This document shows, one piece after another, positions 1 to 63,915 of a stretch of DNA of 63,915 bases. Source of the stretch: Geosiphon pyriformis uo1 (lineage: Eukaryota; Fungi; Glomeromycota). The DNA is taken from the NCBI GenBank assembly GCA_016748015.1, contig JAAOMT010000553.1, forward strand, positions 276,923 to 340,837, given 5' to 3'. Both the position numbers and the translations under genes were made by a program. The stretch's first letter is position 1. The number at the start of each line of letters is the position of its first letter. Under the pieces are notes generated by a model. That model saw nothing but the letters and a program-made list of their open reading frames with translations. It ran no database searches and was not told where the DNA came from.

Positions 1-195
1 CTTATTTTTAAATAATTATAGTAATTAATATAATAATAATAATCAGATTTATTTATTTTTGAATAATTTAAAAAATCAAAAAAACTTCTTTCTCTCTTAC
101 TTCCTAAAATCCTCAAAAAGACACATTTCTAAAAAAAAAGTTTTTTGTTTTTTCTTGTTAAATCTTTCAACATTTCTTTAAATAATCCTTTCGTC

Positions 196-2070
196 ATGGA
201 TTTGAAGACTGCTTTGTGCAGTGATATGTCCAAAAAGAAGGTGCCCAAAGGTGCTTTCTATGGTCTTGCTGGTGGTTTTTTTGCTCAGAAAAAAAAGGTG
301 GTTCTTGGGAATATTAAACACTCTGGTGATGAGAAGGATATCTCTTTGAGTAAATCTGGGTCTGGTGATAGTGTGTATTCTGATGTGGATAGTATATCTG
401 GTGATGATGAGGATGTTGGCATGTCTGGTATAAGTGAGAGGTCTCCGTTGGGCTCAGCTGCCACTACTCCCAAAGCAAAACGTGTTAACACTAATACAAT
501 ATTCGGCTCTCCACTTGGTTCTCCTAATTTTGCTATGGATGATAATGAAATTGTGCTTCTTTCTTGCTTGCCTATCTCTCTGAAAAAAAAGTGGATCAAT
601 CCAAAAATTATTAAGACTTTTGTGGAAGTATCAATCAAAAAATCCTTTGTATTGGATATTGATCTCTCAGCTGTAGAGGGTAATTCAGCAATGGCAAAGA
701 CCTGGCTAATTAGGAAAATTTTTTCTTTGGTTAATGGTTTTGGGAGGACCACTACCCCTTTAAAATTTGAAGGGATCATCAAATCTACCTTTACATTAGA
801 GGAAAGCATGAAAAAGACCATGTTATTAGCCAGGGAAAAAGGGATTATCGTAAACACTGATCTCATGAAATCAGGAGTACGTTCAGATTGAGCTGTGGTG
901 ATCAAAAAAATTCTCATGGATACCCCGAAGGAAATGATTGTTACCGTAGTTGCCAAGTTTGGAGAAATCAAGTCGATCAAGATTCAGTTAATTGGCATGT
1001 GGCAGAAGACTGTGGTGGAGTTTGCTGAATCGAGTCAAGCAGATCAGTTAGTGTCAAGATGGTCATTCTTAATCAGGAAAGATTCAGTGCATGTGGCCAA
1101 AGCCGTGGGAGATCAAGATATCTGGGCCTCTAGGGATCATTTTAGGGCACTTCTGTTTACATTGCCAGTGGGAACAACAGTGCATGATCTTAGTAATCTT
1201 TTGGATAGGGTTGATAGCAAAACTTGTATCATTAATCGTTCATTGGACACTGGTAATAGAATTCATTGTGCTGTGGTTGGCTTCGAATCTAAGAATAATC
1301 TGAATTCTGCTTTTCTTACTGAGTCTGTTTTTGGTGGTGTTCGACTCTCATGGGCTAGATTTGATGTGATTCGGTGTGGAAAATGTGGGCGTCTTGGTCA
1401 TTTAGCTCTTGAGTGTGATGCTTCGAATGTATCGTCTCTTGTGCCCTTATCTTCATTTAAAAAGCCTGTCTCCAATACCAATCGCCTCCAGCTAGCCAAA
1501 CTGTACGCAAGGAAAAATGTTTCTATCTCTTACTCTGCTGCTTTTGGTGGCAAGTCATGGGCCCAAGTGGTGTCTTTTGCTCCCCCTTCTGGTGGTTCCT
1601 CTTCTGGTTCTGGTTTTGATTCTAGTGTCTTCTCTTTTGGTGTCCCTGGTCTAGGTGGTGGTGGTCCTTTACTTCCAAATGATGATTATTTGTTGAGTGC
1701 TTGTTTGGCATCTTTGGAACATTCCTTGGGGCTCCTACATGATCAGGTTTCTCGTATTGTGCACAAACTTAGTGGCGTGAATTTGGTGCCTTTGGCCCCC
1801 CCTCCTTCTTCTTCTGGTGTTTTGGCTGTCCCAGTAGCTGCTAATATTGATATGATTTTGGATGCTACTCCGACTGTTCCTGTGGTGACATCTTCACTTC
1901 CTTCTGTTGGTTCAAATTTGGGTTCAAGTAGTTCAAAGGTTTTGACCTCTAAGGTGAGTTCTTTAGAATTCAAGCTGGTGGCTCTCAACACCTCTGTTGG
2001 TGCAATTCTGGGGAAGTTTGATCAGTTGTGTGCTAGCTCGGGGTCTCAGGTGTCCTCCTATTCTCAATGA
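196..2070 (+). pseudogene. LINE ORF1 (gag-like; RRM-like region + CCHC zinc knuckle)
   Basis: ORFs 145..891 and 895..2070 are in one frame, split by TGA at 889-891. Zinc knuckle CGKCGRLGHLALEC at ~1375-1416; RRM-like KFGEIKSIKIQLIGMWQKTVVEF. Confidence 0.85.
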
Positions 2071-5000
2071 GTGATCTGGTTTAGAAGGTGGCTATGTGTA
2101 ATATAAGAGGAATAAACAATCCTGCAAAACAGGACAATATCATTCATTGGCATAAGGATATGAACAATTTAGTTTCTATTTTCACGGAATCAAAATTAAA
2201 GAGAAAGGTTCGCCCCTGGATTGTTAACAAATTTGATGGTATACGGGTGTTTACCTCTGATATGGAATCTGGTTATCTAGGTGCAGGTGTGGTGATTGTT
2301 ATGGATTCTTCTTTGGTGCGACATGTTTGTAAGATTTTGGAAGTGCCTGATCGGCTCCTGTCCATCAGGTTGCTTTTCAGGAATAAACTGTCTGTGTCAA
2401 TTTTGGGGCTGTACGCTGGTGCCTCTTCAGTGGCTCGGTTTTTTCAAGCTGGCAACATCAACTCTCTTATTGTAAAGGCTGTCAATGAATCTTCTTTCAT
2501 CATTCTTGGTGGCAATTTTAATGAAGACGGCTTTCGTAAGTGTGCAAGTTTTAGAAAATGCCTGGACATGGGTTTGGTTAATGCCTTGGGTGAGAAATTG
2601 CCAACTTGGTCTAATTCTCGGGGCGTTGTTAAGATAATTAATTATGTGCTCATTTCTTTAAACCTAGTCAATGCAGTGGTGGGTCACGACGTGATTAGTG
2701 TTGGGGAATACTTTGATACTGATCATCAGGCTGTCTTAGTGTGGGTAAGTTTAGGCGGTCTGCTAGATGTCTAGTTGAATTCTGTCTGCAAACAGGCAAA
2801 TAAGAATTGCTGAAAGTACAATTGCAAAGGTGTAGATGATATTAAATAGGCCAAATTTGAGAAGGATACTGCAGCAAATGCTGCTATGTTTTATGACAAT
2901 TTTCTTGCAGCCAGGATCCGTTTGGACTTGGATTCGATGTGGGTTGTTCTTCATAAAGTGATGTATCTGTCTGCTGAGGCAGTTTTTAAAAGGAAGTGAT
3001 TCAAGGACTTTGATAAAATTTTTAGCAAGAAATTGTTCAAGTTTCACAGACTAGAGCTCTTGGTGTCTAAGTTAGTTAAAGCATCTCGTCTGAATTCTGC
3101 TGAGGAGTTTACATTTTTGCTCAACAGGTGGGAAGGTGTGGATTCAGTCAATGTCTCTATGGTGAGGTTTCTCTTCCTGTCAGGTTCCCACTTTGATGCT
3201 ATTCGGTCAGTTTTGTCCAAAGTCAAAAAGTCTTATCGCTCCTCCAAGATGTCTGAAGCAGAGCAGATTAGGGAATCTCAGATCAGATTGGCGATAGATA
3301 AAAGGATGGAAAGTTTTGAATTAAACAAGAGTCATACTATTAAGAGCGTGTTGGAACGCCCTTTTCAGAAGGTAACTTTGGATCATCTGGTTGTTGATAA
3401 TGAGTTGGTATTAAAGCCTGATTTGGTTAAGGCCAAAGTAGATGCAGTCATGGAGGGTTGGACTAGGAAGCGTGGTGTGTTTTCTGATGTTACTGGTGTC
3501 TGGAGTCACCAATACCAGTCTTTGGAGTATGTTTTTAATGATGCTTTTTCTGGTGTAATGTGCCCGATTAACTTTGATGAGATGTCTAGTGTCATTTCAA
3601 GTCTGCTTGATGAAAAGACAGCTGGTCTCTCTGGTATCTCGAATGAGTTGTGGAAACATTGTGACAAATCAGTTCTGGATATGCTTTTAGTGCTTTTGAA
3701 TGTTTGCTTGGAGCATGAATCTGTTCCTGGGCCTTGGAAAGAGACTTGGGTGTCGATGATCTCCAAACCATATGAGTGGAAGGGTGTTTTCACAAATACC
3801 CATCCTATTGCTTTGATTGAGACGGCTCGCAAAGTCCTTTCTAAAGTGCTTTTGGACAGGATTTCATCAGTTTGTAGTATTTTTGATGTTCTGAGGGGGG
3901 ATAATTTTTCTGTCTTAAAAGGTACAACAACGCAATCTCCTATTTTTGCTATTGGATCGGTTATAGAAGATGCTTTAGAAAAGAACCGAGAGCTGTGGCT
4001 GGTCTTGTAGGACATGCGAAAGGCTTATGACTCTGTTGGTTGGGAACATCTGAGAAAAAGCTTAGTTAGAATAAAGATGTGTGACAAATTCATTCAGTTT
4101 TTTGGTAGCATCCACAATGATCAGGTCAACAGAGTTATGACGGATTTTGGGTTGACCAATGGATATCAGGTACATGATGGCTTGGACCAAGGGGAGGTGT
4201 TTTCTTCTCTTTTCTGGTACATATTTTATGATCCTCTTTTGTGTGAAGTCAAGAGACAAGAAAGTGTATGTGGATACAGGTTAGACTCTCGATTTGTTGC
4301 CAACACTGGTCGCGTTGAATCTCAGGCTGGTTTGACTTCTTTCTTCACAGCTGGTGCTTTCATCGATGATACAATTTGGATTGGTAGCAGCCAGGCTGCC
4401 ACCCAACATATTCTCAATGTTGCTAGTGATTTCTTTCGAGTCAATGACATCTCGATCAATAATGACAAGATGGTGGCCATTCCCATTAATTGCAGAGTTT
4501 CCGATCCTCATTTGTTGATCAGTGGTTTGCCTATTTTGATAGCCAAAAGGGGAGAGTCTCATCAATATCTGGGTATCTTTCTGTCTACTGAAGGTTTGTC
4601 GAAGCCTAGCTTGACTAAGGCACGCTTGGATGTCCGGTTTTTCACCAATGTTGTTCTGAGAAAAGCTATCTCTGATAAACAGTTCTTGTATTTGGTCTCA
4701 GCAGTTCTTCACCTCATCATTGCCTACAGGACTCAGTTTAGTTTTGTTTCTATTAGTGTGTGTGCGAAATGGGACACTATAATTCATAAAGTTTTGAAGT
4801 CCAAATCTGGCCTGCCGCTCGACTTTCCCAATGATGCTGTTCATCATCCTTCTTTGTATGGGTTGAAATCTTTTGAACAGGTCCAAACAGAGAGCAAGTC
4901 AGCTGTTGTTGTTTGCTTCGCTAATTCTGTAGGTATCTTGGGCCACTTGTTTGTGCATAGGTCTCATGACTTACAAGTTCTCAGCTGGTGCCCTCGCCAC

Positions 5001-6743
5001 CCCCTGCTTTTCTCTTCTTGTATTAGTGTCAGTCCTTTGAATAATTTTTTGGCTGGTGTCATCCGGATTTTTTTGGGTTTTAACCTTTCTCTGGGTGGTC
5101 TCATGACCAAAGCTTTTTGTTTTCAAAAAGAGACCCCAATGTCTATTGTTCTTGGCAAGCCAGCTTTTTATAAATGTGTCTCTTTGCTTCAGTGATATGG
5201 AATTGCCTTCGTTGAGCAGTTTCACAATCGAACTGGTTCTGTTTTCAAATGGAGGACTTTCAAGTGGTAGAAGAGACTGGACCCTCAGGGCCCAGTTTCT
5301 GATTGGTTCAATGTTGCTGTTTGCTTTTTGTCTAGTTCCAGGTCTTTTCCCGTTTGCTTTCTTTTGTCACTAAATGTTGCCTTGTCTGACGTCCTTAAGT
5401 CTTGTGAGTTTGATGTTGTCTATAATCGTTTGTTGGAGGTTGATTCCAATCATCTTTCTTTGTTTACGGATGGTTTTCTGTGTGGGCTGGGTACTTTTGG
5501 TATAAAGGCTGGCGCCACTGCTTTTTTTGGGAACATTGATTTGGGTTTGGGTGTGAAAGTTTCTGGTTTGGTTTCTTCTACCATGGCGGAGTTACAGGCC
5601 ATTGCTTTGGCTCTCAAGTGTGTTCCTCCTTTTTGTTCAGTCAATCTGTTTTTGGACAGCCAGACCGCTTTGGATGCTTGCAAGTCAGAGTTAATATTGG
5701 GTTGTTCAGATTTCAGAAATTGGTGTTGGGTTGAACGCCGCCATATTTCTAATGTCATTTGTCGCAAGAATTTGGATGTTAATTGGATTAAAGTTAGAGG
5801 TCACTCTGGGGTCTTGGGCAATGAGCGTGCTGACACTTTGGCTAGGGCTGCTGCATCTTCTGGTGTGCATCTTTCTTACAGGATTGATGAACATTTTCTC
5901 AGGGCTGGTGGTGCTGTGGTTTCTGGTAATTCTAGACATTTTGTTCGTGGTGTTTTCAACTCTATTCACCATGCACATTGGGAGGTTGGTTCTGGTTTTC
6001 AGGTTTTGGTGGACTGTCTGCGTACTGATGTTGATTGGTTCAGATCATGTTTGGTGTGGCATCTGAACTCTCATTTGGCTGCTGGTTTCACTAGTACTTG
6101 TACTGCTAATTCTTGGACATATTTTGTAAAGGCGTTGCATCATTGTCTTCCTGTTGCTGTGCGTAAGCGACTGTACAGTAAGGGGTACCCCAGTGTGATG
6201 TGTTTGTTCTGCGGTAATGTTGAGATTTCAGATCATGTTTTTTCTTGCCCTTTCAATGCTGGTGATCATGCTTAGTTGATGAACACTCATGCATCTGTTT
6301 GGAAAATGCGCTCGGGTTTGTCTTGCTCAACTTCATGTGTTTCACAGTCACTTTCTGATTGCGCTTTCAATGCTGTTGTTAGTACAGCTATATGTAAGAG
6401 CTTTGTTTTCAATGAGTGGTATCATGAATCTCTTTTTGTTTTCAAAGACTCTAAAACAGCGGCTCAAAATATTGTGGCATTTGTTCGCAAATTCTGTCTT
6501 GCATTCTGAGATGATATTTGGCTGGTGCATATGAAACACAGAGCTGTTATGGAGAAAGATGGCTTGATCCCATGTGACGGCTCTATTCCTATCTCAGTTT
6601 CTGGTTTTCTTTCGGTGCTCTCGTCCAGTATGGTTAAATTGTTGGGTATTGCTGATGCACTTGGTATTAGTTTTGGGTTTTATAAATCTAGTTTATTCTT
6701 TTCAGGTGTAGGTAACTTGGTCTCGGTGCGTATAGGTGCCTAG
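2067..6743 (+). pseudogene. LINE ORF2 pol (APE endonuclease, reverse transcriptase, RNase H, C-terminal Zn finger)
   Basis: One continuous frame of 1559 codons with 10 internal TAG/TGA stops. APE motifs CNIRG, FTESK, LGGNFN, TWSNS, TDHQ; RT motifs L*DMRKAYD, QGEVFS, AFIDD, YLGI; RNase H motifs FTDG, AELQAI, DSQ, VRGHSG, GNERAD; CLFCGNVEISDHVFSC. Confidence 0.95.
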
Positions 6744-6890
6744 TGTTGTCCTGACTAGTCTGAATGGCTGGTCACATGTAGAAAAAGCATGATTCATGTC
6801 TAGTTTAGATCACTTGTATGATGTATTGTATTAGGTAGTGTTTGGACCTCATTCGTTAAAAAATAAAAAATAAAAATAAAAATAAAAAAT
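6744..6890 (+). other. LINE 3' UTR with conserved, probably structured ~100-nt element and A-rich tail
   Basis: CTGGTCACATGTAGAAAA-GC-TGATTCA-GTCTA...TATTGTATTAG recurs at 8788-8930 (+, degenerate) and 30961-31080 (-). Confidence 0.8.
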
Positions 6891-7399
6891 CAATATGGCA
6901 ATAATAATTTACTTTATTTACTTTTAGATAGTTATAACAATTATCATAACAATATTAATTAAATTTCTAAACAATTATTTAATATTTGTTATTAAAACTA
7001 AGTAAAATACATTATTTTACAACAATTAACATTTTATAATCTTTAAAATTGTATTAATAAAATAATAAATTTATGAATAAAGCAAACAATTATAGATTAA
7101 TATAAGTCTTATTATTATAATACTTAAATATAAAATAGAATTAATATTTTAAAATAATATTTGGGATATTTTTTATAATTAAAAATATTTTATAACATCT
7201 AAAAACCTATTTAATAATATTTAAGACACATTATATCTAATGTTATATAATTACAATATAATTATAGAGAATAAAAATTATCTATATTTTGCTATTATAT
7301 TTGTAAAAATAGAGATTATAAAAAAAGATATATAGTAAAAGTAATTATAAAAAGATAATATTATATATAAATAGTTTTGATTTTTAAAAAAGTGTGATT

Positions 7400-8930
7400 A
7401 TAAAAAAATAGTGACTATAGCCAAAAGAACTATAAAAAAAGTTTATTGTAATTATAAATAAAAATAATTTTTTTATTTAAAATTATTAAATTATTTAATT
7501 TTAAAGATTAAATTAATTAAATAAAAGTTAAATTTGCTTTTTTTTCTGTTTTTTATAATATTGTTTTTAATAATATTTAAAAAACCATTATTAATAATTA
7601 AAAATTCTCTAAATAAGTAAGTTTTGCTTTAATATTTAATATTTTTTAAAATTAAATTGGTTTTTATTAAAACTGTTTTTAATTTATTTTTAAAAATAAT
7701 ATAAAGTTGTTTTATATAAAATTTGTTTTTTAAGTTTTTTTAAATATTGTTTTTATTTATTTTTCTACTTTTAAAATTTTTAAGTTTTTGGTAATTTCTA
7801 AATTTACATTTTTTTATTGTTGTTATTTTGCAAAATATGCTTAAAAATATTGCTATTATTAATATTAAGAATATTTTTAATATTTTTAATAAAGTTTTTT
7901 AGATTATATTAAAGATTATAAACATTTAACAATATGTTATTGTATATTTTAATTTCTTAATACAATTATAATTGTTTTTATTTATTGGTAAATTTTAATA
8001 AAAAATAATATAAATTTTTTTTTTGTTAATTAAAAAGACTTAAATATTATTATTATAAAAATTTGCATTTTAAGAAAATATTATATTTGGTAAAAAACTT
8101 TTAATTATTAATATTGTTTTAAGTATTAAAATTTAAATTATTTGGCTTTAGACTATAAAGTAAATTTTTTTTTCAAGTTTTTGTTTAAGTTTATAATTAA
8201 TTTTAAAATTTTAAATCTTATTTAATTAGTATTAAATATTATATTAAGATTTTTGTTTTACTAGTTTTTTCTGTTATTGTATTTTTGACTGTTTTTGTTA
8301 TTATTAGTGTTATTAATTTTTTGGTTGTTTTTAAGTTAATTTTTTTAGAATTTAAGTTTTTAAACTGATTATAATAATTAAATAAATTGTTAAATTTATT
8401 AGTGCTTTAATGTTTTTAATTATAAAGTTAATTAGTGTTTTTTTTTGAATATTAAAATCAATAAAAAACTTTTTGTAATTGATAAAAATATTGGTGTTTT
8501 TGGAAAAATTGTTGAAGATTTAAATAAAAAATTGTTAATCTTAAAATAAAATTTGATGTAAATGGTTTTTCTAATAATAATATAATTAATAATAATTTAA
8601 AATTGCTTATTAATGAAAATGTTTTTGCTAAAATAATAAAATTTAAAAGTTGTAATTTTTTAATGTTAAATTTAATGTAAATAAAACTGCTATATAAATG
8701 ACTAGTTTGATTTTTAGTAGTAATAGTTTAGTTGTAATTTTGTATAAGATGTCTGCTTTAAATAAATTTGCTTTTATGGATTCAATATAGTGTTGTTTTG
8801 ATTGGTTTGAATAGCTGGTTATATATAAAAAGAGCATAAATTACATTTAATTTGGAACACTCTAATATTGTATTGTATTAGATAATAATTGAACTGTATT
8901 TGTTAAACAAAATAAATAAATAAATAAAAA
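7400..8930 (+). mobile_element. Hypermutated relic of an ORF1-only (half-LINE-like) retroelement
   Basis: Decayed reading frame I*QYVIVYF...YW*IL, knuckle relic CFKY*NLNYLALDY (~8115-8156) and C-terminus *KL*FFNVK...I*MTSL...KMSALNKFAFMDSI*, which aligns with ORF 31112..31327. It is followed by an AT-converted copy of the LINE 3' UTR and an A-rich tail. The 5' end is approximate. Confidence 0.8.
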
Positions 8931-9489
8931 ACAATAAATTAATTATTAATAAACAAATAATAAAGTTAATTTAAATTTAAAAAAACCAAATTAATATTAA
9001 TTTTAATATTTGTAATAATTTATGAAATAATATAAAAATTAAAAAATTACACAAAAAATTTATTAAAGACCAAGAATTGTTAAAATATCAAAAATATTAT
9101 TATATTCTAAGCATAATTTTTGTTTATGTAATAGTAGAAAAATGGTTAATATTTTAAAATCTTAAGGCTTAAAATTAATTAAAGCTTGAAAATTAATGAA
9201 AAATAAAATCGAATGGTTGAAAAATAATAAAGTTTTTTCAGTAAACTAATTAAAATAATGCGATTCTATCCAATCAATTAGGACACATTGTAATTTGTCA
9301 CATTATATATTATTTTTTAAGATAAAAGTAAATAATATCTAATTGAAACATTGAATTTTATTTTATCAAGTAATAGTATAATACTTAAGATTTATCAATT
9401 TTTTAAATTTTATTATTGAATATTAGTTTTAATATACATTCACTATTAGAATTATACTACAGCCTAAGAGAAAATAAGTTTGAATTTAA

Positions 9490-10040
9490 AAAATTAGAAT
9501 GGTAAATTGTTAGCGAACTTATTGATTGTAACAGTTCAACCTGACCAATTTGAAATTCAAACCATCCTTATTTGATATTCTCCAATTAATTGGTTTAAAA
9601 AAATTTTCTTTTAGAAAATTTCTTTTCTTGGGAATATCTCAATACCTCAATTGATCGGAAAGTTTTCGATTAAAGCATCCAAAATTATTTTACAAAGAAA
9701 CTGTTTCCGTTTTACTATTAAGCAAACTAAAATAATTTTATAATTATGTTCACACAATTGATTAAATAAGTAATAGAGTTACGCTATTTTTCATGCTTCA
9801 CACCGTTTTGTTCTTGTTTATGGTATTATTATCATATAAAGAACTTGTTTGGCGTCTTTGTGTATTATAGCTACTTGTATTTGTTAATAGTGAAACTTTA
9901 TTTAGTATGATTTGTAGCGAATAATAGTTTGATAAATACATAGAGAAACAACATAAATACGAACTTTCCGAAAAAAATTTACCTTCTAAACGTACTCTTA
10001 AAAAAACTCCATTCGAATAATAGCGTATTCAATTTTATTT
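9490..10040 (+). promoter_or_regulatory. Orphan copy of the kinase-family upstream region (no kinase downstream)
   Basis: Matches 38775-39180, 33830-34500 and 25370-25560 (ATGATTTGTAGCGAATAATAGTTTGAT...ACATAGAGAAACAACATAAATAC...TTCGAATAATAGC-TATTCAATTTTATT). Confidence 0.75.
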
Positions 10041-10044
10041 TTAT

Positions 10045-10960
10045 TAGTAAAATTTTAAACTTAGTAATAAGTCTTAAAACCACTTTTTTTTTAAAAAAAG
10101 CAATTTTACAATTAACATCTATGTAATTTAAATCTTAACGCTCATAATAGTGTCAAAATTTAAAAATTTTCTATTAAATATAAATCTTTTTTAAAAATTA
10201 CAATAATAATAATTAGATTTAAGAAATTATAAACTTAAACAATAATTAATTAACTTGATATTAACATATATTATAAAAGATTTTAAAAAAAATCTAGATA
10301 CTATTTTTTTTAATAAAATTAATCAATAAGCAAAAGCAGTCTTAAAAGCTTTAAAAAATTTGAAATACAATATAACATATTATTACAAATTAGCAGATTC
10401 AATTTAACCTTAAAAACTTTACCAAAATATTGAAAAAATTTTAATATTATTTATAAAATAAAAAACAAAATTTAGTAAGCTTAGTAACAATATTCAAAAA
10501 ATTTTACACAAAAGAGTTTAATATGTTTTTAGTAATCAACACAGTTTTAACTTTAACTATTTTGATTTTTGTAACAATACTTAAATAAAAATTTTTTAAT
10601 AATTAATAATTGTTTTTTAAATACTATCATAATTAATAATATATTTAAAAAACACCAAAAAAACAGTATTTTAGTTTTTATTTTATTAAACCAATTTTTG
10701 TAATTAAATAAAGTTGTGTGTTAAATATAACTTATTTTTTTTAGAACCAGTAATAATTAATTAGAATTTAATATATCAAACAAATATAGTTATATGCTTA
10801 TTCAAGCTAGTTTTGGCAAACATATTATTACTGCTATTTTTTAAAACAAAAAAATTATTGTTTATAACCAAAATAAAATCAAGTATTATAATTAGTACAA
10901 ATATAAAAAAATTAATAAAATTACTAAAAGAAGCCAAAGTCTTATTAATTATACAAAAAA
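10045..10960 (-). mobile_element. Second hypermutated, truncated ORF1-only element relic
   Basis: The reverse strand reads HIKLFCVKF, ANL**YVILYF...AY*LILLKKNSI*IF and a knuckle relic I**KIF...DLNYIDVNCK, homologous to the 7400-8930 and 30958-33177 elements. Confidence 0.7.
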
Positions 10961-12244
10961 CAAACTTTAAATTATAAATATTGTTTTATAAAAACACATT
11001 CTTTTTAGTATTTTAAAAATATTGGTTACATTTTTTTTGAAAATCAAGATGTTGTTTTTTTGCTTTTTGTTATAATTTTAATTAAATATTAAAAACAATA
11101 ATTTTTTTTCTATTTTGTTTTTTTAATTATTATTTTGAAAATTTTTGTAAAAGTTTTAAGTTAAATAAAAAGATTTAGCATGTTTTTAATAAATATTATA
11201 ATATTTGTAATTGTTTTTATAATAAATTTAAAATTATTTTGATTTTTAATAATATGATTTTAAATAATAAAATTAATTAAATGTAATATTATTTTTATTT
11301 AAAAATAAGTTAACATAAACTTTATTTGTATTAATAAAAAAATATAATCTTCTAAAATTTGCAATAATATATCTTAAATAGTTATTTAATTGTAATTTTT
11401 ATAACAATGTAATTTTTGAAACAATTGTTGTTTATACATAAAATTGCAATAATTACATGTTATTAATTGTAATTTAAGATTTAAAATACAATAATTTCAA
11501 AATTTTTTATTTTAATTAATAAATGGTTAAAATTAATAGATAATAACAAAAAATTGCAATCTTTTTCTTAATTTGCAACCAGTTGAAAATTTGAAATTTT
11601 ATAAACAGATATTTATTTAATAAAAATTTTATTGACTTAGGTTTCTATAAAAATAAGATTTGTAATTTTCAACAATTTATTCTAAAAACAAAATAGGTTA
11701 AAATAAATTAGGTTTAATAATTACAAGTAAAAAAGATTAATATACACACTAAATTAAACTTACATTAAAAATAAAGCAAAATTATGTATTTCTTAAATGA
11801 CTTATCTATCACAAAATTCAATAAGCCAATTAATTCTAAAATATCTGATTCTTTTGAAATTCTAAATGAAGCTTTATTTATGCAAACTCGCTAAAATTTT
11901 ATTCAAAAAATTTAACTTTTATGTAACAATATTATAAATGTCGTGAAACCCAAATTGACGACAATGAGGTGTATCATTCAATAAATTCAGTATTATATAG
12001 AAAAAATTTTTATCAATCCTCTCAGTCTGACAGGTTTTTACGGAGATTTTTTTACCAAAAACGATGACCCAACCCTTTGTTTGTTAGCTGACAATCCCCA
12101 GGAAAATTTGATCGCATTTAAATTCAACATTTTAATTTGTGACACTATTGTTATTTTCACGGTCATCCTTACAGATATAGATCTGAAAAAGCCAAGGGGA
12201 AAAAAAAATTCCAAATATATGTAAAATTTGCCCAGCCAATTAGT

Positions 12245-12272
12245 TCTAGGCCATTTACAAAAATGGCCTAGA
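12245..12272. repeat. Perfect 12-bp inverted repeat with 4-nt spacer
   Basis: TCTAGGCCATTT-ACAA-AAATGGCCTAGA, about 320 bp upstream of the OTU gene. Confidence 0.9.
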
Positions 12273-12594
12273 CCGTTGGTTTGTTAAAATTCAATCCTTA
12301 ATAATACTGCGGCTCACTTTGAGATATTAGTAGATAAAGTGGCTTTTTTTTCGAGTCACAAGTGGATTTTTTAATCCCTTTTTTCTGACTATCAGTCGTT
12401 GAAAAAACTTCAGAGCTTCTTAACCAACAACAATCTTTTATAAAGTTCACCAAAATACTTGTAATTTTCATTCTTTTTTTTTTTTAAAGAAAAAACTGAC
12501 GCCTAAGAACCCAAACTAATTTGACTATAGATAATTTATTTTTCTATTATAAGTCTCTCAGACCACCTGCCCTCAAACCAAAAAGTGCCCAATA

Positions 12595-14406
12595 ATGGGT
12601 AAAAATAAAGGAAATAAAAAAAATAAGCAGCAGCAACAGAATGGCGGTAAGAATAGTCGACGAAGAAATGCACATCCCGCTGTTCCTCGGAAAGAATATC
12701 AATTACGTGGTCGACGCACAAGACGAAAGGACTGGACAGCCGACGATTATGAAAACAATAGGCAGCAATTAATACTACAACTAAAACAACACGGCCTATA
12801 TTGCAAAGACATTGTAGGCGATGGTAATTGCCTGTTTCGCTCATTGTCTGATCAATATTATGGAAATCCGAAGCAACACCCTAAAATTCGACTTGAGGTA
12901 TGTGAATATCTGGAAGCTCACCGAGATCATTTTCAATATTTTGTTGAGGATGACGTTCCTTTTGACGATCATATCGTGCTCATGAAGCAACAAGGAACAT
13001 ATGGGGGAAATATGGAGCTCGTCGGGTTTGCACAACTGCACCGTGTCGACATTAAAGTCTATCAGCCTGGGAGGGTATATGTAATAAAAGGTGAAGATAT
13101 ATTTAATGGAAGAGAGGAGATCATTCCTGATTTTAACACAGAGAAGGAGACACTTCATATAGCATATCATAGCTGGGAGCATTATAGCTCTGTAAGAAAC
13201 ATTGGTGGTCCTCATGAAGGTGCCCCTAAAATTGAAGCAACACCTGCAAATATGGCGCCACCCATTAATTCACCACCAACACCTGATACTCCGTCGTCTC
13301 CTAACCCTAAAGAGGATGATGCTAACAAATATGTTGAATATATCGAGCACGACGACATCAATGAGTATAAGACGTTCTCGCCAGACACAACGTACGAAAT
13401 TCCGGTTATTTGCAATAAGGATCACGTTGAAATCGAAAACCATTCAGAAATGGTGGAGCCAATTAATGGTCTCCAAGAAGAAATACAAAATATTGAAGCT
13501 CCAAATAAGGACGATCAAAAAGAAGAACAAGAGGAAGAAGAAGAAGAAGAAGAAGAAGAAGAAGCAGAAGAAGAAGAAAGCAAATATGATGTAAAAAGCC
13601 ATTATAAAACTACGGCAAGTGATTTCGTTAACGCTCGTACTGTCGATTATCCATCCTCAAGTTCATCAACCCCAATCCCCGATGACGATGATACAATATC
13701 GGCCGTTTCCTCACATTCGCAAACTTCATCAACAACAGTAGAAACAATTATTCAACAAGAAGAGGAAGAGGAAGTACAAATACAAGTGGAGCCTTCACCT
13801 CAATTGGAAATCGAATACTTCGATGCAGCCACTGCCAATGATTCGTTTCTACCTCGAGAGCTCACCCCGGTGCCTGGTGTTAATAGTAAAAAAGCTAACC
13901 AAGTTTTGGAGAATGTTGATTTTCTCCAGCAACGACGTGTTCTCAATACCTTAAATATCTCAATCATAACACCTGGCTCGTCACCTCAACATTCCGCTTC
14001 CTCATCACCTATCGTGTCGCCTCAACATTCTGCTTCCTCATCACCTATTATTTCTCGATTATCACCAACGAAACGACAACATTCAATAGATCTAACGGAC
14101 GATAATCAAAAGGAATTTTTAATCGAGAAAAATACCAAACGAAACAAGCACAATTCAATATCATCTATTGGTAGTGATGCAATAATGTCGTCACAACTAA
14201 CGCAGTCAATGTCTAAAAAACAGCGACGACAAGCCAAGAAAAAACAACGAAATAAAGAACAAGTTTACTCTGGAGACCCGCCTTCCAATCTAAACAATAA
14301 AAAGAATAAGAACAAGGGGATCGGAGGTAATGGTAAACGAAGGGAACGAGATACCGTGGCAATTAATGTCCAACCCGTTCCCCAAATGCAACAACTGTAC
14401 ATTTAA
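12595..14406 (+). CDS. OTU-domain deubiquitinase (OTUD3/Otu-like), 603 aa, apparently intronless
   Basis: Catalytic motifs GDGNCLFRSLSDQ, GTYGGNMELV and HIAYHSWEHYSSV; acidic poly-Glu and basic low-complexity C-terminal half. Confidence 0.9.
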   Translation: MGKNKGNKKNKQQQQNGGKNSRRRNAHPAVPRKEYQLRGRRTRRKDWTADDYENNRQQLILQLKQHGLYCKDIVGDGNCLFRSLSDQYYGNPKQHPKIRLEVCEYLEAHRDHFQYFVEDDVPFDDHIVLMKQQGTYGGNMELVGFAQLHRVDIKVYQPGRVYVIKGEDIFNGREEIIPDFNTEKETLHIAYHSWEHYSSVRNIGGPHEGAPKIEATPANMAPPINSPPTPDTPSSPNPKEDDANKYVEYIEHDDINEYKTFSPDTTYEIPVICNKDHVEIENHSEMVEPINGLQEEIQNIEAPNKDDQKEEQEEEEEEEEEEEAEEEESKYDVKSHYKTTASDFVNARTVDYPSSSSSTPIPDDDDTISAVSSHSQTSSTTVETIIQQEEEEEVQIQVEPSPQLEIEYFDAATANDSFLPRELTPVPGVNSKKANQVLENVDFLQQRRVLNTLNISIITPGSSPQHSASSSPIVSPQHSASSSPIISRLSPTKRQHSIDLTDDNQKEFLIEKNTKRNKHNSISSIGSDAIMSSQLTQSMSKKQRRQAKKKQRNKEQVYSGDPPSNLNNKKNKNKGIGGNGKRRERDTVAINVQPVPQMQQLYI

Positions 14407-15129
14407 AAGAAAAATTATTATCATCATTATTATTATTATTATTATTATATCATTTGCATTTGGGAGCATATTTTTGGAATTCATTTCTTGCTAGGATATT
14501 TAATAAAAATTACCAATTAGAGAAGATAAATAATAGTATTAACTTGTTAGAAAAAGTATAATATATATAATTTTCGCCCTGGGGGCTTCAACCAACTAAA
14601 TTTTTAATTTTCTGTTCCTTTATCTACTAAGTTTATTGAAAGTGGTTGTCATTTGCTCATATTTACTCTTGAAGCATAATTTAGTTTCTTGACCGTCCTT
14701 GCCGATAGTTTTTTCACATTTCAAAAATAATTTAAATTTGCAGGTTTGTGAATGACGAAATAAAATTTAGCTCGATAGCGTCGGTGTAGCAAAAAATTTA
14801 ATTTAAAAGGTATCAAAAGGTATCAGCTCAATTTCTTGATTGATAGATTTCAAGATTTCTTTTTATATAATCATATTTTGGGTTGAAAGAGTTCTCAAAA
14901 TTACTAACAAAAATTCTATTTAATTCTTTTCAAATAAGAATTAATCAAATATCAAGATATCTCACTCTTTAACCTCCAAGTCGCTAATGACTTCTACAGC
15001 TACTTGGAGATTCTTTTTTAACATTTCATCAAATACATTTTGCAAAATCGGCATTTCTAATAATATCATAATTATTAGTAAGCCTTCACCAAAACGGAAC
15101 TTAAAAATTGCTTTCTACCGGCCCGACCC

Positions 15130-15649
15130 TCAATCACCTTGATCTTTAATATCGAGACGGTTTAATGTGTGTAAAGCTACTTCTAGATCCCTGTTTAAGG
15201 TGTTGGATACTTTTTCTACAATTTGTGATCCTGAAAGACATCGGACTTGCGGATTACCCTCAACAGAAAATTAAAAATTAAAAAACAAAAACGCTCCCCA
15301 TAATACCTTGGTCATTAACTTGCTCCGTCTTACTTATGTCTTTCTCGTTGCTTTTGCATTTATTTCTTGGATTGGCTTTTCCATATGTTTTTAAATGAGG
15401 AATCAAACCACCCATCATTGTATCTAGCTTTTCAAGCAGAGATTGATTTTTATGCTTAAGAGCCTTATTTGGTTTTTTTTTCCCATTTTTTGAAGGTTTG
15501 GAGTTCAAATTCGATTTCGAGATAACGGGTGGAGTGGAAATAAAAGAGCATGAGCTAAGCTTTGTGCGTGGGATACCTGAGGAACGAGAGGTTCTGGAAG
15601 AGTTAGATACGCGGTTTGCACGTGTAGTTTTAATTTTCTGAGGAGGCAT
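15130..15649 (-). CDS. Small basic hypothetical protein (147 aa, 2 exons)
   Basis: Exons 15307-15649 and 15130-15230 with a GT..AG intron at 15231-15306 give an open frame ending ...DLEVALHTLNRLDIKDQGD*. Confidence 0.6.
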
Positions 15650-15845
15650 TTGAAGTAACAAAAATCGTTCGTAAATTTTGTAGATCTAATCAAATTCCCT
15701 GACTCACAAGCCACTTTTGGTGATTACTCAGGAACTGTAGCATTGGCTATTTTCTAAAAGGCTGAAGCTCTAAATTATAGAATTTAATTTATTCTTTGAG
15801 ACGTTTCCCTGAACGCCTCAAAATAACATATTATCATTTATCTCC

Positions 15846-18198
15846 ATGTCCTTTTCAAATAACGCAGGACTTACAGTTATATATGAAGCTTCGGAACAAG
15901 AGAGTGTAAATAGTAGTGCCTTAGAATTAGATAATTTACATAAGAAAGAAGATGTAGTAGAATATGTTGAAAATGACGATGAAGAGGAATATAATGAAGA
16001 TAGTGACCAACAAACTTTCCTACAACAAACCACCAACGGTAAAGTAACCACGGGTGCACGTACGCGTCGACAGAGTGATATTTTTGATTTTGATGATGAA
16101 CACCTGTTCCCGCTCTCACTCACTGAAACACAACGACGTCCTACACACCTTGAGAAGGAGGTTACCTTTTGGAACGGAGTTAGTTTAGTCGTAGGTTTAA
16201 TGATTGGTTCTGGGATATTTGCTTCTCCCGGGCCAGTAGCTCAACATGCGGGTTCAGTTGGGATGTCTTTAGTGGTCTGGGTGGCCTGCGGTTTGTTGGC
16301 TTGTACTGGAGCGTTGTCGTATGCCGAATTAGGGGCCGAGATTCCCTTGTCTGGTGGAGATCATGCTTATTTGTCACATGCATACGGGAGTCTCCCAGCA
16401 TTTTTATTCAGCTGGACTGCAATTACGTGTCTGAAGGTTCGTGGTCCCTCTTGTTTATTCTTTCAGATCGGTCAGTTTTAGGATATTTCAGATTTTATAT
16501 ATCTAATTCTCTGTTTTTTTTTTCAACAGCCGGGAGGTAACGCAATTGTAGCGATGATATTTGCCGAATACATTAATCGTATAATATACCACACCACTTT
16601 CGAAAAAGAATCAGATCATCCTACTGATAAAACTCATCAATGGTTTAACAAATTAACAGCTTCAGCTTGTATACTACTTATTTCCTTTATCAACGCCTAC
16701 AGTGTTCGACTTGCTACACGTACACAGGATTTCTTTACAGCTTTGAAATTGATTGCGCTAGCAGTTATTGCCATAATTGGATTTGTTGTATTAGGAAAGG
16801 GTGGGTTGACAAAGAACTTTCAAGGGGACTTATTCGCGGGTAGTTCAACTGAGATGGGGGATTATGCATTGGCATTTTACTCAGGTTGGTAACTTTATCT
16901 CAAATTTTATGTATTGGGAATGGAGGCCTGGTTTAAACCACCTAAAAAGATTAGAAAGTTTAGTTAAAGTATTCATGGTAGGAGTGTAGTGGCGATGAGT
17001 TTCCTCTAGTTACCGATAGTTTTTGTATTGACTCAAATTCGAAGTTTGATTGAAAAATAGGGCTATGGGCGTACGATGGCTGGTGAGTACATGAAAAAAA
17101 GGAAAGAAGAAGGGAAGAGAGAGATTTGGTGTCAGCAGCTGATGAAACATAAACCGAATCATTCCTATACATTTATAACTTTCTCCTCCTAATTTTAGGA
17201 ATAATGTGAATTTTGTTGCTGGTGAAATGAAGAATCCTGCTCGGGATCTACCACGAGTAATCATGTTTGGTCTGCCTTTAGTAATACTATGTTATTTGCT
17301 TGCAAATATCGCATATTATGCGGTACTACCTAACACAGTTGTCACGAATACAAACACGATTGCGCTGGTACGCTGAGTTTTCTATTCTGATAATAACCTT
17401 CTTAGTTCGTTTTTAATTCATCTTTTTTAATAGGACTTTGGTAGAAAAATGTTTGGCACAACGGGTGGTATACTATTTGCACTATGTGTAGCAGCTAGTT
17501 GTTTTGGAGCAGCAAATGGTAGTATATTTACGGGTGGGCGTGTGATCTACGTGGCAAGTCGCGAAGGATATTTACCAGCGATATTTGGGAAAATTCATTC
17601 CACTTGGAACACCCCTACTGCTGCATTAGCCATGCAAGCGTCTTTTACCATTGTCATGATAATTGCCGGAACTTTCGAAGCTTTGATCAATTTTTATTCG
17701 ATAGCAGCTTGGGTGTTTTATTTTCTGACATCTTTTGGGCTACTAATTTTACGTTGGAGAGAACCCAATTTGCCAAGGTAGGCGACCCGATGTAAATCCA
17801 GTTCAGATTCCTAAATTCTTTATTAATGTTTGCGATCTTCCTCCAGGCCATACCGCGTATGGATAAGCACCCCGATAATATTTTGCTGCGTAGCTGTATT
17901 TTTGGTAGTAATGCCATTCATTCGTGTTCCATTAGAGTCACTTGCTGCATTAGGGTTTATTTTGGCTGGAATTCCGATCTGGCTGATTCGAGTGCATCAA
18001 AACACGTTTTCTTTCCAAGGTCAGCAATCATATATCAAATTTTCCTTATTTCCGTTTTTATAGTGATTTATTAATCAAATATTGAATCTCATATACCAAC
18101 CAGCATTTAAAAACTTCATCCATTATATTTCACAAAGCTTACGAGTGTGGCATACAAGCCACGAGTATCATAAACAGGAAACCGTAGAAATGACTTAG
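15846..18198 (+). CDS. APC superfamily L-type amino acid transporter (LAT/SLC7; Mup1 methionine-permease-like)
   Basis: Motifs GLMIGSGIFASPG, GALSYAELG, FYSGLWAYDGW (split over a 22-nt microexon at 17061-17082), GEMKNPARDLP, SREGYLP and RPYRV; about 7 exons with GT-AG introns. Confidence 0.92.
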
Positions 18199-18603
18199 CA
18201 TCTAATCATAATGCATTTTTTAGTACATATAGATTCTCGGTGTTTATTTAAATAGATCGATATACCAAGTAAAATGGGAATCTCATCTAAGATTCTGATT
18301 CTTGCTGGTGTTTTTCACTCTCAAAAACAAAATCTATGCATGAAAATAAATTAGTGCCGAAATAGCCTTTGTGTTATCCTTTCATTTTGTTTTTAAAATT
18401 TGTCGTGATATCTAAATAAAATCATCATTTAAACAAAAAAAGGAAATGTAAAATTTATTCTATACGATGAAATGGCAAAATAAACAAAATTAAAAATGTC
18501 CAGACACTATTATTAATTAAAATAGAGAATAACAAAATAATCTATTTTTTTAAACTCTAAAAACGTTCCCCTTATATGCATTGCTTTACTAAATGATCAC
18601 ACA

Positions 18604-20293
18604 TCACCCAGTCTTTTTTTTCGAACTCTTCTTGCTTTTCCGACTCTTGCCTCCTGTTGGAACAGAAGATGATGTTCCAGAAGGCTCTATCTCAACATAG
18701 TCCTCTTCGGTTGCACTGACCACCACCGATTTATCTTTATCGTCATCTTCAGTGGTTTCATCGCTAGTTTCTTTTTTAATTTTCAACGCTTTGTCACTTG
18801 GACTTGTTTCGCTTTCTTTCTTTTTGCTGTTCTTTTTCTTCTTTTTTTCTTCCTCGACTGCTTTCTTATTCTTTTTAACCTCATCAGAATCCGAAGAATA
18901 ATTGAATAATTCTTTCAGTTGCCCTTTTATCAGACCGGTAATTAAAACAGAAAAGATACAAGCTGGGGACAAGTATAATAATGCTGGTTGTGCAGCTTTG
19001 AAAGTGTGCATTACAAGGATCGTTGTTAGGAGACCAAGAATGTAGGCTGTAAAACAGCTATTAAAGTAGGTAGTCTGGAATAAAGAGTGGCGACTGGCGT
19101 TTGGATTCTTTTTTATGTAAAGATAATGATCGAAGCGTAGACATAAGGCCACGTAGATTCCTGATAAAATTGGTAGAGGCAGGCGGAAATGTAAAAAATT
19201 CAATTTCACACAATAATATTTAGATATTAACATGAAAAGTAGATAGATTTAAAAGTACCTGGTACCACAATATCTCCTAATCCAAGCATTGTGAATTGTA
19301 ATGGCTCATCAGGACCTAGGCCAAATATTTGCTTTGGCCATACGACTTTAATGGGTGCATCAAAACTTTTGGCAACGGTGACCATGACCTCAGTACCAAA
19401 TACCCAAAAGACATCGTAAAAAAATAGACCGCTCAACAAAATCATCCCTGTCTTGAACGAATCCAATGAAAGCATTTGAATGCCATTAAAGGCGAATGCG
19501 AGACCAAACACGTTTGATGCAATCCAATTCTTCGTGGCAATGTAATACCCGGTTAATATGAAGGAAAAAATCAACGAGCCAAAATGTATCAGCGAGAAAT
19601 TTGCTTTGTAGATTTCTAATTGACGAAATTTTCAATTAGTTTATAAACTCAATATTTTATGAAGTCACTTGTAGGCTTCTTACCTTTTGATTTTTTACTC
19701 AAGGTAAATTTATAGGAGGTAACCTTAATTTTAGTATAATTTTTCACTATATATACACCCAGAGTAGTAATCGCGATGATACCTAGAAGCGAGAAATAGG
19801 CGGTGACGAGATAATTCACGTAGTCCCTATTTAATAGTTTGAAAACTAGATAAAGGCTAAATAAGACCCCAGAACCGAAAATCGGGAATAGATATGCATC
19901 CTCAGTTGATAGAGACTCGGTTGAGTTTTCATCCTCCGATGACGACTCAGTTTCGTGTGGACTCGATGAATTTATTTTTTTTGCTTTCTGATGAGTGATT
20001 TAAAATAAAATATTCAGATTAATGAAAAAAATCCATGTTTATTATCTAGAAAAAGAGTTTTGAAAACAAAAGAGACTTTATAAAAGGTAGATGATGGTCA
20101 CAGAAAGTTTGCTTTTAGTTTTTTACAAGATTTAGCTTATTATTTAGGAGTTTGCTTAACTTGCTACAAAAGTCTGTAAGCTCAACTTTTTCCTCACCTT
20201 TGGCCATTTTACAGAGGCAAAAGAGCCATAATATATTGGTGAAACTGCCATTATGCCAAGAGCGAAATAAGCGAGGAATAAACCGAAATCCAT
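18604..20293 (-). CDS. Signal peptide peptidase (presenilin-type aspartyl intramembrane protease, A22B / HM13-like)
   Basis: YD (LFFYDVFWVF), GLGD and QPALLY motifs. Exons 20198-20293, 19684-19987, 19259-19615 and 18604-19160. Confidence 0.93.
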
Positions 20294-20630
20294 AGTGTTT
20301 TTTTGAATGATAATATGAAAATTGGGGGAAAAGGTGAAATATTTAAAGCAAACCAATGTGGATGGTGGCGATGTGCCGTTGACAGGCTTATGAATTTGGA
20401 AAATTTTATCGATTGATGCGTTGTTTACTTTTGATTGGTATTAATAAAGAGTGACAGGAAAAACGATATTCAAACTTTTTATCTATAAAAAGAATAATAG
20501 TGATAAAACTAATTGAACCAAACGCATGGGAAGTATTTAAAGATGAATAATGTCCCACAAGTCCACGTGTGTCCATTGTTATCATCGTTCATTTCACTCA
20601 ATACTTTGGAATCCCTACCACCAAAAAAAC

Positions 20631-21726
20631 ATGGCTTATTTCGGAATGCAAGAAATTCCAAATAATGTAAAGCTCGTAATTTCTGACGACCCTCTTCACC
20701 CAGCAAATCTAATTCCTGAATTATGTCGGCTTTTCTATAACTTGGGCTGGGTCACTGGAACTGGGTGAGAAAAAGAAGGCAAAGGTTTTTATTTCGATAT
20801 CCCTTGCATAACATCACTTAATATCCTTGTCTTTGAGTGGTGGAATATCCATAAGGAAAGGGTAAGTCCTCAGGCTCCAGCTGTCATTTTAGCTCAATTA
20901 AAACGACTCTAAACATTGTAAGATACCACATCTCTAAAATAGTGAAGAAATATTTATAGCACCATCAGGTCAGTTTCAGAGTTCGATTTCTTGGATCTTT
21001 TGGTTTTCGTATTCAATTAAACATATTTCTCAATTCTCCAGGTGTTCAAAAAGAACGGATCAAACCCTATGATATCTTTGTTCTATCACTTAAAACGCGT
21101 CATCCCCTTCGAGTTCCTAAACTTCTGAAACCCTCGGCGTGTACCCCACTATTTTATAACGCCTATACAATGCGAGATGCCTTTGCTTGTATTCATACTC
21201 ATTCACAAAATGCAGTGTTGGCCACATTGTTATATCCAGGTGACACTTTTGAGATAACCCATCAAGAAATGATCAAGGGAATTCAAAGGGGGGGTACTAG
21301 AGAGAATTTAAGGTATTTTGACAGTTGTGTGGTGCCCATTGTTGAGAATACACCTAAAGAAGAGGATTTGACTGAAAGAATGGCTAAGGTAAGCGTTATT
21401 GTAAAGCTGTTTGTTTCGTGCCATCTATTTTTCATAACTTTCAAATATTCGCTTTGAATTTGAAAAGGCCATGGAAAAGTATCCAGAAACTAACGCTGTT
21501 CTGGTGCGACGACATGGGGTTTACGTCTGGGGTGGTAGGTCTAATTCTCATGAATTAATCGCTGTTGAATCTTGAGAGCTTTTTACATTAAATCACATCA
21601 ACAGAGAGTTGGGAAAAAGCGAAAACTATGACCGAATGCTACGATTATTTGTTCGAGATTGCGATAAAGATGAAAAATTTGGGATTGGATCCTGCGGTAA
21701 AACCTTTAGAAGGTAGTGCAGTCTAA
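20631..21726 (+). CDS. MDE1: Methylthioribulose-1-phosphate dehydratase (methionine salvage; APIP/MtnB)
   Basis: Motifs [57 protein letters not shown] and ECYDYLFE; microexons at 20838-20861 and 20943-20968. Confidence 0.93.
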
Positions 21727-22863
21727 CTGACTCATGGGAAGCATATGAAAAGCTATAAACCCCACCATCGACAAAGAAGACTCCACTGGCCACCGTTCAT
21801 ATTTCTCTTGTTTGCAATTCAAAACTTAATTAGGATGAATGTCAAACAATCACACAAAAATCAAATAATATCATTTCTTTATGATATCTAGTGTGAATTC
21901 ACAAATTTGATGACATAGGAATACATATTCCTATTAATTGTTAATAATTTTCCCAAGTATATTGCATTAAAAAAATCCAACCTAACTGTGACCTCAAATG
22001 GCTTTCAATTAAAATGGTTGGTTTACATCTTGGTTAGCTCAGGATTCCTCACAAGTCTCAGAAAAAATGCCTCCTTATGTCAACAAAAATTTTGTGAAAA
22101 CCAAATTGGAAATTTATTCAACAAAAAGCCACAATTGCCAAAATTAAGTAAATTTTCAAAAAATCCAGTTAGATTAGATACTCTGGAATATTTTGATAAA
22201 CCTCAAATTTAGAAATCATTCGTAATGAGAAATTTCTTAAAATATGTAAAATATTGGACAGAACAGACCCGACTAGATTAAATAAATAAATAAAGCATTA
22301 TTAAATTATGATAATTTGAAAACCGAAAAAATTATTAAAATAAATAAATAAATAAAATAAATAAATAAATAAAATTTTATCAATCAAAGATCAAATTTAC
22401 CATAAATGAAAAAAAATAATATCTATATAGATTTATATATTATTTATTTATTTATTTATTTAATTATATTGATTAATTTGAAAAAATATTTATTTATTTT
22501 AAATAACAATTTTGAAATATTTATTGTAATAATTTTTTTGTGATCACATAAATAACAATAACAATAAAAATAAAAATAAAAATAAAAATAAAAATAACAA
22601 TAACAATAAAAAAATAAAAATAAAAACCAAATATATATATATATATATATTTTTCAAATTAATCAATATAATTAATCAATTTAAAATTTGATTATTTTTT
22701 GATTTAAAATATTTCTATGTTAAATATTATCAAGTAGAATCTATTTAAAAATTTTTGATTTTAATATTAGATATTAGACATTAAACGTTAAACATTAGAC
22801 AAAAATAATAATAATAATAATTTTTTTTTAAGAATGATTAAAAAATTAGCTGTTTAATTAAAG

Positions 22864-22874
22864 TAATAATAATA

Positions 22875-22920
<46 letters not shown>
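22864..22920. repeat. (AAT)n microsatellite
   Basis: Direct trinucleotide run. Similar runs occur at ~28642-28670, 37523-37552 and 41152-41188. Confidence 0.95.
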
Positions 22921-22922
<2 letters not shown>

Positions 22923-23692
22923 TACCCAAGATGATTATTTTTTAGAGTCTCTTTCATTATGGCAGAAATTCATTTAAAATAATTAATTCATAGTTTATTT
23001 CTTCAAGAAAAAGGGAAAAAAAAATTTCGATATATATTTGTATTTGTATTAGTCTTATTCTTTATTTATTAATTATTAAATTTATGACTAACCGAGGTTA
23101 TGGACTAAATTTATTTTAAGCAAACCCGTTTTCATTGTGATTATCAAAGGACAAAATAAGAAATCACGGGTTGTGCAGATAATCCTGGGGATCGCGGTTA
23201 AAAAGAATTTTGAAAAATGTACGTGAGAAGTTATCAGTGACAGGGTATTGATTATTTGGGGCTTTAATAGGAAAATTACGAGAGAACTCATCATTCAGGG
23301 AATAACTAAAAGCCTCATGAATGGCTTTAACAATAATTTCGGCTCAAAGCCCAAACTAAACTCTGTTCGTCCCACGATCAACGAGTCAAAATGAGCTTTA
23401 TTGTATTTACACTATATGTTAAACGACCGGATTTGGTCAGAAATATTCAAAAATTGGCAACTGCCACATGCATTGCCATAAGAAGAAATTCAAGTTGAAA
23501 GGGCTTAAATATAATTTCTAAGCCTGTTCTTAATATTCGAAATAGTGAGATTTCCTTTACAGGGTGTCAAAGTGGGAATAATTTATTCTTTATAAAAGGA
23601 AGTACTTTTGGACCCAAGAACTCATAAAAAGAAATTTCTCTTCCAAAATCATCTCATTTTTAATAACATTGACAATCTCAAACCCTTTTAAA

Positions 23693-24450
23693 ATGATAAA
23701 CCAAAAATTTTTACCAAGCCTTCTATTCATTATCACGTTTCTCTTTTTTGTATCCATCTTACAAATGGGTAATGGGAATGCAATGCCGTTTAAACTAATT
23801 AAAAGAGGTAACATTATCAAAGATTTCCAATAATAATTAACGTACTTTTGAAACAGGTTGCTTATAGCTCTTTTTTAAATGTTGCTCGAATATTTTACAA
23901 TTTAAAGAATTGCCATTATGTGAAGGTAAGTTTTTAAAGCCGTATTTCTTTGAAAATATTTCAATATTGTTCCTAAAAGACCTTATATTCTTTATTTTTT
24001 TATTCCAGGTTTCAAATTCATAACACCGGCCGGAGGCGAAATTTTAAACAGAGGCGACCAGCTTCAAGTTTCCTATGCAAAAGGAAATTCTTTGGTTAGT
24101 GAAATAAATTCGATCACTGTTTACTATAAACAAGCTGGCAAAGGTGGTGAGGTCAAGGATCTTTGGATTGGTTCGTTACCATTTGAGTCGAATGCAACTG
24201 CAGAAAAAACTGTCACACTCGATATTCCTGATTCCGTCGACTGGGTTACCTATGGTACAGATGATAAAGCCTCTAGATTCTTGCTTAGAACTTGGGCGCG
24301 TACCTCCAAAGGACCTGATTGTGTTATTTACAGGTGAGATTTTTATTGGTATTTGAGGCAAAATTTTAATTTCTAAAATAGAAACTTAAAATTTTCTTTT
24401 TTAAACTTCATTTTTTTTATCATAGTCCTGAATTCAGTATTGCTAAATAG
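23693..24450 (+). CDS. Small secreted protein (160 aa, 4 exons; signal peptide, KR propeptide, two Cys, beta-rich)
   Basis: Exons 23693-23807, 23908-23925, 24009-24333 and 24426-24450 give MINQKFLPSLLFIITFLFFVSILQMGNGNAMPFKLIKR-ELPLCEGFKFITP...GPDCVIYSPEFSIAK*. Confidence 0.8.
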
Positions 24451-25571
24451 AGTATAAAAATAAACGTTTAGATTTACCAAATTAGGGTAAATTTTCATAT
24501 TGTAATATTGACATCGCGAAAATAAAATATTTTCCTGTATGAGGTAGCGTTTATAAAACATTATGTAATAAAACAATTGAGATTTCGATTAAAAAATTAC
24601 AATTCTTGGTTTTTAATATGTTTTTGTTAAAATAATATTTTTTATATAATTGAACAACCATTAATTATAATGTGTTATTTGTTAATGTTTTGACTGTGAT
24701 TAAAATAAAAACTTATTTAAAACAGGTTAACGACAAAATTATTAAAATTTTTACTATTATATAAAATTTTGAACAATTTGTACACTATTATTAGATATGA
24801 TTAATTTTTTTCTACAATTAATTAATGGAGGCTTTTATCTTAAAAAAAATTGATTTTAACTCATATATGGGATTCTAGACCAAAATTGGCTACAATGCTA
24901 GATTATTCAGTGTGAATGTATGCATTGTTTTATTATAGTTATATTTGAATATATTTTTTATTGATTTCAAGGTGTACAGTTAATATGCATTTTACAATAT
25001 GTAGTTTCTCAGTAAATCGGGCCCACTTTTATAAGATTGTATCCAGTAGACATAATAGCAAATTTATATTAAATAAATAGCCATATCAGGAAATTTTATT
25101 TAATATTACTTTGATCATTAATAATATCACCTGATTCAAAAGATTTATGAATAATATTCTGCCAATTAGAATTATCGATTAATGTTAACCTAATCAATTC
25201 TCCAATCAATTAAATAATTTAATTTTTGATCAAAAACCATTCGAAGTTAAACCAAGAGCTAAATTTAAAAGCGGCTATTAATAAAACTTGTAACTATTCG
25301 TTTAGTAAAACAATACAATGAGACAATAGGAAATTTGTTTATTTACTACAGCTACTTAAACCTATTCAATATGATTTGTGACGAATTATAGTTTGATTAA
25401 TAACGACATTCAATGTTAATAAATTGATTAGTTAACTATCTAAACACAGAGAAATAACATAAATACCAACTTCGCCTTTAAAAAATTACTTTATAAACAA
25501 AATTTTTTTCTTGTTAAAAAAAACCCCCTATTCGAATAATAGCCTATTCAATTTTATTCACAAAGTTAACC

Positions 25572-27195
25572 ATGGAAAACAAAGAACCTAAAAGAACTCG
25601 TCCAGAGATTCATGATTGCAACATGTGTAAATACTGCCAAGAGAGTAATCAAACGAATCAAAATGTGTGTACTGCATGTCACTTCATGTTTTTTGAAAAA
25701 CTTTATCGCAACTTTTCAAGCAGCAATAAAGAAGTTGATGAAATAATTAAGAATCCACTCTATGATCATAAATATGATGGTAAATTGAAATATTATGAAT
25801 GGATTCCATGGGAGGGTTTGTTGAATATCAACGAAATTGCTAGAGGAGGGTTCGGTATAATCTATAAAGCAACCCTAATTGATGGATTAATTGATCCCTG
25901 GAGTATAAAACATCATGGCTCAATGAAATATGAAAGAAAGAGAGTAGGATGGGAGGTAGCAATAAAAATTATGCCAACGAACAGTTCAGAGTTGTTTAAA
26001 GAGGTAAATAAACTATTATTATATATATTTATATTTATATAAAAATTCATATTTACCTATTATTTATTTATTTATTTATTTATTTACTGTATATTATCCA
26101 TTTACTTTTTTACACTGTGTTGATAGTTAAATATTCAAAGAGCTATGTTTATTAATAACAATTATAAAGACTTATATTATATCTCTCCTATATGGGGGAT
26201 TACGCAAAACGCTGAAACACTCGAATATGGAATTGTGATGGAGTTTGCCAGATATGGAGACATGCGAAAATATTTATCAACAAATTTTCATTCTACGAGT
26301 TGGAAACATAAATTAAAGATGGCGTATTTTATAGCTGAAGGACTGTCACAAATTCATTCTTCTGGTATGGTTCATCGTGACCTACACCCGGGCAACATCC
26401 TAAATTATAATTATGGGAATAAAGCAAGAATTGGAGACCTGGGATTATGTCAACCAGTAAACAATGAAACAACAACAATAGATATAATAACAAAAAAAGA
26501 CGTGAACGAAAAAAATATATATGGAGTGATTCCATACATTCCACCAGAAGTTTTAAGAGGAAAAAAGTTTACTGAGGCTGGTGATATTTATAGTTTTGCC
26601 ATGTTATTATGGGAATTAGCAACAGGAAAACCTCCATTTCATGATATTCCTCATGATCATATTCTTATAATGGATATTTTAAATGGTCAAAGACCTAAGA
26701 TTACCTCCCCACTTATTCCTCCTTCTTATGCTAAACTCATTGAAAAGTGTTGGGATGTTAATCCACTGAATCGTCCTACTGCGAAAGAAGTTTACAAGAA
26801 GTTGAATGAACTAGGTTTTCTCAATTCAGAGTTTTTAGAATCAGAAAAATACGTAAAAGAAATGTTGAAAAACGACTCGATAACAAATCATTCAACGACA
26901 ACAAAGAGAAAAATTCATCCAGGAGCAGTTTTTACAAGTCGTGTTTTAACTGCACAGATCGTTGATTTTTCCAATGGTTAGTTTATCTATTTTTATATTG
27001 ATTTTTTTTAGTTATTTAAATATTATACAGTATATTAACAATTTTACTTTACTTTACTTTACTTTATTTTATAAAAGAATTAGTATATTTGCCTGAAGGT
27101 AAGAAATTAGATATATCATTAATCATTAAATGAAATTTATACTGTTTAACATTTATTTCTCTTACTATTTATTATATTTAGACGACTCTTTATAG
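25572..27195 (+). CDS. Tyrosine-kinase-like (TKL) protein kinase with N-terminal Cys/His finger, copy A (438 aa)
   Basis: Exons 25572-26003, 26127-26976, 27078-27098 and 27182-27195. Motifs ARGGFG, VAIK, HRDLHPGN, DLG, GVIPYIPPE, DIYSF, CW...RP. Confidence 0.92.
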
Positions 27196-27270
27196 ATCTA
27201 ATCATGATTGAACATCATAATTATTAAACTCTACAATGAGATTAATATTCTTAGTTTCAAAGGTAATAAA

Positions 27271-27490
27271 AAAATAATATTCGTTCTTGTTGTTTTTAAG
27301 TTTAATGTTTCATTGTTTGCTCGTTGAGTTAATCCAATATTGTAAATTCCTACCTAATCTCCGAATGTAGGTCACGATGATCACTTTTTTTCTTTTATAT
27401 TCCCTCTTCCCTTGAACTTTTATTGATTAAACAGGTTTAATAATCAATAATTTTAAGTAGCTTTAGTACACAAAGAAGCCAAACTGTCTT
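27271..27490 (-). pseudogene. Collapsed antisense kinase relic just downstream of copy A
   Basis: The reverse strand reads YKAT...SIKVQGKREYKRKK, joined to HRDLHS...IGLTQRANNET. Confidence 0.7.
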
Positions 27491-29204
27491 TTTATCTAAA
27501 CGAGTAGTTCTGAGATCTGTGAATAAGAGCATAATACCTGCATTAAGCTGATTTACCGAAACTTTAAATGAAAATCAATATAGAGATCAAAGATAATTTT
27601 TTTTATGAAGTGGTAAATAAAATAATTAAAAAACTAATCTTTGTATTTCATAAAAATTTATTTGTTATTTTAATTGAAAAATAAATTATTAAAAATAAAA
27701 TATAAACTATTAATTTAATTTATATTATTAAAAGTTACAATAAAAACTAAAAAAAACCAATGATTAATATCAATAATAAAATTAAAAAACTATTTTAAGT
27801 CATATTAATTTTAATTATTAACTTTAATATAATATTTAAATGTTGTATAATTACAATTCAAAATAATATAAATATATTAATCATGATTCATACAAATTTT
27901 GTTACATTCTCGTTTTTAATTTTAATCTAATTAATATTAAGCTTTTTTAACATATATTTCTTTAAAAAAACTTTTATTTAATTAAAGCCAAGTATTGGTT
28001 TTATTATTATTTAAATTGAATTCTGAACTCAATATTTTTAGTTTTTGAAAATCTCTTATTTGAACAGTATTAATTAAATCAACAAAATATATCAAAAAAT
28101 AAAAAAATATTTATTATTCAATTTTAAAAATGTTAAAAAATGCATAAAATTATTTTTTATTTAAAAAATTAAATCGATAAAATTTGTAATTAAAATTAAA
28201 AAAAATTTTGCTTATGATTGTCAAAAAAAAAAACCAAGTACAAAAAAAGTATTTTGAATCATAGCTGAGTTAATTCACATATGCTACAAAATTAAAACAA
28301 TTTTTAAATCATAGATTATAAAATTCAGTAATACAAATTTCTCAAAATACTAATTTTATCACAAAATTTTAAATCTATTAATTTTGACTGAAACGTTTTA
28401 ATTGTTGCTAAGTAAATTTTAATTTAATTTTTTAAATTCAATTTTCCTAAGGTTTAAAATTAAAAGTTTTGATTATTTTATTAATATTTATAGAAACTAA
28501 TTTTAAAAAAACAATTATATTAATTTGATTTAAATTTTTTTTTATAGTTTTTATCAAAATTTTAAGTTTAATATTTTACTCTACATATATTTATTAAAAC
28601 TAACTAATTGAAAAATTTAATAAATTAGTATCTTTTTATTAAATAATAATAATAATAATAATAATAATAATCTAAATTTTTTAATAAAAATTTACAATTT
28701 CATAAATTAATATGTATTATTTAAAATTTTAATTTATAAATAAAGTTCGAATTCTGATATGATAAAAATATATATTTATCTTATTTTTAGCTTATTTTAA
28801 ATTTTTAATAATTTTTATTAGTAATATTTATATTAATTAATTCGATTTCATTATAGCTTTTTGTTTTTAAAATAATTGAATTTCTAATTAAATATGTACA
28901 GAATTTAATAAATTATTTTCAAAAGTAAAACAAAAATAATTAAATATGGCCAATAAATTTAAGTTTTGTTCTGATTTATTAAAAGATCTAATGAAAATAG
29001 ATATGAAAATATGATATTTTAATTTAAAAATAAAAAAAAATTATTTATTTATTTCATAGAATTAAATGTATTATGTTAAAAATATTTCATATAGAAAATC
29101 TAAATATAGAATTTTAATAAAAATTCTATTAAAAGTTTTCAGTTTAATTAATCTATCTAATTATTTAAACTTAAATTTAATTCCGAACATTATAAAATTT
29201 AGGT

Positions 29205-29219
29205 CTAACCCTAACCCTA
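29205..29219. repeat. Short interstitial telomere-like (CCCTAA) seed
   Basis: CTAACCCTAACCCTA. Confidence 0.5.
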
Positions 29220-29349
29220 TCACTAGTATTATTAGTAAAAAATAGGTGTGAAAGAATACTCTTTATAATAAACTGATAAAAATTTATTATATCATATTGA
29301 AATGAATATATAAAAATATAATGTAGAGTATATAATTTTTTTTTATGGT

Positions 29350-30160
29350 AATTTCTTACCTTCAGGCAAATAGACTAATTCTTTTATAAAAGAAAATTAA
29401 GATAATTTTTTTTAATATACTGTATAATAATTAAATCAATTAATTAATCAATATAAATTTTTGTTTCTTCAATTATTTGTCAAGTTAAAAGACGATGTGT
29501 ATAACCTGCTCCTGGATGAATACGTTTTGTTGTTATCGTTGTTATTGTTGTTGGAAGATTTGTTATCGAGTCGTTATTTATCATTTCTTTTACGTTTTTA
29601 TCGATTCTAAAAACTGGAGAGACAGTTTTAGCCTCTTCATATGTAAACTCTATATCTGTAAACTCTATATCTGTAAACTCTTCATCTGTAGACTCTTCTA
29701 TCATTGACACTTCATCTGTAGACTTCTCATTTTTAGACTTCAACTTAAATCGCCAATATATTTCGTCAAGTTCCAACAACTTACGAAAAACTTCTCTGGC
29801 AGTAGGACAATTCTCAGGATTAACATCCCAACACTTTTCAATGAGTTTAGCATAAGAAGGGGAATAAGTGGAGAGGTAATCTTAGGTCTTTGACCATTTA
29901 AAATAGCCATTATAAAGAATATGATCATGAGAACAATCATGAAAGGGAGGCTTTCCTGTTGCTAATTCGCATAATAACATGGCAAAACTATAAATATCAC
30001 CAGTCATTGTGAGCTTTTCTCCTCTTAAACCTGTATAGAGTTATTTTATGCTGCTATTGTTTCTGACTCAATCCAAGATTTCAAATAATTATATACGTTG
30101 TAGTAGGTTTTAGATTGTAGATCACCATGAACCATGCTACTAGAATGAATTATAATTAAT
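29350..30160 (-). pseudogene. TKL kinase pseudogene, copy B (C-lobe fragment)
   Basis: IHSSSMVHGDL relic at ~30115-30150; GDIYSFAMLL, ILNGQRPKITSPLIP and IHPGAGYT; terminal microexon at ~29360-29380; frameshifts. Confidence 0.85.
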
Positions 30161-30957
30161 TTAAGTGTAATTCACAATTTATGGGGCCAATGGGTAGCTC
30201 TTTGAATATTATTTATAAATCATCTATCCATATTGTTTTATAAATAGTACAATATATCTTAATCGATCTGGGCACTTTTTACGCTTGTTGCAATCATAAA
30301 CTTCTAAACAAGTTTTTTAAATTTAAAGGTTTTCTATATGTTGAATAATATTTGAATAAACATTATAATAAAATTAAATTTGGCGAATTCTATCTGAGTC
30401 TTTACTCTGAACCTTAAAAAGAAGGATTCTTTTTAACTATAGCAATTTTTTTCAAGGGCAAAATCCCTATTTTGACTTGGTATCTGCGAAAACTAAATTA
30501 GAGTTTTTAAAAAATAAATTGAAAAATTTAATATTTCTAACTGTGAAACCAATTAAGTAATAATTAACTTGAATATTCATTATTTACTCTATTACTAGCT
30601 TTTAGCCTCAAATTTCAATGAGATTCAAGATCTACCATTGAAAAAATCATTACTTAAAACTTTATCAAAATGGCGTTTGAAAGAATTTTACAATGGATTG
30701 CAGATAGTATTATCAATTCTTATGCCTAAAACGGATATAAAAGTTAACCGTATTCTTCATGATCTTCTTTCTGTTTTCAATATAAAACCGGAATTAGAGT
30801 TTAAACCCTAATTAGCGAGAAAAATGACTTAAGTAGCATTATAAGTAATCATCATTTAAAAACTTTTTATACGAAATTCATAAAGGATCGTTCTATTAAA
30901 ACTAGAATTTTAAGGCTGTTTCTCGTCAGATATCTTTAAACTAAGCAAATTTAATAT

Positions 30958-33177
30958 GTATTTTTTTATTTAACGTGCTAGCCCAATCACAATCTAATAC
31001 AATATGACTACGTAGTCTTAAATTAGACGTGAATCACGCGTTTTCTACATGTGACCAGACACGAGCCCAGCCCAGGTTAAATTACGTTGAAGCAATTAAG
31101 GAAAACCTACTCTAAGCAGACATCTTACCTATGTATGCAACTAAAGTAGTACTATTTTTAACCATACCACTCATCCACTTAGAAGTGAATTCAGCAGTTG
31201 ATTTAATTGAAGAAGCCTGAAGCTCCCAAAGAGCCATGATAGAATCAAAAGTGTTATGATCAATATTATCATTAGTAATATACATATTATCATCATTACT
31301 AACATTACTCTTTACAAAGCTTGCCAACTTCCAAACTCACTCTGCACAACTCACCACCAAAAGCAGTAACATCTTTCTTAATTACAAGCCACTTACCTTT
31401 CAATTCAGCATGTAAAGCAGAAGAGATATCAAACAACTTAGCAACCAAAACAACCAAAGTCCCAATAGGTTTTACTTAACCAATAAAACCAATACAGTTA
31501 ATTCAAATTTTAAGAAAACCAAATAAGGACTGACCAAAAGATTAACAACAACAACAGAAAAACTAATAACAGAAAAACCATAAAAGCAGATGCGAAAGTT
31601 GTAACATAAGATTAAACTTTAACAAAACACAACTTAAAAGTTTTGAAAAAGACAGCAAATTAAAATAACAATTTAAGAAAAAAAAATGATGCCATTTTAC
31701 AATCTAAAGCCAAATGGCAAAATTTTAATATTTAAAACACTGCTAACATCCAGATATTTTCTACTAAATATAACACTTTCTTAAAATATTAGTTTTAATA
31801 ACAACAGTATCTAAATTATTTTTAAAACTAAAAATAATAATTACATATTAAAACTGTTTAATAAGATCAAAAAACAGAAAATAAAACAGATTTAACCCTA
31901 AAAAATAGTTTTTTTTTTAATTTACAAAAAAAAAATTCTGATATTATTTTTGTTTATTAAAGCTAATTAACATGTTAAAACAGCTGTAACTACATTAATA
32001 GATTTAAAATACACAATAACATATTATTAAATAACAGCAAATTTAAGAAAACTTTAAAAACTTTACTATAAATACTAAAAACTATCTTAATATTAACTAC
32101 AAATATATTTAAAAACATATTATACAAACCAATAACAGCAAAAAAAGAAAAATACTTAAATACCACCAAAAATTTAGTTATTTTAAGAATAAAAAAAACA
32201 GAACCAGCAATTTTAACTTAAAATATAGTATTTAAAAAAAATTAAAAAACAAACTCTATACAAAAAAGCTTTATATTATTCTTAAATACAGACTTAATAT
32301 TAATAAAACTATGTATAAACTAAAATATAGTTTTAATAAAAGTCAATTTAATCTTAAAAAAAACATCAAGTATTAAAGTAAAAATTATTATTTAATAAAC
32401 ATTTAATAATTAGTGATAGTTTTCCAAATATTATTAAAAACAATATTAAAAAACAAAAAAAACCAGTTAATTTGATTTTATCTGATTAATTTAATTTTTA
32501 AAATTAAATAACCCAATAAATGTTTTGTTTTTTTTTTAAAATTGGTAATAATCTACTAAAAAACATTATATTTAACAATACAACCAGTAATTAATTTTGG
32601 TTTATTTTAAAAGACAGAACTGTTATTGCTGTTGTTTATATTAAAAAGAAGACTGGTTGCTGTTGTAAAAATTTTATCCAAAATTTTATCTAAAATCATA
32701 AAAAAGATTAGTATAACAATAGTAGAAACAAGTAATTGCTATTGTTTTTTAAAGTCTTTGGCTTTTTTGGCTATTTGTAAAATAATAAAGATAGTAGTAG
32801 TGTTAAAAGCAGAAAAAACCAGCTTATTAATTGGCTTATTATTCAAAACTTTAAGGTTCTTAAAAGAAGCAAAAACAATACTAGAACTAATTCTAATGTG
32901 TTTCTTAAAAAAAACTTTGATTAAAAAAAAACCACTAATCAAAGATAAAAAAAGTGTTTCAAAAGCTGTCTTTGGCAGTTTTTTATTGTTAATACTTAAG
33001 AAGAACACTTTTAAAACATTTTGCCTAACTGCTTTTATAACAGAAAGAATTTTTCTTGTTAAAACTTTATTAGTTACTATAGAGAAAGTAATGTTTAAAA
33101 CTTTTTTACTTTTTGCTTTAGTCATGATCATAAAATCAGGAAAGAGAAAGAGTCTGTTTTAATTGTAATTAGTATTT
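30958..33177 (-). mobile_element. Complete ~2.2-kb ORF1-only (half-LINE-like) non-autonomous retroelement
   Basis: Single decayed ORF from MTKAKSKK (~33125) through knuckle QCFKY*N..HLALDC (~31697-31745) to WELQ...KWMSGMVKN...KMSA*SRFSLIAST*. Then the LINE-type 3' element (30974-31063) and poly(A) (30961-30970). No ORF2. Both ends are fixed by the paralogous empty site at ~38250-38270. Confidence 0.85.
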
Positions 33178-34547
33178 TTTAATATTTTTTACATAAAATC
33201 AATGCAAAGTAAAACTTGAAAAAAATATTTGAATTAAAAAGTTATTCTCATATTAAAGTAATAAATATATAATTTATTGTTATTTTTTAAACTTAATAAA
33301 AATTAAATTTTCAAATTTATATTGTAAAACAATATCGAAGAAAGAATAAAAAAAGTGAATAAAAAGTTGTATTCACTTAAAGCTAGAATAATTGTAAAAA
33401 ATATTAATATAGTTTATGAATTTTAATAAAAACATAAACAAAAAATCTAGTTAAAATTTATTAATGTAAATATAGTTTAATGTTAATAAAATATTTTATT
33501 TATTTAAAAGTATTTAGAGTTAACTAATCAATAATATTAAAGTATTTTTTGAAAAATCTTTGAATTTTATAAAACACTATATTTTATTGTTTTTGATATA
33601 TATAAATTACTTTTTATAATTATTCTAGTTTTGAAATTAAAGTAAATATTGATAATATTTGAATTAAAAGTTATATGTAAATTTAAAAATAAAATAAAGA
33701 AGACTGTTAATTTAAATTTATATGTAGTAAATATTTTTATTAAAAGTTTTTATTTGATTCAAAATAAATCATATTGTGAATTTCAATATTATTATTTAAT
33801 TTTCTTGAAAAATTTTTCAACAATATTAGAATTATAAATTACCAAGTTTTATTGATAGTAACAGTCTTGGAATTACCCTGCCATTTAAAGTTATTAATTT
33901 ATCTTAACTTCACCAATTTAAAATTGAAAATACTCTTATTTGATATTTTCTAATTAATTGGCTTTATAATATTTTTATATATATTCCCAAGAGATTCTTC
34001 TTTTGGGAATATCGAAAGTTTTCGATTGAAGCATCCAAAATTAGTATAAAAGAAACCGAGAGCTAATAAAAACAAGAATTAAAAGGATTAATGTAAATTT
34101 TTTATTTTAGTGTTAGGCAAACTAAAAATAATTATTTTAATACAAATATCTATTTTTATAGCATAACCTTAAAAAATAATTTATTTCGACAGATAAGCCT
34201 TTTTATTATTTAGAAAATTTGAAATAAAAATATCAAGATTTTGTTTTACGCATCGAACCTTAAATCTATTGTTGTTGCTATTGTCCTACAAATAAATTGA
34301 AAAACTTGTTTGGCGCCTTTATGTATTATAGCTACTAACTTTATTTATAGTTAAACTTGTGTGAGTATGATTTGTAGCGAATAATGATTTGTTAACATAT
34401 AGAAACAGCATAAATAGGGACTCTGCCTTTAAAAAAGTACTTTCTAAACGTACTGTTAATAGAAGCTTTAAAAAAGCCTTCTTTTGAATTATAACCTATT
34501 CACATTTTAAACTTTATCACCCTTATCATTTGTCTTTTATTCACATC

Positions 34548-36195
34548 ATGGAAAACAAAGAAATTAAAAGAATTCGTCCAGAAACACATGATTGCAACCT
34601 GTGTGAATTGTGTCAAAAGAGTATTAAATGCAATAGGGATAATAACTGCGCTGCATGCCAGTTCATATTTTTTGAAAAACTTTATAAAGACTTTTCAAGT
34701 GGCAATACATTAGTTGATGAAATAATTAAGAATCCAATCTATATTCCACCTAATATTGAAAGAAAGTATAGTAGAGTAAATTACTATGAATGGATTCCAT
34801 GGGACCGTTTGTCAAATATCAACGAAATTGCTAGAGGAGGGTTCGGTGTAATTTATAAAGCAAATCTAATTGATGGATTAATTAATAAAGATACTATAAA
34901 ACATCATGGTGAAATGGAATATAAAAGAGGAAGAACCAATTACTTAGGAAAAGAGATCGATGAAGTAGCAATAAAAACTATAAAAGTGAACAGTTCAGAA
35001 GTATTTAAAGAGGTAAACAAACTGTTATTTATATTTAATTCATATTTATCTATTATTTATTTTACAGTATATTATCGTATATTTATTTATATTAACTATT
35101 TACTTTTTTATACTGTGTTGATAGTTAAATATTCAAAGAGCTACGTTTATTAAGGGTGGTCGTGGGTATTTAAGTAATTGTATCTCTTCAATTTATGGGA
35201 TTACGCAAAACGCTAAAACACTCGAGTATGGAATTGTGATGGAGTTTGCCGAACATGGAGACATGCGAAGATATTTATCAACAAATTTTCATTCTATGTA
35301 TTGGGAAAATAAATTAGAGATTGCGCGTAATATAGCTTTTGGACTTGATTCACTTCATTCTTCTTGTATGGTTCATCGTGACCTACACTCTGGAAACATC
35401 CTACAATTAGATAAATACGAAGTGAATATTGGAGACCTCGGATTATGTCAACCTACAAACAATGAAGCAACAACAACAACAAACTCAGGAATAACAGGAA
35501 AAGACGCGAAGGAAAAAAAGATATGTGGAGTGATTCCATACATTCCACCAGAAGTTTTAAGAGGAGAAAAGTTTACTGAGGCTGGTGATATTTATAGTTT
35601 TGCCATGTTATTATGGGAATTAGCAACGGGAAAGCCTCCTTTTCACGATCGTTCTCATGACCACCTTCTTATCATGGATATTTTCAATGGGGCTAGACCT
35701 GAGATTACCTCCCCATTTATTCCATCTTCAATTGCTAAACTCATTGAAAAATGCTGGGATGCTAATCCATTAAATCGTCCTACTGCAAAAGAAGTTTATG
35801 ATAAGTTGAACGAACTTCATCCCTACTATTCCGAGTTTTGTACATCAAATGACTACTTGCGGAAAATGGTAAAGCAAGACTCGACAACAAATTATTCAAC
35901 GACAACAACGACAACGCGCATTCATCCAGGAGCAGTTTTTACAAGTCGTGTTTTAACTGCACAGATCGTTGATTTTTCCAATGGTTAGTTTATCTATTTT
36001 TATATTGATTTTTTTATCGATTTAATTATTATACAGTATATTGACAACTTTACTTTACTTTACTTTATTTTATAAAGAATTAGTTTATTTGCCTGAAGGT
36101 AAGAAATTAGATGTATCATTAATCATTAAATGAAATTTATCCTGTTTAACACTTATTTCTCTTACTATTTATTATATTTAGATGACTCTTTATAG
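34548..36195 (+). CDS. TKL kinase with Cys/His finger, copy C (452 aa)
   Basis: Exons 34548-35012, 35125-35983, 36078-36098 and 36182-36195; all kinase motifs intact (HRDLHSGN, DLG, YIPPE). Confidence 0.92.
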
Positions 36196-36269
36196 ATTTA
36201 ATCATGATTGAACATCATAATTATTAAACTCTACAATGAGATTAATATTATTAGTTTCAAAGGTAATAA

Positions 36270-36510
36270 AAAATAATATTCGTTCTTGTTATTTTTAAGT
36301 TTAATGTTTCATTGTTTGCTCGTTGAGTTAATCCAATATTGTAAATTCCTACCAAATCTCGATAATGTTGTAGGATATTGTCCGAATGTAGGTCACGATG
36401 ATCACTTTTTTTCTTTTATATTCCCTCTTCCCTTGAACTTTTATTGATTAAACAGGTTTAATGATCAATAATTTTAAGTAGCTTTAGTACACAAAGAAGC
36501 CAAACTGTCT
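36270..36510 (-). pseudogene. Collapsed antisense kinase relic downstream of copy C
   Basis: The reverse strand reads HRDLHSDNILQHYRDLVGIYNIGLTQRANNET, preceded by the N-lobe relic SIKVQGKREYKRKK. Confidence 0.75.
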
Positions 36511-36892
36511 TTTTATCTAAACGAGTAGTTCTGAGATCTGTGAATAAGAGCATAATTACTGGGTTAAGCTAATTCAAAAACATAAAACGGAAATGAAATC
36601 ATAAATTTACAATTGATTAGCATTTATTAAATAACCTCACTTTTATGAATCAAGAATTTATAAAGTGGTAAATAAAATAATTAAAAAACCAATCATTGTA
36701 TCAGATAAAGTTTTATTTTGTTATTTTAATTGAAATTTTTCTTTTAAAGTGCAAATTAGAAAAATGTTATATATAATCAACATAAAAAATTTGATAAAAA
36801 TAGCTTTATTATTGTTTAAAAAAAATAGCAATCAATAAATTTTATCATAATAATTTATTATTTTTATTTCTTTATTATTTTTATATTATTAT

Positions 36893-36929
<37 letters not shown>

Positions 36930-37520
36930 CAATTAATTATATTAAAATCAAAAAAAAATTATTTTGAACCACAGTCGAATTGATTAAAAAAAATTATACA
37001 AAATTAAAATAATATTTAAATTATATTTAAGTTAATTAAAAAATGATTTAAATAAAACAATTTTTAAATCACATATTATAAAATTTGGCAATAGAAAGTT
37101 TCAAAATACAATACATTAATAATAACTAATAATTGAATTTAAATGTAAATTTTTTGAAATAAAAATTCATTAAAAATGAAAAAATTCTGTTATTATTATT
37201 GAGATTTAATGTTTTTTTATTTAAAAATAAAAATAAAAATTTGCTAAATATTTATCGAAAAATTAATTGCAATAATTTTAAAGTTATTGACTGGTTATAA
37301 ATTTAATAATTATATTTAATAAATTAATTATAATATAAAGATCTGTAATTTTATTTAGTAAAATTATTTACGATTTTTTAATAAATAAATAAATAAAAAT
37401 ATGACTTTTCAAAAAAAGTTTTATTATATTTCAATTTTTTGCATCAAATTATATTCAAAAAATAAAAATTATTTACTTTTTATTAAATTAAATTAAATTA
37501 TAAAATTTCCCTTCGGATAA

Positions 37521-37554
<34 letters not shown>

Positions 37555-39199
37555 TTTGTAAAAGAAAATTCGAGTTCAACATATAAATTAAATCAAAAAT
37601 TAATCAAGATGCTTTTAAATTAAATTAGATTAAGCTAAATAATATGGTTTATCTGATGTTTCACTTATCTGCGAACTTAAAGTGTGAATTAGCATGACTA
37701 TGTCACTAAAATGAATTATAGTTAGTTTATACGCAACAACGAAATATAAAAAATCAAATATTATAATAAATATTTGTATGTTTGGCAAACTTTCATCATA
37801 ATTCCATTTCTAATCCCTTTTATTAAAATAAATATAAAATAAATAAAATATTGAAGCCAGATAAATATTTTACTATTTCTTTCAAGAATTCATCATAAAT
37901 TTTATTGAAATTTAACCTTCTCTAAATCTTTCGCATTCCGTTTTTTTTATTTCAACTAGGTGTATAGTATCTGAATAGATATCATAATAAATTTAGATTT
38001 GGATATTTTACTAAGATTTTTTACTCTAAATTTCTAACTTAAAAAAAGACTTAAAACAGTATTAAAGACTGAAATGAATTTAAAGGATAACCATATTCTT
38101 CATAATTTTCTTTCTGTTTTCAATATAAAATAAAAATTAGAGTTTAAACTGTAATTAATGATAAAAATGACTAAATTTAAGTATCATTCAAAGTAATTAT
38201 CATGCAAAACTTTTTATAAAGGGTCATTTCATTAAAAACTATAAACAAGGCAAATTTAATATTTTGTATACAAAATTAGTGTAAAGTAAAACTTGAAAAA
38301 AAATATTTAAATTAAAATTTATTCTCATATTAAATTTTTAAATTTGACAATTGATATTGTAAAAAAATATCAAAGAGTGAATAAAAAGAGTAAATAAATT
38401 GTAAAAAAATGTTAAATATTAAAAATATTAATATTGTTTATAACTTTTAATAAAAATATAAACATAAAATTTTGTTAAAATTTATTATTATAACTATAAT
38501 TTAATGTTAATAAAATATTTTATTTGTTTATTTATTTAAAAGAATTTTTTAATATTAAAATATTTAGATTTAATTAATAAATAATGTTGATATTGTTTTA
38601 ATTAAAAATTATGCCTAACTTTAAATAGAGCGTAAAGAAGATTTTTAATTTAAATTTAAATATTATAAATCTTTTTTTTTATTTAATTCTAAAAAAATTA
38701 TATTGTGAATTTCAAATTATTTAAGCAAAAAAAATTATTTATATTTAAAATTCATTTAAAATTTTGTCAAACATATTAGAATGGTAAATTGTTGACGAAC
38801 TTATTGATTGTAGCAGTTTAATCTGACCAATTTGAAATTCAAATCACCATTATTTGATTTTCTCTAATTAATTAAAAAAATTTTCTTTTAGATATTTCTA
38901 AAAAAATCTCTTTTCTTGAAAATATCTTAATAGTTAAACACAAAAAATTATATAATCAATAGTGTTACGCTATTTCTTGCTTATGGTATTATTTTTATAT
39001 AAAAGAATTAAACTATTCATTTAGCCAACAATGCAATTTAATATGGATTTGTAGCGAATAATAGTTTGATAAATAAAGATTCGTGAAACTATATAAACAT
39101 AGAGAAACAATATAAATACGAATCCCCCCCATTTAAAATTTACCTTCTATTCGAATAATAGCCTATTCAATTTTATTCAAATTCACATAAAGTTAAACC

Positions 39200-40491
39200 A
39201 TGGAATTAAAAGAAATTAAAAGAACAACTCGTTCATACAATCATGACTGCAACCTGTGTGAATTTTGTCAACTGTGTATTAAAAATAATAGTCGTATTTA
39301 TTGTAGTGCATACAAGTTCACATTTTTTGAAAAACTTTATCGCAAATTTTCAACCGGCAATAAAGAAGTAGATGAAATAATTAAGAATCCAATCTATATT
39401 TCATCTAAGAGTATGTTTGGAAGTGATGAATTGAATTATTATGAATGGATTCCATGGGAGGGTTTGTCGAATATTAAGGAAATTGCTAAAGGAGGGTTCG
39501 GTATAATCTATAAAGCAACCTTAATTGATGGATTAATTGATTTAGAAAGTATAAAACATCATGGTTCAATGGAATATAAAAGATGGGGAAAAAGGGAAGT
39601 AGCAATAAAAATTATAAAAACGAACAGTTCAGAAGTGTTTAAAGAGGTAAACAAATTATTATTATTTATATTTATATTTAATTCATATTTATCTATTATT
39701 TATTTATTTATTTATTTATTTATATTATCTATTTACTTTTTTACACTGTGTCGTTGATAGTTATATATTTAAAGAGCTATGTTTCTTAAGGAACAGTATT
39801 TAAGTTATGATATTTATAGTTTTGCCCCATGTTATTATGGGAATTAGCAACAGGAAAGCCTCCTTTTCATGATTTTTCTCATGATCATTTTCTTATAATG
39901 GCTATTTTAAATGGTCAAAGACCTAAGATTACTTCCCCACTTATTCCACCTTCAATTGCCAAAATAATCAAAAAGTGTTGGGATGTTAATCCCGAGAATT
40001 GTCCTACTGCCAGAGAAGTTGGGTATAAGTTGAGCAGACTCTAAAGATTAGATTCCGAGCTTTTAGAATCAGAAAAGTACATAAAAAAAAAGTGCGGAAG
40101 GCGACGACTCGACAATAAAACCTTTAGGGATATTTTTACAATATATTCAAATCTTCAAAAAAACAAAGAAACGCGACGAGATAGCAAAACCCTCAACAGA
40201 TTGTTCAAGGGTAATAATTCATCCAGGGGCAGTTTATACAAGTCGTCTTTTAACTGCACAAATGATTGATTTATCAACAGGTTTGTTCATTTACTTCAAG
40301 CAATAAACTTTAATTTAAATTAATATATCAACCATTTATTTTACTTAAATTTAGAGGATTTTTCTAAAAGAGAAATAAAATATTTGCCTGAAGGTAGGAA
40401 GTTAAATAAAATTGTAATAAAATTGGCATATTTTCATATTTATTTATTTATTTATATATTTTACTATTTATTATATTTAGGTAACTCTTAA
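39200..40491 (+). pseudogene. TKL kinase pseudogene, copy D
   Basis: Exon 1 is open. Exon 2 has CAA>TAA, a deletion of the hinge/HRD/activation segment (jumps to DIYSF at ~39809), a +2 frameshift (TTTGCCCCATG) and a premature stop. Confidence 0.9.
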
Positions 40492-41149
40492 TAGATCTAA
40501 TTGTGATCCATTCGTAAATACTATCTATTTTGAGATTCTTATTATTTTTGATTAGTTGCAATTTTCATAAGTGATATATTTTAGATAACATTTATTGCAT
40601 TTAAATATTCAAATTGTATTAATAACATATTAGATTCATTTGAATATGTCAAGATATATACTTTTATTCATTTCTTAATTTATTATAGAGTATTTTTAAT
40701 AGTAAAAAATACATAAAAAAGTTCAAAAAATAAATTTAATTAATAAAAATTACAATTTTTCAATTCTTAAAAGAAAATGATATATATTAACAATATTTCT
40801 AATATAATATTGAAATTCTTTATTTAAAATTTTTTATTAAAAATATTATATTTAGATTTTTCATATGCGATATTTTATATTTAATGCTGACAGTTTTTCG
40901 TGAATGAAACAAACAAACAAACAAACAAACATAAGAAATACCGTTGACATCAACAACAAAAAAATTATTGAAAAAAAAGTAAATAAATTTATCTTTTTTC
41001 GTTTTTATTATAGCTGAAAAATATTTATTTAAATATTAAAATATTAAAATATTATTACAAATTACTCTAGTTGTGTGATTTAAAAAAAGGGTTTAATAGA
41101 TTTTGCAAAATATATAATATTTAAATATATATTTGAAATATCTTGGGGG

Positions 41150-41190
<41 letters not shown>

Positions 41191-41907
41191 TTAAGAGCAA
41201 AATATGAATTAATGAATAAAGTTTGATTATAAAAAAATATCTAAATAGACAAAAATATTTTACAATATTTTTTTATTAATTAAAACAAAAACTTAAATTT
41301 AATAGGTATATTTAAATAGTTTTTGTTTACTTTTTAAATAAATGTATCGAAAAATATAATTGCTTTCTAAAGACTAAAAGCTGTAATAAATTTTAATTAA
41401 TTAATATAAATATTATTAATAATAACGAATAAATCAAAAAATTAAATAAATAAATAAATAAATAAAATTTACTTATAAATTAATAAATTGAGAATTCAAA
41501 TAAAATATTATACTTTAAAGAAAAATTAATTAATTAATTCAAATAAGTTTATAATATAATTACACATTAAATTAAAGAGGTATATTAAATTTATTTTATA
41601 TAGAAATAGTTAACATTTTACTCATTGGTTCGATTTATTTGAGATCGTGTGGGTAATACTTAGGTAATCGATATTTGTAACCTTGAATTAAGTTAATGAG
41701 TAAATAGTAAAATATCAAACTCAAAAAATATAGCAATAAAATAAGGGAATATTATTTTTTAGATGTAAGAGAAAGCATTTTATAATAAATTAATATAACC
41801 AACTATTTTAACATAGTGAAATGAATCTAATAAATTTATAATTAATAAAACAAAGGTTATCTAGGATTTACCATCAACTAATTAATGACTAATCACGATT
41901 AAATTTA

Positions 41908-43510
41908 TTAAAATTTGTCTAAATATAATAGATAGTGATATAAATAAGAGCATAGATTTTATTAATGATTAATGATAGATGTAATTTCTTATCTTCAGAC
42001 AAATACACTAATTCTTTTATAAATTAAATTGACATAGATTGACATAAATTTTTAATATACTATATATTAATTTAAATAAATGACTTATTCAATATTAAAA
42101 TAGATAAACTAACCTTTAGAAAGATCAACCATCTGTATAGTGAAAAGACGACTTGTATAAACTGCTCCTGGATGAATCCTTCTTGTTGTTGTTGTCGAGG
42201 GTTTTGTTATCTCCTTGGGTTTCTTAATTTTTTTAAGAAATTTAATATATTTTGAAAATTTTCCTAAAGGTTTTGTTGTCGAGTCGTTATTTACCACATT
42301 TTCTTTTATGTATTTATCTGATTCCATAAACTCTGAACTATAAGAGGAAATTCTACACAATTTCTCGTAAATTTCTTTGGCAATAGGACGATTCTCGGGA
42401 TTAACATCCCAACACTTTTTGATTATTTTGGCAATTGAAGGTGAAATAAGTGGGGAAGTAATCTTAGGTCTTTAACCATTTAAAATAGCCATTATAAGAA
42501 TATGATCATGAGAACGATCATGAAAAGAAGGCTTTCCTGTTGCTAATTCCCATAATAACATGGGGCAAAACTATAAATATCACCAGCTGTTGTAAACTTT
42601 TCTCCTCTTAAAACTTCTGGTGGAATGTACGGAATCACTCCATATATCTTTATCTTCTCTGCTGTTGTTGTTGCTTCATGGTTGACATAATCCGAGGTCT
42701 CCAATATTGACTGTATCTTCATATAATTGTAAGATGTAGGTCACGATGAACCATACCAGAAGAATGAATTTTTGAAAGTCCAAAAGCTATACAACACACG
42801 ACACTTAATTTATCTTCCCGACTCGTAGAATGAAAATTTGTTGATAAATATTTTCGCATGTCTCCATGCTCGGCGAAATTCGTCACAGTTCCATACTCGA
42901 GTGTTTCAGTGTTTTGCGTAATCCCATATATTGAAGAGATACAATTACCCAGGGTTATTAATAAACATATCTCTTTGAATATTTAACTTTCAACAGTATA
43001 AAAAATATTAGATAAATAAATATAAGTAAATAGGAATTAAATATAAATATAAGTAAAAAGACTTTTATTTACCTCTTTAAACACTTCTAAATTGTTCTTT
43101 TTTATAATTTTTATTGCTACTTCTCGCTCTCCATTTCGTTGATATTCCCCATTAAATCTTATACTTCTCTTATTAATTAATCCATCAATTAGAGTTGCTT
43201 TATAAATTATACTGAACCCTCCTCTAGTAATTTCTTTAATATTCGACAAACACTCCCATAGAATCCATTCATAGTAATTCAAATAACCATTCACATATTT
43301 ATTAGTAGATAAAATATAGATTGGATTCTTAATCATTTTATCAACTTCGTTATTGCCGCTGGAAAAGTCTTTATAAAGTTTTTTAAAAAATACGAACTGG
43401 CATGTAGTGCAATAATTACGATTCACTTGAATAATTCATTGACAAAATTCACACAGGTTACAATAATGAGCCTCTGGACAAGTTGTTCTTTTAATTTCCT
43501 TTAATTCCAT
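41908..43510 (-). pseudogene. TKL kinase pseudogene, copy E (tail-to-tail with D)
   Basis: Stops and small deletions (HRDL followed by loss of HSGN) plus the same +2 frameshift as D at ~42560. Confidence 0.9.
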
Positions 43511-44794
43511 GGTTAAATTTAAGTGAATTCAATAAAATTGAATAGGCTATTATTAGAATAGGGTTTTTAACAAGAACAGAGTTTGTTTAGAAAGTAATTT
43601 TTTAAAGGCGGAGTTTAGTATTTATTTTATTTCTCTGTGTTCAAATACTTGATAAATCAATTTATTCATCAAACTATGGTTTAATTTATTGTTTTTATTA
43701 GCTCTTACACTAATTTCGTATGCCATGATCGAAAATAAAATTAACTTTAGAATTATTGATTATTTAACTGATTATAGGTTGAAATGGTACTTACCAATAT
43801 GATCGTAAAACAGACATTAAAAATTAGAAAATTCAAAAGAGAAATGATATATTAATGATATTTATAATCTAAAAGTATAATTAATTGAAATTTTTTTAAA
43901 AAAAAATATATAATTAAATCTTCCATATGCGATATTTTAACATAATAGGTTTTAATTTTATTAAAAATAGTAAATAAATTATTATTCTTTTCGGTTCTAT
44001 CATGGCTGAAGAATTTTTATTATTAGTAAGATATTTCATGTTTAAATAAATTTTGAATATGCTTTGAATATTATGAAAATATCAATTGGGGTCTACTCGA
44101 TTTAATAATTTTTTGCCCTATTGGTTTTCTTTAGAACAATGAATTAATTCGAAGATTGTTACTAATTTCTCGGCCTGATATAATTTATGCAATTGAAAGA
44201 ACCAATGAATACGCCAATTTATGATTTTTATGACGGTTAAAGTTTTTTAGTAAATTATTATTATTATTATTTATATCGTCATAATCAATTAATTTAGAAA
44301 TTGTTTTTGAAAATTAAAGCTAATATTCTAGCTGCGATAAAAATACTTTAAGATTCTTGTTTCATTATTATGTTCATATATAGCCCTAAACGTAGACTAA
44401 ATGAATAAACCCTGAAAAGTTAACATTGCTTTTTCTTACCTAAATTCACCAATAAAAAAAATAATTCTTAAAATTCTTTTAATCTCTCCTATTTTATCCT
44501 AGGAGATGTCTCGAAACTGGTTTGCAAATTAAATTGTTGATTTTAACCCAATGTTTTAACATTTAGCGAGTAAAAGTGGTCCTTGAATTCTTTCATATAA
44601 TCTTAATACCAAGTGTTCCAGAAAAATTTGATTTTGGGGAAACTGTGAAATTATGATCAGGTTTTGATTTCATCTTAATCGAAAGATAATTCATAGTTTT
44701 CAATAAGTTTAAAACCTTTAGGGACTGTACAAGTTCAAAAAACATTTTCATTAATTAATAAGAATATTGGTATTAAATAAAATTAACTTTAAAT

Positions 44795-44820
44795 TAACCC
44801 TAACCCTAATCCTAACCCTA
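44795..44820. repeat. Interstitial telomere-like repeat (TAACCC)x4, imperfect
   Basis: TAACCC TAACCC TAATCC TAACCC TA. Confidence 0.6.
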
Positions 44821-46593
44821 TTTAACCTGTAAAAATGTTTAAGATGGTTTTAATTAAACTTTTTGAAATTTTTAGACTCTTCAGATGTACAAATTTCATT
44901 ATTGTTGGCACAAGAAATACTAAAACCATCAATAAAATTTATAATTGAAGAATTTTAGAGTAACTTAAATGGTTTATTGTGGGGGAAATAGATGCAAATA
45001 TTAAACTGATAACCTTTATGGGTACTTGGTCTTAAATATCTTGACAAATTGATTTTGGAAAAAACTTTATAATCCGAATAGCTGTGTGCTCATTATTTCC
45101 GCCCAAATGAAAATCAAGCAGGTGTGATTGGTTTTTTTTATCGACTCCCACATTAATAGTTAATAATATCTTTGACAAACTTAAACCGAATGGACCAATG
45201 ATAAGCTTCAAAAATTTGTTTTAAGACACTAAAAATTTTTTATTTGATACTTTTCCATTCTTTTATTAAAATTTTTTCAACAAGAAATTGTCAAACTTAG
45301 ATTTGGTCAAACAACTTTTTGAAATTAAAGAACAGCTAAAGCAGTTAATAGTGCTAAAATTTATGACCCAATATCCCCAAAATAAAGTGGAATGGACTTC
45401 AAGAAAAGAGTTTATTATTTGATTTTAAATTTTTTTTTTTGAAGTTTCCAAGTTTATTTATTTCCAAACATTAAGGATTGTATTAATATATAATGAGCAT
45501 TAAATTAACAGTTATCATTTTGCATCATATTTTCATGATTTCTTTTTTAAATTGTAAAGCTATAAAATAATAACATGAGAACATAAAAAATTTATAAATT
45601 TTTTATGTTTTTAGATGAGATATTTATTCATTCGGGTTACTTTAATATGTGTCAAAAAGGTATTTTAAACAGTTTTTAAAATTAAAATTATTTTGTTGTT
45701 TAAGCCATTTCAACAGGAAAACTTCATTGTAAGTAAATACAAGTTTTATATTCTTGATAATTTGTACTTGATTATAAAATTTTTTAATTGCAAGGATAAA
45801 TTTAACTTTTAAAAACTTTTATCTAAATTGATATTTCAATTAACTTGTTGTACTTGGATATATTTTTTAGGAAACCAATAAACAAGAAACGATTTTCATT
45901 GTGACATCTGAATATTTTAATTTCTATAATTAATTACCTAAAAACTTTTTGTACCTGAATCGTGTGATACACAGAAAAGCGTCTTAAAAACCTTAATTTA
46001 TCATGGGAAATCAATTTTTTCATAAAGTACTTTAATTATACAGGCTTTTTTTTAGCAGTGGAAAAAATCTCGGGTGGCGGGAAATTTTTATAACAAGGCC
46101 ATTTCGCCGTAACATTTTTTTTATTACTAGCCAAATCCAGTTTTTCTTGGCTAATTTGTTTCGCAAGAGGATTATTTGACAAAGGGCGGAACATTAATCT
46201 TTCGCCTAGTGACGAAATTTGTTGATTAATTCATTTTCCCACAAGATCTTGTTAATAATTTTCCACTATCTTTACTAAAGCAAGAGCCGGGGTAAACACG
46301 CTTCCAACTTGCAGTACTGTACAGTAAATGATTTTCATATTTAATGACTTTGTGTGAATTTTGGATCGTAAATTATTTTACGGGTTTGTTTAACGACCAG
46401 GACATTTTTCAATAATACACGAATTTTATTCATGATTTCTTTGGTTTATTTAATAAATAAGGTACTACTACATCATAGAATAAATCTTTTGAAATCTCAT
46501 CATGTTCAAAATATATTATTATTATTATCCTTTTTTTTTTTTTTTTCATCAGAACCACTTAGAAACTGGGGATCATAGACATGATTTATTATT

Positions 46594-46683
46594 AACCAAC
46601 AACAACAAACAACAACAACAAACAACAACAACAACAACAACAACGACAACAATAACAATAACAATAACAATAACAATAACAAT
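46594..46683. repeat. Compound (AAC)n/(AACAAT)n microsatellite
   Basis: Direct repeats; they explain ORFs 46502..46687 and 46506..46727. Confidence 0.95.
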
Positions 46684-47283
46684 GTGAACTGGGATTTCCT
46701 TTTCGGGAAAGATTTGTCAAACATCATGCACTAAATTTTTATGTGAAACTATTTAAAATATGTGTTAGGACGATTTTCTCTAAATTAAGATTACCTTTTG
46801 CTTGTGGGTTACAATGATTATCAAAAGTAATTTTTTACCGTTGAAAATCATTTTGGGAATGCTCCAGTAGCACTTATTTTTTAAGGAATATATAAAATTT
46901 TCACATTTATCTTTGCCTTTTAGCGTAAAATCAAAAGTGTCAAATATGATAAATACTAAAACAAATTAGTATGATATCGCACTTTTTCTAAAAATATCTA
47001 TTCTGTACCCAAAATTTGATTAAATCATTTCAAGTTTTTCCTTTGTTTGTTAAAAGGATTGTATTTTTATTATTAATAGTATCGCCAAAAAAAGATCAAA
47101 TCGACACTTTATGCATATTATCTTCATAATATTATTTTATAAAATGTAACTATGTATGTTAAAAAGTTCCCTTAAAAAAGGTTCCCTTGTCTATTTTCCT
47201 TTTTTTTCTCAATAATCATACCAAATTTCAACTTTTTAATCCTGAAATATTCATTAAAATAAAAAAAGTACACATTAATTTTA

Positions 47284-47496
47284 ATGAAGACTATACATTT
47301 TTGTAAACTTTTTTTTCTGCTTCTCTTTTTTATCACATTTACGGGCATTCTTGCCTATCCAATTCAATCCCATCATTATCTTCATCATAATCGTCGTCGA
47401 AGTATATCAAATAAAGGCTTTATAAGGAGGAAAAATGGTCATTTCGTATTTTTAAACAAGTCAAAATGGCATCATATATCCACTGGAATTTTCTGA
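47284..47496 (+). CDS. Putative secreted His-rich cationic peptide precursor (70 aa)
   Basis: N-terminal signal peptide MKTIHFCKLFFLLLFFITFTGILA|YP, then HHYLHHNRRR and a basic C-terminal peptide. Confidence 0.55.
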   Translation: MKTIHFCKLFFLLLFFITFTGILAYPIQSHHYLHHNRRRSISNKGFIRRKNGHFVFLNKSKWHHISTGIF

Positions 47497-50400
47497 TCGA
47501 TGGTGAGGAAAATAAGTTGTGGGAGGTTTACTGGAGTTACAAACTATCAAATTCTATGAAAGATTATTAAAAGTTTTTTTCTATGATAAATATTGTAGGG
47601 ACTGATTTTTTGTGAACATTTAAAGTATTAGAGAATTTATTCTTAATATCATGATCTTATCAACTTTTCCCATACACGGAAACTTTTATCAAAGAGTTCT
47701 TATAATTACTGTTATTTTATACTTGAAATACATCGAAAGGTATAAAATGATTTAAATAATTTTTAATAAGCATTCAAATAAAATAATTTTAGAAGTAAAA
47801 TGTTGTACGATTTTAAGTTTGAAATTCCTACCTTTATTAAATTCATCTTAACTGGGACCTAAACTCAAAGTTTCTTATTAATATAAGAATCAAAGAAATT
47901 TTAAACACTTTACATCATTCGCTTTCGATAATTTCAATATCTTACATATTTCAAATCTTGACGAATTAAATTTCTTGGGAATCAAACAAATCTCAGACAT
48001 GATATAAATAGTCTCGATAACATCAAAGAGATCCAAATTTGCAAAATTTGATCCTTAAAGAACTTTCTAATTAAACTATTAAAAATTTTTTTTTTAACTC
48101 GATTATACTTTCAGGCTATGTTTTTAAATAACCATTTATAAAATTAAAATTTTTTGCAAATTTTGAAAAACATTGTAAAATAATTTAATGTTTTTAAAAG
48201 AATTTCCCAATGGTATTATTAATTTTTATGTTTAAAATGGTATTTATGGCTGAAATTAACAATAATAACAACAATATCATGTTATTTTTAATTTAAAACG
48301 AGAATTAAAGTTTAAACCCCTAATTAGTGCTAAAAAAAAAACTAAAATTAAGTAATATTTTTGAATTATTTACACTTTTAAGGTTTAGAAAATGGCCAAT
48401 ATAAATTTGTCATAAAATACTTGAAAAAATAAATACTTACAAAAAAAAACACTTTAATAAATTAAAAGGAAATTTTGTAACAAAATATTTTGACATATAT
48501 TCTTTAGAAACTCTTGATAATGAAACAATATTAAATTTTTTCCTTACATAAAACTATTCTTACATTAGAAAATTTTACATTTCAATGTTAAATAAAGCAA
48601 AGAAAATTAAAAATTCAATCATGTTGTTTAAATATTAAAGCTAAGAAATAAGGCAAACTATTATATTTTTACTTTTATGAAAAAATGTTATTATTTAAAG
48701 TTGTTTTAATAAAATATTTTTTTGTTCCATGTATTAAATATATAAATTTTACAATTTTGTACTGTTTGTAAATTAATTACTATCAAAATAAATAAATAAA
48801 TAAATAAATAAATTTTGAAATGTTAAATCGATGAAAATATCACACACACAATTGTCTTTTTTAATAAAATATCTAGTAAAAAACTTTATAACCTTTTTAA
48901 CTCATAAAACTTTCTTAAACCAACATATTTAGTCTCAATATATTCTGAAAAAATTTTCATTTAATAAAAATTTCCTTTATCTCTTCAAAGCAATTGTCAT
49001 ACTCTCTTCACAAAAATTCACAATTTCTTTTAAAAGAACTTATAATTTCATGAATAAAGCAAAATCTTATATACCTAATTTTTATTTCAAAAAAGAATAT
49101 TTTGGAAAAAAAATTCTTATCTGCAAATACTTGATTATTGAGTGATATTCCATTTAAAAGTTTGAGATTGACTCTAAATATCTTTTTTTTTCACTTAAAA
49201 ATTTCTAATTTAGTTATGATTATGATGAAATGCTCTTGTTTTGGTAAACTGACATATTTTCTTTAAATACACAGATGGCAAACTGACCCCGAAAATTTTT
49301 CACGGTAAAAACATTCTTATAAATGATAATCAGCTTCAATGTTGTCCAGATACCGTTTATAATCGAATAAGAGATTTCAGAAAAATTTTAAAACCTGTTG
49401 GGATTACAATCCTAGCTCAGATTTTATATCATTGTAATCTTTTAAAATAAGTCTTTGCTTTTCTTTCATCAAATTACTTGTGTGCTTCGATCACTATTTA
49501 AAATTTGTTGCTCTGATTTTTCAAATTAAAAATAACAATAATATTTTCCTTTGATTTTAGCGATTTTTCTATTAAGGATGAAGTTTTTTTTTTCTTTATT
49601 TCAATCCATTCATCAAACAGTAATTATTTTGGTTTACATGTTCAATATTTTGTAATTTCTTTTTCTTCAAAGACTTTCAATCCCTTCAAAGTGACTGTTG
49701 TTAATTAGCACCAAAAAATATATCCATCCAAATAACCAATCTTTCACCTTTCATATCCCATAAATGAAATTTTGAGTCCAATCTATAAATAAACTAGTTA
49801 AAAACTTTTGCCATTTGCTTAGAAAATAAAATTTGTTTCTTGTTATTCAATTCAAGTTCTTTTGATGAGTCAAAAGAGCAAAGATCAGAAAATTAATCTT
49901 TAATTTTGAAAACTTATCTCGCACTATGAAAATTTTCAGAGTTAGAAAAATATTACAGAGAATATAACTTTTGCTTAGGCAACTCAAAACTGATTTTCGT
50001 TTTCAACGAACACCGGGCTTAATTCATATGCTGTTGTGATGATTGCAAATGCTGTATTACTTTCAGAAGTTACCTTTGTCAGCTAGGCATTCCAGTAAGT
50101 ATCCAAAACATTTGGTGAAAAAACAACTAATCTCTAGCAAGTTGTTCTCGGGAAAGTCTCTGTGATCATTTGTGATATGTGGTTGATTTGCATTGGCGGC
50201 AGAGGTTGAGAAAAAGTTACAACGTTTTATCCTTGCCATGATCTGATTTAAAATAGTAAGTAATGAGTAGAAAGCATAACAAAGTTAAACCACAAGAGAT
50301 AATAATAATGTCAAAAAAGAAACGAATCGGCAAAAAGGGAGTTGTCAAGCGTCACGAAAACACTAAGAAGTGGAAAGGTAAAACGGAAACCGTGAAAATG

Positions 50401-50903
50401 ACGCAAGAAATAAGGGCCTAAAATTATGATACTCAAAGTTAATGTCCACTTTTTTTGAAATGAACACGAGTGAAAAAATATATGCTGATTTCTTTAACGT
50501 AATCTTCGCGCCGATGATTGCCTTATTGAGGACAAAATGTGGTAAATGATTAATCATGGATAATGTAGCAAAAATTAAACAATGATAATGACCAAGATTT
50601 AATGATATGTGATTAATCGAAGGCGGGATAGAATCAATGATTGTTGACGACATAATCATAAAGAAAATGACAACTGGAATTTGAACTCTGATTCTACATA
50701 AGATGGTGATATGATGCTTTGTTAAAGAAATAAAAGAGTTTCTCATTTATACTTACGATAACAATCAACAAGATATTTCTATTTCTACACCTTTGGTTGA
50801 AGAAAAATCTTTTTCCCAACAAATATACTCTATTTATCCTTGAAAAGCCTAAAATTATTTCGAGAATTTTTTTAACCAACAAAAAATCACCTTGAAAAGA
50901 AAG

Positions 50904-53351
50904 ATGGTTTTCAAACCTGTCTTATCATCAGCAACTATCTCGGGAGGAACAACAAATCATGTGACGACAACACAAAATACTCAAGCTGCACATTTACCAA
51001 CAGTTTCAACGGCCATGTTAATGTCACCTAATGCGACACCTCTAAAGTCTACACCATCTTCTTCATCTTTTACTCCCCCGAATGCAACACAACAAACACC
51101 AATAACTGTAAATGCAACAACTCAAAAGGATCAAAAAGAACAAAAAGTAATTGATGGTGCCGTTAAAAAGATTCCTACGCCCAGGAAACGTAAGACCCCT
51201 ACAAAGGCAAAGGCAAAGGCATCAAAAATATCAACGGTTGCAACAGATGGCACAACAGCTAATGAGTCAAAACCACCAACATCAAGAGGCAAAAGAGGCA
51301 ATGCAAAAAATGCAAAAAATAATTTAAATCATGAGGAAATTAATGGAATAGATTATAAACAATCACATACTAGTCAAGTTACTCCAAAAAATACCGTTAC
51401 TGATATTATGACTCCAAATGAAGATTATGATCAACCTGAAATAGTGAATTCACCGGGACAGCAAGGTCCAAATCCAGATAATTCACGAAAGAGAAAAAGC
51501 GCTTCAACCGGTCAAAGTTCCGCTCCTGAACAATCTCTCCCTGAAACCGTTCCTCTTACAATTACAGAAAAAAAAGCCAAGCGCCCAAAAAAGATAAAAG
51601 ATCCGAATGCCCCCAAAAGACCAATGAATTCTTATATGGAGTTTTGTCGTGCCAAGAGGTAAATCTTTTACCAAAGTCAGAAATATTGAGAAAAAGAAAT
51701 TTTCCTCTTACATGATAAACTTAGACCGGAAATTCGCAAAGAAAACCCAGACCTTAAATATGTCGATATTGGAAAAATTCTTAGTGAAATGTGGCGAAAA
51801 ATGTCAGATTCAGAGAAAGAGGTAAATTTTATCATTGATACATTTTTGATGATTTTATATTTGTTCTGCCAATCTGAATATTTTTAAATTTGGCTCTAAA
51901 TCTATTTCAATGAAAAGCCCTATCACGAAGCAGTACGTATTTCCAAAGAACGATACGCTGAGCAGTGCAAGGCTTATCAAGCGGTATTTATTTTGGATAC
52001 CCCGGAGTTATTATATGGTGTAATTTTTGCAACCATATTTATTAAGATTTTTTCCTTTTTATGTATTTAACAGAGTCAAGTTACTGCTACCACTGATGAA
52101 ACGCCACAATTAGCTTCCATACCCTTTGCTAAATCGCAAGAATCAGAAGCAATAGTTCTTCCCCACATTCAAAATATGATCACTTGTGAGCAACAAAATT
52201 TCAACCCACTCGTACAACAGATCAGCATCTCTCAAAGCAACAACTCGATCTTAACATCCCCAATCAAATCGAGAATCGAATCAAATTTGGATGACGAAAG
52301 CTTTCCCTTTTCACAATCCCCTCCTACTCAATATGCCACCTCGCCCAATACAATTTCTAATATTCCGATAATGCCTATGTCAACATATCCCAATTCGTTG
52401 GTTCGCCCTGCGGAAACTTTTCTTAGTAATAGTGGTTATGATATGAACAGGGAATTTGAGAAAGATTTCGCCGAGATGGATCAAATGGATGACCAAAATT
52501 TTAAAACTACAAATGAGGAAATCAACAAGGTCAATCTTACTCGGGAGGAATTAAAAAAGGATGAATTAATAAATCCTGATTTAATTAATGTCCATCAACC
52601 AGTCGAAAGTAAGGGATCTCCGGATTTCAAATATCAAGACTCTTTTGAAAGCCCTACGCCTATGTTTGAAAACTCGACCAACCATCCGAAAGAGCCCAGG
52701 TTTCCGGTAAAGGAAGAACCTCTTAGTCCACTTCTTTGCCAGCCATATTGTCCCCCATCAGCTGTTGGTACGAATGAGTTTTTTCTTAAAAAAGGAAAAA
52801 GCAAAAGTGATATTGAAAATTATTTATCAGGTTCATCAAAAGAAGAAATACCACCTGAGCAAAACTGCGAAACGACAGCATTACGCTCAGCCCATTCTGC
52901 TCCTCATCTCCTTCAACCAATGCGAACCACTTTGAAGCATATGAATTCAAATGAGATTTACGCAATCAATCAATCTTCTGTAATAGATCAAAAGCCGACT
53001 GAAAACTTAATTTCCCATCAACAATTAATTTCAGAACGAATGATGATAACACCACAAGAGTTCGAGCACCAACAAGCAATGCGCCGACAAAAAAGAGAGG
53101 CTCAATCGCAAACCATTCTAGACCAGATCAATTATCAAACTCAAATTGGTTCAATGCCACCTCAAACAGTTCAGACAATGCCACAATCTCAATGGACCAT
53201 TCCTCAAAACACGATGTCTAATCAAAATCAAAATCAAGGAGTTTCTCAACAAATTCAACAATTTGTATCACCTGGTCAATCCCAATCTATATATAATCAA
53301 CAAATGTTAAATTCAAACGAGGGAGAATGGGAGATTCCAAGAGGATTTTAA
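50904..53351 (+). CDS. HMG-box protein (HMGB/NHP6-type box) with long disordered flanks and Gln-rich C-terminus (731 aa)
   Basis: Exons 50904-51658, 51725-51821, 51918-51983 and 52074-53351. Box sequence KDPNAPKRPMNSYMEFCRAKRPEIRKENPDLKYVDIGKILSEMWRKMSDSEKEPY. Confidence 0.88.
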
Positions 53352-54415
53352 AATCTCCTTTCTTCAATTAGATAGATTCAAAAGCTAATACATTAATGGG
53401 TCGGGTAAAAACTAGATGTTCAATATTTAATTTATCAAGTAAAAAATGTATAATAATTTTAAAAGAAGTTTCAATGAGCATCTAATATGTACTTTACATG
53501 TACATAAGGGTAGGTAGTGTAGAACTAATTTATTAAAAATTAGGTTGGCGATGAAATAAAAAAAATTGAGTTTGAGCTCGGTTCAGAAAACGCTGATTAA
53601 AAATTTTTTTAAAATATTTATTATTTCGAAAAGCTTTCATCTTAGCTTTTCTTCAAGTCTTGGAAAATTCACGAAAATCTTTATATAATGCCTGGAAAAG
53701 AGAGGAAAATTTTCCATTGTAAAATTTTTATTTAGTTTTTGGAATGAAATTCTCATTATTTCTCAGTTCTAGCATACAGTATATTGGATCAAATAGGTGA
53801 GTAATATATTACTCTGTATCAAAAAAACCAAGACTCAATTTTAACATTTGATAAAGTTATTATTAAGAAAAATAAGTTAAATTTTGGAAATTTTTGATAG
53901 ATAAAAAATCAGGTTAACTGTTTTTTTAAACAATCAGAGCCACGAATATTAAAATATCTATACCAGAAGTTTTTATTTAAAAATTAAATTTTTTTTAAAA
54001 TAAAATAAAACATACTTATAAAAGCTTTGATTCATAATTCATTTACAAATGACTGTATATTTTTCTTTAATATCTTAAAAATTCTCCATTTTATTGTACC
54101 AAATAATGAACAATATATATTTTAATTTAATATATATACATATTATACACAAGAATATTCGATTTTTCAAAAAAATAAATAATATTTTTATTTTTAAACT
54201 TTTTTATTTATTTATTTATTTATTTATTCGAAAAAAATGTATTTGCTAACGTTTTTTTTTTTAATAATTTAATCGTGTATTGTGATTAAAGCTTTTATAA
54301 TATAAATGAATGTAAAAATCAAGGAACAAATTAAAATTAATAATAAATATATAATAAGTATTTGTAAAAAGAAAAATATATATATGACTTGTGTGCAGAT
54401 AATTTTTGGGTTTTG

Positions 54416-54416
<1 letters not shown>

Positions 54417-54470
<54 letters not shown>
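54417..54470. repeat. (TTA)n microsatellite
   Basis: Direct trinucleotide run immediately left of the pogo element. Confidence 0.95.
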
Positions 54471-54471
<1 letters not shown>

Positions 54472-54489
54472 AAGAATTTTATTAAGGTA

Positions 54490-56755
54490 CAGTCAGACCT
54501 CCACAAAAGAACCCTCGATAAAAGGACAACCTCTTACAAAGAACAATTTTTTATAGAATCAATTGATTAATTAACAATTTTCCCTTTATATAAGAACAAT
54601 CTATAAAGGAACAAGAACATAATTTTATCAAATATTTATTCGAAATTTACCTTCATATAAGAACAAATATCATGTGCTAGATGTTTAATTGGTAATTGGG
54701 AAAAGAGTTAGAACGTATTGAATTGAATTTATCCTAACTTTCTTTTAAATCGATTTACATTGGACTTACTCTTTTTAATCTTGTCTGTTTTCACATACAG
54801 CCACTTAGCCTTTATTGTATTCCAATTCAGGCTTGCTAAAACCAAATCTAATATTATTATTATAGGCACATTTTCTAACAGACTTGCTAAATTATGACAA
54901 TGTCAGAATTTTTATTTAAAAAACAAAAATGAGCAGTAGTTAATGATGCTCTTCATAAAGAAATTTGTCAATATTTCAAAAATCACTATGGCACGAAACA
55001 TGATGATATTGTAGCTTACTTCAATCATAAATATCCAGAACTTCATATTTCTTGTCCAACTGTCTCCAAGATAATCAAAGAGCATGCAAAGTGGTTGAAT
55101 ATTGAAATTGATGAAATCTCAGAAAGATCTATTCGACACAAAAGCGTTAAATTTCCATTATTAGACCAAGCTTTAAGTTATTGGGTAGAACAAGTAACTG
55201 CAGCCACTATTGAATTCAATGATCAATTAATTAAAAAGAAAGGAAAAAAATTTGCCAAACTTCTTGGTATACACGAAAATGAAATACAATTCTCAAATGG
55301 ATGGGTTCAGAAATTCAAAAAATGAAACCAGTTACGTGTTTACCAATTTCATGGTGAAGCAGGAAGTGTATCAACTGAAAGTTTACCAGAAGAACGAAGA
55401 AAATTAAAAACCATTATATCCGAATTTGATCCTGCTGACATATATAATGCTGATGAAACAGGATTATTTTTTCGTATGGAACCAAATCAAACACTTGCAA
55501 AACGTCGAAATGCAGGAAAAAAATTGGTATATTATATTTACCAATTGTTATCGTTATATCTTATTGTTATATTAAATTAATTGGGTTTTTTATAGGATAA
55601 ATCTCGGATTACAATTCTTCTTGCTACAAATTCAACTGGATCTCACAAATTGCAACCTTTAGTAATTGGACATGCAAAAAATCCAAGATGCTTCAAAGGA
55701 ATTAATACTTCCATCTACCTGTGCTTTACAAATTCAATTCCAAAGCATGGATGTGCTCAGATATATGGAAAGCATGACTTAAATATATAAATAAAGGCTT
55801 TTGAATTCAAAATCAGCATATATTACTTTTCATTGATAATGAAATTTCTCATTATACTCAAATCGGGAAAGATTCATTCCAATTAACCAATATTACTTTG
55901 CACTATTTTCCTTCAAATACTATATCATATCTTCAACCAATGGATGCTGGCATTATCAAATCTTTCAAAGGCAAATATAAGCACTTATATTATCAACATA
56001 TTTTACATCAATTTGAACAAAAAATTAATATTGAACAGTTAAGTAATATAATATATACAGTATTATTATCATTATATATTATATAATTTTATCTAATATT
56101 AATTTATTTTTTAAAAATAAATTAAACATAAAACAAGCAATTAATTATGTTGTTCAATCATGGTTTCAAGTAACACCTATTACAATTCAAAACTGTTGGC
56201 AAAAAACGGATATTCTTTTTTATAATCAAGAATTAGAAATTCAAGAATCCGAAACATCAATTGCTATGGATATATTCAACAATTTACCATCAAATGCAAA
56301 ACAATTGGTCAAAAATCTCGAAGATTATACTGTAGCAGTTGATGAATTATTGGCAACTGAAAATATTCTTGATGATAATGAAATTGTAGATATGGTTTTA
56401 GCAGATGCTCAAATTGAAACCAATACAATTAATGACTCAGAAGAAGAATGAAAAGAATCTCCATCTGCTATAATTACAATTACAGAAGCATATGAAGCAT
56501 TAAAAAAGGTGATTAAATTTGAAGAACAATTAGCAGAAGTAAATTTTAGTATAGAAAACCAAAATTTACTTAGAAAAAAATTATATGAATACGAAAAAAT
56601 GAAAATTCTAAAAAACAGGTAAAAATTAATCAATATTTTAATAATAATAATTTTGATTTAATAAATAAATATAGTTTATTTGATAATATTATAAAACTCT
56701 AAAATGGAACATAATTTGCATGTCCCAACTGTGTTCTTTTATAGAGGTCTGACTG
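54490..56755 (+). mobile_element. pogo/Tigger (Tc1/mariner superfamily) DNA transposon with decayed CENP-B-like DDE transposase
   Basis: 23-bp TIRs CAGTCAGACCTC(C/T)A(C/T)AAAAGAAC (21/23 match), TA target duplication at 54488-89 and 56756-57, and subterminal AAGAAC repeats. Motifs FSNGWVQKFK, YNADETGLFF, IDN and LQPMDAGII; stops and frameshifts. Confidence 0.95.
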
Positions 56756-57424
56756 TACACACATATATTTTATATTTTTGAAAATTAAAAAAAAAACTAT
56801 TTGTATTAAAAAAAATAACAAAGATACTTTATTGTTATTAATTATAAAAATGAAAAAAAAAATTTCGAGTAAAAATTGGAATAACCAAAAAAAAAAGAAG
56901 TAAAAATTTAAAGAAATAATTTTTTTTATAATATTAATTACAATTAGTTTATTCAATGTTATTTTTAACACAGGATTTTGATAAATAAATAAATAAATAA
57001 AAACCTTAAAAAGGTTTAAACACTTTACATCTAATTAAAATAAGATATTTAATTAAAACTGGTTATAAAAACTAGTTTTTATTTATTATCAAGCAGAAAA
57101 AATTAAAAGAGATATTTCCTTAATATATTTAAAAAAAAAATTTTTTTATTAAAATGATAATTAATAAATTAAAAAAAAACTTGATTTACTTTAAAATAAA
57201 AATATTTTATTATAGTTTTAACTAAAAAAAAGATTATGAGGCTTAAAAGTAAGCGAGAATAAAATATAATAAATTGATCAATGAATAAAATATATATTTT
57301 AACATTATTAAAATGAAGGAATAAAAATATAGTTTAAATTTTTTAATATAAAAAAAGTTATCTAAATTTATTCACTATAAAAACATCAATTAATTTAATG
57401 AGAGATGAACGATCACAATTATAT

Positions 57425-58355
57425 CTATGAATATTTGTCTAAATATGATAGATAGTAAGAGAAATAAGTATTATACAAGATAATAAACTTATTAATTAAT
57501 TATAGATATATTTCTTACATTCAGGCAAATTGACTAATTCTTTTATAAATTCAGTATTTTGATTTTTTATGTTGTATATAAATAAGTAGTAATTGGATAA
57601 CACTTATTTAAAATATAACATATAAATTTTTATTTAAGATTTTAATAATAATAATTTTTTTTAAGAACAGAAAAACTTTAAAATTAAAATTGGCAATTTT
57701 AAAAATATTATGTTTCAAAATAATTTCGATTTTTTTAAATCGTACTTTATACTTTTTTTATTAAAATTAATATACATATAAAGATAATATTAAACTTATT
57801 TTTAAATACTAATAATACAATTAAACAGAAATCAATAATAAAATTTATAATGAAATGTTGCAAAATAGTGATAAACTGTTTAAAAAAGTATATTTACATT
57901 TGTCTTATGGGGAAATATTTGACATTCTACTCATTGGTTTGATAAATCAGAGATCATATGAGCTTTAGTTGTTAGGTTTATTCTCTTGCAGTAACCTACA
58001 GTTAGACAATATCTTATATAATCGGGAATTTAAAACATCAGGCTAAGTGAATATTGTTTTTTAGGTGTGAAAGAATACTTTATAAAAATTGATATTGAAT
58101 GAATGAATTTAATATTATTATTATTATTATAATTTGAAATTAAAGGTTATCTAAAATATATACTGATGAAAAATAGCATAATCATAAAATTCAATATTCT
58201 AAAATTTTTTATTACCTTTAGGCAAATAAATTAATTCTTTTGAAAAGTAAAGTAAATTAAAGTAAATTGTTAATATACTGTATAATAATTTAAATCAATC
58301 AATATAACAATAGATAAACTAACATTTAGAAAAATCAACCATCTGTGCAATTAAA
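57425..58355 (-). pseudogene. Two additional stacked copies of the kinase terminal microexon + last-exon module
   Basis: AAG|AATTAATTTATTTGCCTAAAG|GT at ~58216-58239 with a last exon at ~58150; AAG|AATTAGTCAATTTGCCTGAAT|GT at ~57519-57542 with a last exon at ~57438. Confidence 0.7.
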
Positions 58356-58359
58356 AGAC

Positions 58360-60096
58360 TTATAAACTGCTCCTGGATGAATGCTTTGTTGTTGTTGTCG
58401 CGAGATTTGCTATCTCATCACGTTTCTTAGTTTTTTTAAGGAATCGAAAATATTTTGAAAATCTTCCTAAAGGGTTTGTGGTCGAGTCGGTCTTTAACAT
58501 TTCTTTTATGAATTCATCTAAATATAAGTAAAGGAAATAAGTCTTATAAAAGAGAATAAAGATGAATAATAGATATTATTTCTTACCTTGAGGCAAATAT
58601 ACTAATTCTTTTAGAAAACAAATTAATGTAAAATTTTAATATATATTAAGATATATTAATCTAAATTAAATAAACAAACCTTTTGAAAAATCAACCATCT
58701 GTGCAGTTAAAAGACGACTTGTATAAACTGCTCCTGGATGAATGCTCGTTGTTATTATTGTTTCCGAGCCGTTCTTTTCCATTTCTTTTATGCATTTATA
58801 TGATTCTAAAAACTGTGCGATTTCAGGACTTAGAGTTTTAGACTCTTTGGTATATTTTAAATACATCGCCCAAAGTTTCCTCAACTTCTTGTAAACATCC
58901 CAAGCAGTAGGACGATTCTCAGGATTAACATCCCAACATTTTACAATTATTTCAGCAATTGAAGATGGAATAAGTGGGGAGGTAATCTTAGGTCTTTGAC
59001 CATTTAAAATATCCATGATAAGAAAATGGTCATGAGAACGATTATGAAAAGGAGGCTTTCCTGTTGCTAATTCCCATAATAACATGCTAAAACTATAAAT
59101 ATCGCCAGCTGTTGTAAACGTTTCTCCTCTTAAAACTTCTGGTGGAATGTATGGAATCACTCCATATATCTTTTTTTCCTCTGTTGTTGTTACTTCATTG
59201 TTTACTGGTTGACATAATCCGAGGTCTCCAATTTCAACTATATTTTCATAATATTGTAGAATATTGCCCGAGTGTAGGTCACGATGAACCATACCAGAAT
59301 AATGAATTTGTGAAAGTCCTTCAGCTATATCAGACGCGATCCCTAATTTATCTTCCCAACTCGTAGAGTGAAAATTTTTCGACAAATATTTTCGCATGTC
59401 TCCCTCTTCGGCAAACGCCATTACAATTCCATACTCGAGTGTTTCAGCGTTATGCGTAATTCCATAGTTTAAAGAGATACTACCTAAATTGCCACCCTTA
59501 ATTGTCATAGCTCTTTGAATATTTAACTATCAACATAGTGTAAAAAAGTAAATAAATAATATAAATGAATAGACGATAATATACAGTAAATAAATAATAG
59601 TTAAACATGAATTAAAGATAAATAAAATTAAAAATAATAATTTGTTTACCTCTTTAAACACGTCCGAACGGTTCGTTGACATAATTTTTATTGCTACTTC
59701 CTCTGGTCTTCGCCTTTTATATTCCATTGAACCATTATGTTTTATGCTCCACTCATCAATTAATCCATCAATTAGTGTTGCTTTATAAATTATACCGAAC
59801 CCTCCTCTAGCAATTTCGTTGATATTCGACAAACACTCCCATGGAATCCATTGATAGTAATTCGAGTTGTCGACACAATTACCATTAGGCTTAGGTGGAA
59901 TATAGATTGGATTCTTAATTATTTCATCAACTAATTTATTGCCGCTTGAGAAGTCACGGTAAAGTTTTTCAAAAAATAGGAAATGGCATAAACTACAAAA
60001 ATTATTAGAGTTTTCTTTAATACTCTTTTGACAGTATGAACACCTGTTGCAATCATGAGCATGTGGACGATGTCTTTTAATTTCTTTGTTTTCCAT
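58360..60096 (-). CDS. TKL kinase with Cys/His finger, copy G, with extended chimeric last exon
   Basis: Exon 1 starts at 60096, exon 2 spans ~59526-58680 and the microexon ~58587-58607. The last exon (from ~58517) reads DEFIKEMLKTDSTTNPLGRFSKYFRFLKKTKKR...SSL*. Catalytic motifs are intact. Confidence 0.88.
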
Positions 60097-62136
60097 GATG
60101 TGGATAAGTGCGGATAAAGTAAAAATGTGAATAGATTATAATTCGAAGAGGGGTTTTTTAAAGTTTCTATTAATTGTACATTTAAAAAGTAAATTTTTAA
60201 AGGCAGAGTCCCTATTTATGCTGTTTCTCTATGTTAACAAGTTTAACCATGTATATAAATTTAGTGCTATAATACATAGAGGCACCAAACAAAATTCCCA
60301 TCTCGTTGCCTAAACGAGTATTTCAATTTATTTGTAGAACAAACAACAATATTAAATATTTAGGGTTGATGTGAACCATGAAAAATGCAATTAATTAACA
60401 ATTATTATCACTTACACATTAAGACTTAAAATAAAATCAATAAAGGCATCAGAGATTTAAAATTTTAATTGGATTCAACGTGTAAAATAAGTCTATTATC
60501 TTTTAATTTAATTTACTTGATCACTGAATACCATTTCATAATTTTAGAAATTTGAAACCTTAATCTATTTTTTCTTATCAAATAAGGGTAGTATAAATTT
60601 TTGATTTAATTTATTTGATTTAGAACATCTTTATTAATTAAAAATAAATTTTAATTAAATTTTATTTTATTTTAAATAATTTATAATAACTGATTTTATA
60701 TATTGGTTATTTTTGATATTGATTTTGAAACGCCGCCATTAATTTCCATCGGGACTGAAATGAATTTAAATTTTCTCAAAAATATAAAAGTGGTTAGGAG
60801 GTTTAGACTTAATAAAACCATTTCAAAAACAAAATGACTATATGACCGTTATTAAACTTTTTTATTTTAGTGCATCTAATTATTTAAACTTTAAAATTCG
60901 TTATAAAATTGATATTTTATTTAAAAAATTCAATTAAAAAAAATTTTGAAATTTTAAGTTATTGTTTTTTTTTAAATAATTATCATATGTTAATATAATA
61001 TTAGTAAAAAAAATATTAAATATAAATTGTTTATTTTTTTATATAAATAAATTAAAATACAAATATAAAATAAAAAAATATTATATTTTAAATTGATAAA
61101 AAAGATTGTAAATAATTTAAATTTTAAAAAATGAATATTTATTGAATTGAGTTTCATTTCAAGTCTATTGATAATTATCTAAAATATTGATCTTTTTGTA
61201 GAGTAATAAATAATAACCTAAAATTAGAACAATAGTTATAAATTTTAAAATTTATATATAAAGAACTTAATTATTTACTTAAGTTTTTTAACAAGTTAAT
61301 ATTTTTAAAAAACCGAAATGTAAAATTTAATTTTTGAATTTAACTTTTTAATTTCTTTATTTTAATTTTTTATATTTTCGAATATTAAAATTCAATAAAC
61401 ATTTAAGAATTATTTTTAAATTATATGAAATTTAAATTTTGAAAACTACTCTATAAAATACATTAATAAATAAAAAATTTATTTTTAATATATTGGTAAC
61501 CAATAGTTGAGGAATAGCTTTTGAGGGTAGAATCGTTGATTTTTGGCGGATATAATATTATCCGATCGTTTTTGATATTTCCATTGTAATTTTTTTTGGA
61601 AAACTATTTCTTTTTTTGTGTTTTCTGTTGTGTTTTATCTTCAATTTTTTGGATATTCTAATAGATAGTTGACGTGGAAAATTTGCTAATCCTATTTAGT
61701 TTGATTTCTGAACAGACCTCTCCTTCAATAATGCATTAAAACTTGGTGCCGTGTTTTATATTAGACGAAGAAATTTTTTGACTATAATTGAGCAAATATG
61801 GATGGAAAATATGTTTAAAATTTATAAAATGATAACGTATTTTAATTTGAGATTATACAGGACAAATGGTTTGAAGTGTAAATTATTTAATAATAGAATC
61901 GCAAAATTTTAAAATGTATACTGCAGAATATACTTTATTAATTAATTCAAATTGAGCTTTAAATTTTTCCATGGTAAAAAACTAAATTAAGGCTAGCTCG
62001 CAAGATAATTTGAGAATAATATATATATATATATATGCCTAATTAGAATTAAAACTCAATTAACAAGTTTTATGTTAGAAACTCAATATTAATATATTTA
62101 AAAATATAAAATGTTTTATCAATATTTTTACAGAGG

Positions 62137-63458
62137 CTAGTTTTTATTTTTAACTTCACGATTACAACCACTATTTTCTGTCAGTTCATTCAATGCACCA
62201 TAAGTTTCTGAATTGAAACCCTGCAAATATTTTTGACTCAAGAACTGAGAAAGCAATTTAACTTTTCTTTTCAAAACTTCAATCTCATTCATTTGAACTG
62301 CAGACGACGGAGTCGATTGCCATCTCTCATTTGAATGACTCATCGTATCAACTCCCAACATCAAATTATTGTTTAATTCCGATAACGGAGAATGAGAGGG
62401 TGAACATCAAAATTTTGTTGGGCCGAAGTCGGAGAAAGATCATGTAAAATGTCTGCGCATTTAGACTTTGATTTTTGGCGGTTTTTCTTGGCGTCAGGGG
62501 AGCTTTGGAGAAGATATTGTTGGATTATGCCCCAAGACTTAAATTTCCTATTACCAAAAAGAATTAGCCATATCGCAGAAATAAAGTTCAACAAGCCACC
62601 AACAAATGTCAACCCAATTATAAGCTCTCTTTTCTGTATATTTTGTGACCTTGAAAATAATATGAAAATTCTATTTAATCATTAATTGAGGTGTGGGATA
62701 AAGATCTATCATAGAAACTTACCAAAAAATTGATTGGAAAATAAATAATCTCACATATTAGAAATCCTGAAATATCCAGAGACTTTTCATGCTGAAACTT
62801 TTCACTCTCTTTGTACCAGTGACTATTTCTTCTACATCAATCCTCTCAATCGCTTTGAATGTGAGCTTATGCAGCTCACCGTCACTTAATTCGAATGTAT
62901 TCCCGTCTTTATAATTGTCAATTCCTACATATGTGGTATAAAAGAAACCAATTACTTGATCTTTCAAAGGAGTTTGTCGAATTAGATTACGCCAAAATCT
63001 GATTCTAATCGATTCTATTCCTTCTCGTTTATAAATTAATTTCGAGTCATTTGATCGCTGAAATAATAAACATGGAGCTGGATATTCTTCATGAGGTTCG
63101 ATTTAACTCTTGTAGAATTTGATGCTGTCCCATTCATAAAAATATAATCGGAGGCTATATTATTATCCGCCCTTTGATATTCTCTTGTCACTTTTTCTAT
63201 GGCCTTTTCAAATTTTTGCGAGTCCTTTCGATCAAATACCCAAATGTATGCGTCTGGGACTGGAATACCATTGGTATATTTATCATTAAGTAGTGAAATA
63301 GATATTAATGGCTCTTGGTTGTTAAATAATTTTTTAAAGTTTGGGGTTGAGACGGTGGTAATGATTGCACAAAGAGTGATGGAAACTAGAAGACGAATTC
63401 CTAGTTCTGGATTTCGTTTTAAGTAACCTATTTTTCTAAAAAGTTTTGAAAAAAACAT
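62137..63458 (-). pseudogene. Two-transmembrane membrane protein (large extracellular loop), frameshifted
   Basis: TM1 GIRLLVSITLCAIITTV; extracellular loop with N-glycosylation sites; pre-TM2/TM2 YTEKRAYNWVDI-VGGLLNFISAIWLILFG; C-terminal LSQFLSQKYLQGF. At least three frame breaks. Confidence 0.65.
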
Positions 63459-63571
63459 AATTTTCAAAGATAAAATAAAAAATATTTTCTAGCACTAAAT
63501 GCAATGAATATAAAAATTTGAAAATTTTATTTAAAAAAAAAGACTAATATATATAAAAATAGTTTTTGAAA

Positions 63572-63915
63572 ATCTAATATGTTATTAATACAATTTGAAT
63601 ATTTAAATGTTATCTAAAATATATCACTTATGAAAATTGCAACTAATCAAAAATAATAAGAATCTCAAAATAGATAGTATTTACGAATGGATCACAATTA
63701 GATCTATTAAGAGTTACCTAAATATAATAAATAGTAAAATATATAAATAAATAAATAAATATTAAAATATGCCAATTTTATTACAATTTTATTTAACTTC
63801 CTACCTTCAGGCAAATATATTATTTCTCTTTTAGAAAAATCCTCTAAATTTAAGTAAAATAAATGGTTGATATATTAATTTAAATTAAAGTTTATTGCTT
63901 GAAGTAAATGAACAA
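63572..63915 (-). other. 3' end (intron, microexon, last exon, flank) of a further kinase copy H running off the window
   Basis: The reverse complement is near-identical to 40283-40636 (end of copy D). Confidence 0.9.

What the first reader, a model, noticed from the sequence alone, without database searches (positions are those of the whole stretch)
7400..10960. RIP-like C>T/G>A hypermutation erasing transposons into AT desert
Seen: what looks like featureless AT-rich DNA is decodable retroelement sequence. Trp TGG has become TAA/TAG, Gln CAA has become TAA, and Cys TGT and His CAT have become TAT. The LINE UTR GGTCACATGTAGAAAAAGC reads GGTTATATATAAAAAGAGC. Both C>T and G>A appear on one strand, outside CpG. 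Near-identical kinase duplicates in the same window show no comparable AT conversion. Established: RIP (RID-dependent) is a sexual-cycle defence best documented in Ascomycota. Inference: a TE-targeted deamination or methylation-coupled mutator acts in this lineage and is not triggered simply by duplication.
Basis: partly seen in the sequence, partly recalled or inferred. Interest (0 to 1): 0.75.

Follow-up and report, generated by a model that had tools for sequence, protein, structure and literature searches.

The report
Cytosine-erasing decay of fungal transposons
In this Geosiphon-like symbiotic fungus, dead jumping genes have had most of their C and G letters turned into T and A while neighbouring host DNA changed in a more ordinary way, a pattern likely caused by methylation of silenced DNA and different from the known fungal defence RIP.

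Summary
Observation largely confirmed; interpretation partly. 7485-8930 (+) and 10095-10940 (-) are relics of a LINE ORF1 family; a third, complete copy lies at 30958-33177 (-). Relic A decodes at 235 bits under a C>T/G>A model, against 30 under a C>A/G>T model and 17 shuffled. It has lost 39 of 54 C and 73 of 105 G at conserved codon positions. Where the sister copy kept G/C, A shows 43 transitions and no other change in 57 sites. Host paralogous DNA has a roughly fourfold lower ratio of transitions to G:C<>A:T transversions. The process is not canonical RIP: there is no CpA preference, no strand bursts, and near-identical copies persist. It favours a 5' pyrimidine (TpC most) and also removes CpG. 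Corrections: 9480-10045 is a spared copy of a kinase upstream region, not a transposon; the kinases are mostly 79-88% identical; other AT deserts here are as AT-rich without this signature. Most likely cause: non-CpG methylation of silent chromatin followed by deamination (inferred; no methylome or enzyme tested). I found no report of it for Glomeromycotina in ten searches.

The parts
133..6890 (+). Younger, broken LINE used as reference: ORF1, endonuclease-like frame, reverse transcriptase, RNase H, 3' UTR, A-rich tail; 41% GC, CpG o/e 0.36
   Evidence: Pfam RVT_1 and RNase_H; 120 of 120 listed ORF1 homologues named Geosiphon pyriformis; 15,051 contigs of run X1 laid on 1-6860; composition. 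The endonuclease label is inferred from position; Pfam gave no hit.
7485..8784 (+). Relic A: ORF1 of a second LINE family (profile positions 207-744 of 750), about 70% of conserved G/C converted by transitions; 13% GC, no CpG
8115..8156 (+). Decayed CCHC zinc knuckle of relic A (codons TGT, TAT, TAT, TAT at the four ligand columns)
8788..8930 (+). 3' UTR and A-rich tail of relic A, shared with the LINE at 6741-6890; 22 GC>AT transitions against 5 reverse in 122 columns
9480..10045 (+). Host DNA spared between two relics: copy of the kinase genes' upstream region, ending just before the start codon position; 23% GC like its paralogues, CpG kept
10095..10940 (-). Relic C: more decayed ORF1 of the same family (profile 143-509); 15% GC; alignment weaker
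30958..33177 (-). Relic B (comparator): whole ORF1 plus 3' UTR and poly(A), no ORF2; heavily converted in the middle, spared at the 3' end
30950..30957 (.). Left copy of an 8-base target-site duplication of B (right copy 33178-33185); A/T only, so moderately supported
38255..38262 (.). Empty paralogous site of B's insertion, upstream of another kinase copy; gives an internal clock

Best explanation
Dead LINE copies in this Geosiphon-like fungus lose cytosines to thymine on both strands, outside CpG as well as in it, several times faster than host DNA does, likely because silent chromatin is methylated in all contexts by a DIM-2-type enzyme and the methylcytosines then deaminate over many mitotic divisions. 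Shown: relic identity, spectrum, both strands, context, excess over host paralogues, sparing of a promoter-like island and of B's 3' end. Inferred: methylation, the enzyme, chromatin as the trigger, and gradual vegetative timing. The end state matches the genome's background AT level, so the element disappears from ordinary repeat searches.
For: Excess: where B kept the family G/C, A has 43 transitions, 14 kept and 0 other changes in 57 sites; where B kept the family A/T, A changed 10 of 116. Broken kinases show C>T 40 of 440 against 54 changes of 1,154 A/T sites. Transitions to G:C<>A:T transversions: 97:10 in element pairs against 125:51 in ten host non-coding pairs, p=9e-5, at similar A<>T distance (28 of 435, 53 of 1,415). 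Simulated neutral decay gives A<>T 0.257+-0.019, lowest 0.22 in 40 runs; observed 0.077. Genome-wide: LINE copies in run X1 differ at 1,132 C>T/G>A places against 123 C>A/G>T; ORF1 gene models show non-CpG C>T 9.1% against C>A 0.66% (66 of 130 alignments). Independent events: strand dispersion 1.04 in 116 copies; runs and clumping at the permuted null. Position matters: B's last 75 codons 2 of 16 converted against 165 of 291, p=5e-4, although the 3' end has the highest summed depth. CpG is depleted in elements, not in genes. Literature: AM fungi are said to keep DNMT1, DNMT5, DIM-2 and RID and to have 32.5-49.5% of cytosines methylated (PMC8298701, passages), while CG sites are 13.8% of cytosines (PMC8647823, passages); together these imply non-CG methylation (my inference). 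Dim2 drives mitotic C>T in repeats of Zymoseptoria (PMC8016269, section 11).
Against: Published AM fungal maps that I saw report CG methylation only. The known Dim2 mutator is over 98% CpA; this one is not, and N. crassa DIM-2 is described with a CpT preference (PMC13297926, passage), a 3' bias that was not seen here. The host control is small (69 C>T events) and partly under selection. Per-copy C>T load is overdispersed (5.45) and uncorrelated with transversion load (rho 0.01, 123 copies), which could mean episodes; subfamily structure confounds this. In R. irregularis kinase genes are themselves often CG-methylated. The gene-model samples are biased to lightly mutated copies. Even a 20-fold transition model did not reproduce the low A<>T distance (0.165), so some shared history of A and B is possible (concordance odds ratio 2.2-2.4, p=0.10-0.26).
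Confidence: 0.5

Rival explanations
1. Cytosine damage (spontaneous deamination, perhaps with light-induced dipyrimidine lesions) occurs everywhere but is repaired poorly in silent chromatin, so elements accumulate C>T without non-CG methylation.
For: 5' pyrimidine bias: T 12.3%, C 9.8%, G 7.9%, A 6.4%, per-site p=8e-6; relics 91 of 119 against 155 of 258, p=0.002. Independent, strand-symmetric events. Position dependence. One host flank lost G/C directionally.
Against: Purine-C-purine sites mutate at about half to three quarters of the top rate (ACA 6.5%, GCA 11.3%, TCC 15.6%), unlike a light signature (recalled). Transversions are not raised with the transitions, as a general repair deficit would predict. 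Host deserts show TpC at expectation, 554 against 547.
Confidence: 0.18
2. True RIP: a RID-dependent, homology-triggered, premeiotic process with a relaxed sequence context acts during cryptic sex.
For: Both-strand C:G>T:A saturation of repeats. Composite RIP index weakly positive in relics (0.17-0.57) and negative in six other deserts. RID reported in AM fungi (PMC8298701, passage). Overdispersed load among copies.
Against: No CpA preference (3' A 9.7%, C 8.9%, T 8.7%; CpA+TpG 290 left against 268 expected). No strand bursts. 655 contigs at 99% or more and 1,398 at 95-99% among 15,051 laid (some are this locus itself). A 2 kb kinase duplication at 86%, 9 kb apart, is unconverted, 60 against 74 transitions. 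RIP signatures were found restricted to Ascomycota (PMC12543289, abstract and section 9) and not detected in Gigaspora margarita (PMC8647823, passage).
Confidence: 0.11
3. A TpC-preferring cytidine deaminase edits element DNA after insertion, guided by RNA or chromatin.
For: TpC is the top context and TpC+GpA is depleted in relics, 155 against 268.
Against: The bias is only about twofold. No same-strand clusters. Equal C>T and G>A rules out editing of one cDNA strand. No deaminase was searched for.
Confidence: 0.1
4. Ordinary ageing: old insertions drift to the genome's AT-rich equilibrium, with CpG methylation as the only element-specific effect.
For: Other deserts are 14.5% GC. Host DNA also favours C>T (6.5% against 1.3-2.5% for other common classes). 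Host G/C sites turn over fast. A against broken kinases on raw counts is only p=0.08.
Against: A/T sites are nearly untouched while about three quarters of G/C are gone. The simulation is rejected. Equilibrium under the kinase spectrum is 21-29% GC. B is younger than the duplication of its flanks yet more converted. The context bias is absent from kinases (p=0.27).
Confidence: 0.11

Closest known systems
Repeat-induced point mutation (RIP) of Neurospora and other Pezizomycotina
   Same: C:G>T:A saturation of repeats on both strands, stop codons from Trp and Gln, AT-rich relics.
   Different: No CpA preference, no strand bursts, near-identical copies persist, a linked 2 kb duplication is untouched; lineage outside the clades where PMC12543289 found the signature.
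Dim2-dependent mitotic C>T mutator of Zymoseptoria tritici (PMC8016269)
   Same: Transition excess concentrated in repeats, not needing sex; the likely mode of action.
   Different: There over 98% of transitions are at CpA and CpG is spared; here the 3' base is indifferent, the 5' pyrimidine matters and CpG is lost.
TpCpG hypermutation of Pucciniomycotina transposons (PMC3318451, abstract)
   Same: Outside Ascomycota; 5' T favoured; CpG hit.
   Different: Here TCC and TCT, which are not CpG, are among the top contexts.
CG methylation of transposons in Rhizophagus irregularis (PMC8647823)
   Same: Same subphylum; CpG depletion in elements here fits it.
   Different: It does not account for conversion of 62-69% of CpA and CpC sites.
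Index-based RIP signal in Zoophthora radicans (PMC11105155, passages)
   Same: RIP-like claim outside Dikarya.
   Different: That rests on dinucleotide indices; here copies are aligned and polarised, and the index is only weakly positive.

Membership tests
RIP (RID-dependent) | C:G>T:A transitions in repeats, both strands | tested here: met
RIP (RID-dependent) | CpA (or another sharp 3') target preference | tested here: not met
   3' A 9.7%, C 8.9%, T 8.7%; CpA 39 of 63, CpC 34 of 49, p=0.53
RIP (RID-dependent) | Triggered by homology regardless of sequence origin | tested here: inconclusive
   2 kb kinase pair at 86% and a 445-column flank at 96% unconverted; identity may be near the threshold (recalled) and the copies may be under selection
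RIP (RID-dependent) | Strand-biased bursts in lightly hit copies (recalled feature) | tested here: not met
   dispersion 1.04 in 116 copies; runs z -3.09 against permuted -2.21+-0.92; protein-level test only
RIP (RID-dependent) | Needs RID/Masc1 | not tested
RIP (RID-dependent) | Confined to the premeiotic stage | not testable with these tools
   needs crosses or mutation accumulation
Methylation-coupled mitotic mutator (Dim2 type) | Transition excess located in methylated repeats | tested here: inconclusive
   excess in repeats shown; methylation not measured
Methylation-coupled mitotic mutator (Dim2 type) | CpA specificity as in Z. tritici | tested here: not met
Plain CpG-methylation decay | Excess confined to CpG | tested here: not met
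   544 C>T and 588 G>A places against 103 present CpG and about 276 if o/e were 1
Non-LTR retrotransposon (LINE) ORF1 derivative | ORF1 homology with CCHC knuckle | tested here: met
   family profile also hits the window LINE's ORF1 at E=1.6e-23
Non-LTR retrotransposon (LINE) ORF1 derivative | Shared 3' UTR, poly(A), target-site duplication | tested here: met
   UTR in A and B; poly(A) and 8-base duplication with empty site for B; not resolved for A or C

The most novel reading that the evidence does not exclude
Glomeromycotina, long held to be asexual and RIP-free, run their own transposon-erasing mutator: a DIM-2/RID-family enzyme marks silent repeats in YpC-biased, non-CG contexts and converts them during vegetative growth until they are invisible, which would make part of the AT-rich intergenic DNA of these fungi erased transposon and explain why CpA-based RIP screens see nothing.
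Probability: 0.35. Interest if true: 0.8.

Novelty: new variant of a known kind. Interest (0 to 1): 0.62.

Why it matters
AM-type fungi have large repeat-rich genomes and are described as lacking RIP. A measurable, element-biased, non-CpG C>T process in this lineage gives a sex-independent route to transposon inactivation. It also means that CpA-based RIP indices and ordinary repeat masking miss such relics, and that Kimura-type age estimates for these elements would run too old. The context and position predictions can be tested directly with one methylome and one genome-wide alignment.

Tried and rejected
No whole genome was held, so no proteome search for RID, DIM-2, DNMT5 or deaminases. 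Direct DNA alignment of the relics to the window LINE found only the UTR; family-1 ORF1 proteins did not decode A or C. A word-indexed search with B's 74-residue tail found nothing; the full scan found 11 hits, of which 8 of the 10 looked up are G. pyriformis gene models and 2 are unnamed repetitive proteins treated as chance. No RNA holder was listed, which is no evidence on expression; runs X2-X4 gave 10 short pieces only. Metagenome scans gave no relatives. Eleven other AT-rich stretches did not decode with the family-2 profile (best 40 bits, at a low-complexity part), nor 15 with seven single-sequence profiles (best 26); the latter test is weak, since its positive control scored 23-36. A same-strand runs signal (z -3.09) vanished against column permutation. 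A first context tally with variants capped at 10% frequency hid the TpC bias; uncapped tallies show it. Rejected: editing of one cDNA strand (both directions equal), CpG-only decay, TpCpG hot spot alone (TCC and TCT are high), assembly artefact (gradient within B, spared island; run X1 holds 97% of words but may be the source sample).

Full report
Setting. The window is fungal. All 120 listed homologues of the LINE ORF1 at 892-2067 (of 219 found) and all 120 listed for the second family (of 151) are named Geosiphon pyriformis. It carries a broken LINE with reverse transcriptase and RNase H, housekeeping genes and a tandem kinase family. I treat it as Geosiphon-like Glomeromycotina.

What the stretch is. 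GC is 10-16% over 7001-9500 and 10001-11500 and 26% at 9501-10000. Self-comparison links 7483-8922 and 10106-10743 to 30955-32519. The least mutated tail of the latter found G. pyriformis gene models. From 119 such proteins (three remote ones dropped; 178 of 182 alignments kept) I built a profile and a frameshift-tolerant codon aligner with a stated mutation model. Relic A scores 235 bits if C>T/G>A is allowed, 30 if C>A/G>T is allowed instead (same AT end state), 17 shuffled. B scores 681 and 256, C 60 and 28. A covers profile 207-744 and runs into the LINE's 3' UTR and an A-rich tail. B is a whole ORF1 plus UTR and poly(A) without ORF2, with an 8-base duplication and an empty paralogous site at 38255. 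Between A and C, 9480-10045 is a copy of the kinases' upstream region, at 23% GC like its paralogues and with CpG intact.

Spectrum. At codon positions 1-2 of conserved residues, A has C>T 39 of 54, G>A 73 of 105, T kept 71 of 74 and A kept 82 of 113; a model neutral between transition and transversion gave nearly the same table. Part of the A>T excess is shared with B (7 sites) and so is subfamily divergence. Using B to polarise, A shows 43 transitions, 14 kept and no other change at 57 G/C sites, and 10 changes at 116 A/T sites; in the best-aligned part 33 of 42 and 1 of 80. The quoted codon changes hold except Trp to TAG. The UTR motif is as quoted.

Is it more than ageing? Host controls: private changes in six kinase copies are C>T 69 of 1,066, C>A 20, C>G 6, and 137 changes at 2,880 A/T sites; the three broken copies give C>T 40 of 440. 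Ten host non-coding pairs give 125 transitions to 51 G:C<>A:T transversions, element pairs 97 to 10 (one of three element pairs had no block passing the filter), p=9e-5. Kinase pairs show ts/tv near 1 and no direction. Under the kinase spectra GC cannot fall below 21-29%. A generous null that lets it fall gives A<>T 0.257+-0.019 and identity 0.59, against 0.077 and 0.75 observed (40 runs, stand-in ancestor). B inserted after its flanks duplicated, yet those flanks share more of their G/C. Genome-wide, copies of the window LINE in run X1 differ at 1,811 transition and 392 transversion places, and ORF1 gene models show non-CpG C>T at 7.8-9.1% against C>A 0.7-0.8% (23 and 66 of 130 alignments). 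Against this: raw counts for A against broken kinases reach only p=0.08, C is poorly aligned (73 transitions to 25 G:C>A:T-type transversions), the control is small and partly selected, and one host flank lost G/C 12 to 3. Six other deserts are 14.5% GC with CpG 50 against 46 expected and TpC 554 against 547, whereas the relics have CpG 2 against 26 and TpC 155 against 268. So the AT level is background; the route to it is special.

Context. The 3' base is indifferent apart from CpG: A 9.7%, C 8.9%, T 8.7%, G 16% on 8 sites. The 5' base matters: T 12.3%, C 9.8%, G 7.9%, A 6.4%, p=8e-6 per site. The second family agrees (Asp>Asn 19%, Glu>Lys 18%, against Ala>Thr 6%, Ala>Val 8%; shared variants not removed), and so do the relics (p=0.002). 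Kinases show no pyrimidine-purine contrast (p=0.27), though their 5' T rate is also high (8.2%) and 5' C low. The composite RIP index is only weakly positive. Across 123 copies there is no strand bias or clumping beyond the null, but load is overdispersed and not tied to transversions. B's 3' end and adjoining host flank are spared; gene conversion from a young copy could also explain that.

Mechanism. Independent, strand-symmetric, position-dependent transitions with CpG loss fit methylation of silent chromatin in all contexts followed by deamination (0.5). Every step of that is inferred. Rivals are poor repair in silent chromatin (0.18), RID-type RIP with relaxed context (0.11), ordinary ageing (0.11) and a TpC deaminase (0.10).

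What is known. PMC12543289 (abstract, sections 8 and 9, passages) finds RIP-like signatures only in Ascomycota; 'Geosiphon' occurs neither in its text nor in the 12 of 19 supplements searched, and files 13-19 were not searched. PMC8647823 (passages) states that RIP was not detected in Gigaspora margarita or Mucoromycotina and maps CG methylation on transposons. PMC8298701 (passages) reports very high 5mC and five methyltransferase types in AM fungi; PMC13297926 (passages) lists RID for Ascomycota only, so that point is unsettled. PMC8016269 (abstract, section 11) is the closest working model but is CpA-specific. PMC3318451 (abstract) and PMC11105155 (passages) are the other cases outside Ascomycota. 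PMC11952901 (passages), a survey of AM transposons that includes Geosiphon, has no occurrence of RIP. bioRxiv 10.64898/2026.01.13.699255 (abstract) describes an opposite-polarity mutator in an alga. Ten searches showed no report of this pattern for Geosiphon or other Glomeromycotina; subscription papers, probably including the species' genome papers, are outside the library.

Verdict. A real, element-biased, non-CpG C>T hypermutation that works like RIP in outcome but fails its context and strand tests. New variant of a known kind; interest 0.62, limited by one window of DNA-level evidence, a small host control and no enzyme or methylome.

Noticed in passing
window 30958-33177 (-), 7485-8930 (+): ORF1-only LINE derivatives sharing the autonomous LINE's 3' UTR, one with poly(A) and a target-site duplication; they resemble 'half-L1' (HAL1) elements (name recalled, not checked).
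   Followed up: partly
proteins P0134-P0249: Gene models of this ORF1 family have clustered locus tags (many within a few dozen numbers on one contig), suggesting local arrays or a site preference such as centromeric regions.
   Followed up: no
window 6900-7480 and 10950-11750: 11-12% GC, no CpG, TpC low like the relics, but not decoded; likely relics of other elements or the 5' parts of A and C.
   Followed up: partly
window 7390-7450: A motif that could be a decayed CCHC knuckle of a different element upstream of relic A; spacing does not fit cleanly.
   Followed up: no
window 30726-30950 against 38069-38254: Host flank pair in which the copy beside B keeps G/C and CpG while the paralogue lost G/C (12 against 3 transitions).
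   Followed up: partly
window 25400-63915: Tandem kinase family of at least seven copies in both orientations; three open (26127, 35125, 58666) and three broken (about 29500, 39800, 42100); 40283-40636 and 63571-63915 are 99% identical.
   Followed up: partly
window 54933-56451 (+): Tc5/pogo-type transposase remnant (Pfam HTH_Tnp_Tc5), 24-32% GC; its spectrum was not examined.
   Followed up: no
window 22200-23000, 27600-29300, 36600-39000, 40600-41800, 56500-58000, 60400-61600: AT deserts at 12-16% GC that keep CpG; more AT-rich than the 21-29% equilibrium implied by the kinase spectrum, which is unexplained.
   Followed up: partly
window 12553-21457: Ordinary host genes: OTU-like protease, amino acid permease, signal peptide peptidase, class II aldolase/adducin-domain protein; CpG o/e 0.85-1.0.
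   Followed up: no
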